From IMG/VR virus record IMGVR_UViG_3300032092_000008: a stretch of DNA of 56,447 bases. One strand, given 5' to 3'. Below are positions 1 through 56,447 of the stretch, one piece after another; position 1 is the stretch's first letter; every line of letters starts with the position of its first letter. This DNA comes from an uncultured virus (IMG/VR IMGVR_UViG_3300032092_000008). Its lineage: Duplodnaviria > Heunggongvirae > Uroviricota > Caudoviricetes. The notes beneath the pieces were generated by a model. It did not search any database, was not told where the DNA came from, and was given only the letters and a program-made list of their open reading frames with translations. Position numbers and translations under genes: made by a program.

Positions 1-29
1 CTTTCCAATAACTTATTACAAAATTCATT

Positions 30-440
30 TTATCTTTCCAATGAGTTGTTTACTGTGTAATACTTATTTAATACAGTACCTATGTCTTCATAGGCAGCTT
101 CTAAACGTTGTTGCATGCCAGACATTTCACCAGCAGTTTTTTCAAACGTTTTAAATGCCTCTTGTAGTTGTTTCATATGACGACTAACAGTAACATTATC
201 AAACCAATGTTCAGACTCTTGAATAGTCAATCCTTCAGCCGTATTAACAATATTTCCTAATGTTTCAGAAAGTTCACGTAAATTACTTTCACGGTAAACC
301 ATTTCTCCTAACTTATGATATTGAGATACTGCTTCTAAAAATGCTTTCTTTTCATCTTTAGACATGGCTGGCTTTTCTTCTTCTCCTAAATATTTTTCAT
401 TTAGGATATGTTTTAATAATTGTGATTCGTATTTTTTCAT
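30..440 (-). CDS. Hypothetical helical protein of the head module (possible prohead core/internal protein)
   Basis: 136-aa ORF next to the prohead protease; N-terminus MKKYESQLLKHILNE ends in an (I/L)xE site; heptad-rich; TAATG-coupled to the upstream gene. Confidence 0.6.
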   Translation of the reverse strand: MKKYESQLLKHILNEKYLGEEEKPAMSKDEKKAFLEAVSQYHKLGEMVYRESNLRELSETLGNIVNTAEGLTIQESEHWFDNVTVSRHMKQLQEAFKTFEKTAGEMSGMQQRLEAAYEDIGTVLNKYYTVNNSLER

Positions 441-781
441 TATAATCCTTGAAGTGTTTTTTCAATTCCTTGTAAATTTTTCATTACAGCTGATGCATAT
501 CTGTTAATAGTTACACGCGCTTGTTTTGCTTCATAACTCATAGCCATATCATCTTGAAGTTGATTGTCAATTTCTTGTAATACTTGTTCTAAATCCATCG
601 CAGCTGTTTCTAGACTTTCAATAAAAGTAGTATAATCCATTCCACTTTCCATTGATTCATCTTCGTTAATCTTACGACCAGAATTTCCTATACCTAAAAA
701 TACACTACCTTCAGTAAGCATCTTATCATTTGACTTAGGCTTACCAGCAAATAGTTTGTTATATTTTTTCTTTAAGTTCAT
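440..781 (-). CDS. Hypothetical head-module protein
   Basis: 113-aa ORF with LTE and INE sites and an acidic helical C-half; AGGA upstream of the ATG. Confidence 0.6.
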   Translation of the reverse strand: MNLKKKYNKLFAGKPKSNDKMLTEGSVFLGIGNSGRKINEDESMESGMDYTTFIESLETAAMDLEQVLQEIDNQLQDDMAMSYEAKQARVTINRYASAVMKNLQGIEKTLQGL

Positions 782-789
782 TTAGATCC

Positions 790-1050
790 TTATAGTTCAG
801 GTGGTATATTTGCAAATGGATCTGGAATAAATCCTGCGCCTGGTTGTCCTGGTGTATTATATGGTCCATATATGCTATTATGAGAAGCTTGTTCTAAACT
901 ATTAAATACAACTGAACTGGCAATTGGATTACCTAGTTGCATGTTTACCAATGGCTCCGCATTTGGACCAGTGGTAAATCCTGTTCCTAATTGGCCAGGG
1001 TTATTCGGACCAAATTGTGATGTATGTGCTAATTCTAATAATGATGGCAT
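790..1050 (-). CDS. Small Gly/Pro/Asn-rich putative virion protein with an internal duplication
   Basis: 86 aa; two copies of SL..x.H.S.(F/Y)GP.N.PGQ.G.GF; directly downstream of the protease. Confidence 0.6.
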   Translation of the reverse strand: MPSLLELAHTSQFGPNNPGQLGTGFTTGPNAEPLVNMQLGNPIASSVVFNSLEQASHNSIYGPYNTPGQPGAGFIPDPFANIPPEL

Positions 1051-1051
1051 A

Positions 1052-1657
1052 TTAAAACTCCATTATGATGTCTTGTATAATACGACTAATATTATCGTAT
1101 TTATTGTTTACCGTTCTATTAACGGACTCATTTACTGGTGATAGAAAAGCTCCATGCGTTGATGGATTACTAACAAAGTCAAATGCTATTAATTCAAAAT
1201 CATCTTGTACTTCAAGTGCTGCATTTCCTTCGCGCATTACTTCTTTTACAGATCCCATACCACGAGATGATATACCTAAACGAATTCCAGATTGGAATAA
1301 TGCTTTTAAAATATTACCAGATGGTGTCGGAAGTATTTCTACTTTACCAACCAAGTCATTACCTTGCCATCCCATTGATAATACATTATGAGATACATTG
1401 TTCAAATTGACAACAGATGAATCTGGGTGGTCTAATTCTCCTAACGCTCTACGCTCTGCAATAAATGTTTGACTATAATTTTTTGCTTCACGTTGTAATA
1501 TAGGCATTGGATAAATACGTCCATTTTGATTCTTTGCACCAGCTCTTTGAAGAACACCATTAACAATTAAACGGCCGTTATTTTCGGCTAAGGATTCATT
1601 TATTTGTTGCGGTGATACTTCAAAAATAGTATAATCAACCAAAAGCTGTTTACTCAT
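1052..1657 (-). CDS. Prohead core protease (T4 gp21-like)
   Basis: Motifs NQNGRIYP, ALGELDHP (catalytic His), TPSG, LGISSRGMGS (catalytic Ser), FDFVSNPSTHGAF. Confidence 0.95.
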   Translation of the reverse strand: MSKQLLVDYTIFEVSPQQINESLAENNGRLIVNGVLQRAGAKNQNGRIYPMPILQREAKNYSQTFIAERRALGELDHPDSSVVNLNNVSHNVLSMGWQGNDLVGKVEILPTPSGNILKALFQSGIRLGISSRGMGSVKEVMREGNAALEVQDDFELIAFDFVSNPSTHGAFLSPVNESVNRTVNNKYDNISRIIQDIIMEF

Positions 1658-1658
1658 A

Positions 1659-2462
1659 TTATCCTTTACGAGTTAATGTTGTATATGGATACGCAGCACC
1701 ATCAAATTTAACAGCGCCGACATAATAATTAGTATCGTTATAATACTTATCCAATCCATTTGTCGTTACAGAAACAGATGCAGTTGCGGCAACAAAGTTT
1801 GTAGTGATATCAGGTACGCCACCTTCATTAATATGTGTTATTGTCAATGATCCAGAACCAGCTGCAATAGTTGGTGTAAACAATGTACTAGGAGCAATTG
1901 TATTAGTAAATCCAGCGACAACAGCTGTTTCAGACTGATTGGCAATTGCTTCTTTAAATCTACTTACTAAACTACCAGTAATATTTGCTGTTTCTGATCT
2001 CGTATATGATGCAGTTACTAATCCAGCTAATCCAGTAGTATTACTATAGGTATAGCCAATAGAACTAGATACAATTAGGAATCTAAATGTCTTTGTGCTA
2101 TTTGCATGATTATATGAATAATCAACAGTGCCATTATATGCAGATACATCAAAATAATATTCATGTAATCCTGCTCCTGATCCAGTAATACCATTATCAA
2201 TTGTAGTTACCCAGGCAAAACTCTGTGTCTCAGCAGTATCACCAATAATTTGCGGGTTGCTCCCTAAAGCCGCAGCATTATTATTAGATACAGATGTTCC
2301 GGGTGATTGATGATTTTCATTTATAATAAACGGATCATCCCATAATACTTTATTACTATCTTTAATAAATTGAACACGTGCTGCTTCAACGCCTTTTGAT
2401 TCAATTAATTGTTTAATATGTGGCTGACGTGTATAGTCGCGCCAATCTAAAAAGTTACTCAT
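1659..2462 (-). CDS. Putative virion structural/decoration protein
   Basis: 267 aa; Ser/Thr/Gly-rich beta-type C-domain with six [ST][GAS]S tripeptides; lies in the head module. Confidence 0.55.
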   Translation of the reverse strand: MSNFLDWRDYTRQPHIKQLIESKGVEAARVQFIKDSNKVLWDDPFIINENHQSPGTSVSNNNAAALGSNPQIIGDTAETQSFAWVTTIDNGITGSGAGLHEYYFDVSAYNGTVDYSYNHANSTKTFRFLIVSSSIGYTYSNTTGLAGLVTASYTRSETANITGSLVSRFKEAIANQSETAVVAGFTNTIAPSTLFTPTIAAGSGSLTITHINEGGVPDITTNFVAATASVSVTTNGLDKYYNDTNYYVGAVKFDGAAYPYTTLTRKG

Positions 2463-3274
2463 TTTGATAATTCCTTTAATCTATTAGAAATACGTACCAT
2501 ACGTTCATTTATTTTGCTAAATCTAACTCCGGTACTTTTCCAGAATTGTCCTGAATTGACGCCAGATTCATTTTTTAATTTTAAATTATATGCAATAACA
2601 CGTTCAATTTCAGCTAACATTTTATTAACTTCCATTATACTTTTGTTTACTTTTTGTGATGGGGTAGCAGTTTCATCTTTTTTATATTCACGATATGATA
2701 CCGCTTCTTCGATACTATATCCAGACGGTGCTTTATAATCTACACTTGTATGAATATATCCCAAACGCTTTAAAGATTCAAACATGGCCATCGTTGCATC
2801 AGATGTACTGTATCCGTATTTAGTTGATAATCCTTTAACAAATCGATCAACCATTTTATCTAATGCAGGATTAGATGCTTCATTAATTGATTCAACGCCA
2901 TACATTTCAGCCATCATTTTTTTATATGATGATTTACTTTCCATTGGCTTAAATATTTTATTAGTTTTTTTAACGCGCTTCATGCCCATTGCTTCGATAG
3001 TGTCATCATCTGCCTTACCAAATGCATATGGCGATTCAAACCCAGGAACACCAGCGGTAGTAGACATTTCATCTAATTCTTCCTCTTCGTCCATTTGTGC
3101 AACTTTACTTAAACGTTTTTTCAAATAACGATCTGATGAATCAGTATCGCCATCATTATCTAAATCTTTATCATCTAACTTATCAAAATCCATTTCAGCT
3201 TCTTTATCAGAAACACGATCTACACCTTCATTGAAATGACGAAATTTACGTTCTAAATCTTTAAGAAAACTCAT
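2459..3274 (-). CDS. Putative internal head protein with a DxDxDG Ca-binding-like motif
   Basis: DKDLDNDGDTDSSDRYL; several processing-like sites (FNEG, LDEMSTTAGVPG, INEA, IEEA); C-terminal coiled coil. Confidence 0.6.
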   Translation of the reverse strand: MSFLKDLERKFRHFNEGVDRVSDKEAEMDFDKLDDKDLDNDGDTDSSDRYLKKRLSKVAQMDEEEELDEMSTTAGVPGFESPYAFGKADDDTIEAMGMKRVKKTNKIFKPMESKSSYKKMMAEMYGVESINEASNPALDKMVDRFVKGLSTKYGYSTSDATMAMFESLKRLGYIHTSVDYKAPSGYSIEEAVSYREYKKDETATPSQKVNKSIMEVNKMLAEIERVIAYNLKLKNESGVNSGQFWKSTGVRFSKINERMVRISNRLKELSK

Positions 3275-3275
3275 A

Positions 3276-3581
3276 TTAATGTCCTATTTGTTTTTTGAAT
3301 ACATATATAACACTATTAGTACCGCCTGATATTTTTGCTATTGATAAGTCAAGTATATCTTTATTACCATCAAGTAATCCTAATGGTAATATACCACCAT
3401 TTGATAGGCTGGCAGTTGCTCCACCAGCGACTGATACCAATATAGCTCCATAGCCATAATTACTTCCAGTAAAGTTAACCTCGCCGCCAGTGTATGTATA
3501 TGATGTCATATACTTACCAGGATGGCCTAATCTATCAAATTGATTTTGTTCAGTTGCTGTATATCCAGGATAAAAACTCAT
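3276..3581 (-). CDS. Small putative structural protein
   Basis: 101 aa, Gly-rich beta-type sequence, TGS and TAS motifs. Confidence 0.55.
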   Translation of the reverse strand: MSFYPGYTATEQNQFDRLGHPGKYMTSYTYTGGEVNFTGSNYGYGAILVSVAGGATASLSNGGILPLGLLDGNKDILDLSIAKISGGTNSVIYVFKKQIGH

Positions 3582-3582
3582 A

Positions 3583-4425
3583 TTACTTTCCTTTTATTTT
3601 TTGCAATTCATCAACTAATTCATAATAACGAAGCATTGTTAAAATATCTTTATCTTCAATAACGTTACGACGACTCATTGTAGTTAATAAATTTGCAACT
3701 TCATTTAATTTAATACGTATTACTTTGCTAGGTACTGTAGTTTTAATCTTATTAAGATTTTGACATAGTATAGATGCTTCAGAAATAACAAATTGCTTCA
3801 ATGTGGCAGAGTTTGTTACATTGTTAATATATTCACGAAGCAAACGTTTTTGTGATTCATTTAAAGTTGCATACTTTTCATTGAATTTATCAACAATAAG
3901 TTTTGATGCTAATATACGTATATCTTTGTTTTCAGTAGCTAGAGTTGGTGGCGCAGATACTGTTGTTGTTTTAGTACAAATATGTTCCATCATGGCAAAA
4001 CGATTATTAACATATTCCTTAGGATCATCAGACTCTATAAATTCAAATAATTTATAAATAGAAGCATGTAATTTATAATTACTAACACGAGATGCGAAAA
4101 ACTCATCAATGTTATAATGACTACGAATGTCTTTTATTAAATTGTATTTTTCACGCTTAATACCGGATTCATTTATTGCATGTTTAGTACGCAATACTGC
4201 TTCTAAAAACATTTCCGCTTTTTTTTGAGAGTCAAATTTTTCTTCGTGAAGTGATCTATATAATTTCAATTCTTTTGATAACTCTGAATTTTTTGAAAAA
4301 TTTCGTTTTATAATACCGAGTGCTTTTGAATTGCGATTATTCATCGTGTCCGAAGCAACTTGGCGTACAAGTAACTCAAAAATTAAACCAGTATTTTTTA
4401 CTTTTGCATGTTTAATCTTACTCAT
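3583..4425 (-). CDS. Helical hypothetical protein downstream of the portal
   Basis: 280-aa ORF starting KIKHAKVKNTGLIFELLVRQ; has its own ATATTTAT motif and AGGA. Confidence 0.75.
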   Translation of the reverse strand: MSKIKHAKVKNTGLIFELLVRQVASDTMNNRNSKALGIIKRNFSKNSELSKELKLYRSLHEEKFDSQKKAEMFLEAVLRTKHAINESGIKREKYNLIKDIRSHYNIDEFFASRVSNYKLHASIYKLFEFIESDDPKEYVNNRFAMMEHICTKTTTVSAPPTLATENKDIRILASKLIVDKFNEKYATLNESQKRLLREYINNVTNSATLKQFVISEASILCQNLNKIKTTVPSKVIRIKLNEVANLLTTMSRRNVIEDKDILTMLRYYELVDELQKIKGK

Positions 4426-4454
4426 GTATATTCCTGTTTGTACGTACCTTTTTA

Positions 4455-4462
4455 ATAAATAT
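4455..4462 (-). promoter_or_regulatory. Putative late promoter ATATTTAT
   Basis: Exact motif about 30 nt upstream of ATG 4425. Confidence 0.65.
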
Positions 4463-4484
4463 TCCGTATAATGAAAATGCCATA

Positions 4485-6374
4485 TTATTCTATATCCAAT
4501 AAATTATTTTCATCTAACATTGTGCCAGTGTCTGATGATGTTTCTTCGGTAATTAATGATTGCTTGATTACTGATTTTGTTTTCATCTTGCTAGCCATGG
4601 TTTGTATCAATAACTTATTGTTAACACTTTCCATGCTTAATGGCGAGCCACCTTTGTAATTATGCTGTAATGGCGACTTATCAGTACTTAATGCATTTCC
4701 TAGATCTTTTATTGCCAATGGATCACGCCCAAATGGACTACTATGTTTACCCCATGTGCCAGTTTCTTTTGGACGACCAGGTCCTGCTACATGTTCTTGT
4801 TCCATACCGGGTAACAATCCACCTTTATTGGCAACATGCATACTTGCTATGTCATGAGGTGTACCAAAACTCATATTTGTTTTCTTTGGATCATTACCTT
4901 CTGACTTAATTTGTTCTCTACGGAAAGATTCTTTTAAATCTTCAATAACAAGATCACGTTCATTTAACCATTCCTCATGACTTAATCCAAATACATTTTC
5001 ATAGATATATTTTTCTGAAAACATGTTTAACTCTTTCATGTTGCCAGCCAATCCAACTTTTGCATCATATGATTCAATTTTTTGCTTTTCATAAATCAAT
5101 GATGGATTTGTTAATGATAACTGGAAATTAACTAGTTCATCATCACGGAAGCCTTGCGAATATAAATGTACTATGGCAATCTTTGTTAACTCAGAAATAA
5201 AAATTCTTTGTATACGTTCAATTGTTCTAGCAAAACGCACATCTTCGGCTGCTAATGTTGCTTTACCTTCTACACCTTCATCATATCCTAAAAATGCTTT
5301 TGGTATTTTAAGAGCAGCATGCATTTTATTACGTAGATACTCGATATCTTCAATTTGACCGTCACTCGATAAACCAGGAAGTGGATCAATTGATGTACCA
5401 GATTCTCCTCCACGTACTGGAAGATAAAAATCTTCCATCATGTTTTGAATATTAAACTTTAAGTTGTATTGACCAGTAGCCTCGTCCATATATGGAGTCT
5501 TTTTCATCTTATTGATGATTTGTTGCATGTACCCGTCGACTTCTTGTGGTGGTAAATTACCAACATCAATTTTAAAGATGCGGCGTTCCGGAGCTCTCAT
5601 TATACGATGAATTAACATGGCATCTTCCATCAATGTTAATTGCTTGAATATTTTACGTGCCGGCTCAATCATTGACTTACCATATGGTAAGAAATTTGTA
5701 TCTGATAATAAACGAAAATGTGCAATTTGATAATTTTCAAATTGATTTCTAGGATTACCAAAACTTCCGCCAAAATGACTAGTGGTGGTATGTGATCCTT
5801 GCACAACAAAACGATATGCATATGGATTTTCAGGATCGTATCCTTCTTCACGAACCATTTCATATGTTGACATGGGAACTACATTGATAACTCCTAACTC
5901 ATCTTCAATATCCAAATACAAATAGAAATCACCATATTTACAGGCATTACGAATCCATGGCCATAAATTATAATCTATGTTAAGTATGTCATAAAATAAA
6001 TTATGTAATACTTTACGTACTTCGTCATTAGGCGCTGAGATTGTTAATGTGTCGCCTTCTGCATCTTTAACTGTGCTTTCGTCTGCATAAATATCTAATG
6101 CCGATGCGATAATTGGATCCAAATCCATTGCTTCGTAATCAGAAAACAATTCAGTTTTTGATTGATGAAAGTTATAAGTTTGATTTGCAATATGTCCGGA
6201 TTGACCTCTATGTAGGCCAGCAAAACGATCAATGTAGTTATTACTAGAAAGTGCACCATTTGATAATAAATGGTTTGTATCTATAACTTTTAATCTATTT
6301 TTTGCTACACGACGAACAATAACATTTGTCGAAAAAAGCCGTTTTAATCTAGCTTGTAGTGAAGTATCTGCCAT
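4485..6374 (-). CDS. Portal vertex protein (T4 gp20-like)
   Basis: LMEDAMLIHRIMRAPERRIFKIDVGNLP, MMEDFYLPVRGG, LPG, DIEYLRNKM..ALKIP, EDVRF are gp20-type motifs. Confidence 0.96.
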   Translation of the reverse strand: MADTSLQARLKRLFSTNVIVRRVAKNRLKVIDTNHLLSNGALSSNNYIDRFAGLHRGQSGHIANQTYNFHQSKTELFSDYEAMDLDPIIASALDIYADESTVKDAEGDTLTISAPNDEVRKVLHNLFYDILNIDYNLWPWIRNACKYGDFYLYLDIEDELGVINVVPMSTYEMVREEGYDPENPYAYRFVVQGSHTTTSHFGGSFGNPRNQFENYQIAHFRLLSDTNFLPYGKSMIEPARKIFKQLTLMEDAMLIHRIMRAPERRIFKIDVGNLPPQEVDGYMQQIINKMKKTPYMDEATGQYNLKFNIQNMMEDFYLPVRGGESGTSIDPLPGLSSDGQIEDIEYLRNKMHAALKIPKAFLGYDEGVEGKATLAAEDVRFARTIERIQRIFISELTKIAIVHLYSQGFRDDELVNFQLSLTNPSLIYEKQKIESYDAKVGLAGNMKELNMFSEKYIYENVFGLSHEEWLNERDLVIEDLKESFRREQIKSEGNDPKKTNMSFGTPHDIASMHVANKGGLLPGMEQEHVAGPGRPKETGTWGKHSSPFGRDPLAIKDLGNALSTDKSPLQHNYKGGSPLSMESVNNKLLIQTMASKMKTKSVIKQSLITEETSSDTGTMLDENNLLDIE

Positions 6375-6389
6375 AAGTTCTATTTATTA

Positions 6390-6397
6390 ATAAATAT
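6390..6397 (-). promoter_or_regulatory. Putative late promoter ATATTTAT (portal)
   Basis: Exact motif about 16 nt upstream of ATG 6374. Confidence 0.75.
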
Positions 6398-7977
6398 TAG
6401 ATTAACCAGGTAAGGCTCTCGTTTTGTCCGTTAACGCCCCATTGCCAGGAGCCATTATCCACATTACCTGTACTGTATACACCTGGACTACTCTTTCCAA
6501 AGTGTCCTAAGGTCTTACGAGACAAATCCATACCTTGTTGTTGTAAACGAAGTGCAGTATCACGTATCCATAAAGCTGTACCAAATGACATTACCAAGTC
6601 ATCATTATAACCACGTTGTGCTTCTGCTCTTTGGCCAGTCCATATGAATACTAATAACTCATCTATTAATCGTTTACTACGTACCACCGGAGTCTTTTCA
6701 CGGAAGTATGTTTCTAATTTAGATATTACCAAAGGACGTGTTTTGGAATTCATTGAGAACCCAGGAACTTTATCTGATTTACCTTTAAGGTCATATCCCT
6801 TTGCTAAATGTACATTTTCATCTACATATGCATCTGAACGATATGAATAATATAAGTTGTCATATCCTCTATCTATTGCAACTTGTAGTACTGCCCATCC
6901 TATATTAGCATTTTCAATTACTAGTAAAGCATTATTATATTCGGTGGCAACAGATACAAGCATGTTGCCGTAATCAGTAGTTCCTATTTTACCTTTGTAT
7001 TCCGCAACTTGTGTCATGCTATTAATTTCCATGACATGAAATGCGGAGTAGTCAGCTCCATCGCCTCGAGCAACGTCAGCTATAACCGCATAACTTTTAT
7101 TAGTTCCATACTCAGGATATTCCCATATCCAATAATTGCCATCGAAGCCTCGGCGTTCCATTGGCTCTTTAACATATGTTTGTTCATACCATTGCAATAT
7201 AGGACCGTCAATGACAGTATGGCCAGATGATATAAAGTCACAGTCACATTCTTGGGCTGCTTGTTTTTCTCCTAACAGTTCTGTTTGTTGTACACGCCAT
7301 TTATCATTACGATCAGGATGAACTGTCCAGTGTAGTTTCATCGGATGAAATTGACCACCCGCTTCCGCATCTGACCAAACTTTATGAAACCAATTACCAG
7401 TACCATTAGGAGTAGATAAAGCAATACATCCACCACCTGTAGCAAGTGTTTGCTGAGCTGACGTCCATATTTCATCAATGTTTCTAATAAATGCTGCTTC
7501 ATCTATGACCAATAATGATAATGCTTCTGAACGACCGGCAGTTCCTGTACTTGATACAGCTTTTACCTGAGAGCCATTCTTGAAGCGAAGTGAAAGTTTA
7601 TTATCTTCTATACTAGTTCCTTTTAACCAACTAGGAAGATTTTCGTGCATTACACGTATTTTTGTTACCAAGTTTTTTGCAACGTCTTGTGTTGTTGCAA
7701 TAACTAGTACGTTATAATCTGATTTAAACAACATGGCCCATAACACATAACCAGCTGTTACTGTTGATATACCCAACTGACGTGATTTTAATATAACACT
7801 ATATCGATTATGTTGTAAAGAAGTTAAAACCTCTTCCTGAAATGGATAGAGGTTAAAATACATTTTTCCTTTGGTAGGATGTTGTATAATACAATACTTG
7901 CGCATGAAATGTATTGGATCCATGGCGCATCGTTTATACTCTTCAGCAATTATTTCACGTAAACTTTTTTGAGCCAT
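6397..7977 (-). CDS. terL: Large terminase subunit (T4 gp17-like)
   Basis: Q motif LYPFQ, Walker A KSRQLGIST, Walker B LLVIDEAAF, STPNG coupling motif, nuclease ADVARGDGADYS and DDLVMS. Confidence 0.96.
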   Translation of the reverse strand: MAQKSLREIIAEEYKRCAMDPIHFMRKYCIIQHPTKGKMYFNLYPFQEEVLTSLQHNRYSVILKSRQLGISTVTAGYVLWAMLFKSDYNVLVIATTQDVAKNLVTKIRVMHENLPSWLKGTSIEDNKLSLRFKNGSQVKAVSSTGTAGRSEALSLLVIDEAAFIRNIDEIWTSAQQTLATGGGCIALSTPNGTGNWFHKVWSDAEAGGQFHPMKLHWTVHPDRNDKWRVQQTELLGEKQAAQECDCDFISSGHTVIDGPILQWYEQTYVKEPMERRGFDGNYWIWEYPEYGTNKSYAVIADVARGDGADYSAFHVMEINSMTQVAEYKGKIGTTDYGNMLVSVATEYNNALLVIENANIGWAVLQVAIDRGYDNLYYSYRSDAYVDENVHLAKGYDLKGKSDKVPGFSMNSKTRPLVISKLETYFREKTPVVRSKRLIDELLVFIWTGQRAEAQRGYNDDLVMSFGTALWIRDTALRLQQQGMDLSRKTLGHFGKSSPGVYSTGNVDNGSWQWGVNGQNESLTWLI

Positions 7978-7991
7978 GTAACTTTTATTTT

Positions 7992-8927
7992 TTATACTTG
8001 AGTACCTAATATTTTAGCGATATGAGCTTTTAAGTATTCTTTAACCTCACCTTGTTTTATGGCAGTCAATGCACCCTCAATTGATGCAGCATCAAATGCT
8101 CCATGCAATGCTTCAAATGCAGCATCGGTACCAGCTTTAACCATTAATACACATACAATAACTAACCATATGTTTTCTGCTACTTTTTTTCTATCCGCTT
8201 CTGGCGCATTTCTAAAAACAGGATCAGCTTTTAATAATGTTGCAATAAATGCAATATATTTATGGTGCAGGCTTTTTCCGCCCTCTTTCACCAACTGCCC
8301 TATTTTTATAGCAATTAATTCTGCATCTGCCATGGCTCCATACATTTCACCGTTAGCAGTTAATATACTAAGAATTCTAGGAAGTCCCATGATTAGTTTT
8401 CCAATCATTTCTATTATTTTAGGAAGCGCTGCTATAATACCAGCAATTGTCCATCCACCTATTTCATTAATAGATTCAGATTGCTGTTTAACTATTTTTT
8501 CAGTACCTTTTAATGCCTTATCTAATAAATCTTCAATAGCATTTTCATCATCAGATGTTAGTTCAGGTAATTCATCAAAATCAACATTATCTAAATTACT
8601 TTTACTAGTACTGTCGTTTTTAGCTGAATCTGTTTCAAATTCAATTTCGTTTAATGATTTTTTTTTAATCTCTTCAATAATAATAGCACGTATCAATTTA
8701 CGCATTTCATCTATTTGCAATTGAGCATCTTTATCTAATTCATTAACAGACGACTCCAATTCTTTTTCCAAACGTTTTTTATCTTTGGTCAAGTCTTTAA
8801 GAGATGCCATAAGCTTTTGCTTTTTAACGCCATCTGCTTCAGCATATTCCTTAGCCATCTTTTTCATTTTCTCAACAAGAGTTTCAAGTTCTTTAGATAT
8901 CTTGCTAATAGATCTTCCTTTTGCCAT
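7992..8927 (-). CDS. Hypothetical protein: coiled coil, LNE/INE sites, then two hydrophobic helices
   Basis: RKLIRAIIIEEIKKKSLNE; INEIGGWTIAGIIAALPKII; IWLVIVCVLMV. Confidence 0.65.
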   Translation of the reverse strand: MAKGRSISKISKELETLVEKMKKMAKEYAEADGVKKQKLMASLKDLTKDKKRLEKELESSVNELDKDAQLQIDEMRKLIRAIIIEEIKKKSLNEIEFETDSAKNDSTSKSNLDNVDFDELPELTSDDENAIEDLLDKALKGTEKIVKQQSESINEIGGWTIAGIIAALPKIIEMIGKLIMGLPRILSILTANGEMYGAMADAELIAIKIGQLVKEGGKSLHHKYIAFIATLLKADPVFRNAPEADRKKVAENIWLVIVCVLMVKAGTDAAFEALHGAFDAASIEGALTAIKQGEVKEYLKAHIAKILGTQV

Positions 8928-8928
8928 C

Positions 8929-9528
8929 TTATCCTTTAAGACTATTGTATATTTTTTCTTTTAGTTGTTTGTAATCAGTATCAAATTTTTCTAGAAAAGC
9001 TGTTTGATTCCAATCCTCTAAGCGTCCATCTGCGTTTTGTATGAATTGTAAATGTACTGCTTCGCGTAATAAGGCAACATCTCTGTCTGCATCTTTAAAC
9101 CAAGCTTCGGCATTTTGCAACATGCGTTCTTTATTATACGCATCCCAAGCTTCTTTACCTTGATTACGTATTTTAGACTCTTCTTTAATAACACATTCAA
9201 AACATTTTTTATGAATGAAATACATTTTAAAGTTTAAATGTTGTTCTGTGTCACGCATTGTTTTATCACAACATGGACATGCGTCTGGTACCGTTAATGC
9301 TTTACGTACTTGATCAAGTATACTATTTTCTACTTGTCGTGTACGATAACCATCGTGTTGCGTTATGCTCCAGGTTGTACCTTTGTTATCTGTTTCTGTC
9401 CAGGTATCACCTACAGCATGCTTTTCTGTAACTGTTTTATTAAAGCCATACGATTTTCTTGTCTGTGATTTATGAGTTCCAGACATCATTTCTTGTATGG
9501 CTTTGGTATTTTGTAACTTGTTTGACAT
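8929..9528 (-). CDS. Hypothetical Zn-finger protein
   Basis: CPCC ... CFEC cysteine pairs; 199 aa, near the terminase. Confidence 0.7.
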   Translation of the reverse strand: MSNKLQNTKAIQEMMSGTHKSQTRKSYGFNKTVTEKHAVGDTWTETDNKGTTWSITQHDGYRTRQVENSILDQVRKALTVPDACPCCDKTMRDTEQHLNFKMYFIHKKCFECVIKEESKIRNQGKEAWDAYNKERMLQNAEAWFKDADRDVALLREAVHLQFIQNADGRLEDWNQTAFLEKFDTDYKQLKEKIYNSLKG

Positions 9529-9529
9529 A

Positions 9530-10075
9530 TTATTGTAACGCTGTTTTAATTTTTGTACGTATCATACGCTTGGCAGCGTCATCTAATGGCAATGATTTAA
9601 GCATATCAAAAACAAAATTAACTTGTTCTATGGCTGGTTTGTTTTCCAACATTTTTACCATTTGCTTGAATGCCACCGTATCAGTTAATCTTTCCTGGCG
9701 TTGTTGAAGACCGGCAGATACTTTTGAATCAGGAGCGGTATCCATTTCCAATTCATTTATTGTGTTCTCAGTTGTACTAGCTTTTTCAGCTGCGCCTAAC
9801 TTACGAGCTATGCGTTGCTTGATAGTATTAAAATCTTTCGAAGTTAATCCTAATTGCTGAGCTAATTGTGCTGTTAATTCTGCTTTTTGTTCTGGTGTCA
9901 TACGAGCAATACGGTCTTGGTCTATTTTACCTAAACCAACATTTAACTGCGTACGAGCTGATCCTAATTTTGATCTTAAATTGCTTCCAATTTTATGTAA
10001 AAAATCAGCTTCCCCTTCATTGAGAATAGCTTGAATTTCTTTGCGAAGCATTTCACGTAATTGTTTTTCTTTCAT
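9530..10075 (-). CDS. Putative internal head protein
   Basis: Leader MKEKQLREMLRKEIQAILNEG; ATATTTAT motif and AGGA upstream. Confidence 0.65.
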   Translation of the reverse strand: MKEKQLREMLRKEIQAILNEGEADFLHKIGSNLRSKLGSARTQLNVGLGKIDQDRIARMTPEQKAELTAQLAQQLGLTSKDFNTIKQRIARKLGAAEKASTTENTINELEMDTAPDSKVSAGLQQRQERLTDTVAFKQMVKMLENKPAIEQVNFVFDMLKSLPLDDAAKRMIRTKIKTALQ

Positions 10076-10092
10076 GAATATCCTTGTTTTCT

Positions 10093-10100
10093 ATAAATAT
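10093..10100 (-). promoter_or_regulatory. Putative late promoter ATATTTAT
   Basis: About 18 nt upstream of ATG 10075. Confidence 0.75.
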
Positions 10101-11779
10101 CAACGGAATGATGATTCCAATCCTTTAACAATAAATCTACCAGTAATCTTAAATGGTTTACTATATATCTTTGGATCACGTATCACAATACCTTCATGTT
10201 CACGTACTGGACCTAATGGTGAACTCAATGCTTCGAGAACAGCATTACCTAGTTCCATTGTTGCTAAATACATCACAAATCCGTTAATAGCTTTTTCTAC
10301 ATCTGCAGGATCTGCTACTAATTCAGCCACATCCTTTTTATCAGCAATTGCCATTAATATTTGTTTGCTTTGAGCACCTACTTGTTTACCATCTGCTAAC
10401 TTAATAAATGTTTCTTTTTCATTTTTAGCATTTACCAACCATTGACTCAATGTTTTAGTTTGCTTAGCTCCATTAACAATAACAGTGTAACGTTTATTTA
10501 ACTCACCTTGGAAGTCTGGATCCGAATCCAATGTGGTAGGAACTGAACCTAATACTTCATAACCATTTTCATTTGCAGTTGGCGCCAAAGCATTTAATAA
10601 ATCTTGCAATGCTTTCTTATTATATGAAATTTCTTTGGTGGCACGACGCTTTGGAGTTACTTGTTCAATTTCCAACAATCCATGTATAGCTAAGAAGTTC
10701 TTGTTATATGATAGTACATTGGTACTACCTGCAACATATTCAATATTAAACATGACGTTTGGATTGTCCCACATTCCTAACTTCTTAAGGAATGGAGTAA
10801 TATCAGGTAATGCATCATTAAATATATCTAATACCTTACCGCCAATTATGATCATGCCATGGCCAGCGCCAAAACGATCTTCAAGGTCTGCTTTGGTGAT
10901 ACCTTTAACATCTAAAGGCTTATTTGAACCACGGTCCATCACAAACATTTTTTTACCGGCAACGTCTACTAAACGTATACTAGCATTTACTCCATCAATT
11001 TTAACAGAGGCCGGGCCTTTCTTTAGATATTCAGCTGATTGTGCAAATACTTTAACTAGGTCTTTTCCGGTCTTTACCCAATCAATATCAAATGGATGTG
11101 CCATATGGCCGCCAGCTCCACCTTCATTTATCAATGATTTCAATTTCATCATGTTCTCACTTAAGTTTTTTTTAACGATATCATATATTTTAGGATTATA
11201 CCATCCCATTATTTTTTCAAAGCTTTCGGGTGTACTATTTTTAAGAGCTTGTCGTATTGCTGTTCCAGACATTTCACCAAATCCAGGCACATCCAATGAT
11301 ACATGAGGTGCTACAATTAAATAGCCATGTTGGTCATATCCCATCATGTTATCTTTATTTGACTTGTAATCTTGGAAATAAGAATCTTTACCTGATTTCA
11401 ATTTACCAATACGGAATCTAGGATCTTCTCGCATATCTTTATCGCCGACCATAAATACCACTGCAGTTGTTGCCGGGTCAAACTTAGAGAGTAACTCCTC
11501 AGCCTTATAAGGATTCTTAACTTGTACTACATTGATAATACCGTACTGATTGATAATTGCTTTTTTCTCCTTAAATGAAAATGGAGATTTAGGCAGATCT
11601 ATTTTATCACTAGTGGCAACGTATGCATTTTGTTTACCAAATTGACTTTGTAACCAAGCAAAAGCTTTGGCATGGTGTTGACCAAATGGTTGAAATCGGC
11701 CTGGATATATAGCTACAATGCGTTTGATATTAGTATCTTCTGTAATAATTTGTTCTACTAGCCAATTACCTAAATTCAT
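10100..11779 (-). CDS. Fusion of a HIGH-family (cytidylyltransferase/NMNAT-like) nucleotidyltransferase and an RNA-ligase-like covalent nucleotidyltransferase domain
   Basis: N-domain YPGRFQPFGQHH and MSGTAIR; C-domain SVKIDGVN (KxDG motif I), FNIEYV, HEGIVIR (motif IV), PFKITG (motif V); linker LSENMMKLKSLINEGG. Confidence 0.75.
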   Translation of the reverse strand: MNLGNWLVEQIITEDTNIKRIVAIYPGRFQPFGQHHAKAFAWLQSQFGKQNAYVATSDKIDLPKSPFSFKEKKAIINQYGIINVVQVKNPYKAEELLSKFDPATTAVVFMVGDKDMREDPRFRIGKLKSGKDSYFQDYKSNKDNMMGYDQHGYLIVAPHVSLDVPGFGEMSGTAIRQALKNSTPESFEKIMGWYNPKIYDIVKKNLSENMMKLKSLINEGGAGGHMAHPFDIDWVKTGKDLVKVFAQSAEYLKKGPASVKIDGVNASIRLVDVAGKKMFVMDRGSNKPLDVKGITKADLEDRFGAGHGMIIIGGKVLDIFNDALPDITPFLKKLGMWDNPNVMFNIEYVAGSTNVLSYNKNFLAIHGLLEIEQVTPKRRATKEISYNKKALQDLLNALAPTANENGYEVLGSVPTTLDSDPDFQGELNKRYTVIVNGAKQTKTLSQWLVNAKNEKETFIKLADGKQVGAQSKQILMAIADKKDVAELVADPADVEKAINGFVMYLATMELGNAVLEALSSPLGPVREHEGIVIRDPKIYSKPFKITGRFIVKGLESSFR

Positions 11780-11797
11780 ATTATACTTTCTTTTGTA

Positions 11798-11805
11798 ATA
11801 AATAT
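11798..11805 (-). promoter_or_regulatory. Putative late promoter ATATTTAT
   Basis: About 19 nt upstream of ATG 11779. Confidence 0.75.
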
Positions 11806-14800
11806 TATGCTACTTGAGTTACTGTTACTATTATACTTGGAATAGCAGGTATGTTCCCCGAGGCGGGGAATGCATCAATTTCAGCATTTCCTGCGCTAGT
11901 TTGCCATGCAATTTCCGCATAATCAGCATTTACAAACGCATATACCCAATTCCATGCCGCAACAGTTGTTATATTATTTGCTGCAGTTATTTGTGTTGCG
12001 GTATTTGCAATATTCTGACCGTTTTTCTTTAACCATATATACACATCATCTGCTCCGCTGATGTTATCTATTTGAGCTGAAAATTGTATATTGTATACTC
12101 CATCATTTGGAAATTGTATACGAGAGTTGTTTGTATACGTTATACCGTCAGCAACATCTACCGTAGTATATGTAAATGAAGCTGATACATTAACCCCTGG
12201 ATTTGCTATGCTAGATGTATTACTAAAAGCTCCATGATTAAACTGCTTATTGTTGTTCATTATTAATGAACCCGTAACTTCTAACGAACCTGTTACAATT
12301 ACACCGCGTTTATATGTATATCCAGAGAATGGCTGTATACTACCGCCAATACAATTCCAATCTGTTTGTGACGTACCAGGAAATACAGAAGCAAGTTGCA
12401 TTACAGCCCCGGCAGGTAATGTTACTACTGCAGGATTAGTTATAGTACCTTTTTCGATATTAAATATATCTAAAATTTGATTACCGGCTACATTATTTTC
12501 TATAACAATATCAACTCTAGCATTATTACCTAATTGAGGAAATGAAATTTTTCCTAGAGGGTATAGTAAATCACAATTAATTGTCACACGCCGTACTTGC
12601 TCTCCGCCATTGTTACCATCTAATCGTAACCAGTATGCAAATTGATTACTAAAAAGTACGCTATTGTAATCATATGTGTCAAAGTAGCTACTAGAATTAG
12701 CAGCTGTTATTACAACAGTTTTATCACGTATTATATTTGCCAACGCCACACCAGTAAACAATGCATTTGAAGCAGTAACATTACCTTGTGCAGTTAAATG
12801 AAAATTACTTGACGATATTTCTATATTACCGCTACTGCCTGACAGATATTGACTTGAACTGCCTAAAAAGAATGTTTCAGCTTTAACTATGAATATGCTA
12901 TTAGGATATGTACGATATTGTAAATAGTTATCTGCATCAGCAACCAGTTCTAAACCAACACCTCCATAGTTATCACCAGATTGTGGTAATACAGATCCAG
13001 ACCAAATCATCCATCCAGCCGCTCCACCTTTAGCCGGATCAGATGCTGATATAAATCCTTCATAACCTACTGATCTCATGAATCCAGAATTAGTACCGGC
13101 AATTTCCATACCACTACCAATCTGATCACTAATGAATATGGAACCTGTAATTAAGTTGTTTACGCCGTCAATGTATGTGTTATCACCATCAAAAATAGCA
13201 CCATATGCAATTGCTTCTGCATCAGCTTTATCTCCGCGGAAATTAAAAAACTGAAATTTGAATGTTAATGGCGTATTAAGATGTTCGGTAGGTATTCTTT
13301 TGTTAATGCGTACATAATTAGGAGAAAATCCGGTTTCCTTGTTTGCAAGTACTTGAATTTCTCCTAATATAAATGATCCACGACGAGTTACAAACTTAAG
13401 ATCAACCGGTCCATCCTCTTCCGCAATAAATCTAAATGTTACCGTTGCAACGGTACCGCCAATATTGGTAGTTTCATATGTACCAATTCTAGTACCCAAG
13501 CGACCATTGTCTTGAAAGTTTCCATTTAAAGTAGCATTGAAATTAGTTACTGGTTCAACATTACCAGTAGTTACACGTGTAAATGCTTCTTGTTTATTAA
13601 TGGCAGAACCAGATATATAAACATCAAGTCTAGGATTTGGTATATTGGTATTCGTTGTTGTAAAACTAGTTATATCAGGGTCCGTAGCTATATTAAACAA
13701 CACGATATATTCTGTTCCGGCATATAATTGTTGCTGGTATTGAGGTTTGATTGAGAATACAACAGCATCATTAGTTTGAAATGCAGTTGTAGTTGGAGTT
13801 ATTTTTGCGCCACCTATTAAGGTGTCAACATTATATGATATTGTAAATGGTGTTGCTGTTGAAATAGTTCCTAATGCAGAACCAGTCCAATATTGATTTA
13901 TTTCTGCTAAGTTTTCAAAAATACCAAAGTTTTCATAATAGGCACCAACTGTAACGTTAGTTTCCAATGACTGTGTATCAATTAATACATCTGCGCGTTC
14001 TAATATACTATCGCCTAAGTCTATGAAATCGCCAAACTGTCCACTGGGCTTAAACAATGTTTTTACACGATATACATCGCCGGTTGCTGGTTCGATATTT
14101 GATAATATGATATCAGCAAAGCTAGATGAATTTTCAGTTTGAATTGTTAATGTAGGTTGTATAAAACTGGCAGTGAAATTACTAGTAGGCTCTATTCTAT
14201 TAACAGTATATGTTTCATAACTTTGAGGAGATCTAGTACTAGTTGTAGTACCAGTAGTTTTCTTTAACTGTACTGAGAAACTACCTAATGTATCATATTC
14301 TAAATCTGCAAAACCAGCTATTTGTGCAATACGAGCTGTTGTACTGTTAATTACTTGTGTGATAGCAAATTCATACGAGCCACTTAAACTACGAGTACCA
14401 GATCCATAATCAAATGTCGTTTCATCAAACTGTTGACCCGGATATATTAAATTACTCTTACCTGCGGTTGATGATACTACTGATATTTGTGGGTTTACAA
14501 TTGTCATACGTCCATTTGTCATGCTAGCTAAGAAGAATGGTTGGGCTGTTGTAATAACAGAATAGCCATTAAGTGTTTGCAGTATAGGTGATATGGTAGT
14601 AGCGTTGGTCGTTGATGATAAAATTGTTTGTGTTCCGGTTGTGTTAAAATACTGTTTACCAAATGATGGCGTGCCAGGCGATGTACTACCTTGACCAATT
14701 TGTCCAACTGCTTCGGCTTGAGTTCCAGTTAATGTTGAAGAATTATTAAGAACTGCAGTTGCTGTTACGGTGGCAGCGTTTCCTGATGATGTTACTTGTG

Positions 14801-15347
14801 TAAACACGTTGAATCTATTAACTGGTTGTAAGTACGGTTGTATAATTTCTGATATAGTTACACGTGGATATTGGGTGAATATAATTTCAACATCATTAGC
14901 AGCATTTGGTGCTACATTACATGTACGAGACCATATCACATTAGGAACTTGATAAAAATTTGCATCATTTGAATTTTGACTATAACCATATTCAATACCA
15001 GTTGATGGATCAAATAATACTCTACCAGCTAAATATATTGTGCATTCACCAGGTGATGTATCCGGGTATATATAAATAGCAATAACACGTGTACCGTCTT
15101 TTTCAATATATCGAAGTGGTTCATAGTATATAGGATTACCATTGTAATCTAATATTTCAATTTGAATCTCACTGTTATTAACTAGATTATCACGATTAGC
15201 TGCTAACTTAATTAAGTTTTTACCAGCTTTTAATTTTTCAGGAAATTCAATTATACGAAAAAAGTTTGGTGAGTTTTCACTCGTATCGATAATTGAATAA
15301 CTTAAATCACGTAATCCATAATAACCGACTTTTTTACGTAACGGCAT
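11805..15347 (-). CDS. Large virion/tail fibre-like protein with a C-terminal C1q/BclA-like domain
   Basis: 1180 aa, Ser/Thr/Gly-rich; VTGSLEVTGSL fibre-type repeats; C-terminus GVYNIQFSAQ..VYIWLKKNG..AAWNW..IPSIIVTVTQV. Confidence 0.7.
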   Translation of the reverse strand: MPLRKKVGYYGLRDLSYSIIDTSENSPNFFRIIEFPEKLKAGKNLIKLAANRDNLVNNSEIQIEILDYNGNPIYYEPLRYIEKDGTRVIAIYIYPDTSPGECTIYLAGRVLFDPSTGIEYGYSQNSNDANFYQVPNVIWSRTCNVAPNAANDVEIIFTQYPRVTISEIIQPYLQPVNRFNVFTQVTSSGNAATVTATAVLNNSSTLTGTQAEAVGQIGQGSTSPGTPSFGKQYFNTTGTQTILSSTTNATTISPILQTLNGYSVITTAQPFFLASMTNGRMTIVNPQISVVSSTAGKSNLIYPGQQFDETTFDYGSGTRSLSGSYEFAITQVINSTTARIAQIAGFADLEYDTLGSFSVQLKKTTGTTTSTRSPQSYETYTVNRIEPTSNFTASFIQPTLTIQTENSSSFADIILSNIEPATGDVYRVKTLFKPSGQFGDFIDLGDSILERADVLIDTQSLETNVTVGAYYENFGIFENLAEINQYWTGSALGTISTATPFTISYNVDTLIGGAKITPTTTAFQTNDAVVFSIKPQYQQQLYAGTEYIVLFNIATDPDITSFTTTNTNIPNPRLDVYISGSAINKQEAFTRVTTGNVEPVTNFNATLNGNFQDNGRLGTRIGTYETTNIGGTVATVTFRFIAEEDGPVDLKFVTRRGSFILGEIQVLANKETGFSPNYVRINKRIPTEHLNTPLTFKFQFFNFRGDKADAEAIAYGAIFDGDNTYIDGVNNLITGSIFISDQIGSGMEIAGTNSGFMRSVGYEGFISASDPAKGGAAGWMIWSGSVLPQSGDNYGGVGLELVADADNYLQYRTYPNSIFIVKAETFFLGSSSQYLSGSSGNIEISSSNFHLTAQGNVTASNALFTGVALANIIRDKTVVITAANSSSYFDTYDYNSVLFSNQFAYWLRLDGNNGGEQVRRVTINCDLLYPLGKISFPQLGNNARVDIVIENNVAGNQILDIFNIEKGTITNPAVVTLPAGAVMQLASVFPGTSQTDWNCIGGSIQPFSGYTYKRGVIVTGSLEVTGSLIMNNNKQFNHGAFSNTSSIANPGVNVSASFTYTTVDVADGITYTNNSRIQFPNDGVYNIQFSAQIDNISGADDVYIWLKKNGQNIANTATQITAANNITTVAAWNWVYAFVNADYAEIAWQTSAGNAEIDAFPASGNIPAIPSIIVTVTQVA

Positions 15348-15363
15348 TTATGTCCTCATTTTC

Positions 15364-18300
15364 TTATAAATATGAGTAATTTATTTTAGAGTATCCGTTT
15401 TCTTTTTTAATCTCAACAAGCTTGTCTACTACATCGCGCATGGCATCAATATGAGATATACACATGATAAAACCAAATTGCGATTTTAGATAATCAAACA
15501 ACATGTACATGCTATTCAAATTATCAGAATCTAATACTCCAAAACCTTCATCAATAGCCAAGAAGTTAGGACGAGGTAGACTAGTAATATTAATTAATGA
15601 AGTACGTATTGCCAGTGATGCAATAAACTTTTCCATACCAGATGTTAATTCCAATGGCCAGTAATTGTCAGTATCATATACAATATAACCATGTATGTTT
15701 TTACCATCTGTATTCATTATCACAGTAAAGTCTACGATTTGAGTTAAGATATTGTTAATTTCTGATTCGATTTGAGGCAATGCTCGAGCAATTAACTGAT
15801 ATGGTACTCCATCACGTTTAACAGCCTGAAGATAATATTCATAACCTTTATATTGTACTTCTAGTTCTGCCAAACGTTCTATATCACGCAATGCATTTTG
15901 TTTTGCAGTTTCAGCAGCATGTTTTTTACCAGAGTATTCTAATATACGAGTATCAATTTGTTTTAACTCAGTTGTTAATTGACTCATCTCTTCTTGCAAT
16001 TCTAATATTTCTGATTCTAATTGTTTATTAGATTCAATATCAGATATACGATCCTCAGCTGTTTTAATTAATTCAGCCAAACGAGTAATTTTATCTTTAT
16101 GTGATTGTGCTGTTAACATCACACCATTTAATTTATTTGTCAACCCAGATAACTTTTGCTCCTCAGAATGTAAACGTTGTTCAGCAGTTTGATAACCAGT
16201 TAGTAAATCACTTGCACTTACTTCTGGAAAATTTACTTTAATATCAGCAATAGCAATTAATACGTTATCATAATCTTCTTGTAATAATGGTAATTTTTCC
16301 GCTTCAACTTGTGTATCATGTAACCATGGATTTGCCATACAGAATTCACAATTTGGATCCCATTTATGATTATCTAATTTTTCAACCATTCGGGTAGCAT
16401 GTGATATTTGTTGTTTTAATAATTCTGTACGTGTAGTTAGTTCTGTTAATTGTTTTTTAGTTTGTTCTTCGGTAATAATATTACTACGTATATCTGTGAT
16501 ATCATACTGAGTAACATTACTCTTCCATGAATCAACAACGCTTTGTTGCAAATCAATATCATTTTTAATAGATACAGCATTTTGTTTAATGGTATCTAAT
16601 TCTGTTAACATGGCATGATATGATGCTTGTAACTGATCTGGATGTTTGATATTATCATCAATAGGACGTAATTGAGTTGAAAGTTCAATAATTTGTTTAT
16701 TGATATCTTCTTTCATTGTCTCCATTGATTCTTTTTCTGTTAGTAATTTATTGTAAACAACATATGTTTGCGTTATAGTCTGTTCTGCATCGGCAATGAT
16801 ACTACCTAAATCAGTACGCTTATATTCTCTAATCAATGCAGCTGTATCTTTACTATCATCAGCAGCAATTTGATATTGTTTTTCAAATACATTGATATCT
16901 AAAAACTGGCTTAGTAGATCTTTACGATCTTTTTGAGACATGTCGATAAAACCAGTATTGTTGTTTTGCAATGATAATGCAGTTAATACAAAATCTTCAT
17001 AGCCGCCTAAATACTGTTGTATAATTTTATTAGTGGAATCACGTTGATCGCCATTTAATGATGTCATGTTACCAGTATCATCTATATAATAAAATTCAAC
17101 ATCAACCTTAACATGGCCGTTACTTTGCTTTTTACCATTACGCTCGACTACATAAGTCTTATCTTCTAATTCAAATGTAAACTTACTAGCAAAGTTTGAA
17201 CTCTTATTATTAAGTACATGTACTGCTTTACTTGTGCGACTACATTTATCAAAACAACAAAATGCCAATGCATCAAATAATGTAGATTTACCAGATGCAT
17301 TTGGAGCAAACAATCCATAGCTACCATTTAAGCTAGCAAAATCTATATGGTTATCATCACCATAACTAAACATGTTACTAAATTCAAAGTACTTAGGTAT
17401 CCAAACAACATTACGAGTTAATTCTGAATCAGTTAATTTTGAAAATACAGTACGATTAATATGTCGAACTGTGTCTAACATTGTATCATCTAATGCAAAT
17501 TCATCTGTTAGATAATCTGTTATAACAGTATTCTGCCATTCAACGTCACGCACATTGCCAAATGAAATTTTCTTACCGGCTGTTACAGATGCTAATGGAT
17601 TAACTTTTTGAATTGTTACTTCTTGTACTTTGTATTGCTGTCTAATTTCAGAAACTAGTGTTTTCAATGTAGCTGAATCTGTATCTTTTACTTTGATACG
17701 AATTCTAGGCTTCTTTGGCATCGCAGTTGCTGGGTTAAGAATCTTACCATTATCAACATCAAATGTATAATATCCGTAATCATTTTCAATTTCAACAAAT
17801 TCACATTGTTTAGTTGCAAGATTCCAAACCATAATACCATGGTTCAAACCTTCACCAAAGTTTTGCTGTATTAAACTACCAGCATATGCTATAGTTTTAT
17901 CTGTATTTAAAAACTGAGGTTTATGAATATCTCCTAACAGTACTAAATCATGGCCATTGAACAATTCTGTGGTAACATGAGTATTACTCAATGTCATGCC
18001 CATGTCGGTTTGAGCCGAATTTACCGCTCCATGATGTAATGCAATTTTATATTCACCTTCAAAATCACTAGCTTTTATATAATTTACAGGCTTCTCAAAC
18101 ACCGACATTACGTTAAAGTGTACATTTGAAACCCAGTATATACCATTGTCTTTAAGATAGTGTATATTGGGATGATTCAAGGCTTTAACTATAGGTGTTA
18201 AGGCATCTAGACGATGCGAATTATTTAAGTTACAATCATGATTTCCAGTAATAATTAATGTAGGAGCAATATCAGCTAGATTTGCAAAAAAATCTGATAC

Positions 18301-18516
18301 TGTTTGCACTAGTTCTGGCGACATGTCTGTTTTAGCATGTACCACATCACCAGCTACATAAATTACACTACCATCAGTTTTATGTTTCTTAATGTATTTA
18401 TATAAGCGTTTAAATACTTGTTCATACTCAGTATGTCGTTTCACATTACGTACATGTACGTCTGCAATATGAAAAATCTTATCAATTGATTTTAATCCAA
18501 TGTCTATAGTGCGCAT
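15364..18516 (-). CDS. Single-chain Mre11/SbcD nuclease - Rad50/SbcC ATPase fusion (gp47-gp46 equivalent)
   Basis: Phosphoesterase motifs HIADVH, AGDVVH, GNHD, HHG, GDIH; Walker A APNASGKS; coiled coil with CEFC Zn hook; TSGMEK signature; AIDEGFGVLD; ISH. Confidence 0.93.
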   Translation of the reverse strand: MRTIDIGLKSIDKIFHIADVHVRNVKRHTEYEQVFKRLYKYIKKHKTDGSVIYVAGDVVHAKTDMSPELVQTVSDFFANLADIAPTLIITGNHDCNLNNSHRLDALTPIVKALNHPNIHYLKDNGIYWVSNVHFNVMSVFEKPVNYIKASDFEGEYKIALHHGAVNSAQTDMGMTLSNTHVTTELFNGHDLVLLGDIHKPQFLNTDKTIAYAGSLIQQNFGEGLNHGIMVWNLATKQCEFVEIENDYGYYTFDVDNGKILNPATAMPKKPRIRIKVKDTDSATLKTLVSEIRQQYKVQEVTIQKVNPLASVTAGKKISFGNVRDVEWQNTVITDYLTDEFALDDTMLDTVRHINRTVFSKLTDSELTRNVVWIPKYFEFSNMFSYGDDNHIDFASLNGSYGLFAPNASGKSTLFDALAFCCFDKCSRTSKAVHVLNNKSSNFASKFTFELEDKTYVVERNGKKQSNGHVKVDVEFYYIDDTGNMTSLNGDQRDSTNKIIQQYLGGYEDFVLTALSLQNNNTGFIDMSQKDRKDLLSQFLDINVFEKQYQIAADDSKDTAALIREYKRTDLGSIIADAEQTITQTYVVYNKLLTEKESMETMKEDINKQIIELSTQLRPIDDNIKHPDQLQASYHAMLTELDTIKQNAVSIKNDIDLQQSVVDSWKSNVTQYDITDIRSNIITEEQTKKQLTELTTRTELLKQQISHATRMVEKLDNHKWDPNCEFCMANPWLHDTQVEAEKLPLLQEDYDNVLIAIADIKVNFPEVSASDLLTGYQTAEQRLHSEEQKLSGLTNKLNGVMLTAQSHKDKITRLAELIKTAEDRISDIESNKQLESEILELQEEMSQLTTELKQIDTRILEYSGKKHAAETAKQNALRDIERLAELEVQYKGYEYYLQAVKRDGVPYQLIARALPQIESEINNILTQIVDFTVIMNTDGKNIHGYIVYDTDNYWPLELTSGMEKFIASLAIRTSLINITSLPRPNFLAIDEGFGVLDSDNLNSMYMLFDYLKSQFGFIMCISHIDAMRDVVDKLVEIKKENGYSKINYSYL
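15366..15373 (-). promoter_or_regulatory. Putative late promoter ATATTTAT
   Basis: About 19 nt upstream of ATG 15347. Confidence 0.75.
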
Positions 18517-19430
18517 AATATTTTTTCGTGCATTAATTGTTGTTCTGAGAATCTACATGTAGAATCCAAAACATGTTTTGTTTCAATAAATCCCATATCA
18601 CTAGGATCTTTTCCAGTTAGCTCAACAAAGTAAACATCTATTCCATTGCTCATGAAATATTCAGCAGTTTCTAAAGCTTGTTTACGTGCATCTAGATCTA
18701 AACAGATATATATGGTTTTTACTTTTCTTTCAACTATTCGTTTCTTAAGAGTATTTGATATTGTTTTACCAAATAATGGTATGGCGTTACGTTTAATGGC
18801 TATGGCATCAAATACTCCTTCTACTAATACAATAGGCATATCCCAATTGATATGTAACTCCAATCCAATGATATCTTTTGATACTTTTGGATTCTTATGT
18901 TTCATGGTATCAGATTCATAATAAGCTCTGCCGACAAAATAATTTAAACTTCCATTGGCATCATAGCTAGGAATAATTATTTTACCAGAATATGCTCCTT
19001 TCTCACAATAACCTATGCGATATTTTAGTATGTCATGAATTGTAATACCACGATTTAATAAATAACGAACAGCATTGCGATACTCAGGATTTGCTTTATC
19101 CATTATCCATAACGGGTGATATTCTTTTGGTAACTCAACTACAGGCGTGTCAGTTGTAGTTTTTGTTGGTCGATATTCAATCTGCTCAAATTCTTTAACT
19201 GCTTGTGCAATCTTTTCTCGGGATGTATTTAATTTTCTAAACAGCAACGGAATCTTACGGCCGGATACGTTACATACCCAACAATGCCAATGTTGATTAC
19301 CAATGTTAACTTCTAACTTTGGTTTCTGGTGATTACAGAATGGACAATGAAAAGCAATGTTATCACTAGTCGTGTTACGACCTTTACCTAAGACAGATTC
19401 TAAAAGACTAATGATAGTAAACTTGCTCAT
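18504..19430 (-). CDS. DNA primase (Zn ribbon plus TOPRIM)
   Basis: CPFC..H...CWVC Zn ribbon; IIIPSYD; GR; LVEGVFDA; LDLDA; KDP. Confidence 0.92.
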   Translation of the reverse strand: MSKFTIISLLESVLGKGRNTTSDNIAFHCPFCNHQKPKLEVNIGNQHWHCWVCNVSGRKIPLLFRKLNTSREKIAQAVKEFEQIEYRPTKTTTDTPVVELPKEYHPLWIMDKANPEYRNAVRYLLNRGITIHDILKYRIGYCEKGAYSGKIIIPSYDANGSLNYFVGRAYYESDTMKHKNPKVSKDIIGLELHINWDMPIVLVEGVFDAIAIKRNAIPLFGKTISNTLKKRIVERKVKTIYICLDLDARKQALETAEYFMSNGIDVYFVELTGKDPSDMGFIETKHVLDSTCRFSEQQLMHEKILCAL

Positions 19431-19516
19431 TATATATTATTATATTAATTAATATTTGCATTATCATAACTGACAATGTTTCAATCTCATAATATTCAAT
19501 TGAAAATTTATATAAA

Positions 19517-19548
19517 TGAATTTATAAAAACTTTTTCAAAAGATCAAG
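19517..19548 (-). promoter_or_regulatory. Degenerate host-type promoter (primase-SbcCD)
   Basis: CTTG-N20-TAAATTCA. Confidence 0.45.
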
Positions 19549-19970
19549 TTTTCTGTCAACTTTTTTTCATCAATCCACGACTGTGGAATTGTCTTCTCCG
19601 CCCATTTGATACCATGCTTGTCACAATAATCTGCATATGTAGTTTTACTACCTTTACGAAGTTTACTGTTAGCACTTTGAAATACTATACGTACGTCAAG
19701 CTCCGGGTGTTGTTCTTTAACGAGTAAATGTTTTTTACGGTCATCTGGCATCCACCGTCCTTTTGTTTCAATTAATATGCCATTTGGTAATGTGAAATCA
19801 ACTGTGTATTTTGAATCACGAGCTGGAACAGTGTATTTAACTACAGTTTTTTCATACTGTGGATCTATACTTTGTTGTTCCAATTGTTCTGAAATTTTAT
19901 GTTCAAACCCAGATCTATAACCGTATTTAATAGCATTCGATCTAATCTTCGATTTACTATTCCATGCCAT
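19536..19970 (-). CDS. Holliday-junction resolvase, T7 endonuclease I family
   Basis: YRSGFE, YTVDFTLPNGILIETKGRW, DRKKH, TTYADYC. Start moved to ATG 19970 because it has AAGGAAAGG and an ATATTTAT motif upstream. Confidence 0.9.
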   Translation of the reverse strand: MAWNSKSKIRSNAIKYGYRSGFEHKISEQLEQQSIDPQYEKTVVKYTVPARDSKYTVDFTLPNGILIETKGRWMPDDRKKHLLVKEQHPELDVRIVFQSANSKLRKGSKTTYADYCDKHGIKWAEKTIPQSWIDEKKLTENLIF

Positions 19971-19986
19971 AACCTTTCCTTTATTA

Positions 19987-19994
19987 ATAAATAT
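19987..19994 (-). promoter_or_regulatory. Putative late promoter ATATTTAT (resolvase)
   Basis: About 17 nt upstream of ATG 19970. Confidence 0.75.
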
Positions 19995-21718
19995 TAATAG
20001 TCCCAACGTACTATAATATTCATGTCAATATCATCACGTTTTTGTACTGGCTGAGCTAATTTACCAACTGCTAGTAACTGTGCTTTATCATTATATAATC
20101 CAACGGTTGTTATATACGGACTAACAAAGCTACTGGTAAACATTGATTTAAATAAATCACCAGGGCCATTATACTTTTCAATATCACTAGTCGAGTTAAC
20201 TGTTGATGCCGGCCTATATGTAGCAGTTGGATTCATTGTGTAATTTAATTGGTCTGCGGGTACTCTAACCATTACTTCATTTTCATAAATTGTATGAGTT
20301 CCTTTCCATGAACCAGTCCACTCATTATTAAAAAAGCCTGAACCTGAATTGTACTTTCCTAATGGTGATGACACTACAATTTGTCCGTTACGGTAAAATA
20401 CATTACCAGCTACATTGGTTTGATATAATGATCCAGATAAATAATGATTATTTGATAATGAAGTTATCTCGGATTCTGTAACTGCATAATCATAAAATCG
20501 AATCTCATCTAGTTTAAATGGAAAATCTAGACTGTTAACAGTATTGTGATTGCCAATAATTAAATTAGCAAGATTTGATGTAGTGCCAATCGGCAATATA
20601 TCAGTATCAACCAATGTGTTATCAATATACATTTTAACATTAGTTGAATTATTTACTATGGCACAGTGATGCCATGTTTGTAAATTGCCCCAACTACCAC
20701 TTAATACAGTTGAGTTAGTTCCATTACTAGCTATAAACTGTACTACAGTACTACTACCACTTACTAATTCAATATGTATAGGTGTACGTAACTTGTTCCA
20801 TGCTCTTGTATTACTTGTATATGCTGGTACCGTAAAGTTTCTTGGTCTAAGAGTTCTTACATTTGTATTTTTTGGTATATACGGTTCATCAATTGATCCA
20901 TATTTTGATATTATACTAACTCCTGTATTCGTGTTTATCGTTGCACTATCAATATAATACCAAAATGATACTGACCAATTATCAGTTTTATTAAATTTAT
21001 TAAACAATGCATGATGTGGAACTTTAATATACGACATATCAGAGTGTTTAGATGCTATTCCTGAAAATATGTTATTACTATCTAAAACACCGCCTGTAAT
21101 TTCAACGTTAAGACATTGAGCGTTTAACTCTTGTTTATCCAAAATATACTTAATACTGCCAGTAGATATAGTTCCAAATTGTTTTTCGAATTTACGAAAC
21201 TCATCATTAAATGACATATAAAACATTAAATTACTAGCACTTGCAAAACTTGATGTATTAATATATGAATCACGTAAATTACCTTTACCATCATCTATTA
21301 AAGTAATTTGTGTATTAACAGGTGTTCCGTATATAGTAACCATGCCTGGTTTTATTTGTTCGCCAACGTCAAAGTATGGTAATGTTAATATACTAGCAGA
21401 ATAATGTAAATATTTTTCTGTGACACGATTGTTAGTTAACTCATGACAACGTGTTGCATCAAATGGATATTGATAATATCTATGATTTATACCTTTCCAT
21501 ACGACATGTTGATTAGTACCATCAATAATATTTATCGGATAATTATAACTATTATCTCCTACATGAATAGCATGTATGTTATGTAAAGCATTATGTACTC
21601 GATAGCCAGAAGATGAATATTCGCTATTACTATTAATAGTATAGCTTTTATATGCTTTAAATGGCCTTAATTGTACATCATTAGATCTAACTGGCCGGAA
21701 TACTGTTGGTATTGGCAT
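19994..21718 (-). CDS. Tail/baseplate protein with a LamG (concanavalin A-like) domain
   Basis: WSVSFW, WHHCAIV, KMYIDN, LIIG, LDEIRFYDYAVTESEI; C-terminal YITTVGLYND..LLAVGKL. Confidence 0.8.
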   Translation of the reverse strand: MPIPTVFRPVRSNDVQLRPFKAYKSYTINSNSEYSSSGYRVHNALHNIHAIHVGDNSYNYPINIIDGTNQHVVWKGINHRYYQYPFDATRCHELTNNRVTEKYLHYSASILTLPYFDVGEQIKPGMVTIYGTPVNTQITLIDDGKGNLRDSYINTSSFASASNLMFYMSFNDEFRKFEKQFGTISTGSIKYILDKQELNAQCLNVEITGGVLDSNNIFSGIASKHSDMSYIKVPHHALFNKFNKTDNWSVSFWYYIDSATINTNTGVSIISKYGSIDEPYIPKNTNVRTLRPRNFTVPAYTSNTRAWNKLRTPIHIELVSGSSTVVQFIASNGTNSTVLSGSWGNLQTWHHCAIVNNSTNVKMYIDNTLVDTDILPIGTTSNLANLIIGNHNTVNSLDFPFKLDEIRFYDYAVTESEITSLSNNHYLSGSLYQTNVAGNVFYRNGQIVVSSPLGKYNSGSGFFNNEWTGSWKGTHTIYENEVMVRVPADQLNYTMNPTATYRPASTVNSTSDIEKYNGPGDLFKSMFTSSFVSPYITTVGLYNDKAQLLAVGKLAQPVQKRDDIDMNIIVRWDY

Positions 21719-21727
21719 ATCATTTTA

Positions 21728-22978
21728 TTAGAAATCTAATTTCACTTTAATTAATGCTTCACGCGTAAATGATTTAAGTAATGGTCGGCTTAATTTAGCA
21801 ACGGCTAATAATTCACGACGATCATTATATAAACCTACTGTAGTAATATAAGTTTGAGGATCGTTAATAAATGTACTATATCGTACCTGACCTAATGAAC
21901 CAGTTACGTATGATGGATTATTACTATAGTTATATTCACCATTTTTTACACGTACAAAATAATATGTTGATTTCACTTGTTCACTTGAACGAGCTTGTAA
22001 TCCATAATTATCACCTGACGGAGCAGTATGGTTAGCAATTGATCCTGACAATGATATGAATAACTTCATGGCATTATCACCTTGTACTCCTGAACCTGTA
22101 ACAGTATTAAAACCAGCATATGTATTTAATGTATCAGCATTTAAAATTGCAATTCCAAATTGTGGATACATCAAACCAAAATAAACTGGACTTGATGGAT
22201 TAAAAATACTAGTACCTTCATCGATAGTACCAGAAACAATATTATAAACTTGGCCAGCTTCACCTACAGTTGCACTAGTTAATGATGAATCATCAATTAA
22301 ACGAACAACACCATACCCAGTATTACCAGTTTTTAATGGCGTTACATTAGAACCTGTATGCACATTATTTGCAAATACAGAACCAGATAAGCCAGCTAAA
22401 TTAATTTCTAAATTTCCCGGATCTAATTTTTCACGGAATCTAGCACGATTAAAATTGATCACATAAATATGATCAGTATCAGTACCGTTAATTGTAAATT
22501 TAGTATCTGTTGGTGGTAATAAAATTTGAGCATATTGCTTGTAAATAGCACGGCTCGGTGTATCATTATTAAGATTACCTGTTAAATCAGCACTGCCAGA
22601 TCCATTAAAGTGTCCATATGCGATAGAAAATTGCGGAACAGAATCTGTTGCTGATGTTGCATACACTTCTCGGAAATATGTGTTTTGAATTGCTGTCGCA
22701 GTTGATGAAGTAAAGAAGGTAGTTAAGCTTCCAGTACTTCCAGCGGATCCATAAAACAATCCACGTGTTACTGTTTCAACGTTATTAGCTAGAACATCAT
22801 CAACAGTATTAAATGACGTATAAATTCTACCATTACGTTGACGTGTTAACGCTTGTTCTCTTTCACGAACAATTTGGTCAGCTAACTGACGAGCTAATTG
22901 TTCAACCTGTGATGTTACCGCATTTGCATTTGGTCTTGCAAATCTACTTTGTTGTGTATTACGATCTAATGTTGCCAT
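21728..22978 (-). CDS. Tail/baseplate structural protein with a C-terminus paralogous to the LamG protein
   Basis: FVRVKNGEYNYSNNPS and YITTVGLYNDRRELLAVAKLSRPLLK; tail-module context. Confidence 0.75.
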   Translation of the reverse strand: MATLDRNTQQSRFARPNANAVTSQVEQLARQLADQIVREREQALTRQRNGRIYTSFNTVDDVLANNVETVTRGLFYGSAGSTGSLTTFFTSSTATAIQNTYFREVYATSATDSVPQFSIAYGHFNGSGSADLTGNLNNDTPSRAIYKQYAQILLPPTDTKFTINGTDTDHIYVINFNRARFREKLDPGNLEINLAGLSGSVFANNVHTGSNVTPLKTGNTGYGVVRLIDDSSLTSATVGEAGQVYNIVSGTIDEGTSIFNPSSPVYFGLMYPQFGIAILNADTLNTYAGFNTVTGSGVQGDNAMKLFISLSGSIANHTAPSGDNYGLQARSSEQVKSTYYFVRVKNGEYNYSNNPSYVTGSLGQVRYSTFINDPQTYITTVGLYNDRRELLAVAKLSRPLLKSFTREALIKVKLDF

Positions 22979-22987
22979 TTATATTCC

Positions 22988-23662
22988 TTATCTCTGTCCT
23001 GAAGGTGCGCCGGCTGTTACGGCAACTTCTAATTTAGCTACGTTAATTGTAATCAATGCTCTTCCACCAGTTTCATTTCCAATTAACAACAATGTAGCAG
23101 TTTTACTTGATAACAATTGTTCTTTTGCAACAATTTCAAATTGCATACCAGAAACAGTAACACTTTGAGCTGCTTCGGAATCACCAATAAATTGAGCCAC
23201 AGTTGGTGCTCCTGCTTGATTAGCAGCTGCTGATATAACTCTAATTTCAGCGACATCCGAATCACTTAAAATTGCAGTGTATCCATATTGCGCATTACCA
23301 TTAGTAAAGTTAACAGTAGTTGGAGAAATAAGAGCAGTTTGACGTCCTTGTAAATTTAATACAGTTAATCCAGCATCTACTACTGGTATTCTAGCTGTTC
23401 CTTTTGGTAATGTAACTAATTTATATTTCATCATTTGAGTCTCATCAGGAATAGCTTCGATGATTGGCATATTTTCAATAGCCGCGCCATAATACGCTGT
23501 TCCTAACGGATGTTCTGTATTATATAAATCATAATCAATTTCATCATCGCTCAAAGCAAATTGAGTAATTTTAAATTCATCTCTTCCACGTGCTAAAAGT
23601 TCACGGCCTTTCTTGGTAAGAATGGCATCAACTGTTATTGTAGAATTATTTAAGTATCCCAT
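22988..23662 (-). CDS. Tail/baseplate structural protein
   Basis: TVDAILTKKGRELLA...ITQFALSDDEIDY resembles the start of tail-collar fibre (P2 gpH-N-like) domains; Ig-like C-half. Confidence 0.7.
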   Translation of the reverse strand: MGYLNNSTITVDAILTKKGRELLARGRDEFKITQFALSDDEIDYDLYNTEHPLGTAYYGAAIENMPIIEAIPDETQMMKYKLVTLPKGTARIPVVDAGLTVLNLQGRQTALISPTTVNFTNGNAQYGYTAILSDSDVAEIRVISAAANQAGAPTVAQFIGDSEAAQSVTVSGMQFEIVAKEQLLSSKTATLLLIGNETGGRALITINVAKLEVAVTAGAPSGQR

Positions 23663-23680
23663 AATATTCCTATCTTTTTA

Positions 23681-23688
23681 ATAAATAT
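23681..23688 (-). promoter_or_regulatory. Putative late promoter ATATTTAT
   Basis: About 19 nt upstream of ATG 23662. Confidence 0.75.
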
Positions 23689-23702
23689 ATCAATAGATAA
23701 TT

Positions 23703-26700
23703 TTACCTAATTGTTAAATTACCAGGCTCGCGATTATTACCAGTACTACGATTCACCGGCGTATTTGTAAAAATTAATTGATTAGCATTTGTTTCATAAA
23801 CCTCAATTACTGGACTATTTCCAATTGCTGCAATATTTGAGTTTACATTGATATCTGGGCCTACTAAACGACATCCTTCATATCTAGGGTTTATGTATTG
23901 TAGTACTTCATCATTTTGAAAATTAACAGGTTCTAAACTAGAACTATAATATAAACCCAATGATTGGCTAGTGGCATGATAAGCATTTTTAAGTATTTTA
24001 TCTGAGGTATTAATACTACCAGAGTAATAAAATACTTTCTTAAAATAGCCTGGAGTTATAATTTGATCATCAATTTCCGGTCGTATAGCAGATGTATATA
24101 CTTTTTCTAAATTCAATGTAATATTCATAGAATTTATAACCAATGTAATTGCATCATCTGGACCAGCATTGTATACATTTATGGCAATGCCCAATTTGTA
24201 TGTATAAGCAGGTATGTATGTATTAGTAAATGAATATAATATCGGATCCGATAAGCCGCTATTAAATACTACATCTGAACTTAAATTAGATAGATAGCTT
24301 ATTATATTATCATTGGAATCTACTAAACACAATGAACACCTAGTTTTAATCGTGCTATCGCTGCCGCCTGAGTCTTCATAATCCATGGTCACGTTAATAG
24401 TATTATAACTAATATCATTATGATTAAAAACATTATACATTGTGATTAACTCAGATGTATAATCATTGACAGCTAATGACGCTGTTGTAGTCTGCAGATA
24501 ATTATCTATGTAAGGTAATTTTAAATACCATATGGCACCATCGATGCCGTTTTCACGTGCTAACCCTGCATTTAATTTATAAAAATTAGTTAGTAATGCT
24601 GGAGTTATTGTATTACCTATTTGATCAATTGGAACTTCTTCTGTTAAATAACTTGTCGGTACTACATGATCACGTAATATAATATTAGCCAATGTATTAC
24701 CAGTATCGGCGTAACCATTACTACCAGAATGATAAATACTATCGGCCGATACAATATAACTTGTTGATATTGATGCGGTATATTCTGGTAGGTATTCTGA
24801 GCTAGCAGTTGGCTGTAATCCAGTAAATGTTACTTCATATTGAGGATTTTCTACAGCAATTCGTTTTGTTAAAGCAATCTTATTACGTTCTAATGCATGT
24901 GGTTCAACCAAAAGACCCATGGCTTCATCAACTCGGGCTGGCAGTAATTGTTTTATCTGATTGAATAATGTGAAATCAAATTGACTAAATACTCGTATAT
25001 ATGCATTTATATCATTACGGTTAGTATACTTTTTCCAATATTCGTTACTAAACCCACGCAATTGCGGATATTGATAATCAAATTCATCATTAGGATTGCC
25101 AACATAATCATCTAATGCAATATCTCCAATATGATCAAAAATATCCTTATTAACTTGATCGGCTTGGCTATAGAATAAACCTAAACGATTTGTATCTATT
25201 GGTGCATAATCAAAGCTTGACCGTTCTGCTGTATTTGTTGGTGATAGTCTACGTATTAAAAAGTTATCTTCTAAACGTATTTTTTTAGACCTAGGTAATT
25301 GACCTCCCAATGATACGCCGTCAATATAGTATGTTTCATTATTTGGTACATATTGGCCACGTTCTGTGTCCTCAGCAGTATTAAATGTTGATACCAATGA
25401 TCCGCTATATGCAGCAAACGCATATGAATTACCGCCAATAGTTAATCCAGTATTTGTAGTGGTATCAATTGAAAAGTTTGTTATAATATGACTGGCTGGA
25501 TGACTTGATGTAATAACTAAACTAGTACTATGATCAACTGCGTTTAAATCACTACCAAATGGATAATGACGTACTAATGTATTATAACTGCCGGTCGCGC
25601 TTAATGATGATACATAACTAGTCGGATTAAGTGTATGTATATCAAATGTATTTTGATCTAATTCTTCTAACCATTCACGATATTCTTGTACATACATGTT
25701 TGAACTAGATACTTTAAATGGAAATTTAGTATATCCAACCATATTGGCATTACCGCCAATATTCACTGTACGCCGTACTTGTGATATATTGCCATTAGCA
25801 CTCCAATATGTATAATGATTAGGCCAATTGGGAGTAATTGATGCACTAGCTCGGTGTATTATTTTACCTGTAATATAGTCGCTAGCTTTTTGCACTTGTA
25901 CATAATACGTTGTATCCAAATTATCACTGGTATTATATGTAGTGCCGCCGCCGGTCCACCACCAACGCAAATTCCACATATCGCCATCATATAAAGGTAA
26001 CCAATCTGTACTAGCTGAAATTGCATATGGCGCAGTAAACCCAGACGATGAAAAATGAGATATCCATACCCTACCATAGTCACTACTACCTGAATACGAA
26101 CTAGTACGTTCAATTGTAATCCCAGACATTATCGCTGTATCCAAAGCTGTTTCACGTACACTCAATATTGGCATGGAATTTTTAACTGCTGGTTGAAAAC
26201 GTATTTCACGTGTTACTGCAGCCGCTCTTCCATTTGTCGAATCCGTAATACCTGAGTTCCAATTACCACTAGCAGTAAAATATTGTACTGGATAATAAAT
26301 AATTGACCCAGAAACTGTATCCGCTGTATATGAACTAGATATGTATAACTTATATACGAACCGATCTTCAATTAAAGCTGGTGTATCTGCATCTGGATGC
26401 GGTCCACCATACTCACGTATACTTAATAACGTTTGCGGAATTCCATACACATTCATCAATGCTTTTACAGACCTTGCAGTTCCTTTAGTTTTAAGTAAAT
26501 AAGGCAAATTATTAACAACACGACGCCAAATTTCAGTAGTTATATCATTATCTGATTTACTAAATAAACTACCAGTTGATGTAAAACTACCACTATCATT
26601 AATACCTAATTTATACTGCCATAAACTAGATGCTTGACGACCATTTGCTAATTTCCAGCCCATAGATTGCGCTATTTCATATAACGCTTCTTTATCCATT

Positions 26701-28115
26701 CCTAATTTAGGTTGTTCTTCTGGTCGGTATGTTCTAGTTAATGCATTAATGTACGTATAAAGTATATCAAAATGCTGGCCTATCATGTTTACAAATAATT
26801 CATATTCACTATTATTTGCATCGTTACGTATATGTTCTGGTATTGTTTTTATCAATGCATTTGCATTTTCTATATCGTAAAAAGATGCCGTTGATAAAAA
26901 TCCATTATACCAAGCTTGGCCTAAAGCACTTGCAGTTGTATGAACATAATAAACACTGCCAGATAAATACTTAGGCCATGGAGTTAACGCATACGTATCG
27001 GCTCCTATAAAACTACCAGATGTGCCATGTGTTGTTAAACTTGCAGTAGGCTCATAATACAGCCAACGTTCAAAATTATCAAACGTACCTAATAGATTTT
27101 GTTTTTGATTATTATAATTAGTTATGTTATTTGCAAATGTAGTATCATCACCAGTTGCATCATTCAATGTAGTTAACTGTGAATCATAATATTCTAATAA
27201 ATCTAATTTGTATTTAAAGTTTGCTAAACGTTCGTAAGCCGAACCATAGAATACAAAGTTATCAAACGCTGTATAATCGATACCAATATTTAAACTTTCC
27301 AGCGATCCTGAAAAATAACTATTAATTATCTGTTGTGATGATGCTAAGTTAGTATTTAATAATTGTGTCCAATTTTTGAATTCTGTTTCAGTGATAGTAT
27401 TATAATTACTTTCAATTTCAAAATTTGGTCCACGTAATGTGCTTATTTGACTATCCGGCGCCGTACTATTCATTTGTATATTATCAATATACGTATCGGC
27501 TAATTCTTCAACTAACCATAATGTATCATTTACAATAATATCATCTGATAAAGGAGAATATAGACGAACAACCATACTATTTGGTGTTGTCCATTCACGT
27601 TGGTTGATAATTTTATAAACGCGATTAAAGCCAAAATTTAAAGCAATATCTCCGTCAAATGCACTTGCATATTCACCAAAATACTTGTCAATAGCGCCAT
27701 CGTATATATATTCAACAGATTCATCTGTAAAAAATAATTGTATTAACGCCTCGCGCCGGTCTGGGGATATTTCTTTAACTTGTAATACAGGTGACTGACT
27801 ATTACCAATTAAATTTGAATAAATGTTTGTGGCTACTTCAAAATAACCACGTGGTATATTCAATTGTGCTAATGTTGCCGCATAATCAATTTGTATTTTA
27901 TCTTTGTTTAATTTATATGCAGATGTATCGCCACCAACTAAATATTCACCATTTTGTGAATAAACATGAACCTCAACAGATAAATTATCTTTAACAGTTA
28001 TTGTTCGCGAATCCAACATTAAAGATGGTAGTATATCATCATTCCAAATAATACCACGTTGTAATCCATTATTAGATAAAATACTATCTTTGTTTGAAAA
28101 TCTTTCTAATGACAT
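23703..28115 (-). CDS. Large baseplate wedge protein (T4 gp7 / P2 gpI-like core with accessory domains)
   Basis: 1470 aa; YLLKTKGTARSVKALMNVYG resembles the gpI/gp7 KGT motif; IKQLLPAR; three genes from gp6. Confidence 0.65.
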   Translation of the reverse strand: MSLERFSNKDSILSNNGLQRGIIWNDDILPSLMLDSRTITVKDNLSVEVHVYSQNGEYLVGGDTSAYKLNKDKIQIDYAATLAQLNIPRGYFEVATNIYSNLIGNSQSPVLQVKEISPDRREALIQLFFTDESVEYIYDGAIDKYFGEYASAFDGDIALNFGFNRVYKIINQREWTTPNSMVVRLYSPLSDDIIVNDTLWLVEELADTYIDNIQMNSTAPDSQISTLRGPNFEIESNYNTITETEFKNWTQLLNTNLASSQQIINSYFSGSLESLNIGIDYTAFDNFVFYGSAYERLANFKYKLDLLEYYDSQLTTLNDATGDDTTFANNITNYNNQKQNLLGTFDNFERWLYYEPTASLTTHGTSGSFIGADTYALTPWPKYLSGSVYYVHTTASALGQAWYNGFLSTASFYDIENANALIKTIPEHIRNDANNSEYELFVNMIGQHFDILYTYINALTRTYRPEEQPKLGMDKEALYEIAQSMGWKLANGRQASSLWQYKLGINDSGSFTSTGSLFSKSDNDITTEIWRRVVNNLPYLLKTKGTARSVKALMNVYGIPQTLLSIREYGGPHPDADTPALIEDRFVYKLYISSSYTADTVSGSIIYYPVQYFTASGNWNSGITDSTNGRAAAVTREIRFQPAVKNSMPILSVRETALDTAIMSGITIERTSSYSGSSDYGRVWISHFSSSGFTAPYAISASTDWLPLYDGDMWNLRWWWTGGGTTYNTSDNLDTTYYVQVQKASDYITGKIIHRASASITPNWPNHYTYWSANGNISQVRRTVNIGGNANMVGYTKFPFKVSSSNMYVQEYREWLEELDQNTFDIHTLNPTSYVSSLSATGSYNTLVRHYPFGSDLNAVDHSTSLVITSSHPASHIITNFSIDTTTNTGLTIGGNSYAFAAYSGSLVSTFNTAEDTERGQYVPNNETYYIDGVSLGGQLPRSKKIRLEDNFLIRRLSPTNTAERSSFDYAPIDTNRLGLFYSQADQVNKDIFDHIGDIALDDYVGNPNDEFDYQYPQLRGFSNEYWKKYTNRNDINAYIRVFSQFDFTLFNQIKQLLPARVDEAMGLLVEPHALERNKIALTKRIAVENPQYEVTFTGLQPTASSEYLPEYTASISTSYIVSADSIYHSGSNGYADTGNTLANIILRDHVVPTSYLTEEVPIDQIGNTITPALLTNFYKLNAGLARENGIDGAIWYLKLPYIDNYLQTTTASLAVNDYTSELITMYNVFNHNDISYNTINVTMDYEDSGGSDSTIKTRCSLCLVDSNDNIISYLSNLSSDVVFNSGLSDPILYSFTNTYIPAYTYKLGIAINVYNAGPDDAITLVINSMNITLNLEKVYTSAIRPEIDDQIITPGYFKKVFYYSGSINTSDKILKNAYHATSQSLGLYYSSSLEPVNFQNDEVLQYINPRYEGCRLVGPDINVNSNIAAIGNSPVIEVYETNANQLIFTNTPVNRSTGNNREPGNLTIR

Positions 28116-28117
28116 AA

Positions 28118-30694
28118 TTAATCTTCATCTTCTGTTGGTAAATAATTATCAAAAGTTTTACCTGGTAAATAACTACTAATTATTGATTTTGCTGATTCTG
28201 GCCATTGTATACCATACTTACCTTTTGATCCGACATTATCATAAACAATTTTTCTAAAATTTTCAACGGCATCATACATCGCTGTTAATTGTTGTCTGAT
28301 TAATGAATCAATTTCTCCGGTTGTATTAATACAATATTGTAAATCATCATTATTAATATTATTTAAAAAAGTGTAAAACTCCATTATACTAGTATAAATA
28401 TCAGATAATTCAGAAGCTTCTGTTGCATTAAGTAAACGTTGATCAATTGTTAATAATAAGTCAGACGCTTGAGCTATTGTTTCACGTAATTCGCTAATTA
28501 CAGCATCTGCATATGTTAATCTATTACGTACTCCACTGTTAGTAATTCTTTCTTCTAGAACTTTGGCAATCATTAAATTAACATACTCGCCGCGTTTCAT
28601 TAATTTTTTAAATCGCGTGTTATCCGAGTTTCTAGGTAATTGATATTTGCCAACATTATCTAATTCACGCAATTCCGATACTGCCCAAATTCCACCAGCT
28701 ATTAATAACGCACCAGCTGCAACCGCTGTTCCAACCGGTACAAATGCGGCAGTTGCACCAGCAACTGTACCGCCTACACCGAGTGCTCCTATACCCGTAG
28801 TAGCTGCTACTACACCAGCTGCTCCAGCGGCAGCACCGGCTCCTAAAGCTCCAATTCCTAAACCAGATAATATAGACCCGCCAGTACCATCTGACACATT
28901 AACATCTATTCCAGCTTCGCCGTTTGGGTCAACAACAACACCCCAATTTGTATGATTTACTAACTTATCTTCTTGATCACGGCCAATATTTAATGTAATT
29001 ATATTGGCTTTTTCAATTAACGAAAATAGATTTTTTTCTTCTTCTTTTGTTTTTAGTTCATCTTTTTTCTTTTTAACAAATTTCCAATAATCACCAGCAT
29101 TAATAATTTTATATGCGGGACAATTATCTCCTAACATTTTTACAAAATAACTTTCATATGTACCACTTTGTATACCATTTAATCTGTTACGAAATTCTTC
29201 AGTTTTTGTAGCCAACATTGGCCAATATTCCAAAATTTGTTCTTTAATGCTATCAAATTCTGCTTGTTCTGCAGCTTGCATTTGTAGTTTATCTAATTGA
29301 GATTGTTTATAATATCGTATACTACCTTTTGGCTCATATGGGTTTAAATATTCAATATCAAACGGTTGTCCATTATTACTTTGATTGTTTATATAATCTT
29401 CATATTCTAAAGGGTCCAAACGGTTTATTTCAGCAATATGAGCAAAATCGTCCCAAACGGCAGATGGCCTTTCATCTTCCTGTACATGAAGCACTGTCAT
29501 TCCGCCTTGTTCTACAAGTAAATTTAGATAACCACGTTCGCCATACTTACCTTGACCTGGTTGAAAATCTTTAAAACTATAACCATTTAACTGTGCATAC
29601 GTTTCCAAAACCCTTCCGCCACCATTACTGCCAAATTCGATTCCTTTCCAATAACCATTAATCATTAAGCGGGCGCCTAATACTAAGTCATCTGTAACGA
29701 TTGATTGATTTCCGACAACTGTGTCATTATTATACGGTACTGGCCAACTGTCAATAACCATTTTACCTTCGTACTTTGCTCGAAGTTTTTCTTTATACGT
29801 TTGTCCTTGAAATGCCAAATCAAAATATCTATCATTTGGATCTTCGTCTATATAAACATCAGATGCACCAATACCACGATATCCAATTGGTTTTAAATAA
29901 TCTCCTGGGTCACGTTTAAATGGTGCTTTTGGCCTATATCCACTTTCAAATCGCACACGTTCATTCCAATCTAATGTACGATCTGATAACTTACGAAAAT
30001 TAAATTCTTCTATAGGATTCTGTTGCTCGTTTGGTGTTAAGTCTCCTACAAATTTACCATCAAATATCATATCAAAGTTTCGCATATCATCAGTAGAAGC
30101 TTCACGTATTGTAGTATATGTTAAACCACGTTCAACAAGCATCACTTCTAAAGTTTTATAATTTGGTATCGGATATGCTATGTCATTATCAATATAATAA
30201 ACACAGAATATATTCGAAGCTATATCATCAGATGTTGATAAATTATTAATATTTTCTGGGCCACGTGTTATATATTCATGATGAAAGTCTGAAGGATTAA
30301 GTTGTATTTCTTTTGGTATTAGAAATAATCCAGTTGTTGTAGGTTGTCGTAATTGACCTGGTTGTGTAAAATAGTTCCATTCATCATCTAATAAATCATC
30401 AAGTTCAGTTTCATTGACAGTTGGAATAGATTTGTTAATAGGATATTCAGTATATTCAGTTACGTCTTTATAAACCGTAACTACATTACTATCATTACGA
30501 CTAGCTTTTACTGTATTAGAATCGGTGGCAGATATAATTGGCTGCGTAGTAGCTGTTAACTGTTCTGGTGTGAGATATCCATTTTTATAATATAGATCAT
30601 TTGGGAAATCTGCTTGCATTATTTCTAATAACGCTTTTGATTCGTCATACGTTTGAATATTTTCTTTTCTTTGTGTAAATCTATTTGTAGCCAT
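28118..30694 (-). CDS. Baseplate-module protein with a long Gly/Ala hydrophobic segment and coiled coils
   Basis: 858 aa; about 65-aa uncharged GxxxG/A-rich segment flanked by helical regions. Confidence 0.65.
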   Translation of the reverse strand: MATNRFTQRKENIQTYDESKALLEIMQADFPNDLYYKNGYLTPEQLTATTQPIISATDSNTVKASRNDSNVVTVYKDVTEYTEYPINKSIPTVNETELDDLLDDEWNYFTQPGQLRQPTTTGLFLIPKEIQLNPSDFHHEYITRGPENINNLSTSDDIASNIFCVYYIDNDIAYPIPNYKTLEVMLVERGLTYTTIREASTDDMRNFDMIFDGKFVGDLTPNEQQNPIEEFNFRKLSDRTLDWNERVRFESGYRPKAPFKRDPGDYLKPIGYRGIGASDVYIDEDPNDRYFDLAFQGQTYKEKLRAKYEGKMVIDSWPVPYNNDTVVGNQSIVTDDLVLGARLMINGYWKGIEFGSNGGGRVLETYAQLNGYSFKDFQPGQGKYGERGYLNLLVEQGGMTVLHVQEDERPSAVWDDFAHIAEINRLDPLEYEDYINNQSNNGQPFDIEYLNPYEPKGSIRYYKQSQLDKLQMQAAEQAEFDSIKEQILEYWPMLATKTEEFRNRLNGIQSGTYESYFVKMLGDNCPAYKIINAGDYWKFVKKKKDELKTKEEEKNLFSLIEKANIITLNIGRDQEDKLVNHTNWGVVVDPNGEAGIDVNVSDGTGGSILSGLGIGALGAGAAAGAAGVVAATTGIGALGVGGTVAGATAAFVPVGTAVAAGALLIAGGIWAVSELRELDNVGKYQLPRNSDNTRFKKLMKRGEYVNLMIAKVLEERITNSGVRNRLTYADAVISELRETIAQASDLLLTIDQRLLNATEASELSDIYTSIMEFYTFLNNINNDDLQYCINTTGEIDSLIRQQLTAMYDAVENFRKIVYDNVGSKGKYGIQWPESAKSIISSYLPGKTFDNYLPTEDED

Positions 30695-31833
30695 TATCTA
30701 ACAACCTTAAAATAAAATCCATTGTCATGAATTTGAATGTCATTTGCTGTACGCTGAATTTTTAATTCTATTTTATAGAATCGTTCTGGCATAAATGTAT
30801 TTAGTCGTAAGTTAAAGAAACTACCATTACTATCACATGAAATTTTTGTTGCATTGTCATCATATGGTATAATAGTCTCATTTGTCACAGCATCTTTAAT
30901 ACTATAATAACTTGCCGATGGTAATACATTTTGTGTAAAATAATACGAACTAGTTGCATATGCTCGATTTGGATACATTGGTCGAATACCTACATCAAAT
31001 CTTACACGTTCTGTTTCTCTATAACTTTCATGTAAATTAGAAATGTAAACTGTATAGTTACTAGTATTAATTACACTATTGCTCCCAGTTGTATATGATG
31101 TATCATTCCAAGCAACTTCAAGTCTAGGAACATAAATGGTATTTGTATCAACGCCATAAAACTTAATACTACCTAATATATCACCAGACCGTTCATCTGC
31201 CTTACTACGTTTAATTATAAATCCATGATTAGGAATATCCTGGGCAATCCAACGTTTAACAATATCTGTTACGTCCATTCTTACGTCCGGCTGCTCATAT
31301 GAAAATGATTGGCTAGCTTCATATGTCGACCCAGTAATCCATGTACCGCCGCCTAGTAACTCTGTAGCGCTTGTATCATTTTTACTATGGGCCGAACCGG
31401 TATTCCAGCGAGTTGCTTGATCTTCATTATCGCGATAATACCAACTAGCACCATTTCTTATTTCTGGTACATCATTGTAATTACCATTACCATTCGTCCA
31501 TGATTGTGAAACTGGAAATGCATAAATAGTATAATCAGTTGGCAAATCATTTGCATTGGCAGCTCTTAAATTCAAATATACAGATGCAGAATTATTAGCA
31601 CTACTACCAATTGGCGGAATTAGTCCAGTGTTGATAGCTGTACGTATGTTAGTTATTTGTGCTCCAAAGTCAATTAATATACGCGTGTTATGAGTATTAT
31701 CTTGTACTACCTTTTCTAACTTACTGCCAGACGCAATTTTTGTTAGTTCTATAATGCTATCTATACCCGTGTTACGGTTAGGATAACGTTCATATAATGT
31801 AGTATCTCTTTCGGCAAAATATAAATGATACAT
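30694..31833 (-). CDS. Virion protein with a DNRLRE/CBM96-like domain
   Basis: DTTLYE..P..NTG, DVTDIVKRW..NHGFIIK, PRLEV. Confidence 0.65.
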   Translation of the reverse strand: MYHLYFAERDTTLYERYPNRNTGIDSIIELTKIASGSKLEKVVQDNTHNTRILIDFGAQITNIRTAINTGLIPPIGSSANNSASVYLNLRAANANDLPTDYTIYAFPVSQSWTNGNGNYNDVPEIRNGASWYYRDNEDQATRWNTGSAHSKNDTSATELLGGGTWITGSTYEASQSFSYEQPDVRMDVTDIVKRWIAQDIPNHGFIIKRSKADERSGDILGSIKFYGVDTNTIYVPRLEVAWNDTSYTTGSNSVINTSNYTVYISNLHESYRETERVRFDVGIRPMYPNRAYATSSYYFTQNVLPSASYYSIKDAVTNETIIPYDDNATKISCDSNGSFFNLRLNTFMPERFYKIELKIQRTANDIQIHDNGFYFKVVR

Positions 31834-31849
31834 ATGTACACTTTAGTTT

Positions 31850-33727
31850 TTATGGTTTAACAACACGACCCTTGATATCAGAGTTTACATATTTTATTTC
31901 AAATATACATGGATCTAGACTAGGATATATAATACTATTTTTGGTAGCTGCTTGAATATCATAAACATTACCTGAGTAACCACTATTAGTGTCATATAAA
32001 TTCACTACTTCAAAGTTAGCGACACTTTGTACCATTGATAATGAATCCAATTCACTAATAACATTTGACACATTAATTGTTCCGTTAATTTGCATTCGAT
32101 CATTATTAAACAATTGTTTTAATCGATTAACACATTGTAAAATAGCTTCGTTACTATTAACAGATGGCTTTGGTACAATTTCAAAATTAATGCCAATATT
32201 AATTATGTATGCTGTTTTAATATTAATAGCATCTGTTAACATACGGAAATTTGATAAATATGTACGTAAATTTTCACGTAATGCTTTATTTGGTGTAGTA
32301 AAGTTTTTATTACTATCATATGATAATGTATATAGATTTAATGCTAATGGATTTGATATGGTATCTCGAGGATAGTCACGATCATTTGTATCTTGTTGAG
32401 TATCTTGAATAATATATGCTTTTTCAATAGATCCATATTTTGGAGGCATTGTATAACAACGAGCTATATAATCTTCACGTGTAATTGCTCTATTTTGAGC
32501 TGCAAAGTTTGCAATTGCATTTTGACGTATATTATCTAACGTGTCACGCTCTGCTGCGCCGCGGGCTGGCTCTGGATTATTGACTGCTAGTGATGCTTTT
32601 GTACTAGTTAAGTCAATAGTATTTATCTGATTGGCATAAGTAATACTGGCAAAATCTATTAATGTTATTGTATTTGCCCCAACATTATCTCCAACTCCTC
32701 CACCAATACTATAATTTACAGTTAATGTAGTATCACTTGGAGCTAATCCATATGTACTTGTATACAAAAAGTTTGTCGGATCAATATTACTTGTTGTTAT
32801 ACGTTCTAAATATTCTAAGCCCATCCCAATATTTTTTGGATTTGGAATTATTTCTTCATCTGAGTCAGAACTAATACCCGAACCAAATTGTAATTCGGTA
32901 CGATAATCTGCTCTTACTCGAGAAACAAAACGACGCGCTGAACGTCTTAATTTTAAAATATACGGTACTGTACTACGGTATACTGACAATTCAGGATCAT
33001 TAAATGGAATATTTTCAACGTCTTCAAATACAGTATCCTGTGCCAAATAATCTACTTGATACCATACGTTATTCTCTGAATCAGTTACATTGATAATATC
33101 TAATACATTAGTATCAGGTAATGTAATTTTATCATAAGGCTTTGCATCATTAAAAATATATGAGGCTGTTTTAATTAAACCAGAAATTGCTGGTACAGAC
33201 TTTTTAAACAAGTAATACGTCACATCACCAGATTCACTCACACTATACACACTTATATCCAAAGGACTAGAAGCGGTTGACTGATTAAAATCAACGGGTT
33301 GTAATGTTCTAAATGATTTATCATCTGATGTTTTCACAATCATGCCAGCATTTATTGTCAATGCATATCGATAATCCGGCTGAGCATTTTGGCCAGACCC
33401 AATCGCTGGAACTAATTGAAATACATCAACATTCACGTATGCTGGGGAGTTTAATTTTGGTTTATATCCAAACAACTGTGACAACATTAAAACATTTGCA
33501 TCTTCTTGAGCTGTAGATAAAACAGATTCACGAAATTGCTGATCGGCATAATATGATAAAACATCACCTACATATGAAGCCATTTCAATAAACATCATAC
33601 CAGGTGACGATTCATTAAAATCAGAATATGTGTTTGGAAAATACTGCTTGGTGAAGTTTATTAAGTTTTGTCTAAACTGAGCAAAATCTTTGTTTGTATA
33701 TTTTATATCTTTTTTAACTAAATCCAT
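31850..33727 (-). CDS. Baseplate wedge subunit (T4 gp6 / baseplate J-like)
   Basis: DFAQFRQNLINF..YF..YSDFNESSPG..FIEMASYVGDVLSYY; LQFGSG; GGG..N; AQNRAITREDY. Confidence 0.9.
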   Translation of the reverse strand: MDLVKKDIKYTNKDFAQFRQNLINFTKQYFPNTYSDFNESSPGMMFIEMASYVGDVLSYYADQQFRESVLSTAQEDANVLMLSQLFGYKPKLNSPAYVNVDVFQLVPAIGSGQNAQPDYRYALTINAGMIVKTSDDKSFRTLQPVDFNQSTASSPLDISVYSVSESGDVTYYLFKKSVPAISGLIKTASYIFNDAKPYDKITLPDTNVLDIINVTDSENNVWYQVDYLAQDTVFEDVENIPFNDPELSVYRSTVPYILKLRRSARRFVSRVRADYRTELQFGSGISSDSDEEIIPNPKNIGMGLEYLERITTSNIDPTNFLYTSTYGLAPSDTTLTVNYSIGGGVGDNVGANTITLIDFASITYANQINTIDLTSTKASLAVNNPEPARGAAERDTLDNIRQNAIANFAAQNRAITREDYIARCYTMPPKYGSIEKAYIIQDTQQDTNDRDYPRDTISNPLALNLYTLSYDSNKNFTTPNKALRENLRTYLSNFRMLTDAINIKTAYIINIGINFEIVPKPSVNSNEAILQCVNRLKQLFNNDRMQINGTINVSNVISELDSLSMVQSVANFEVVNLYDTNSGYSGNVYDIQAATKNSIIYPSLDPCIFEIKYVNSDIKGRVVKP

Positions 33728-33734
33728 ATTACCT

Positions 33735-34253
33735 TTAGCTTATAGCAGTTAATTGTGTAACAGTTGGTGTATTAACTAATTGTAAACTATTTTCATTAGC
33801 TAGTATATTAATAACTTGATTAGCTCCAGCTTCTGTAACAGAAAAATACAATCTTATTAAAATTGAATAACTGTCTTGAATTTGTAATATATCAATATTT
33901 TGTATAACAATATATGGTAACCAAAAATTAATACTGTCTGTTAATTCATTTTCTATAGTATCTGACAAGTCATCTACATTTTGTTCAAATATTAAACGCT
34001 GTAATGATGTTCCAAAGTTTGGCTGCATTACACGTTCACCTTTAACAGTTAATAATAAATTTTTCAAATTACTAATTGACTGTTCTTCTGTTGAATATGA
34101 TTGATTAAATACTCCTTTACCACTAACACTTGCATCATAACCAGATAATGATGTTGATCGAGAATTAGCTCCTTTATTAAAAGGCAGAGTAACTCCAATG
34201 CTTTTATCAGGCATTGTATTGATAGTTTGATATTGATAAATTGTACGAGCCAT
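33735..34253 (-). CDS. Baseplate wedge / sheath initiator (gp25-like)
   Basis: NLKNLLLTVKGERVMQPNFGTSL..LIFE...WLPYI. Confidence 0.92.
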   Translation of the reverse strand: MARTIYQYQTINTMPDKSIGVTLPFNKGANSRSTSLSGYDASVSGKGVFNQSYSTEEQSISNLKNLLLTVKGERVMQPNFGTSLQRLIFEQNVDDLSDTIENELTDSINFWLPYIVIQNIDILQIQDSYSILIRLYFSVTEAGANQVINILANENSLQLVNTPTVTQLTAIS

Positions 34254-34256
34254 TTA

Positions 34257-34724
34257 TTACTTTAAGCCTTTCTTTTTATCAATTGCTTTCATTAAAGCAG
34301 AATAATCTTTGGTCATGGCATTAACAGCTGTTGCAACTTGTTCATTTGCCATATTTACTGGACGACCATCAATATCAGTCTGAGGAGCAATATATGGTAC
34401 ATTACTATCACCGTTACTACGCATGCCGCCAAAAGCTTGAGCCATTTCTGATTTAAAATTTATAGTAGCCCATTCATCAGCTGGCAAAGTGGCAGTTTCA
34501 TTTAACAAATCATTTAACATTGGGTCTTTAGAAAATGTTTTACGTTCATGATGTCTAGATGTTTGAAGGTTTGCCATTTGTTCTAATTCCAGTCCATGGG
34601 TAATAGTTTTCTTATGATCGGTTTTATTCTCTGATAACATTCTCTTCATCTCAGTACGAACAGCTGCTTGTACTTCTTCACGTATAACTTTACGTAGCGT
34701 ATTAATAAATCCTTTAGTATCCAT
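34257..34724 (-). CDS. Hypothetical baseplate-module protein with an IREEV leader
   Basis: LRKVIREEVQAAV..MLSE; LNDLLNETA; KDYSALMKA; ATATTTAT motif upstream. Confidence 0.7.
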   Translation of the reverse strand: MDTKGFINTLRKVIREEVQAAVRTEMKRMLSENKTDHKKTITHGLELEQMANLQTSRHHERKTFSKDPMLNDLLNETATLPADEWATINFKSEMAQAFGGMRSNGDSNVPYIAPQTDIDGRPVNMANEQVATAVNAMTKDYSALMKAIDKKKGLK

Positions 34725-34742
34725 AGTATTTCTTTATTTTAT

Positions 34743-34750
34743 ATAAATAT
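34743..34750 (-). promoter_or_regulatory. Putative late promoter ATATTTAT
   Basis: About 19 nt upstream of ATG 34724. Confidence 0.75.
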
Positions 34751-34751
34751 G

Positions 34752-35861
34752 TTACTGCTTTAGAGTTGCGATTGTTGCAGTAACATTGGACAATTGCGAT
34801 GTAATAGATGATAATTGACTAGTTATAACAGGTGTACCAGATGATAATGTTGCAGGACTGGGTAAAACAATACCCAATGCACTTAATGCCGTAACGGCTG
34901 GTAAGTCAGAAATTGCCGCGGTATTAATTAATGTTGTTAATGCAGTTACTTGTGCAGTTAACTGAGTTAATTGTTGCTGCATGATATCAACTTGAGTAAA
35001 AAACTTATCCATGTCAACTGCCCATGCTGGAGTAGATATTGAAACGGTACGCTTACCAGATAAAATCACAGCATCATCTTTGGCATTTAATAATATACGA
35101 GTGGCATTGCCAATTAACTGTGACTTGTTATAAACAGAAGTGTCTAATAGTCCTAAGGCAAGACGTCTTTGTGACAGTGATAGTTTTATTTGTTGACTTG
35201 TAGTTAAATAGATAGACGATTCATCATCATTGACATCTTCAACGTTGTACTGAGTAATATTATTATTTTTTATTCCGTTTGAAATGACAATTAATGGGTC
35301 GCCATTTTTAGTACCAGACCATGATGGCGTTAAACTGTATGTTGATAGATTACCTAATACCGATGATGTAAATCTAATAGCGGAGCCGTTACGAGATTGA
35401 ATTATACGATCGCCTTCATATGGTTGTAAAAAACTTCTATCTTGAATATTAAAGGTTAACGTTTTCTTTTCAGTTGTAGGAATTGCAGATGAGTTACGTA
35501 ATCCTTGTGATAATGAAACGCCGCCTGACTTAGCAATAGTATTAATATACCCTGGCATTATATTATGATTTAGATTACTAGTACTATTAACAGCTTTAGA
35601 ATAATAATATTTTGTACGTATACGATCTATGTTTGTATCTGAACCGATTGCTGTATGTAATAAAACATGTTCACCGATTAATGGAACTTCAAAGTCGTTG
35701 ACATTTAATGGATATGCAAACGTATCTTTTGCTTGTAACGTGTTATTACCAGATTCTTGTAAACGTACTTTTATTGAGCCTTTTGGAAGCGTGTTTCCAA
35801 ATTTATCAATAGACTCTTTATAAGCAAATGATGTGTCAATTACCTCAGCCGAGATGATCAT
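34752..35861 (-). CDS. Baseplate hub/spike protein (gp5/gpV-like, no lysozyme domain)
   Basis: OB-fold PLIGEHV; YEGDRIIQSRNGSAIRF; RILLNAKDD; lies upstream of gp25 and gp6. Confidence 0.7.
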   Translation of the reverse strand: MIISAEVIDTSFAYKESIDKFGNTLPKGSIKVRLQESGNNTLQAKDTFAYPLNVNDFEVPLIGEHVLLHTAIGSDTNIDRIRTKYYYSKAVNSTSNLNHNIMPGYINTIAKSGGVSLSQGLRNSSAIPTTEKKTLTFNIQDRSFLQPYEGDRIIQSRNGSAIRFTSSVLGNLSTYSLTPSWSGTKNGDPLIVISNGIKNNNITQYNVEDVNDDESSIYLTTSQQIKLSLSQRRLALGLLDTSVYNKSQLIGNATRILLNAKDDAVILSGKRTVSISTPAWAVDMDKFFTQVDIMQQQLTQLTAQVTALTTLINTAAISDLPAVTALSALGIVLPSPATLSSGTPVITSQLSSITSQLSNVTATIATLKQ

Positions 35862-36223
35862 TATGGCTCCTGGTTATCTTTTAGAGCCTGTATTTCTTTC
35901 TCTGCTTCGCGCAATAAACGGTCACGTTCTTCATCCGATAAACCAAATTCACTACCATCATCTAATGTACGATTATTTGCTGAAATTAAACGTTGTACAA
36001 CTGATGCAAGTTTAACTAAAGCATCATCGTTCTTAACAGAAACTTCAAGATACTCTTTAATCATAGGAACAATTAAAGTAGCATCACCAGTATTTTTTAC
36101 TAATGGCTGTAACTGTTGTATAAGAGCGTCGATTTGACGAGATTTCTTTTTTGAATTGTGGTATATATCCTTCATTAAGTCTGAGAAGGATGTACCTTTA
36201 AAAAGTTCAAATTCTGCTGACAT
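35861..36223 (-). CDS. Helical hypothetical protein
   Basis: 120 aa; FSDLMKDIY..PMIKEYLEVSVKNDDALVKLA; ATATTTAT motif upstream. Confidence 0.7.
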   Translation of the reverse strand: MSAEFELFKGTSFSDLMKDIYHNSKKKSRQIDALIQQLQPLVKNTGDATLIVPMIKEYLEVSVKNDDALVKLASVVQRLISANNRTLDDGSEFGLSDEERDRLLREAEKEIQALKDNQEP

Positions 36224-36241
36224 ATATCCGTAGCCTTTCTA

Positions 36242-36249
36242 ATAAATAT
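36242..36249 (-). promoter_or_regulatory. Putative late promoter ATATTTAT
   Basis: About 19 nt upstream of ATG 36223. Confidence 0.75.
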
Positions 36250-36252
36250 AAA

Positions 36253-37008
36253 TTAGGCTAAGATACGTCCTGTTTCATGATAATAGGTAAACATACGTTC
36301 AAAATCTGCTTTCATTACATTGATAACTCTTGTAATGTTCTGAGTTTTTAATCCAGTGCGTTCTCTGATTAGTATGTAAATAGATTTTTTATTGAAGTCT
36401 TCAATGTTTTCACGTATACGAAATAGTTCTAATATGGTATCGGCTATTACGATATCTCGTTTATTTGTAAATATCACATTTAGATTTGCATCGTAATATT
36501 CAATCCATTGATTGGTAAAATCTCGTAATGATTCTTGATAAGATGAAATTGATACTTCGGTACCTAAATTGCGTGTTTCGTCAATTAGTATAGGCTCTAC
36601 CTTACGTTTTAACTTTGCATAGTTTGCATTGTTCTGTATGATAAGATAATTCTTTGCAATAATACTGAAATAACTAAAAGCTTTACCTTTACCTTCAGTA
36701 AATTTATCAATCTTTTCATTGAGAAATGCAACAACTTCACATTTAACATCTTCATATGGTACATCAAAATAACTAAACTTAAACGTATGATAAATGTTTT
36801 CAACTAGTTTATTAAATGGATAATCTATAAACTCTCGATATATTTTATTACGTAAATTATAATCCGTTTCTTTGTTATAAGCAATAATTGCTTTCTCTGT
36901 TAATAGTGTAAAGTATTGTGTCTTACTTGGCTTTCTCCCACGTTTACCTTTAGGATCCATAACGGCATCAGCCTCGAGTTCATCGTAAAAAGATTGTACT
37001 GGTGACAT
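36253..37008 (-). CDS. Phage RNA polymerase sigma factor (gp55-like, probable late sigma)
   Basis: Region-2-like KF.EGKGKAFSYFSIIAKNYLI (cf. gp55 PFAYFTQI); C-terminal HTH-like IRERTGLKTQNITRVI. Confidence 0.75.
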   Translation of the reverse strand: MSPVQSFYDELEADAVMDPKGKRGRKPSKTQYFTLLTEKAIIAYNKETDYNLRNKIYREFIDYPFNKLVENIYHTFKFSYFDVPYEDVKCEVVAFLNEKIDKFTEGKGKAFSYFSIIAKNYLIIQNNANYAKLKRKVEPILIDETRNLGTEVSISSYQESLRDFTNQWIEYYDANLNVIFTNKRDIVIADTILELFRIRENIEDFNKKSIYILIRERTGLKTQNITRVINVMKADFERMFTYYHETGRILA

Positions 37009-37298
37009 TAAAACCTTTCATTTATTTGTTCAACAATACCTTTTAGTTCTTTAAATACATAACCAGTTTCATCATCTGCTTCAAATGATCCTATTCGGTC
37101 AATTTGTCGCATGCGAGATGCTGATGCGTTTATTGTTTGTTTCATATCATTAAACAATAATTCAAATTCTTCATTAGAACGTTCTAACTCAGAAATAGCA
37201 TCTTCATGTGATTCCAATTTACGTAACAAGTTGTAAATTACAAATCCTAGTATAACATTTACACTAAAAGATATACTTAGCAATATATAGAAAATCAT
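37008..37298 (-). CDS. Membrane-anchored coiled-coil protein
   Basis: N-terminal TM helix, heptads, GSFEADDETG motif. Confidence 0.7.
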   Translation of the reverse strand: MIFYILLSISFSVNVILGFVIYNLLRKLESHEDAISELERSNEEFELLFNDMKQTINASASRMRQIDRIGSFEADDETGYVFKELKGIVEQINERF

Positions 37299-38050
37299 TA
37301 ATTGTCTCCAAATAAGTCTTTAAATAAATCCTGAGCATTTAACTCAGTTGATGTAGTTTTTTTTGTAACAGTTTTAGTAACCGGAGTAGCTGTTACAGAT
37401 GGTTTTTTATCTCGCCACATTTCATATTCAATACGAGCAGCCATATGATCCGCATGATGTAAAATCAATGCCATATTATTTCTAAGTTTGGCTTCTGGAC
37501 TACGAGAGATAAAATAAGGTTTGTTAGCATCATCATATAAACCATCATGTATACGAATAGCTTGATATTCATTCCATGAAACATTAACAGCGAAGTGTTG
37601 CAATGTCCATAAACTTAAATCTGGTACCATTGTGAATGGAATATTAGGATTATGTTTATACATCTTGCCTTGATTCTTACGATGCCATTCTGAGTCGTTA
37701 GTAATATATACTTCACCATTTTCCTGAGGAAATCCTGCCTTTCCTAAATCATGATGCATGGCTGCAAATAAAAGTTCTTCTTTGGAAAATCCGTCTACAC
37801 TAGCACCAGATGCTTCCCATGTATTATATAATGATTCAGCACAATCCATTACACGGAGTACATGATCTATATAACCACCTTCAAAAGCATTATGAAAATG
37901 ATCTGTACTAGAAGCAGGCATTAATGCCATGCGTTCTTCGAAATAATCATACATTTTATTCAAGGCATTTGCCCTTGCCGGGAACAGTTCGTTAACACGT
38001 TTACGATACTCATTCCAATTTTTTTCAATTTGTTCTGCTGATAAACTCAT
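37298..38050 (-). CDS. HD-domain phosphohydrolase
   Basis: PAS..HFHNAFEGGYIDHVLRV, HHDLGK, IRIHDG, HHADH. Confidence 0.9.
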   Translation of the reverse strand: MSLSAEQIEKNWNEYRKRVNELFPARANALNKMYDYFEERMALMPASSTDHFHNAFEGGYIDHVLRVMDCAESLYNTWEASGASVDGFSKEELLFAAMHHDLGKAGFPQENGEVYITNDSEWHRKNQGKMYKHNPNIPFTMVPDLSLWTLQHFAVNVSWNEYQAIRIHDGLYDDANKPYFISRSPEAKLRNNMALILHHADHMAARIEYEMWRDKKPSVTATPVTKTVTKKTTSTELNAQDLFKDLFGDN

Positions 38051-38055
38051 AATTT

Positions 38056-38670
38056 TTAAATAATTTCGTCAATAATTCCATATTCTAGTAACTGTTCAGG
38101 CATTAAATACAAGTCATTCATTGTATTTGCCGCCCACCATTTTGCATCTTTTTTAGTTTTTGATGCTAATAAATCATTTACTTCTTGTTCTAATTTATTA
38201 AGATTTTTCAAATAACTATTCATATCCGAAGCTTTTCCGTAAATATCTGTTGAAGCCTGATGAAACATTACTGTTGATCGTTTACTAATCATTCTCGTTC
38301 CGGTACCGCATGCCAATATAACAGCGGCAGCACTCATTGCTCTACCACGACAAATAATATTAACTGGCACATCCAATGATTCAATATAATCAATAATACC
38401 AAACATTTCATATACATCACCTCCCGGTGAGTTCAATAATAAGTTGATAGGCGATTGATCAGTTTCTTCTCGGGTTGCCATTATTGCACGTACACGCATT
38501 ATGAAACTCATTAATGTCGTGTTGTTAATTTCTCCCTCAATAAACACAACAGAATTTAGAATATCTACTCGATTGGTTAATTGATTTGAAATTTCAGCAT
38601 ATATATCTGGTAGCTGATCTGTTACTATATTTGTAACTGGGGTGTTGTTGTTTTCTCCGTATATACTCAT
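38056..38670 (-). CDS. clpP: ClpP-family serine protease subunit
   Basis: NSPGGDV, AMSAAA (Ser), MFHQ (His), D.YL.PE..EYGIIDEI (Asp). Confidence 0.92.
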   Translation of the reverse strand: MSIYGENNNTPVTNIVTDQLPDIYAEISNQLTNRVDILNSVVFIEGEINNTTLMSFIMRVRAIMATREETDQSPINLLLNSPGGDVYEMFGIIDYIESLDVPVNIICRGRAMSAAAVILACGTGTRMISKRSTVMFHQASTDIYGKASDMNSYLKNLNKLEQEVNDLLASKTKKDAKWWAANTMNDLYLMPEQLLEYGIIDEII

Positions 38671-38674
38671 ACGA

Positions 38675-38706
38675 TTATTATATTAAATTTTTAGTAAAAG
38701 GTCAAA
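38675..38706 (-). promoter_or_regulatory. Host-type promoter for the clpP-HD-sigma operon
   Basis: TTTG-N20-TATAATAA, also readable as TTGACC-N17-TATAAT. Confidence 0.6.
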
Positions 38707-38711
38707 TTAAT

Positions 38712-39209
38712 TTAAAGCTTTTTTAACTGCTTTTCAATACGTTTTAATTCTGATTGTTTTGTACGTATATCTTTTTTAAGACTTGCTTTATTTATTTCTC
38801 CGCGAACAACTAGCAATTGAGTCAATAATGTATCACGTAAATCTTGTTTTTCTTGATTGGTTAATTTCTTTTTTGGTGTATTGTCAATAACTGTTATAGG
38901 CAATGTGCCTTTTAATTTAGGTTGAACCTCACCTTTATGATAAACATTGCCCTCAGCATCAACATAAACCTTCATGAATTGCCAACCTCGAGGATGTCCG
39001 GTAGGTGTATAGTAATTTCCAATATCAGGAGCATCTGTTAGTTTATTTGTGCATGCCGGACATAGTACTGCTGTAGTACGATTTCCTACCTCTGTCCAAT
39101 TATTACATTTAACTCCCTCCCAGTATTTACCACCGGGTATACTATTTTGGCAAATCATAAATCGTTTGCCTTTAATAGTTCTAGACTCGTATTCAACAGT
39201 TTCTTTCAT
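38712..39209 (-). CDS. Hypothetical Zn-binding protein
   Basis: C..C..CPAC; PRGWQFMKVYVDAEGNVYHKG. Confidence 0.7.
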   Translation of the reverse strand: MKETVEYESRTIKGKRFMICQNSIPGGKYWEGVKCNNWTEVGNRTTAVLCPACTNKLTDAPDIGNYYTPTGHPRGWQFMKVYVDAEGNVYHKGEVQPKLKGTLPITVIDNTPKKKLTNQEKQDLRDTLLTQLLVVRGEINKASLKKDIRTKQSELKRIEKQLKKL

Positions 39210-39215
39210 AACTTA

Positions 39216-40211
39216 TTAATAATAACGACCAGTTGTTTTTTTAACTGGTTTTGTTTTTTCATCGTAAATATCTTGTTTTATTTCTTCGATAACTTCTGTA
39301 TGCATTGGTGTGTTGCCTTCTGGTATTTCCTCCTTAATTGACTCTATTACAGGTTCAATAACAGGTTCTTCAATTATAACGGGTTCTTGTATATCCGACT
39401 GTACACTTACTGGGTTTAAACGGCTAAATGCTTGATTAGCTATTACCACTAATGTGATGGCTAATGGGTCAAAAACGAATATAATAAGTAACAAATACCA
39501 ATTAATAACCTTATCCATAGTTTGGCCGGTTAGTGTAGCTAAATACATTAATGGACCCAATTCTCTAGTACCAGTATCGGCATTTTTCAATTCAATTATT
39601 TTTAAATCATACTTGGCAATAGAATCATTCGTAACCGATAGTTTCTTGTCAATTTTATCACGATCTGATAAAGCTTGCTGTAACTGATTTTCTAAAATAC
39701 CTCGAGATGAAGTATTTGTATTAGTTATAACTTGACCAGTGGTTCTATCTACATATTGAGTTTGGCCTGGGTTCGAAATAGCTAACCGTATGTCAGTTAT
39801 AGATTTTGTTAGTTGATTTTTCTCATCAACGATTAACATTTGTTGTGATTGGAATGCAGATTTTTTAGATTCTAATAAAGAAAGTGAACGATTCGTTACT
39901 TCGGTTTTACTATACGTTTCTTGATATGCACCTGATAAGTATCCGTATATACCAGCACTAGTAATTAACATTAATATTGTTATCGCGACTAATAAATAGA
40001 CACGTAAAATTTTATTAATACTATCCCAGTACTGATATAATGCAGATGCGATTACTAACTTAGCAAATTCTAAACTACCACCCATAATCATTACTTGTAT
40101 ACTAGCTCCAGCAAACAATTTACCTAGACCGTATACGGAATAGAACGCTGCAGAGCCAGAGACAGCAATTGCTGCCAATGCAATTATATATGGTAATAGT
40201 TTATCTTTCAT
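39216..40211 (-). CDS. Membrane protein: three N-terminal TM helices, coiled coil, one C-terminal TM helix
   Basis: Hydrophobic helices; LEFAKL and FVFDPLAI motifs. Confidence 0.8.
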   Translation of the reverse strand: MKDKLLPYIIALAAIAVSGSAAFYSVYGLGKLFAGASIQVMIMGGSLEFAKLVIASALYQYWDSINKILRVYLLVAITILMLITSAGIYGYLSGAYQETYSKTEVTNRSLSLLESKKSAFQSQQMLIVDEKNQLTKSITDIRLAISNPGQTQYVDRTTGQVITNTNTSSRGILENQLQQALSDRDKIDKKLSVTNDSIAKYDLKIIELKNADTGTRELGPLMYLATLTGQTMDKVINWYLLLIIFVFDPLAITLVVIANQAFSRLNPVSVQSDIQEPVIIEEPVIEPVIESIKEEIPEGNTPMHTEVIEEIKQDIYDEKTKPVKKTTGRYY

Positions 40212-40381
40212 TAAGATATTGTGACACGTTCATGTACGAATTTGACTCTGTTTCTAATTTCACGTAAACGACGTACCGCTTCATTGGTATCAACTGCCTT
40301 CTTTTGGGCTAGTTCGATTAAGATTCGTAGCATATCTTCTGCTTCATCTAAACGACGTAACACATTGTCTTTGTCTCTCAT
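40211..40381 (-). CDS. Small helical protein (56 aa, absent from the ORF track)
   Basis: MRDKDNVLRRLDEAEDMLRILIELAQKKAVDTNEAVRRLREIRNRVKFVHERVTIS; ATGA and TAATG overlaps at both ends; AAGGAG upstream. Confidence 0.8.
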   Translation of the reverse strand: MRDKDNVLRRLDEAEDMLRILIELAQKKAVDTNEAVRRLREIRNRVKFVHERVTIS

Positions 40382-41436
40382 AATAACTCCTTTTCTTTAG
40401 TATATATATTTAACTCCGGCATATATTGATAATTTAACAATGCTAACTCCTTAGCCTTAGCCTCTACCATAATGTCTAAGTTATGTCCGTAAGTATTGAT
40501 AGGCAACTTGATATAGTCAGAATGGGCCTGCTCTTTGATCTTATCAAACTCTCGTTTCATCTTGGCGAAGGTTGGAAAAGCTGCTAAATCTTCTAATGTC
40601 ATATTATTGTTCTTGCACATGGTCTCCATCATGAGTTGATACTCTTCGCGGCGAGACTCGCTCCAATGGCAAGCTTGACGAATATGACTAGGCCATGTAG
40701 TAGCAGCTAACTCTAACGCCTCTTGCTCGGATAAACCGCTAGTATGAAACTTATGATGATAATAATCAAAGGTAATAGGAATTTGAACGTTACGATAAAT
40801 AAGATTGTATAACATCTCCACACTATACAAACTAGCTTTGTCATCATTCTCAAGTACTAACCGAGCCTTAAGATTATCAGACAAACGATCATAATTTTTA
40901 AGCCAACGATAAGCAGTAGTCTCAGGATCGTTATATGCCGCACCAATATGAATATTGATCTTGTTCTCAAACGAAGGCTCGAAGCCCATAAGATCAAATA
41001 ACTCGGAATGACGCTCAAGACCAATAATACTACGCTCGACTACCTCGTCACGCGTACTACCTAAAATATGAAACGGACCAGGATGGGTAGTTAAGCGATG
41101 ACCATGAGCCTTGGCATAATCACCAGCGGCTTTGAGATGCGCTGATAACTGTTCGTATTGAGGCAATTGCTCGAGCTCAAAATGATCATGCCATGGAACT
41201 AACTCAGAACCGACTCGAAATAAACGAATGCCATGCTCTTCGTTCCACTTAAGATAAGTAAGCAAGTCTTTGGCATTCTCTACAGCGATAGCGCCAATCT
41301 TATGTAAGTCAAAAGTACCATGCCAAGAATCTTTACGTAAGGTGCGGCTAGTAGTAACACGACCACCTAATTTTTTTGGACGGCTAGTTAATGTCTGATT
41401 GACACAGGCATAACCAAGCCTAACTGTATTTGTCAT
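40378..41436 (-). CDS. uvsE: UV damage endonuclease (UVDE/UvsE)
   Basis: LGYAC, GIRLFRVGS, RLTTHPG, HIG, LENDD, FDYYHH, HWSE, AHSDYI, DIMVEAKAKE. Confidence 0.95.
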   Translation of the reverse strand: MTNTVRLGYACVNQTLTSRPKKLGGRVTTSRTLRKDSWHGTFDLHKIGAIAVENAKDLLTYLKWNEEHGIRLFRVGSELVPWHDHFELEQLPQYEQLSAHLKAAGDYAKAHGHRLTTHPGPFHILGSTRDEVVERSIIGLERHSELFDLMGFEPSFENKINIHIGAAYNDPETTAYRWLKNYDRLSDNLKARLVLENDDKASLYSVEMLYNLIYRNVQIPITFDYYHHKFHTSGLSEQEALELAATTWPSHIRQACHWSESRREEYQLMMETMCKNNNMTLEDLAAFPTFAKMKREFDKIKEQAHSDYIKLPINTYGHNLDIMVEAKAKELALLNYQYMPELNIYTKEKELL

Positions 41437-41454
41437 ATATTAAAATTTAGATCT

Positions 41455-41486
41455 TAAAGATAAGTAAGAACTTCTACAAAACCAAA
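41455..41486 (-). promoter_or_regulatory. Bacteroidota-type housekeeping promoter (uvsE)
   Basis: TTTG-N20-TATCTTTA, versus the consensus TTTG-N19-21-TAnnTTTG. Confidence 0.75.
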
Positions 41487-41492
41487 TCTTTT

Positions 41493-41696
41493 TTAAAAAA
41501 AGTTTTCTTCGCTAATAGAAAGTATTTCTGTCTCTGGTAATAATTCGCATGCATACATTACTCCTTCTTTACGAAGTAATATATCACATACTACCCACTG
41601 TTTAAACAGATCTTGATCAAAATCAGGCCGTAGTTTTGACTCTAATATCGTTCGTTTAACACGATATAAATTATCGTTAAATACTATTAAATTCAT
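41493..41696 (-). CDS. Hypothetical protein
   Basis: 67-aa ORF in the packed minus-strand array. Confidence 0.65.
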   Translation of the reverse strand: MNLIVFNDNLYRVKRTILESKLRPDFDQDLFKQWVVCDILLRKEGVMYACELLPETEILSISEENFF

Positions 41697-41755
41697 TACT
41701 TAAAAGGGGTGTTATTTGTTCGGATAATGGTAAAAATAAACAATTTTTGAGCCAT
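41696..41755 (-). CDS. Possible 19-aa micro-ORF
   Basis: MAQKLFIFTIIRTNNTPFK fills the gap; its TAA overlaps the next ATG (TAATG). Confidence 0.35.
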   Translation of the reverse strand: MAQKLFIFTIIRTNNTPFK

Positions 41756-41766
41756 TATACAAAATA

Positions 41767-42189
41767 TTAATTGTCACAAATACTATTATTATTACCTATT
41801 AATTCATAGGCTAGAAAGTATTTGAATAAGTCTTCTTGAGTTTTAGTTTTACGTATATCTGGTCGTCGTAACATCATATGTCCATTAGTCCACATGTTAC
41901 GTACAAATTTACGTATAATCCTAAGATTATCAGAATTAAGTATCATGATATTTCCAACTGACATCACATTAAGAATATATGGCCCGACATGTATAACCTG
42001 TAACTGAACTAATGCAATTCCTTTACCAGGCATACCGCTTTGCAAATCTTTTAATTGAGTTTGCATCGCCATGTCAATTCCAAATTCAAATGCATCAGCT
42101 AGAAACTGAATTTTCTGACTAGGGTCTAAAGCAATGAAAATATCAAATGCTTCTTCTTCTATGTTGAGGTCTTTTAGATTCATACTCAC
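41767..42189 (-). CDS. Hypothetical protein
   Basis: 140-aa ORF. Confidence 0.65.
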   Translation of the reverse strand: MSMNLKDLNIEEEAFDIFIALDPSQKIQFLADAFEFGIDMAMQTQLKDLQSGMPGKGIALVQLQVIHVGPYILNVMSVGNIMILNSDNLRIIRKFVRNMWTNGHMMLRRPDIRKTKTQEDLFKYFLAYELIGNNNSICDN

Positions 42190-42349
42190 GCACCATTTGA
42201 GTTGCTAAATGTGTGTAATCAACACCTTCTCGAGCTAACTCGGAGTTACGACTACTTAGATATTGTTTCAATCTAATTAATCGTAACTCATTGTCTTGCT
42301 CTTCTAAAAGTCTACGTATTTCCATTTTTTCCGATTGGTTAAATTCCAT
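42143..42349 (-). CDS. Hypothetical protein
   Basis: 68 aa; ATATTTAT motif and AAGGA upstream. Confidence 0.6.
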   Translation of the reverse strand: MEFNQSEKMEIRRLLEEQDNELRLIRLKQYLSSRNSELAREGVDYTHLATQMVREYESKRPQHRRRSI

Positions 42350-42363
42350 ACAAATCCTTTTAT

Positions 42364-42371
42364 ATAAATAT
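42364..42371 (-). promoter_or_regulatory. Putative late promoter ATATTTAT
   Basis: About 15 nt upstream of ATG 42349. Confidence 0.7.
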
Positions 42372-42376
42372 CGTTA

Positions 42377-42649
42377 TTAAGATAGATGACCCATCAATCC
42401 TAAGCGATATCTCTTCATAATGGTTTCACGTGCATCACGAGCTGTTTGCTCAATAAGTTCCAATTCATCAATAGTAACTTCAAAGTTTCTATTACCAATA
42501 ATGAACTCACCTACTGGTGGTTTTGATGGGTCATTTGCAAATACTTTTGCAGATACTGCCTCATTAACTTCGAAATCAATTCCACCATAATATTGGCCGT
42601 AACGTTTTGTTTTGTTTTGATCCACTGCGAATCTGTTGTTAATACTCAT
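42377..42649 (-). CDS. Hypothetical protein
   Basis: 90-aa ORF. Confidence 0.7.
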   Translation of the reverse strand: MSINNRFAVDQNKTKRYGQYYGGIDFEVNEAVSAKVFANDPSKPPVGEFIIGNRNFEVTIDELELIEQTARDARETIMKRYRLGLMGHLS

Positions 42650-42660
42650 TGTTTTAAAAT

Positions 42661-43374
42661 TTAAGATTTATATATAATTAACGCAAATAGTTCATCTGAG
42701 AAGGTATGATCTAATGCGACGTTGCCAAATTCTTTTTGCATGTAATTTAACATTTCACCAGGATTAGTTGCTAGTAATCCATCATCTTTCTGTACAATAT
42801 CAGATGCTAGCATTACGATAACTCCTTTGTTAGCATGTTCATACATATGTTTAATTGTTGCTAATTTATATTCAGTATCATTCTTAGTAAGATCTGCATC
42901 ATAACGAAGATTTAGCGAATGAATATTCACGCACCAATCCGCTGTCAACAACGATGGAATTTTAAACCAATCAGTTTTTTGAATCTGATAATCGGGGTAT
43001 AACTCTGCCGCGGCATCAATCATAGCTTGATTTAATTCTAAACCAATATAATCAAGTTCAATGCCCTTTTCGCTTTCATAAACTGCCTTGAAGTCTCCTC
43101 TACCACAGCCATAGTCTAATACAGAATCTCCGTCAGCCATATAAGCAAATGCAGTACGATAAGTATTCCATTGATGTTCTCGATTACCATATCCGACAAT
43201 CTCTGACGAATGAAGTAAATAGCCATTATCAATTTCCTGTACAGCCTCTTGTATTTCCCGAGTCTCTTCTCTGTTTAGAACCAACTCTTGCATCTCTTCT
43301 AAGATTAGATCATCTGGTGATACTTTCTTTTTAAGATTAAGAAATTTATTTTTTATATTTTCAATCATATTCAT
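42661..43374 (-). CDS. Class I SAM-dependent methyltransferase
   Basis: SVLDYGCGRGD, YIGLEL...MI..A. Confidence 0.85.
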   Translation of the reverse strand: MNMIENIKNKFLNLKKKVSPDDLILEEMQELVLNREETREIQEAVQEIDNGYLLHSSEIVGYGNREHQWNTYRTAFAYMADGDSVLDYGCGRGDFKAVYESEKGIELDYIGLELNQAMIDAAAELYPDYQIQKTDWFKIPSLLTADWCVNIHSLNLRYDADLTKNDTEYKLATIKHMYEHANKGVIVMLASDIVQKDDGLLATNPGEMLNYMQKEFGNVALDHTFSDELFALIIYKS

Positions 43375-43640
43375 CTTTTTAAACGTTTATTAATACGCAT
43401 TACTTTATCTTCAATAACAGACATGTCCATTCGATCTGGGTGTGTTCTATTAAAGTTTTGAGTTACTCGACAGGCAACGGCTGCATGTTTCCATGCTGTT
43501 TCGGCATCATTTGCTTCTGGCATAAAGTAATCTTCTGCTAGAAATGTATCGCCGCTTACAACAATGTAATTACCATTATCATCAAATGTCAATCGAGCGT
43601 TTGGATATTGCTTAAGTACTTTCTTTTGTTCTTTTGTCAT
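43371..43640 (-). CDS. Hypothetical protein
   Basis: 89 aa; ATGA-coupled to the methyltransferase. Confidence 0.7.
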   Translation of the reverse strand: MTKEQKKVLKQYPNARLTFDDNGNYIVVSGDTFLAEDYFMPEANDAETAWKHAAVACRVTQNFNRTHPDRMDMSVIEDKVMRINKRLKR

Positions 43641-43646
43641 AGTAAA

Positions 43647-43994
43647 TTAATATGAACGAGGACCAATTGTTTTAAATACAAAATCATTATTCTTTTCAAA
43701 GTGACTTTCATGCAGTTCTATCTCTGGAGAATAATTTGCAACGGTATGACCTAATGAACGATCTACCCACATGTTATTATCACCCCCAGTACTAGTCCAA
43801 ATTTGAGTCAATTTAGAATTAATCCAGATGTCAACTTTACTATTATTTACTGGTACCATTAAATGGCAAGAACCTTTTTCAGAACGAATATCATAAGTTG
43901 ACGTACCCTTCTTGGTTCTTACATTTGTTACTAATGCGACTTGATTAGTTCCGCTGTAGTTGAATACTACTAAATCTCCTTGTTTATAACGCAT
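43647..43994 (-). CDS. Hypothetical protein with an SH3/KOW-like N-terminus
   Basis: YKQGDLVVF...VT.V...YDI. Confidence 0.6.
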   Translation of the reverse strand: MRYKQGDLVVFNYSGTNQVALVTNVRTKKGTSTYDIRSEKGSCHLMVPVNNSKVDIWINSKLTQIWTSTGGDNNMWVDRSLGHTVANYSPEIELHESHFEKNNDFVFKTIGPRSY

Positions 43995-44004
43995 CTCCTT
44001 TTGA

Positions 44005-44202
44005 TTATTTAATTACTTTACAAATTTTACTGGATGAAACTGACTTAACATCAAATTCAATACCGGTTCCTTCAAAGTCTTTAACAATCAATGCTTCCGC
44101 ATGCGTTACGGTCTCCGCTTGAACTAAATAAGTTTCGGTTGACCACTTTACTCCGCCCTTAGGGGAATCTACTGCAATTTTTACTTTACCAATGTAATAC
44201 AT
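44005..44202 (-). CDS. DUF4494-like protein (Bacteroidota-associated family)
   Basis: ETYLVQAETVTHAEA...FDVKSVSSSKI..V pattern. Confidence 0.75.
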   Translation of the reverse strand: MYYIGKVKIAVDSPKGGVKWSTETYLVQAETVTHAEALIVKDFEGTGIEFDVKSVSSSKICKVIK

Positions 44203-44226
44203 AACTAATTAATTTTAATTTATACT

Positions 44227-44258
44227 TAAATATAATAACTGATTTCTAAATATCCAAA
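44227..44258 (-). promoter_or_regulatory. Bacteroidota-type housekeeping promoter (DUF4494-like operon)
   Basis: TTTG-N20-TATATTTA. Confidence 0.75.
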
Positions 44259-44280
44259 TCTTTTTTAAGAAAAGTTTATT

Positions 44281-44670
44281 TTATTTTTGAGGTGGTATTG
44301 GTGTCGTACGGCGACCGCCTTTTGTACGAATATCTTCTAACTGGTCTGCTACTTCTTGTTCTGCCTTAATAAACTTGGTAATCATTCCATTATCACCAAA
44401 CAATTCCAATATTGCTTTGTAGTCATCATATGGAGTTTCTTTACCAACAGCTTCTTGTGCTGATTTAGTAGCGGTTGCTAAACGACGAGCAATTTCTCGA
44501 CGAAGTGATGAACGTGACATTGCACCATAACCAGTAATATGTACCTCAGGATCTACCGGATCAAACTCTTTTGCATTAAGCAAAGAACCATAACGACCTT
44601 CCTCGTTAATTGCATTTAATTCTTCAATAATCAATGCTCTTAATTTATTTTTAAAATCTTTATGTTCCAT
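44281..44670 (-). CDS. Putative internal head protein
   Basis: Leader KNKLRALIIEELNAINEEG; AAGGA upstream. Confidence 0.65.
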   Translation of the reverse strand: MEHKDFKNKLRALIIEELNAINEEGRYGSLLNAKEFDPVDPEVHITGYGAMSRSSLRREIARRLATATKSAQEAVGKETPYDDYKAILELFGDNGMITKFIKAEQEVADQLEDIRTKGGRRTTPIPPQK

Positions 44671-44703
44671 ATTTTCCTTTGATCCGGTAATCCTGATTTA
44701 CAA

Positions 44704-44886
44704 TTATTTTTTACATTCATTAACAGACTCTTTACGATAATCTGTTACTAATTTCTTAAGTTCGCCGATAGTTTTTCTAGCTCTTGTCGCAGCTGTTTTG
44801 TTACCCTTGTCAACGAATTTTGAATGGTTGTCTGCAAAATCATTCCATAATGTTTGCATTTGTTCGAATAGTTCTAAAGTTGTCAT
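44704..44886 (-). CDS. Histone H1-like (Hc1-family) small nucleoid protein
   Basis: KGNKTAATRARKTIGELKKLVTDYRKES. Confidence 0.85.
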   Translation of the reverse strand: MTTLELFEQMQTLWNDFADNHSKFVDKGNKTAATRARKTIGELKKLVTDYRKESVNECKK

Positions 44887-44909
44887 AACTCTCTCCTTTT
44901 TTGTTTTAT

Positions 44910-45149
44910 TTATAACTCGTATATATCATCGTCATCCATAAAGATATTATCATCGTCAACATCATAACGAACAATAAATGCTCCATGGAATTGTTTCTTT
45001 AAATGATCTTCAGTAACGCAGTCATCTGCTTGAAATATCAAATCACCATCTAAATAAACTTCTCCGATGTTAGTTTCATCATCGATAAAGAATTCTAGTT
45101 CTTCACCGAAAAACTCTTGGTTGTCTTGTATGTTTGTAATCTCTATCAT
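44910..45149 (-). CDS. Very acidic small protein
   Basis: 25 Asp/Glu versus 3 Lys/Arg in 79 aa. Confidence 0.7.
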   Translation of the reverse strand: MIEITNIQDNQEFFGEELEFFIDDETNIGEVYLDGDLIFQADDCVTEDHLKKQFHGAFIVRYDVDDDNIFMDDDDIYEL

Positions 45150-45154
45150 TTTAT

Positions 45155-45162
45155 ATAAATAT
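45155..45162 (-). promoter_or_regulatory. Putative late promoter ATATTTAT (near-leaderless)
   Basis: Only about 6 nt upstream of ATG 45149. Confidence 0.6.
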
Positions 45163-45176
45163 TAGGTTATACACAT

Positions 45177-45323
45177 TTATACGCGGCCTTGACCCTTATA
45201 AGCCTTCTTGTAACGCTTTGAGTGCTTTAATTTTGAGTGGCGGCATTTTGAGTGAATTCCTGGACGCTTTTTGCGCGGCTTCTTTATGAAGCTTGATGTG
45301 CTGCTGGTTTTGAGTTTGGCCAT
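45177..45323 (-). CDS. 48-aa highly basic protein ending YKGQGRV (absent from the ORF track)
   Basis: MAKLKTSSTSSFIKKPRKKRPGIHSKCRHSKLKHSKRYKKAYKGQGRV; AAGGA 6 nt upstream and a variant ATATTTAA motif. Confidence 0.8.
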   Translation of the reverse strand: MAKLKTSSTSSFIKKPRKKRPGIHSKCRHSKLKHSKRYKKAYKGQGRV

Positions 45324-45517
45324 TGTAATCCTTTTTTATGACTTTTATATTAAATATCTTTAAAGGAGTACTTGTCCATCCTAAGCGGCGATGAATTTCA
45401 CTGATATTACGTTTATCGGTAGGGCTAGGATAATCACAGTGCAATGTGTAAAATATCCAGCACTTACCATGAGTATTGCCAATATGTACATGGTATAAAT
45501 GACAGTACGGGAATGGG

Positions 45518-45898
45518 TTATTTTTTAACTTTTCCACGGGTAAATTTCTTTTGATTGTTAAATGATTTATCAAGTTCAGCGCGGAAATCATCACCTAAAA
45601 TATCAGCAAAACTGGTGATTTTTTTCTCTGGTACTACCTCGGAAATTACCGGTAAAATCACCAGTTTTGGTAGTGATTTTATGGTGTCTGTGGCTGGTAA
45701 TTTTTCTGAAATATACCATGGAGCTCGACGCTTTGCTTCGACACTTTTCCATTGACATCTTGGTAAATAAACATCATGATCTAACTGTACATCTACGCCT
45801 AATTCTTCACGTAAACGGGTGACAGTACCCTTGTAATAGGTACCAAACCAAAAGACGCGCACACGGTCTTTTTCTTTAAGCTTTACCTCTTTTTTCAT
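45518..45898 (-). CDS. Hypothetical protein with an SH3/Tudor-like N-terminus
   Basis: KDRVRVFWFGTYYKGTV; host-type promoter upstream. Confidence 0.65.
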   Translation of the reverse strand: MKKEVKLKEKDRVRVFWFGTYYKGTVTRLREELGVDVQLDHDVYLPRCQWKSVEAKRRAPWYISEKLPATDTIKSLPKLVILPVISEVVPEKKITSFADILGDDFRAELDKSFNNQKKFTRGKVKK

Positions 45899-45903
45899 AT
45901 GAT

Positions 45904-45935
45904 TAAATTTAAGGTAATACTCTTAAATATCCAAA
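45904..45935 (-). promoter_or_regulatory. Bacteroidota-type housekeeping promoter
   Basis: TTTG-N20-TAAATTTA. Confidence 0.7.
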
Positions 45936-46210
45936 TTTTTTACAATCTTTTTTTCTAATTTTCCGCGGCGACGTTGTTTCTCACGCCAATGCATTCTCAT
46001 GAATAAATGCGCATGTTTCTCTTGTTGAAAAGAGATTGGATCGCCCTTTCTTGTGGCGGTAATCCATTGTCTGAATAAACGTTTTTCAATGATCCAATGA
46101 CCACCTTTATAACTCATTCGTATGACTGACCGTGACGTAATCTCACTGTAAATATTAGCCATTATGGTAACACCAATAAGAACTAATATTACAGTGAAAA
46201 ATACGATCAT
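45923..46210 (-). CDS. Membrane-anchored basic protein
   Basis: N-terminal TM helix. Confidence 0.65.
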   Translation of the reverse strand: MIVFFTVILVLIGVTIMANIYSEITSRSVIRMSYKGGHWIIEKRLFRQWITATRKGDPISFQQEKHAHLFMRMHWREKQRRRGKLEKKIVKNLDI

Positions 46211-46211
46211 G

Positions 46212-46373
46212 TCAATCCTCTACCAATTCTTTGTAAGCATTTGAATATGCAAAACTCTTACGAACGCCTTGTGACATATATTGAGTTGCTCGGTCCATCA
46301 CTTCGTTATACATTCCTAACTGATGTGATTTCCAAAGTATTTCTTCAATTAATTCGTCGTTCGTAATGCTCAT
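46212..46373 (-). CDS. Small hypothetical protein (53 aa, absent from the ORF track)
   Basis: MSITNDELIEEILWKSHQLGMYNEVMDRATQYMSQGVRKSFAYSNAYKELVED fills the gap exactly. Confidence 0.75.
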   Translation of the reverse strand: MSITNDELIEEILWKSHQLGMYNEVMDRATQYMSQGVRKSFAYSNAYKELVED

Positions 46374-46376
46374 AAT

Positions 46377-46619
46377 TTATGAATTTTCGTTGTTATTATT
46401 TCTACCAGCAAATTTATCTAATGATGTTGCACCTATGCATACACAAACAATGACTTCAACAGCAGAAACTAGTTCTGACGATGGTTTGATTGATTCGTGA
46501 GAATAGGAGTTTGCTAACATGGTGATACATAAAAACATTGTACCTATAATAGCTAAAATACGTTTTGTTGACTGTTGTCCGGATTCGTCTTGTAATAAAG
46601 ATTTAAAAAATGCTTTCAT
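46377..46619 (-). CDS. Two-TM small membrane protein, holin-like
   Basis: LLQDESGQQSTKR, two TM helices and a polar tail. Confidence 0.55.
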   Translation of the reverse strand: MKAFFKSLLQDESGQQSTKRILAIIGTMFLCITMLANSYSHESIKPSSELVSAVEVIVCVCIGATSLDKFAGRNNNNENS

Positions 46620-46885
46620 TACTTTCCTTTGTTTAATTCATTCATTAAGAAATCAAACACCTGGTCCATATTTTCCTTGGCCACAGTGATATGATCTTCG
46701 GCCCAACTATGACCGTTTTGTAAAACCATTTCTATAACCTGTGGATCGATTTGTAATAGTATATCGATTTGTCTTCTCATCTGCTCAAGATTACTAAAGA
46801 ACATGTAGTTTTCAGTCTCAGTGTGGCCTTCATTTACCTTTGGTAACAGAGAAGATAGTTTTATGTTTTTAGTATGTTTTTGCAT
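46619..46885 (-). CDS. Putative internal head protein
   Basis: IKLSSLLPKVNEG leader; YMFFSNL..WAEDHI; ATATTTAT motif upstream. Confidence 0.7.
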   Translation of the reverse strand: MQKHTKNIKLSSLLPKVNEGHTETENYMFFSNLEQMRRQIDILLQIDPQVIEMVLQNGHSWAEDHITVAKENMDQVFDFLMNELNKGK

Positions 46886-46899
46886 GGAGTTCCTTTAAA

Positions 46900-46907
46900 A
46901 TAAATAT
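46900..46907 (-). promoter_or_regulatory. Putative late promoter ATATTTAT
   Basis: About 15 nt upstream of ATG 46885. Confidence 0.75.
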
Positions 46908-47554
46908 TACGGCTTATAGCTATTAGTATCTCGTACCAATTCAAAATAATCATTATCACTACCAGCATCAATTGTCATTTTAAATGGAAGCTTACTTAGA
47001 TTTTTTTGTAAGAATGCTTTATATAAACGACCTCGACGACTATCTAATTGAGGACCGGCTTCTATATCTGATTTAGGTACTATATACAATTTGTAAATCA
47101 CACATGTATATTCATTACCGCCAGAAACTTCTACCTTTAACCCTTCCACACGTTTAACGTAATCTTCGATACATTCCATTACCGTGGCCATTAAACGATA
47201 TTGTTCATTGAGATTAGTTTCTGGCATTTCATTACTAGCATCATTCACTGTACCAAATGATATATTTGCTTCAACTAATACATGATCAAGTGCTGTCCAC
47301 GGCGTTTCTGGAGCTCCGGGGTTTTTTAAACGCATTGTACGTTTAATAACTGTTAGAAATGATATGTTGTAAAGAACCTGTCCCTGTGCTAAATAAGTTA
47401 CTTTGAATTGTGTTTCATGATTACCACTACCAAATGGATACAGTGTTTTAGCATTAAGTTTAATCTTCTGATCAGCTTTATCTACGGCACGCCAACTAAA
47501 TGGTTTAGCGGTACCTTCACCAATCTCTTTTAATATTTCTGTCAGCTTTATCAT
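46907..47554 (-). CDS. Putative head-packaged protein (possibly a divergent GNAT-like fold)
   Basis: Leader MIKLTEILKEIGEG; ATV..I and SRRGRLY motifs; fold call is tentative. Confidence 0.55.
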   Translation of the reverse strand: MIKLTEILKEIGEGTAKPFSWRAVDKADQKIKLNAKTLYPFGSGNHETQFKVTYLAQGQVLYNISFLTVIKRTMRLKNPGAPETPWTALDHVLVEANISFGTVNDASNEMPETNLNEQYRLMATVMECIEDYVKRVEGLKVEVSGGNEYTCVIYKLYIVPKSDIEAGPQLDSRRGRLYKAFLQKNLSKLPFKMTIDAGSDNDYFELVRDTNSYKP

Positions 47555-48093
47555 ACTTTTGGAATACCTACTAATACTTTAGTTTTAACTGGACCACTGG
47601 TAAGTCGTCTATCGTAACTACCATCTGGGTTCATTGTAAGATCCTTGTTGATAACTTTACGAATTTCAACCTCATCCTTTATATGAGGAAGATTATATTT
47701 GGATGCCATATCTTTATCTATCTCAGCATAAAACCCTCGAGTCTTCATGAGATCAATTATTTTAGTTACAGCAGCTCTTTTAGCATCAGACCCACCATCT
47801 TGACCAATCGCAGTTATTTTTGTTCCAGCTGGAGTACGTTTACCTCCTACGGTAACATCTGGGTCTGCATCTGAGTCGACGTCGTTTGTTATCCAGTAAT
47901 TGAGATCAGAATTACGTATATCATTTCCAGACCGTAATTCATGATTACCACCTTTACCTGCATAGGCATTTATAATAAGATCGGCAATAATATCGGAATA
48001 GTCCTTTACGGCCGTCTGTGGAAGATTAATCCACTTATTCTTACCGAATTCATCAGCATATGCTTCTGAGATCAATGACTTTAGTTTTATCAT
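47551..48093 (-). CDS. Putative head-packaged protein
   Basis: Leader MIKLKSLISEA. Confidence 0.65.
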   Translation of the reverse strand: MIKLKSLISEAYADEFGKNKWINLPQTAVKDYSDIIADLIINAYAGKGGNHELRSGNDIRNSDLNYWITNDVDSDADPDVTVGGKRTPAGTKITAIGQDGGSDAKRAAVTKIIDLMKTRGFYAEIDKDMASKYNLPHIKDEVEIRKVINKDLTMNPDGSYDRRLTSGPVKTKVLVGIPKV

Positions 48094-49307
48094 AGAAGCT
48101 CGTATTTAAGTTTATCACCGGCTGGTACAACTAATACAGTAGCATCCTCGAATGCTAAAATCAATTTCTTTGCTTTCGTTATTGTGGTATATGTATAGGC
48201 GTCGTCCATAATATCTAAGGCGTTAACTAAATCTGTAAATGATATATCTTCCATGAAATCTAAAAACGATTCACCGGACTTAACCGTGTAATCTGAATCC
48301 TCTCCGTCATATGAACCACTATCACGTTCAAATGGATCCAGTCTATCAATCTTTTCATCTATCTTGTAATCTATATAAGCAATATTCAGTGTTCCTTCGC
48401 GGAAATTTAATCCTTTTGCAAAGCGCGCTAATTTAGCTACAGTTGGTGGAATTTCATTACGAAATGCTACAAATGAACCAATGACATTACTTACAAATCC
48501 TTTATCAGCAACATCTCGCTCATCAGCTGGTAACACTATTAATTGCCTCTCTGACTCACTTCCGCCACCCCAACTAGATGGGTGTTTAACTGTATAACAA
48601 AATAGTTTTGCAATCTTTGGCATATGATACATCCACATTTTTTGACTGCCTTGATATAAAGTATTATCACTTTCCAATGTACCATAATAGTATAATAAAG
48701 TGTCATATAAGAATTTACCATAACCAGCACCTTTATATTCCTGAGCTAGGTTACTCCAATGTACTACTTTGGAATCGATGCCGTATGCACGTTGCATGCT
48801 ATATTTGCCTCTACTAGTACTAGTTTTAATTTCACCAACGTATGCAGTTTTTGCCGGCTCGTCTAGTTTCCAAAGTGTATGTACTGTATAAGAATAATCG
48901 TTAAAGGCTGTTATGTATAAACTGCCTTGACTGTCAATGGCTTCGCTTTTTATTGCAGCTTGAATTCTACCGTCTAATGGACTGTTCGCAACAGTAGGAT
49001 CTTTATACCAACGTTCGCTATCATCCCATGAGTTTACAGCTTTATCGCCATATAGTTTTATAAGTGCCTTGGTAATCTTAGAATTATCACGCTGCCTAGC
49101 AAAGTTAGAAAATAGTTGCATGCTATACTCTTTATCAGCATCGCCAGTCATCAAACTAATTTCATCTAGTTCTTCTTGCTCTTTGATAGGAACACAGTTA
49201 GGAACCTTACGGCCTCCCTTGTCTTTCATTCCAATTTGCTCATATCCTTTCCAACATGCTTCGTTGATAACTTCATTGGCTAGTTGTGATAGTAATTTAC
49301 GTTTCAT
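48090..49307 (-). CDS. Putative head-packaged GNAT acetyltransferase-domain protein
   Basis: Acetyl-CoA motif EYKGAGYGKFLY...LESD..LY..S..MW; leader ..EVINEA followed by CWKGY..GMKDKGGRKVPNCVP. Confidence 0.7.
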   Translation of the reverse strand: MKRKLLSQLANEVINEACWKGYEQIGMKDKGGRKVPNCVPIKEQEELDEISLMTGDADKEYSMQLFSNFARQRDNSKITKALIKLYGDKAVNSWDDSERWYKDPTVANSPLDGRIQAAIKSEAIDSQGSLYITAFNDYSYTVHTLWKLDEPAKTAYVGEIKTSTSRGKYSMQRAYGIDSKVVHWSNLAQEYKGAGYGKFLYDTLLYYYGTLESDNTLYQGSQKMWMYHMPKIAKLFCYTVKHPSSWGGGSESERQLIVLPADERDVADKGFVSNVIGSFVAFRNEIPPTVAKLARFAKGLNFREGTLNIAYIDYKIDEKIDRLDPFERDSGSYDGEDSDYTVKSGESFLDFMEDISFTDLVNALDIMDDAYTYTTITKAKKLILAFEDATVLVVPAGDKLKYELL

Positions 49308-49310
49308 ATG

Positions 49311-49580
49311 TTATTCCTGTGGCAATTCGTCTTCTGGTATAATTTCTTCATGCTCTTCAAATATCGGAGCAATGTCTTCTGGGTTATGTCCTAATGGCAA
49401 TGGTACCATTGGGATATTAGGACCCGGCTCACCAAAACATCCACCACCCGTGTTATCATCACTTGGACAACATTGTGTTGTATCTGTCGGATCTAAACAT
49501 GATTTACATGTACATGTATTCTTTGGGCCACACCCTGCGGCTACTAATACAATTGATAATATTGCAATTATTTTTTTCAT
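49311..49580 (-). CDS. Cys- and Pro-rich lipoprotein
   Basis: Signal MKKIIAILSIVLVAAG-C (lipobox); six further Cys; Pro/Glu-rich tail. Confidence 0.75.
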   Translation of the reverse strand: MKKIIAILSIVLVAAGCGPKNTCTCKSCLDPTDTTQCCPSDDNTGGGCFGEPGPNIPMVPLPLGHNPEDIAPIFEEHEEIIPEDELPQE

Positions 49581-49822
49581 TATGATATCTTTTTTAAATC
49601 CGATTCATGAAAATAGGCTAAACCTGATTTCATTCTAACCATGTAGTATTTACCAGAGGGTGCTTGGTCTTCAATAACACCAGTTTTATTATAGTCAGCT
49701 AGTTCAGGAGTCTTTACCTTAACCTTATCACCAACAGCAAATCCTTCTAGTATCGGAAACGCCTCATTGGTAATGTTGGCAATTTCCTCTCGGATAATTT
49801 TCTTTAGTTCTGATGCTTTCAT
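49580..49822 (-). CDS. Putative internal head protein with an SH3/KOW-like domain
   Basis: MKASELKKIIREEI leader; FAVGDKVKV..TGVI..YMVRM..FHESDL. Confidence 0.7.
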   Translation of the reverse strand: MKASELKKIIREEIANITNEAFPILEGFAVGDKVKVKTPELADYNKTGVIEDQAPSGKYYMVRMKSGLAYFHESDLKKIS

Positions 49823-49834
49823 ATTTTTACTTTA

Positions 49835-50203
49835 TTAATCTAGGTTTGCTCCTGGTTCGTCCATAGCAATGGCAAACTTCATTTTTTCCAAAGTCATGTT
49901 ACGAGTAATGCCCCAAACCTTTCCAGTTTTAACGTTTTTCACTGTTCTTTCACTTCTAGATGTTGAAGACTTAGTAGTGATAAATTGCGCGCCATCCCAG
50001 CTTCTTGTAAAAATAGCTTTATTACCTTGTACTTCTAAAGTTACTGATTTTATAGCTTGATCAACTATTTTATCAATTTGATTATTTAAAGCTTCGATTT
50101 TTGTATGTATTGCATCGATCTTTTCTGCAAAAGGATTCGAGGCTTCATTTATTGTTTTACTAATCTCTTCACGAATAAGATTTCTTAGTTCTGATTGTTT
50201 CAT
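49835..50203 (-). CDS. Putative internal head protein
   Basis: MKQSELRNLIREEISKTINEA leader. Confidence 0.7.
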   Translation of the reverse strand: MKQSELRNLIREEISKTINEASNPFAEKIDAIHTKIEALNNQIDKIVDQAIKSVTLEVQGNKAIFTRSWDGAQFITTKSSTSRSERTVKNVKTGKVWGITRNMTLEKMKFAIAMDEPGANLD

Positions 50204-50209
50204 ACTACT

Positions 50210-50854
50210 TTACTTTTTAGGAGTAATAACGATCTCACCTTTAGCATTGGTAGTAATAGTGTAATTCTTATCAAAGCCAGGAGTATTAACTAATTTAATA
50301 ACATCTACACCTTGAGCCTTCTTTTTATTTGCAATATTTGCTACTGGACCAGTCGTCTTATTTTTACCCATTGCTGCTAAAACTTTATCAACTGCTTTTG
50401 CTAAACGGTTATAAGCTTTTGCAAAATTGTTCATAGATTCAAACTCTGCAAAACAAGTATCTAAATCGCTTAAAGCCTCTTCAAGTTCACTAAATACAGA
50501 GTTAAGTTTAGAATCCTCGATCTGATCAGCATTCTCAGCATTCATCCAGATAACTTGATCCGCTCCGTACTTGTCAGTCATTTTATCAAGAAACTTTCCA
50601 AACGAATCATAATCACCTGCCAAAGCTTTAGGAAGTTTCACAATAACATCAATAGTATCTTTAACTTCAGACATTGATTTAGGGCATACGGATTCGCCAT
50701 CTAATTCTGGAAATAATTTAGTATCTGTAATTATTTCAGCAACGGCCGTCATCTTTTTCGCGTCGATAGCAGTTACCGTTGTTGAAGGATATCGGTTGCT
50801 AGGTCCTTCTACAACAGCTTCACGTATCAAGTTTTTTAATTTCATTTTTTTCAT
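50210..50854 (-). CDS. Putative internal head protein
   Basis: Start moved to ATG 50854 (AAGGA upstream); MKKMKLKNLIREAVVEG leader. Confidence 0.7.
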   Translation of the reverse strand: MKKMKLKNLIREAVVEGPSNRYPSTTVTAIDAKKMTAVAEIITDTKLFPELDGESVCPKSMSEVKDTIDVIVKLPKALAGDYDSFGKFLDKMTDKYGADQVIWMNAENADQIEDSKLNSVFSELEEALSDLDTCFAEFESMNNFAKAYNRLAKAVDKVLAAMGKNKTTGPVANIANKKKAQGVDVIKLVNTPGFDKNYTITTNAKGEIVITPKK

Positions 50855-50930
50855 TTTTATCCTTTTTATATCAATTAACGAGCCGCGCAGCGGCAACGCC
50901 GCAATTACGATGCTCATGAACATCTTTTTA

Positions 50931-50938
50931 ATAAATAT
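50931..50938 (-). promoter_or_regulatory. Putative late promoter ATATTTAT with a structured leader
   Basis: About 77 nt upstream of ATG 50854, with a GC-rich hairpin in between. Confidence 0.65.
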
Positions 50939-50961
50939 GCACTTCTACCCGGAACTTACGT

Positions 50962-51354
50962 TTAAATACCGGCCGGAAAACCGGTTACAAAAAGCTGTTC
51001 CGGTATGGCAAATTGCACGGGGCGACCATGTCGTGCACGCATATCCAGATCATCTCGTGTGTCCACCATTAGGAATCTGTATTCCATTCCCATGGGATGT
51101 GGCTCGGTGACATGTGCGTAACAAAATGGTATGCTTCGCTCGGTGTCTCGGTTCTGGAGTATTATGGTGGCCATGCCATACACAAGATCTCGTTGTGTTA
51201 CAGTGCCGCCTACCGTGTTCATGTGGTTGGGTATGCGTTCCAGACGCAGCACGCCTTCTTCCGGATCCCATGCGCATGCACTTATGAGTAAGTACCATAC
51301 CTTTGGCTTACGCACTATGCCATTGCGGCGATCAAGTTGTTCTTGCAGAGTCAT
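50962..51354 (-). CDS. Hypothetical protein (GC-rich segment)
   Basis: 130 aa; ATGA-coupled to the upstream gene. Confidence 0.55.
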   Translation of the reverse strand: MTLQEQLDRRNGIVRKPKVWYLLISACAWDPEEGVLRLERIPNHMNTVGGTVTQRDLVYGMATIILQNRDTERSIPFCYAHVTEPHPMGMEYRFLMVDTRDDLDMRARHGRPVQFAIPEQLFVTGFPAGI

Positions 51355-51824
51355 GCGCTTAAGATTGGAATGTTACTATCTTGAATCCAATCTGTAAGAT
51401 CATCAGCGTCACTGAATAGGCGCACATGATATTGCTCACCTGCAATAAGACTGGACCAATGGCTAACGTTATTCATGTCACTGTAACCTATATAACGAAA
51501 TTCCTGAGTGGTCTGTGATCCGCGTAGTCGTAGGCTATGCTCACAATTGGCTACCTTTTGATGCTGGTGATGGCTGCAATGATCGGCTGGAAAAAAGTCC
51601 TCCAGGCTTAGGTAGAAGGTCCGGGTGTTGGGATCGTAATGGTGACGGCCCGCCTTAAGGGAAGCATGGAATGGGGTTGGTTTTGTGTTCAGCGCCGGGA
51701 TCAGGTCATCGGTGGGAGCATTGCCCGAATAGGTTATGAGTTGGTGTATGCCAGCTCCATGTTCCCGTTGCATGAAATCTTCAAGAGCGGCTAGATCCAG
51801 TCCTTCTAGTAAATTAGGTTCCAT
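51351..51824 (-). CDS. Hypothetical protein (GC-rich segment)
   Basis: Start moved to MEPNLL at 51824 because the ORF-track start lies inside a host-type promoter. Confidence 0.6.
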   Translation of the reverse strand: MEPNLLEGLDLAALEDFMQREHGAGIHQLITYSGNAPTDDLIPALNTKPTPFHASLKAGRHHYDPNTRTFYLSLEDFFPADHCSHHQHQKVANCEHSLRLRGSQTTQEFRYIGYSDMNNVSHWSSLIAGEQYHVRLFSDADDLTDWIQDSNIPILSA

Positions 51825-51847
51825 AATGTTTTTATTTTTTAATACTA

Positions 51848-51879
51848 TAAATTTAAGTGGTATTGCGCGTATATACAAA
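51848..51879 (-). promoter_or_regulatory. Bacteroidota-type housekeeping promoter
   Basis: TTTG-N20-TAAATTTA. Confidence 0.7.
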
Positions 51880-52011
51880 TTTAAGTTAGCTAAAGACGAT
51901 AATAGTACCTATTCCCTACTAGGGAGGCTAGACGCAGTCTATCCTTCACAGACCGGGGGCTATAGCAAAAAAATCTTGTCCTCGATGAAAATCGGTAATA
52001 GAGCCCCTTAA

Positions 52012-52110
52012 AACCAGTATACCCCCTATATGTTAACGATAACCGGTATATCCCCCTATATACCCCATATATGGGTGCTTTTGGGGGGTTTTGGGCGGGT
52101 ATTACTGGTT
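52012..52110. repeat. Cluster of direct and inverted repeats with poly-C/poly-G runs
   Basis: AACCAGTATACCCCCTATAT (52012) and AACCGGTATATCCCCCTATAT (52041); palindrome CCCATATATGGG (52064-52075); GGGTATTACTGGTT (52097-52110) is a near-perfect inverted copy of 52012-52024. Confidence 0.75.
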
Positions 52111-52139
52111 ATGCCTAGGTATGCCCTGGTTCTAGGGTA

Positions 52140-52565
52140 TTACCTATTCGGGTACCTAATCCTATAATCATTCATCATATGACGGTAATATCGCTCATGA
52201 CTTCGAGCATGTACCTCATATGGATGGTCCAGATAACCAAAACGCTTGGCTAGCTTCCAATACCTGGATCGGGTAGGCTGAAGACTATGCTGGTACTCAT
52301 GTATATAAGTAGCTAATAGCTCTTTCATGCTCTTTATATGGGATAGGTTCATGCATATCATATTCATCTTATCATTGTAATAGCCTATATATGTATCATC
52401 TTCATCCGCATAGCAATTATATGAAATAGCATACTTCTTTCTGCCGTTAACTCCAAAGTGTTCTTTACACCAACGCTGAGCATAGTTCAGTAGGTGCGTC
52501 CTGCGCATGGTATCATAGTTATGCGGGCCGGAACTTAATTTGATTTTTGTATTATGTAGTGCCAT
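52140..52565 (-). CDS. Zincin-like HExxH metallopeptidase
   Basis: IGYY...I.MN...TYIHEYQHSLQ...YLDHPYEVHAR. Confidence 0.8.
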   Translation of the reverse strand: MALHNTKIKLSSGPHNYDTMRRTHLLNYAQRWCKEHFGVNGRKKYAISYNCYADEDDTYIGYYNDKMNMICMNLSHIKSMKELLATYIHEYQHSLQPTRSRYWKLAKRFGYLDHPYEVHARSHERYYRHMMNDYRIRYPNR

Positions 52566-52693
52566 TATTGTAATCCTATTGCGTTACCAATCCATACTAC
52601 TATATAAAACCCAGCGAACATCGCGGCTATGGTTATGAATGCTATTGCGGCCTCCTTAGGATTAGCCTTCAAGGTATTAAATATCTCTTTCAT
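52565..52693 (-). CDS. 42-aa single-TM protein (absent from the ORF track)
   Basis: MKEIFNTLKANPKEAAIAFITIAAMFAGFYIVVWIGNAIGLQ; TAATG-coupled to the peptidase. Confidence 0.7.
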   Translation of the reverse strand: MKEIFNTLKANPKEAAIAFITIAAMFAGFYIVVWIGNAIGLQ

Positions 52694-52694
52694 G

Positions 52695-52892
52695 TTATTG
52701 GTATTTACTAATTATTATTTCATTTAGATATCCTTCTACAGTATGGCCGTTCTCGAGGAATCCACCTGGATCGAATATAGCAGGATCGGTTGGTATCCAT
52801 CGGATATTACCGATGCTGTTTCTCCATAGCTTAACCTCTACCAATAAACCGGAGATCATGATCTCGGTCTGGCCTAAATAAATTGCTTCCAT
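52695..52892 (-). CDS. Hypothetical early protein
   Basis: 65-aa ORF in the packed array. Confidence 0.6.
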   Translation of the reverse strand: MEAIYLGQTEIMISGLLVEVKLWRNSIGNIRWIPTDPAIFDPGGFLENGHTVEGYLNEIIISKYQ

Positions 52893-52896
52893 ATGA

Positions 52897-53238
52897 TTAT
52901 TGATTAGCAGGTGTTACTCGATATATAAGGCTGAAATCATATCGGCTGAACTCAGCTACTACCGTATAACCAAACATGGCTTTGAGCTTGGGAGCCATAC
53001 CATTAATTAGCTTATAGGCATCTAAAAGGCGATGCTTGTTCTCGGTATCGGTAACTGGATCATATACGGTATAATTCCAATCCGGCATATAGTACTTGTA
53101 TCGCCAGGCGTTCTTACGGCCGTTCTTTGTATACCAATGATAGCCTTCGCTGATCTTCCGTACGCTCTTAATAGCGCCTACCTCGTTCTTTACAATCGCG
53201 CGGATATAGGCCGCCACCTCTTGTGCTGTTTTATTCAT
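52897..53238 (-). CDS. Hypothetical early protein
   Basis: ORF; first ATG at 53238 (the track start at 53244 is TTG). Confidence 0.6.
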   Translation of the reverse strand: MNKTAQEVAAYIRAIVKNEVGAIKSVRKISEGYHWYTKNGRKNAWRYKYYMPDWNYTVYDPVTDTENKHRLLDAYKLINGMAPKLKAMFGYTVVAEFSRYDFSLIYRVTPANQ

Positions 53239-53244
53239 ATTCAA

Positions 53245-53418
53245 TTAGTATTTAATAATGTCTTTGCGTCGTCCTAAGGCTCTTACGGATAGGATCTTTT
53301 TCATGGCAGCTTCTGCGGCTTCGGCCGGTACCAATTCCAATGTATCGCATGCGAATTGGTAATATGATTCATATAGTACAGCTTCAGCGCTGGTTAATTT
53401 AATCATAGGCATATTCAT
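53245..53418 (-). CDS. Small hypothetical protein (57 aa, absent from the ORF track)
   Basis: MNMPMIKLTSAEAVLYESYYQFACDTLELVPAEAAEAAMKKILSVRALGRRKDIIKY; ATGA overlap and AGGAGG upstream. Confidence 0.7.
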   Translation of the reverse strand: MNMPMIKLTSAEAVLYESYYQFACDTLELVPAEAAEAAMKKILSVRALGRRKDIIKY

Positions 53419-53852
53419 ATTGCTACCTCCTCTACTTGATTCTTTTGGAAAGCCTTAGCAGCCCAATTCTTAGCTCCTACAACTATATATTGAGCTAGAC
53501 TATATAATGCCGTAGTACCTAACTCCTGGTTGATATCACGAACCTCCATATCAATCAACAATTGTTCTGCCGCCCAAACCTTCTTACCCATACGAGCATA
53601 CATTGTAAAGGTGCTACCATTCTCCATAACAATCTCCAGGCTCTGCAATGCCTTGGGTTGATATCTACGGAAGGCTTCAATTGGACTATGGGCATATGCT
53701 TCAGAGGTACATAAGAACCCGGCTTGGCATTTGGCAATGGCTCTATATAATTTACGACCCGCAAACCGTTCTGGTCTAAGATCACCATTGCAATGGTTAA
53801 AAACCGTCAAACCCTCTCTACGAACTACTACTAACTTTTCCATATTTTTCAT
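53415..53852 (-). CDS. Hypothetical early protein
   Basis: 145-aa ORF with an A-rich leader. Confidence 0.7.
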   Translation of the reverse strand: MKNMEKLVVVRREGLTVFNHCNGDLRPERFAGRKLYRAIAKCQAGFLCTSEAYAHSPIEAFRRYQPKALQSLEIVMENGSTFTMYARMGKKVWAAEQLLIDMEVRDINQELGTTALYSLAQYIVVGAKNWAAKAFQKNQVEEVAI

Positions 53853-53926
53853 TTTTTAATTATTACTTTTTAATAAACCTGGTCGCTGTATACCTATGGT
53901 CGACCAACCATGCTCCGGCTACAACC

Positions 53927-54190
53927 TTATTTTTTCAAGGTTAAGGCCACATACTTGCCATCCACAATCTTATGAGGCACCCCATTGATATTAACATACT
54001 TTGGAAATTGGGCTACCGGATCGGCAACCAAACCATTGTTACGGTTGAACTTCTGGGGACGGCCTACCTTATTACTAAGGCTCGTATTGAACTCCTTAAG
54101 GGCTTCAGCGGGTGAAACACTACCCAATTGCTTACGGGTTCTTTTACCAGGAAAATACAGGTTACGGTTTTTTAAGGTTGATGCACTCAT
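53927..54190 (-). CDS. Basic hypothetical early protein
   Basis: 87 aa; behind a host-type -7 element. Confidence 0.65.
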   Translation of the reverse strand: MSASTLKNRNLYFPGKRTRKQLGSVSPAEALKEFNTSLSNKVGRPQKFNRNNGLVADPVAQFPKYVNINGVPHKIVDGKYVALTLKK

Positions 54191-54212
54191 ATTCTATCTT
54201 ATTATTATTTCA

Positions 54213-54244
54213 TAAAGATATGAACAAAATCCTTGAAATCCTAG
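54213..54244 (-). promoter_or_regulatory. Host-type promoter, -7 element only
   Basis: TATCTTTA, identical to the uvsE -7 element; the -33 position is degenerate. Confidence 0.45.
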
Positions 54245-54596
54245 AAAAATGTTGAAAATGTTACTTGTGCACCGATAAAGTACTAGTACTCAGTAAGTTA
54301 ACGCTGCGTCGAGGCCCATTTTGGGTGACTCTATTACCGTTCATTTAAAGAACTCCAGGGCAAAACTGGTATTCTGGTACCTGGCTACTTGGGAGATAGT
54401 TGTAATTGAACGGTTATATAGGAAAAAACTTATAAAAAAATTTGTTTCAGACAGAAAAATTCGTAATCTGTATCTCCCTATTTCCCAATCCTTTGCTCCG
54501 CTCTCGTTAATCCTATACCAGTAACGCTGAAATTAAACAGGAACACTTCGTCCTATGGCTCCTAGGCTCTGGTATCTGGATCGTCAGGTGCTAGGA

Positions 54597-55178
54597 CTAA
54601 TGGGTTAACAGCCACCAAACAGCTGCTACTGTGACTATCCCTAGGAATGCTGCTAATAAAGCAATAGCACTTATTAATTTATGCTCTCTTAGGAGATAAT
54701 CACTCTTACTTGCTATAGGCTTAGCATCATCTGTATTATCTATATTCACATCCCATTTCAATCTATCTTTATGCTCTGTATAATCTATTGCAATGCTATT
54801 CTTACTATTAGCATTATCTGTTACTGTAGCAATATTATCATTAGCGGTAATATTAGCATCTTCGATGGCCGACTTCTTCGGCTCGGTCCATTTGGGCAAG
54901 GCAGGTAATCCTATTTGATCAATTCCTCGTTCCGTTGCAGATAATGCTTTGGCCGTTTCCCATGCAATTGTTTTCGTGTCCCGCTTGGATTTGGGTTTAC
55001 CTTTTCCTTTACCCTTTGGCTTACGCGACTCTGTCGCAATGGTCGAGTCCGTAGTGGATCCGTTAGGATCTGCGGAGGGCGAGACATTCGGACCTGCCGC
55101 GGCATTATCGGCTGGATTCTTTTTGGGTCGGCGTTTGTAATAACGTCTTTTGTTTTTTGGTTTGTTTTCGTTTTCCAT
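54597..55178 (-). CDS. Tail-anchored membrane protein with a basic disordered N-terminus
   Basis: KRRYYKRRPKK and KPKGKGKGKPK; C-terminal TM helix LISAIALLAAFLGIVTVAAVWWL. Confidence 0.65.
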   Translation of the reverse strand: MENENKPKNKRRYYKRRPKKNPADNAAAGPNVSPSADPNGSTTDSTIATESRKPKGKGKGKPKSKRDTKTIAWETAKALSATERGIDQIGLPALPKWTEPKKSAIEDANITANDNIATVTDNANSKNSIAIDYTEHKDRLKWDVNIDNTDDAKPIASKSDYLLREHKLISAIALLAAFLGIVTVAAVWWLLTH

Positions 55179-55182
55179 ATTC

Positions 55183-55569
55183 TTATACTCCTAAGTTTTC
55201 TTTAATTAAATTGTTATAATGTTCGTACAAATGCTTCATTGCTTTTAACAAGCCGGGATCATCTTTATGAATGAGTATTTGTTGGGCCATGGCACTTCTG
55301 TATCTTATTAATACATCTACCCGTTCAATCATCTTCTGACGTTCTTCTTGGTTATCACATTTACCTAATAACGAAGCATACTCATACTGTTCTAGTTCTT
55401 GTTCATCTAACATATACAACTCTCTTGTTTTATATAATCCTAATTTTTCATCTTCATGCATCATCCGGATCAAAGCTTGTTTTTGTAATTCCTTATGGCC
55501 GGCCTTGCTTACTATGCCATGAGCATCATGATTGAATATAAACCGTATTAAATTAATTATTCTTTTCAT
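55183..55569 (-). CDS. Hypothetical protein
   Basis: Start moved to 55569 (ATGA overlap with the upstream small ORF). Confidence 0.65.
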   Translation of the reverse strand: MKRIINLIRFIFNHDAHGIVSKAGHKELQKQALIRMMHEDEKLGLYKTRELYMLDEQELEQYEYASLLGKCDNQEERQKMIERVDVLIRYRSAMAQQILIHKDDPGLLKAMKHLYEHYNNLIKENLGV

Positions 55570-55739
55570 GATAAACATACTTTAACTATTGCATTAATGG
55601 CCCAACCAATACTAATTCCTAAGTTAAGCCAACACCAGGCCTGCCATTTAGAAAACATTGCTTCATCAGCCTTTCGTGTTATTATAACACTGATCACATT
55701 CATGGCTACTAATAATAACCAAAATACTATTTCCTGCAT
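55566..55739 (-). CDS. 57-aa two-TM protein (absent from the ORF track)
   Basis: MQEIVFWLLLVAMNVISVIITRKADEAMFSKWQAWCWLNLGISIGWAINAIVKVCLS. Confidence 0.7.
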   Translation of the reverse strand: MQEIVFWLLLVAMNVISVIITRKADEAMFSKWQAWCWLNLGISIGWAINAIVKVCLS

Positions 55740-55740
55740 A

Positions 55741-55983
55741 TTACTCTGTTATTGGATTTGATTCTTGTTGTTCTTTTTGATGACGCTCATACATTCCGGA
55801 CTCAATATAAAAGGCTAGGTAGTCTCTTAATCGTTTACTGACCGGCAATTGCTTGGCTTGCATTTTGTTATAAGCTTCCATTAGGTCGGAATCCGATCCT
55901 AGTAATTCTAGAAGCTCATTCATGCCACGAAGAAACTTATATTCTTCTTTGGACATAGGTTGGGTGGGTTGTTCATTATTCAT
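55741..55983 (-). CDS. Hypothetical protein
   Basis: 80-aa ORF. Confidence 0.65.
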   Translation of the reverse strand: MNNEQPTQPMSKEEYKFLRGMNELLELLGSDSDLMEAYNKMQAKQLPVSKRLRDYLAFYIESGMYERHQKEQQESNPITE

Positions 55984-56209
55984 TGTCTACTGGCCATTGG
56001 TTAAAAAATTGTTTTACTTTGCGTTCCCAAAAGGTATAAGTTGGATAGGTAACAATCATTCCAAATGCTAGACATCCAATGGTACGAAGGATACCTAGAC
56101 CAGCACTGTCCAAATAATAGTCCCAGGTTAATAATCCAACTGTAAATATAACAGTAACGATGAACCATATAATTAATTCATCAAACCAATACTTAAACTT
56201 ATTTCCCAT
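55976..56209 (-). CDS. Two-TM membrane protein
   Basis: Two hydrophobic helices. Confidence 0.65.
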   Translation of the reverse strand: MGNKFKYWFDELIIWFIVTVIFTVGLLTWDYYLDSAGLGILRTIGCLAFGMIVTYPTYTFWERKVKQFFNQWPVDNE

Positions 56210-56435
56210 TCTTTTTAGTTTTATTGTTAGTACTCTTTTGAAAACTCACATGATACTTTTCTTCACCTTGCTTAGGACCGTTCATATAGGTCTGGATGGT
56301 GTAGTTATCATTACGTCGCGCTTCACCCAATTTGGAATCTACTTCCGCGCGTGTATTCAATCCGTTAAAGGATAAGGTGGTAATGGATCTCTTCTGTGGA
56401 TCCCTTTGGTTTACATGAACTGTTAATCTATACAT
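56199..56435 (-). CDS. Hypothetical protein
   Basis: 78-aa ORF. Confidence 0.6.
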   Translation of the reverse strand: MYRLTVHVNQRDPQKRSITTLSFNGLNTRAEVDSKLGEARRNDNYTIQTYMNGPKQGEEKYHVSFQKSTNNKTKKNGK

Positions 56436-56447
56436 ATGTTTAATCGT

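Follow-up and report, generated by a model that had tools for sequence, protein, structure and literature searches.

An open reading frame of 559 codons in a 56,447-nucleotide stretch of DNA from an uncultured virus (IMG/VR record IMGVR_UViG_3300032092_000008; hereafter the window) encodes an adenylyltransferase-like domain followed by a predicted bare core of the ligase-type, covalent nucleotidyltransferases, with a candidate cleavage site for a T4-type prohead protease between the two. The two folds, the conserved catalytic-type residues, the conserved protease motif and the strict pairing of the domains are direct observations. From these patterns it is probable that the protein is packaged, cut in the head and delivered with the phage DNA. 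That its two enzymes make up one pathway with a coupled dinucleotide route we propose only tentatively, and the explanation as a whole, in which architecture weighs more than chemistry, is the best we can offer and stands at about an even balance.

Genes assigned by Pfam and PHROG to a T4-type portal, an S77 prohead protease, terminase, baseplate, SbcCD and primase identify the window as part of a T4-like phage genome (Table 1), and the S77 protease recurs in four of five related records. Terminase lies close by in 21 of the 40 related loci that have at least 4.5 kb of downstream DNA. The gene for the 199-residue Cys-motif protein is found within 1.2 kb downstream at 66 of 80 loci, adjoins the corresponding gene in Microcystis phage Mel-JY01 and is missing from eight loci with at least 1.6 kb of flank. 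The AT-rich, promoter-like word in front of the ORF also occurs upstream of the portal and other head genes; it is not enriched over shuffles (seven found, 5.5 expected).

Table 1. Features of the window that bear on the 559-residue protein and its predicted processing
Feature	Position	Strand	Basis or remark
Adenylyltransferase-like + ligase-fold ORF, 559 aa	10100..11779	minus	Relatives with 93-100% identity have the same architecture
N-terminal leader, aa 1-14, ending IITE	11738..11779	minus	Motif scan; candidate head-targeting propeptide
HIGH-superfamily nucleotidyltransferase domain, aa 15-208	11156..11737	minus	Closest to NadM-type NMNAT, NadD, PPAT
GRFQPFGQHH, non-canonical HIGH motif, aa 27-36	11672..11701	minus	G27, P31, H36 invariant in 22 rows
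SGTAIR, KMSKS-equivalent, aa 171-176	11252..11269	minus	S171, R176 invariant in 22 rows
Linker LSENMMKLKSLINE, aa 206-219	11123..11164	minus	Predicted protease sites LSE208 and INE219 flank a vestigial leader
Minimal covalent-nucleotidyltransferase (ligase-fold) domain, aa 220-559	10103..11122	minus	AF2 model, VIA, conserved residues
KIDGVN, motif I, aa 260-265	10985..11002	minus	Lys260 is the predicted lysyl-NMP site
Prohead protease, gp21-type (Peptidase S77)	1052..1657	minus	PF03420 E 2e-26; PHROG 207; predicted processing enzyme
T4-type portal	4485-6374	minus	Pfam/PHROG; downstream of the 559-aa ORF, same strand
Terminase large subunit	6397-7977	minus	Pfam/PHROG; downstream of the 559-aa ORF, same strand
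199-aa Cys-motif protein	8929..9528	minus	Follows the 559-aa gene in the window's clade; not obligatory
AT-rich late-promoter-like word	11798..11806	minus	Upstream of the 559-aa gene; weak
180-aa protein with leader matching the ORF linker	47551..48093	minus	One of about 10 leader-bearing ORFs of the window

A sequence-only reading of the window had described the ORF as a nucleotidyltransferase fused to an RNA-ligase-like domain. Checking the translation confirmed every motif named there; the nucleotidyltransferase motifs are present, with the departures that the HIGH motif is GxHH rather than HxGH and that motif V has one lysine only. The same fusion, at 553-570 residues, is found on many other contigs, and near-identical copies of 553-559 residues show that it is not an assembly artefact.

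For the N-terminal half, a model of residues 1-209 built from 22 sequences (pLDDT 88.9) was compared with known structures. The best VIA match was 1f9a, a NadM-type NMNAT (Z 11.8, rmsd 2.9, 144 aligned residues), followed by NadM-Nudix (Z 11.4), NadD (11.2) and PPAT (11.0), with 19 chains at Z of 8 or more; Foldseek placed PPAT first (E 5e-6) and returned 99 matches at E of 0.001 or below, so that the nucleotidyltransferase fold claimed for this half was borne out by both methods. A profile search of the PDB gave NadM first (1f9a at 3.4e-8), and a weak second segment of that match paired SGTAIR with SGTEIR of 1f9a. The domain combines a Rossmann-like fold with the KMSKS-equivalent S(G/A)TxxR and carries GQHH in place of (H/T)xGH; among 96 motif-bearing representatives the HIGH motif is HxGH in 50, GxHH in 19 and TxGH in seven. 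Scores fell far below all curated family cut-offs (15 bits against 127 for the NadM family NF002243), and sequence searches of the PDB found no significant match for either half. The model thus points to an adenylyltransferase-like enzyme whose acceptor is not fixed by the tied matches to NMNAT, NadD and PPAT. The database name 'cytidylyltransferase' was the least supported and was dropped as the best name, since adenylyltransferases stood about 3 Z units above the cytidylyltransferases (Z of 8.3 or less). Leader residues 1-10 were modelled at pLDDT 49, and many relatives have no N-terminal leader, their chain opening with the first beta strand.

The C-terminal half belongs to no family of Pfam, PHROG or NCBIfam; PF09414 matched five of 28 members weakly (best E 0.004) and the window protein not at all. 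An AF2 model of residues 220-559, built from 28 sequences (pLDDT 91.6), found its best VIA match in T4 Rnl1 (Z 8.0, rmsd 3.7, 175 aligned residues), a Z score that equals the noise limit of VIA, and 26 of the first 27 rows were RNA ligases, DNA ligases or capping enzymes. The first four Foldseek rows were likewise ligases, yet at E of 6.6e-3 or worse. As single scores are modest, support for the ligase fold comes from the consistency of the hit lists together with the motifs; on the predicted model the nucleotidyltransferase core fold that the earlier assignment had called for was indeed found. A profile of the domain against the PDB gave HPr-like proteins at best (E 0.4), which we took as chance.

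Besides KIDGVN, the domain carries EY at residues 347-348, EGIVI at 529-533 and Lys544. These we take to be motifs I, III, IV and V after familiar patterns (KxDG and the like), labelled by position rather than by residue-level superposition. Across 149 rows (147 representatives, the window and Mel-JY01), K260 is kept in 148, D262 in 147, G263 in 148, E347 in 144, E529 and G530 in 146 each and K544 in 147, and the second position of motif V is Thr in 139, leaving its single Lys. Further conserved histidines are H225 (142 rows), H228 (144) and H366 (145); with H307 the range is 137-145. The chain ends 15 residues past Lys544, with one helix in the model; no OB domain follows motif V, the C-terminal domain specific to Rnl families is absent, and about 110-150 residues are inserted between motifs IIIa and IV. 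As modelled, the domain is a bare covalent nucleotidyltransferase core with a large insertion. It shares core fold and motifs I, III, IV and V with T4 Rnl1, Rnl2, archaeal Rnl3 and other covalent nucleotidyltransferases, and is unlike the ligases in consisting of the core only, with one motif V Lys, the insertion and an obligatory adenylyltransferase partner.

A profile search with the C-terminal domain collected 610 clusters (50% identity), and the analysis took in the best 150 of them. The adenylyltransferase stands in front of the domain in 40 of these and behind it in 60, giving 100 fusions in either order; 36 representatives are stand-alone, some of which may be fragments, and 14 have other arrangements. 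At the stand-alone loci L071 and L073-L078 the partner gene lies downstream in all seven. On a FastTree phylogeny of 137 rows, which left out 12 rows without clear architecture and whose branch support is rough, well-supported branches force at least six and at least five changes for the two fusion states. Variable modules occur between the two enzymes: a scan of all 84 representatives longer than 620 residues, and of selected others, found Tad3, DUF5661, DUF192, SET, GNAT, amidase and a protease-like domain. The Thoeris inhibitor Tad3, reported to act on the Thoeris sensor ThsB (PMC13728456, in excerpt), lies inside the same polyproteins in three representatives (E below 1e-22). A pair that stays constant in both orders while other cargo varies calls for a shared chemistry.

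Because the search profile began at Gly220, the junction motif in front of this residue was not selected by the search. Among the best 150 of the 610 clusters, the domain is preceded by [LIVM]xE in 99, by another Glu in one, by Cys in three and by other residues in four, and one is truncated; the remaining 42 have their initial Met at the domain edge or only a few positions from it, in two cases apparently through mis-called starts, and DNA of locus L082 has a true ATG start after the preceding stop. Where residues precede the domain (107 representatives), Glu occupies P1 in 100 and Leu, Ile or Val occupies P3 in 104, against a background of 1.6% per position. These representatives are less than 50% identical to each other, and the site is retained among relatives whose linkers range from about 10 to more than 700 residues. 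T4 gp21 is reported to cleave after L/I-X-E (PMC9026906, in excerpt); here an S77 protease is encoded in the genome and L/I-X-E stands at the domain edges, the pattern of gp21-processed cargo. Stand-alone relatives begin with a leader of 10-15 residues ending in Glu, and in the split operons L071 and L074-L077 each enzyme, the adenylyltransferase included, has its own short leader ending in Glu.

These junction motifs and split-gene leaders support the proposal of the sequence-only reading that two separately head-targeted genes fused and left a prohead-protease site at their junction. That reading had offered cleavage or an internal start as the means of separating the halves, and the counts favour the former: of the 120 closest relatives, 114 are fused proteins in which a long part lies upstream, and among these 111 have [LIVM]xE and 62 have a Met within 15 residues, and a second site lies no more than 25 residues away in 80. 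In reverse-order fusions [LIVM]xE occurs in the spacer in only 37 of 60. Cleavage is, on these patterns, better supported than an internal start, and the junction and leader counts argue for a fusion of head-targeted genes in which the site is selected and the internal Met dispensable. In the window protein the new N-terminus would likely be GGAGGHM.

The resemblance noticed earlier between the linker and the N-terminus of the 47551..48093 product holds, a 10-mer matching at 8/10 amino acids and 22/30 nucleotides; chance matches (200 shuffles, other window proteins, 17,411 residues) reached seven once and eight never. A second linker-like copy (7/10) stands near the start of 50210..50923. A relative of the 47551..48093 protein at L082 (32%, E 4e-21) has a different leader of the same type, and a pattern scan found a Glu-ending leader word within the first 25 residues of 10 of the 71 minus-strand ORFs of the window.

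Cys takes the place of Glu at P1 in ten proteins of the window's family. Nine of them carry an HNH-like insert upstream, and five retain an intact Glu-Gly-Gly copy before such an insert; a group I or group II intron as explanation of the inserts found no support, since Rfam gave no match at gathering thresholds in L036, L016 or the window. Among 120 relatives of the Mel-JY01 protein, out of 489 matches and with many near-copies, 47 have Cys at P1. The HNH insert is absent from 41 of these 47, the nearest site lying 8-46 residues upstream, and their Cys is apparently the scar of such an insert. Cys-junction alleles make it less likely that a free Gly220 amine is strictly needed and, together with DUF6267 leaders that end at variable distances, show that an exact new N-terminus after Glu is no family-wide requirement, unless Cys replaces its role. 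In the broader version of our reading given below, P1 admits Glu (followed by a cut), an initiator Met (which would be taken off) or Cys and nothing else, so that a free amine or a thiol by His225/His228 may complete a metal site, which would then be switched on by head maturation.

Mel-JY01 protein WWT39297, a 'cytidylyltransferase like protein', has the domain order and junction type of the window ORF (IAE before GG) and the same downstream neighbour, lies near terminase and prohead protease, and matches the window family with a profile probability of 99.6; it differs in having a longer insertion and is 28% identical in the ligase domain. Literature searches returned no paper under the name Mel-JY01. 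In cyanophages, T4-GC190 ('cytidylyltransferase/NMNAT') and T4-GC71 (DUF6267, PF19782) comprise the same two kinds of domain, adjacent in P-SSM4 and fused in S-PM2 relatives (591 residues), in the reverse of the window's order, and the DUF6267 form is present in 471 phage records. DUF6267 and the window's C-terminal domain share KxDG, EG and N-terminal HxxH motifs, the latter matches the S-PM2 protein in Foldseek (E 2.2e-4, TMq 0.44), and ESM features reach 0.96 between it and clusters with 23-24% DUF6267 members. PF19782 gave no match to the domain, our own profile scored the S-PM2 halves at E 0.13-0.15, and profile-profile comparison with 14 DUF rows gave at best E 0.0056 and probability 6.5. 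Filing the domain as DUF6267 was rejected on these profile tests, and from its resemblance in fold and language-model features and the common partner we provisionally treat it as a sister family.

Published virion proteomes bear indirectly on the packaging of such enzymes, and their results are mixed. The T4-GC190 adenylyltransferase is reported as detected in S-SM1 virions and undetected in those of S-PM2 (PMC3037559, in excerpt), and a cyanophage adenylyltransferase as detected in virions of S-SCSM1 (PMC9602691, in excerpt) and S-CREM2 (PMC10665884, in excerpt). The available parts of the respective papers name no NMNAT among 23 virion proteins of S-SCSM2R (PMC12801897) and give T4-GC71 no proteomic flag (PMC3037559). 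In S-CREM2, the available part of the report lists gp154, gp155, gp156 and gp160 as detected and gp157, gp158 and the DUF6267 gene product as undetected (PMC10665884); the four detected proteins bear leaders and the DUF6267 gene is leaderless. The S-PM2 fusion also lacks a leader and went undetected in its virion, and many cyanophage DUF6267 proteins have none and are not reported in virions. The S-CREM2 pattern agrees with the rule that a leader means packaging, yet the pair can exist without a packaged ligase half. Carry-over in CsCl virion preparations is warned of in two of these sources (PMC10665884 and PMC9602691, in excerpt).

In T4 itself, IPI-III and Alt are described as cargo bearing capsid-targeting sequences that gp21 cuts (PMC9026906, in excerpt). 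The window resembles this system in its short L/I-X-E leaders, S77 protease, T4-type portal and terminase, and enzyme cargo; unlike in T4, the site lies inside a multi-enzyme polyprotein whose modules are swapped among relatives, and processing here is predicted. Head cargo cut by gp21 and both folds were known already, and in the literature searched, outside which most subscription papers lay, neither this ligase-fold family nor its link to the virion adenylyltransferase nor polyproteins of this kind turned out to be described.

Our preferred reading is that two enzyme genes, both late and head-targeted, fused to give this gene. The fused protein would be recruited into the prohead, where the gp21-type protease would cut after Glu14, Glu208 and Glu219 and free a NadM-like adenylyltransferase and a minimal ligase-fold nucleotidyltransferase, both of which would enter the cell with the DNA. 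The first enzyme would build NAD+, or another dinucleotide of the A(5')pp-X kind, from ATP and a phosphorylated metabolite; the second, by lysyl-NMP chemistry at Lys260, would take the dinucleotide as donor. Its targets would be RNA or DNA ends that carry a phosphate or hydroxyl group, and it would act within minutes of the start of infection, probably to counter a host defence. Ligase chemistry offers two precedents, each of which could link an adenylyltransferase with a ligase core: in NAD-dependent ligases the lysine is charged from NAD+ and NMN is released, and T4 RNA ligase can use A(5')pp-X as donor, joining p-X to RNA 3' ends. A broader version, rather unlikely in its full form, is a widespread two-enzyme pathway of phages, carried in the head as a polyprotein that the protease splits and whose anti-defence cargo can be exchanged. 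In it the NMNAT-like enzyme would make and recycle A(5')pp-X, and the ligase fold would either use the dinucleotide as AMP donor or cap nucleic-acid ends with p-X. The former would amount to an NAD-ligase cycle whose NMN-binding part is provided in trans; in the latter p-X would be a protective cap.

If this reading is right, one of the hypothetical genes common among aquatic T4-like phages (610 clusters, 50% identity) encodes a ligase-fold enzyme, the 'cytidylyltransferase' long seen in cyanophage virions gains a partner and a testable reaction, and T4-type head processing serves to assemble polyproteins of several enzymes, in which the variable slots (Tad3, SET, GNAT, amidase, DUF192, DUF5661) could be mined for injected counter-defence proteins. 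Should the coupling hold, the pathway would be new. Mel-JY01 and S-PM2 are cultured phages, which makes tests feasible.

The two enzymes might instead, as the sequence-only reading had proposed, be packaged and cut but independent, an NMNAT rebuilding NAD+ and an ATP-dependent RNA ligase repairing cut tRNA, as the best match to NadM, the RNA ligases at the top of the C-domain list and the Tad3 co-cargo of some relatives would allow. Among known phage systems, NARP2 is reported to consist of Nampt and Nmnat and to require Nampt (bioRxiv 2024.02.11.579819, in excerpt), and NARP3 of PnuC and NadR (PMC13464706, in excerpt). The window ORF is like them in bringing an NMNAT-like fold, with a possible counter-defence role, into a phage, and unlike them and NadM in that the partner is a ligase fold rather than Nampt, Nudix or a nicotinamide-riboside kinase, and in its head-targeting sites. 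The Nampt/NAPRTase family (PF04095) was found in none of five related records, four of them complete, against 8 of 14 control genomes, so in these relatives the system is not NARP2; the 559-residue ORF holds no kinase domain of the NARP3/NadR type, and the words ligase, virion and cyanophage do not occur in the available part of the NARP3 paper (PMC13464706). No polynucleotide-kinase or RNA-ligase family was found among 105 of the 140 larger ORFs of the complete relative G003, and lack of the former weakens classical tRNA repair. Independence would also leave the constant pairing in both orders, amid variable cargo, unexplained, and we judge it unlikely.

Less probable again is a cytoplasmic bifunctional enzyme, or pair, of late infection, for which delivery would not be the function and the Glu sites would be relics or would clear the protein from proheads. 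The leaderless forms (the 42 of the best 150 that start at the domain, and the S-PM2 fusion), DUF6267 proteins unreported in virions and the persistence of Cys-junction alleles fit this account, but a relic would hardly hold P1 across variable linkers in 100 of 107 representatives so little alike, nor would split genes each retain a leader. We also think it very unlikely that the ligase fold serves as a protein or small-molecule nucleotidyltransferase, for AMPylation or dinucleoside polyphosphate synthesis, rather than as a nucleic-acid enzyme: the missing OB and C-terminal domains that bind nucleic acid, the large unique insertion, the extra conserved histidines and, by analogy, the phage nucleotidyltransferase Gad2, which inhibits Gabija, may point that way, against which all fold neighbours, ligases and capping enzymes alike, act on nucleic-acid ends. 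Least probable is separate translation of the ligase domain from Met210/211, an internal ATG at which the ancestral gene would have begun, with the protease trimming the leader only. The linker does hold two ATG codons in frame, with an intact leader behind them, and the stand-alone relative P0015 (86% identical) begins with such a leader; against this, Met is less frequent than [LIVM]xE among the fused relatives, and the ATG lacks the preceding AGGA word of many window genes. The internal-start and cleavage readings give the same mature product.

At the processing site, the predicted prohead-protease site ([LIVM]xE) directly before the ligase-fold domain, several relatives of the gene carry an in-frame insert, zinc-finger and HNH-like, whose length reaches about 290 aa. 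An intact Glu-Gly-Gly copy precedes this insert in five of ten cases, and in every case it ends in Leu-Leu-x-Cys, after which the ligase domain begins. The insert is found at three separate places of the tree, and it apparently leaves Cys scars where it has been lost. A search for a group I/II intron gave no Rfam match at gathering thresholds in L036, L016 (related loci) or the window. The insert is probably a homing endonuclease targeting the conserved processing site.

Three related proteins (P0142, P0160 and P0201) place Tad3 (E < 1e-22) and DUF5661 between the adenylyltransferase and ligase-fold enzymes, with Glu sites flanking this segment; their Tad3 is a candidate virion-delivered Thoeris inhibitor.

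Features at the junction, around the gene and elsewhere
Feature	Location	Remarks
Zinc-finger + HNH-like insert, in frame	L036:4555-7029	also L037, L035, L016; proteins P0077, P0092, P0107, P0123, P0126, P0160
Unnamed 199-aa protein, Cys motifs	window 8929-9528	downstream of gene
SbcD-like phosphoesterase + SbcC-like ATPase	window 15364-18516	single fused 1050-aa ORF
S-PM2 p138-p139	L084:3025-4804	
Small-ORF cluster, leaders of the gene's type	window 46619-50923, 44281-44670	starts 46907, 47551, 48090, 49580, 49835, 50210, 44281
Gene run with common leader	L082:71-7997	

Of 80 related loci, 66 have the Cys-motif protein within 1.2 kb downstream of the gene, and in Microcystis phage Mel-JY01 it adjoins the gene. 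The SbcD/SbcC-like ORF lies upstream in 30 of the 44 loci whose upstream sequence spans at least 3 kb. For S-PM2 p138-p139, the AJ630128 annotation gives two genes; relatives (86-96% identity) have a single 591-aa ORF comprising DUF6267 and the adenylyltransferase.

The leader-bearing small ORFs are likely to represent further head cargo. ORF 46907..47554 weakly matches DUF6934, and 47551..48093 has a relative in locus L082, where the two enzymes, in reverse order and without a leader, follow the leader-sharing run, which includes protein kinase-like and DUF2608-like genes. The window also encodes a ClpP-like protease (38056-38670) and a UvdE UV-damage endonuclease (40378-41436).
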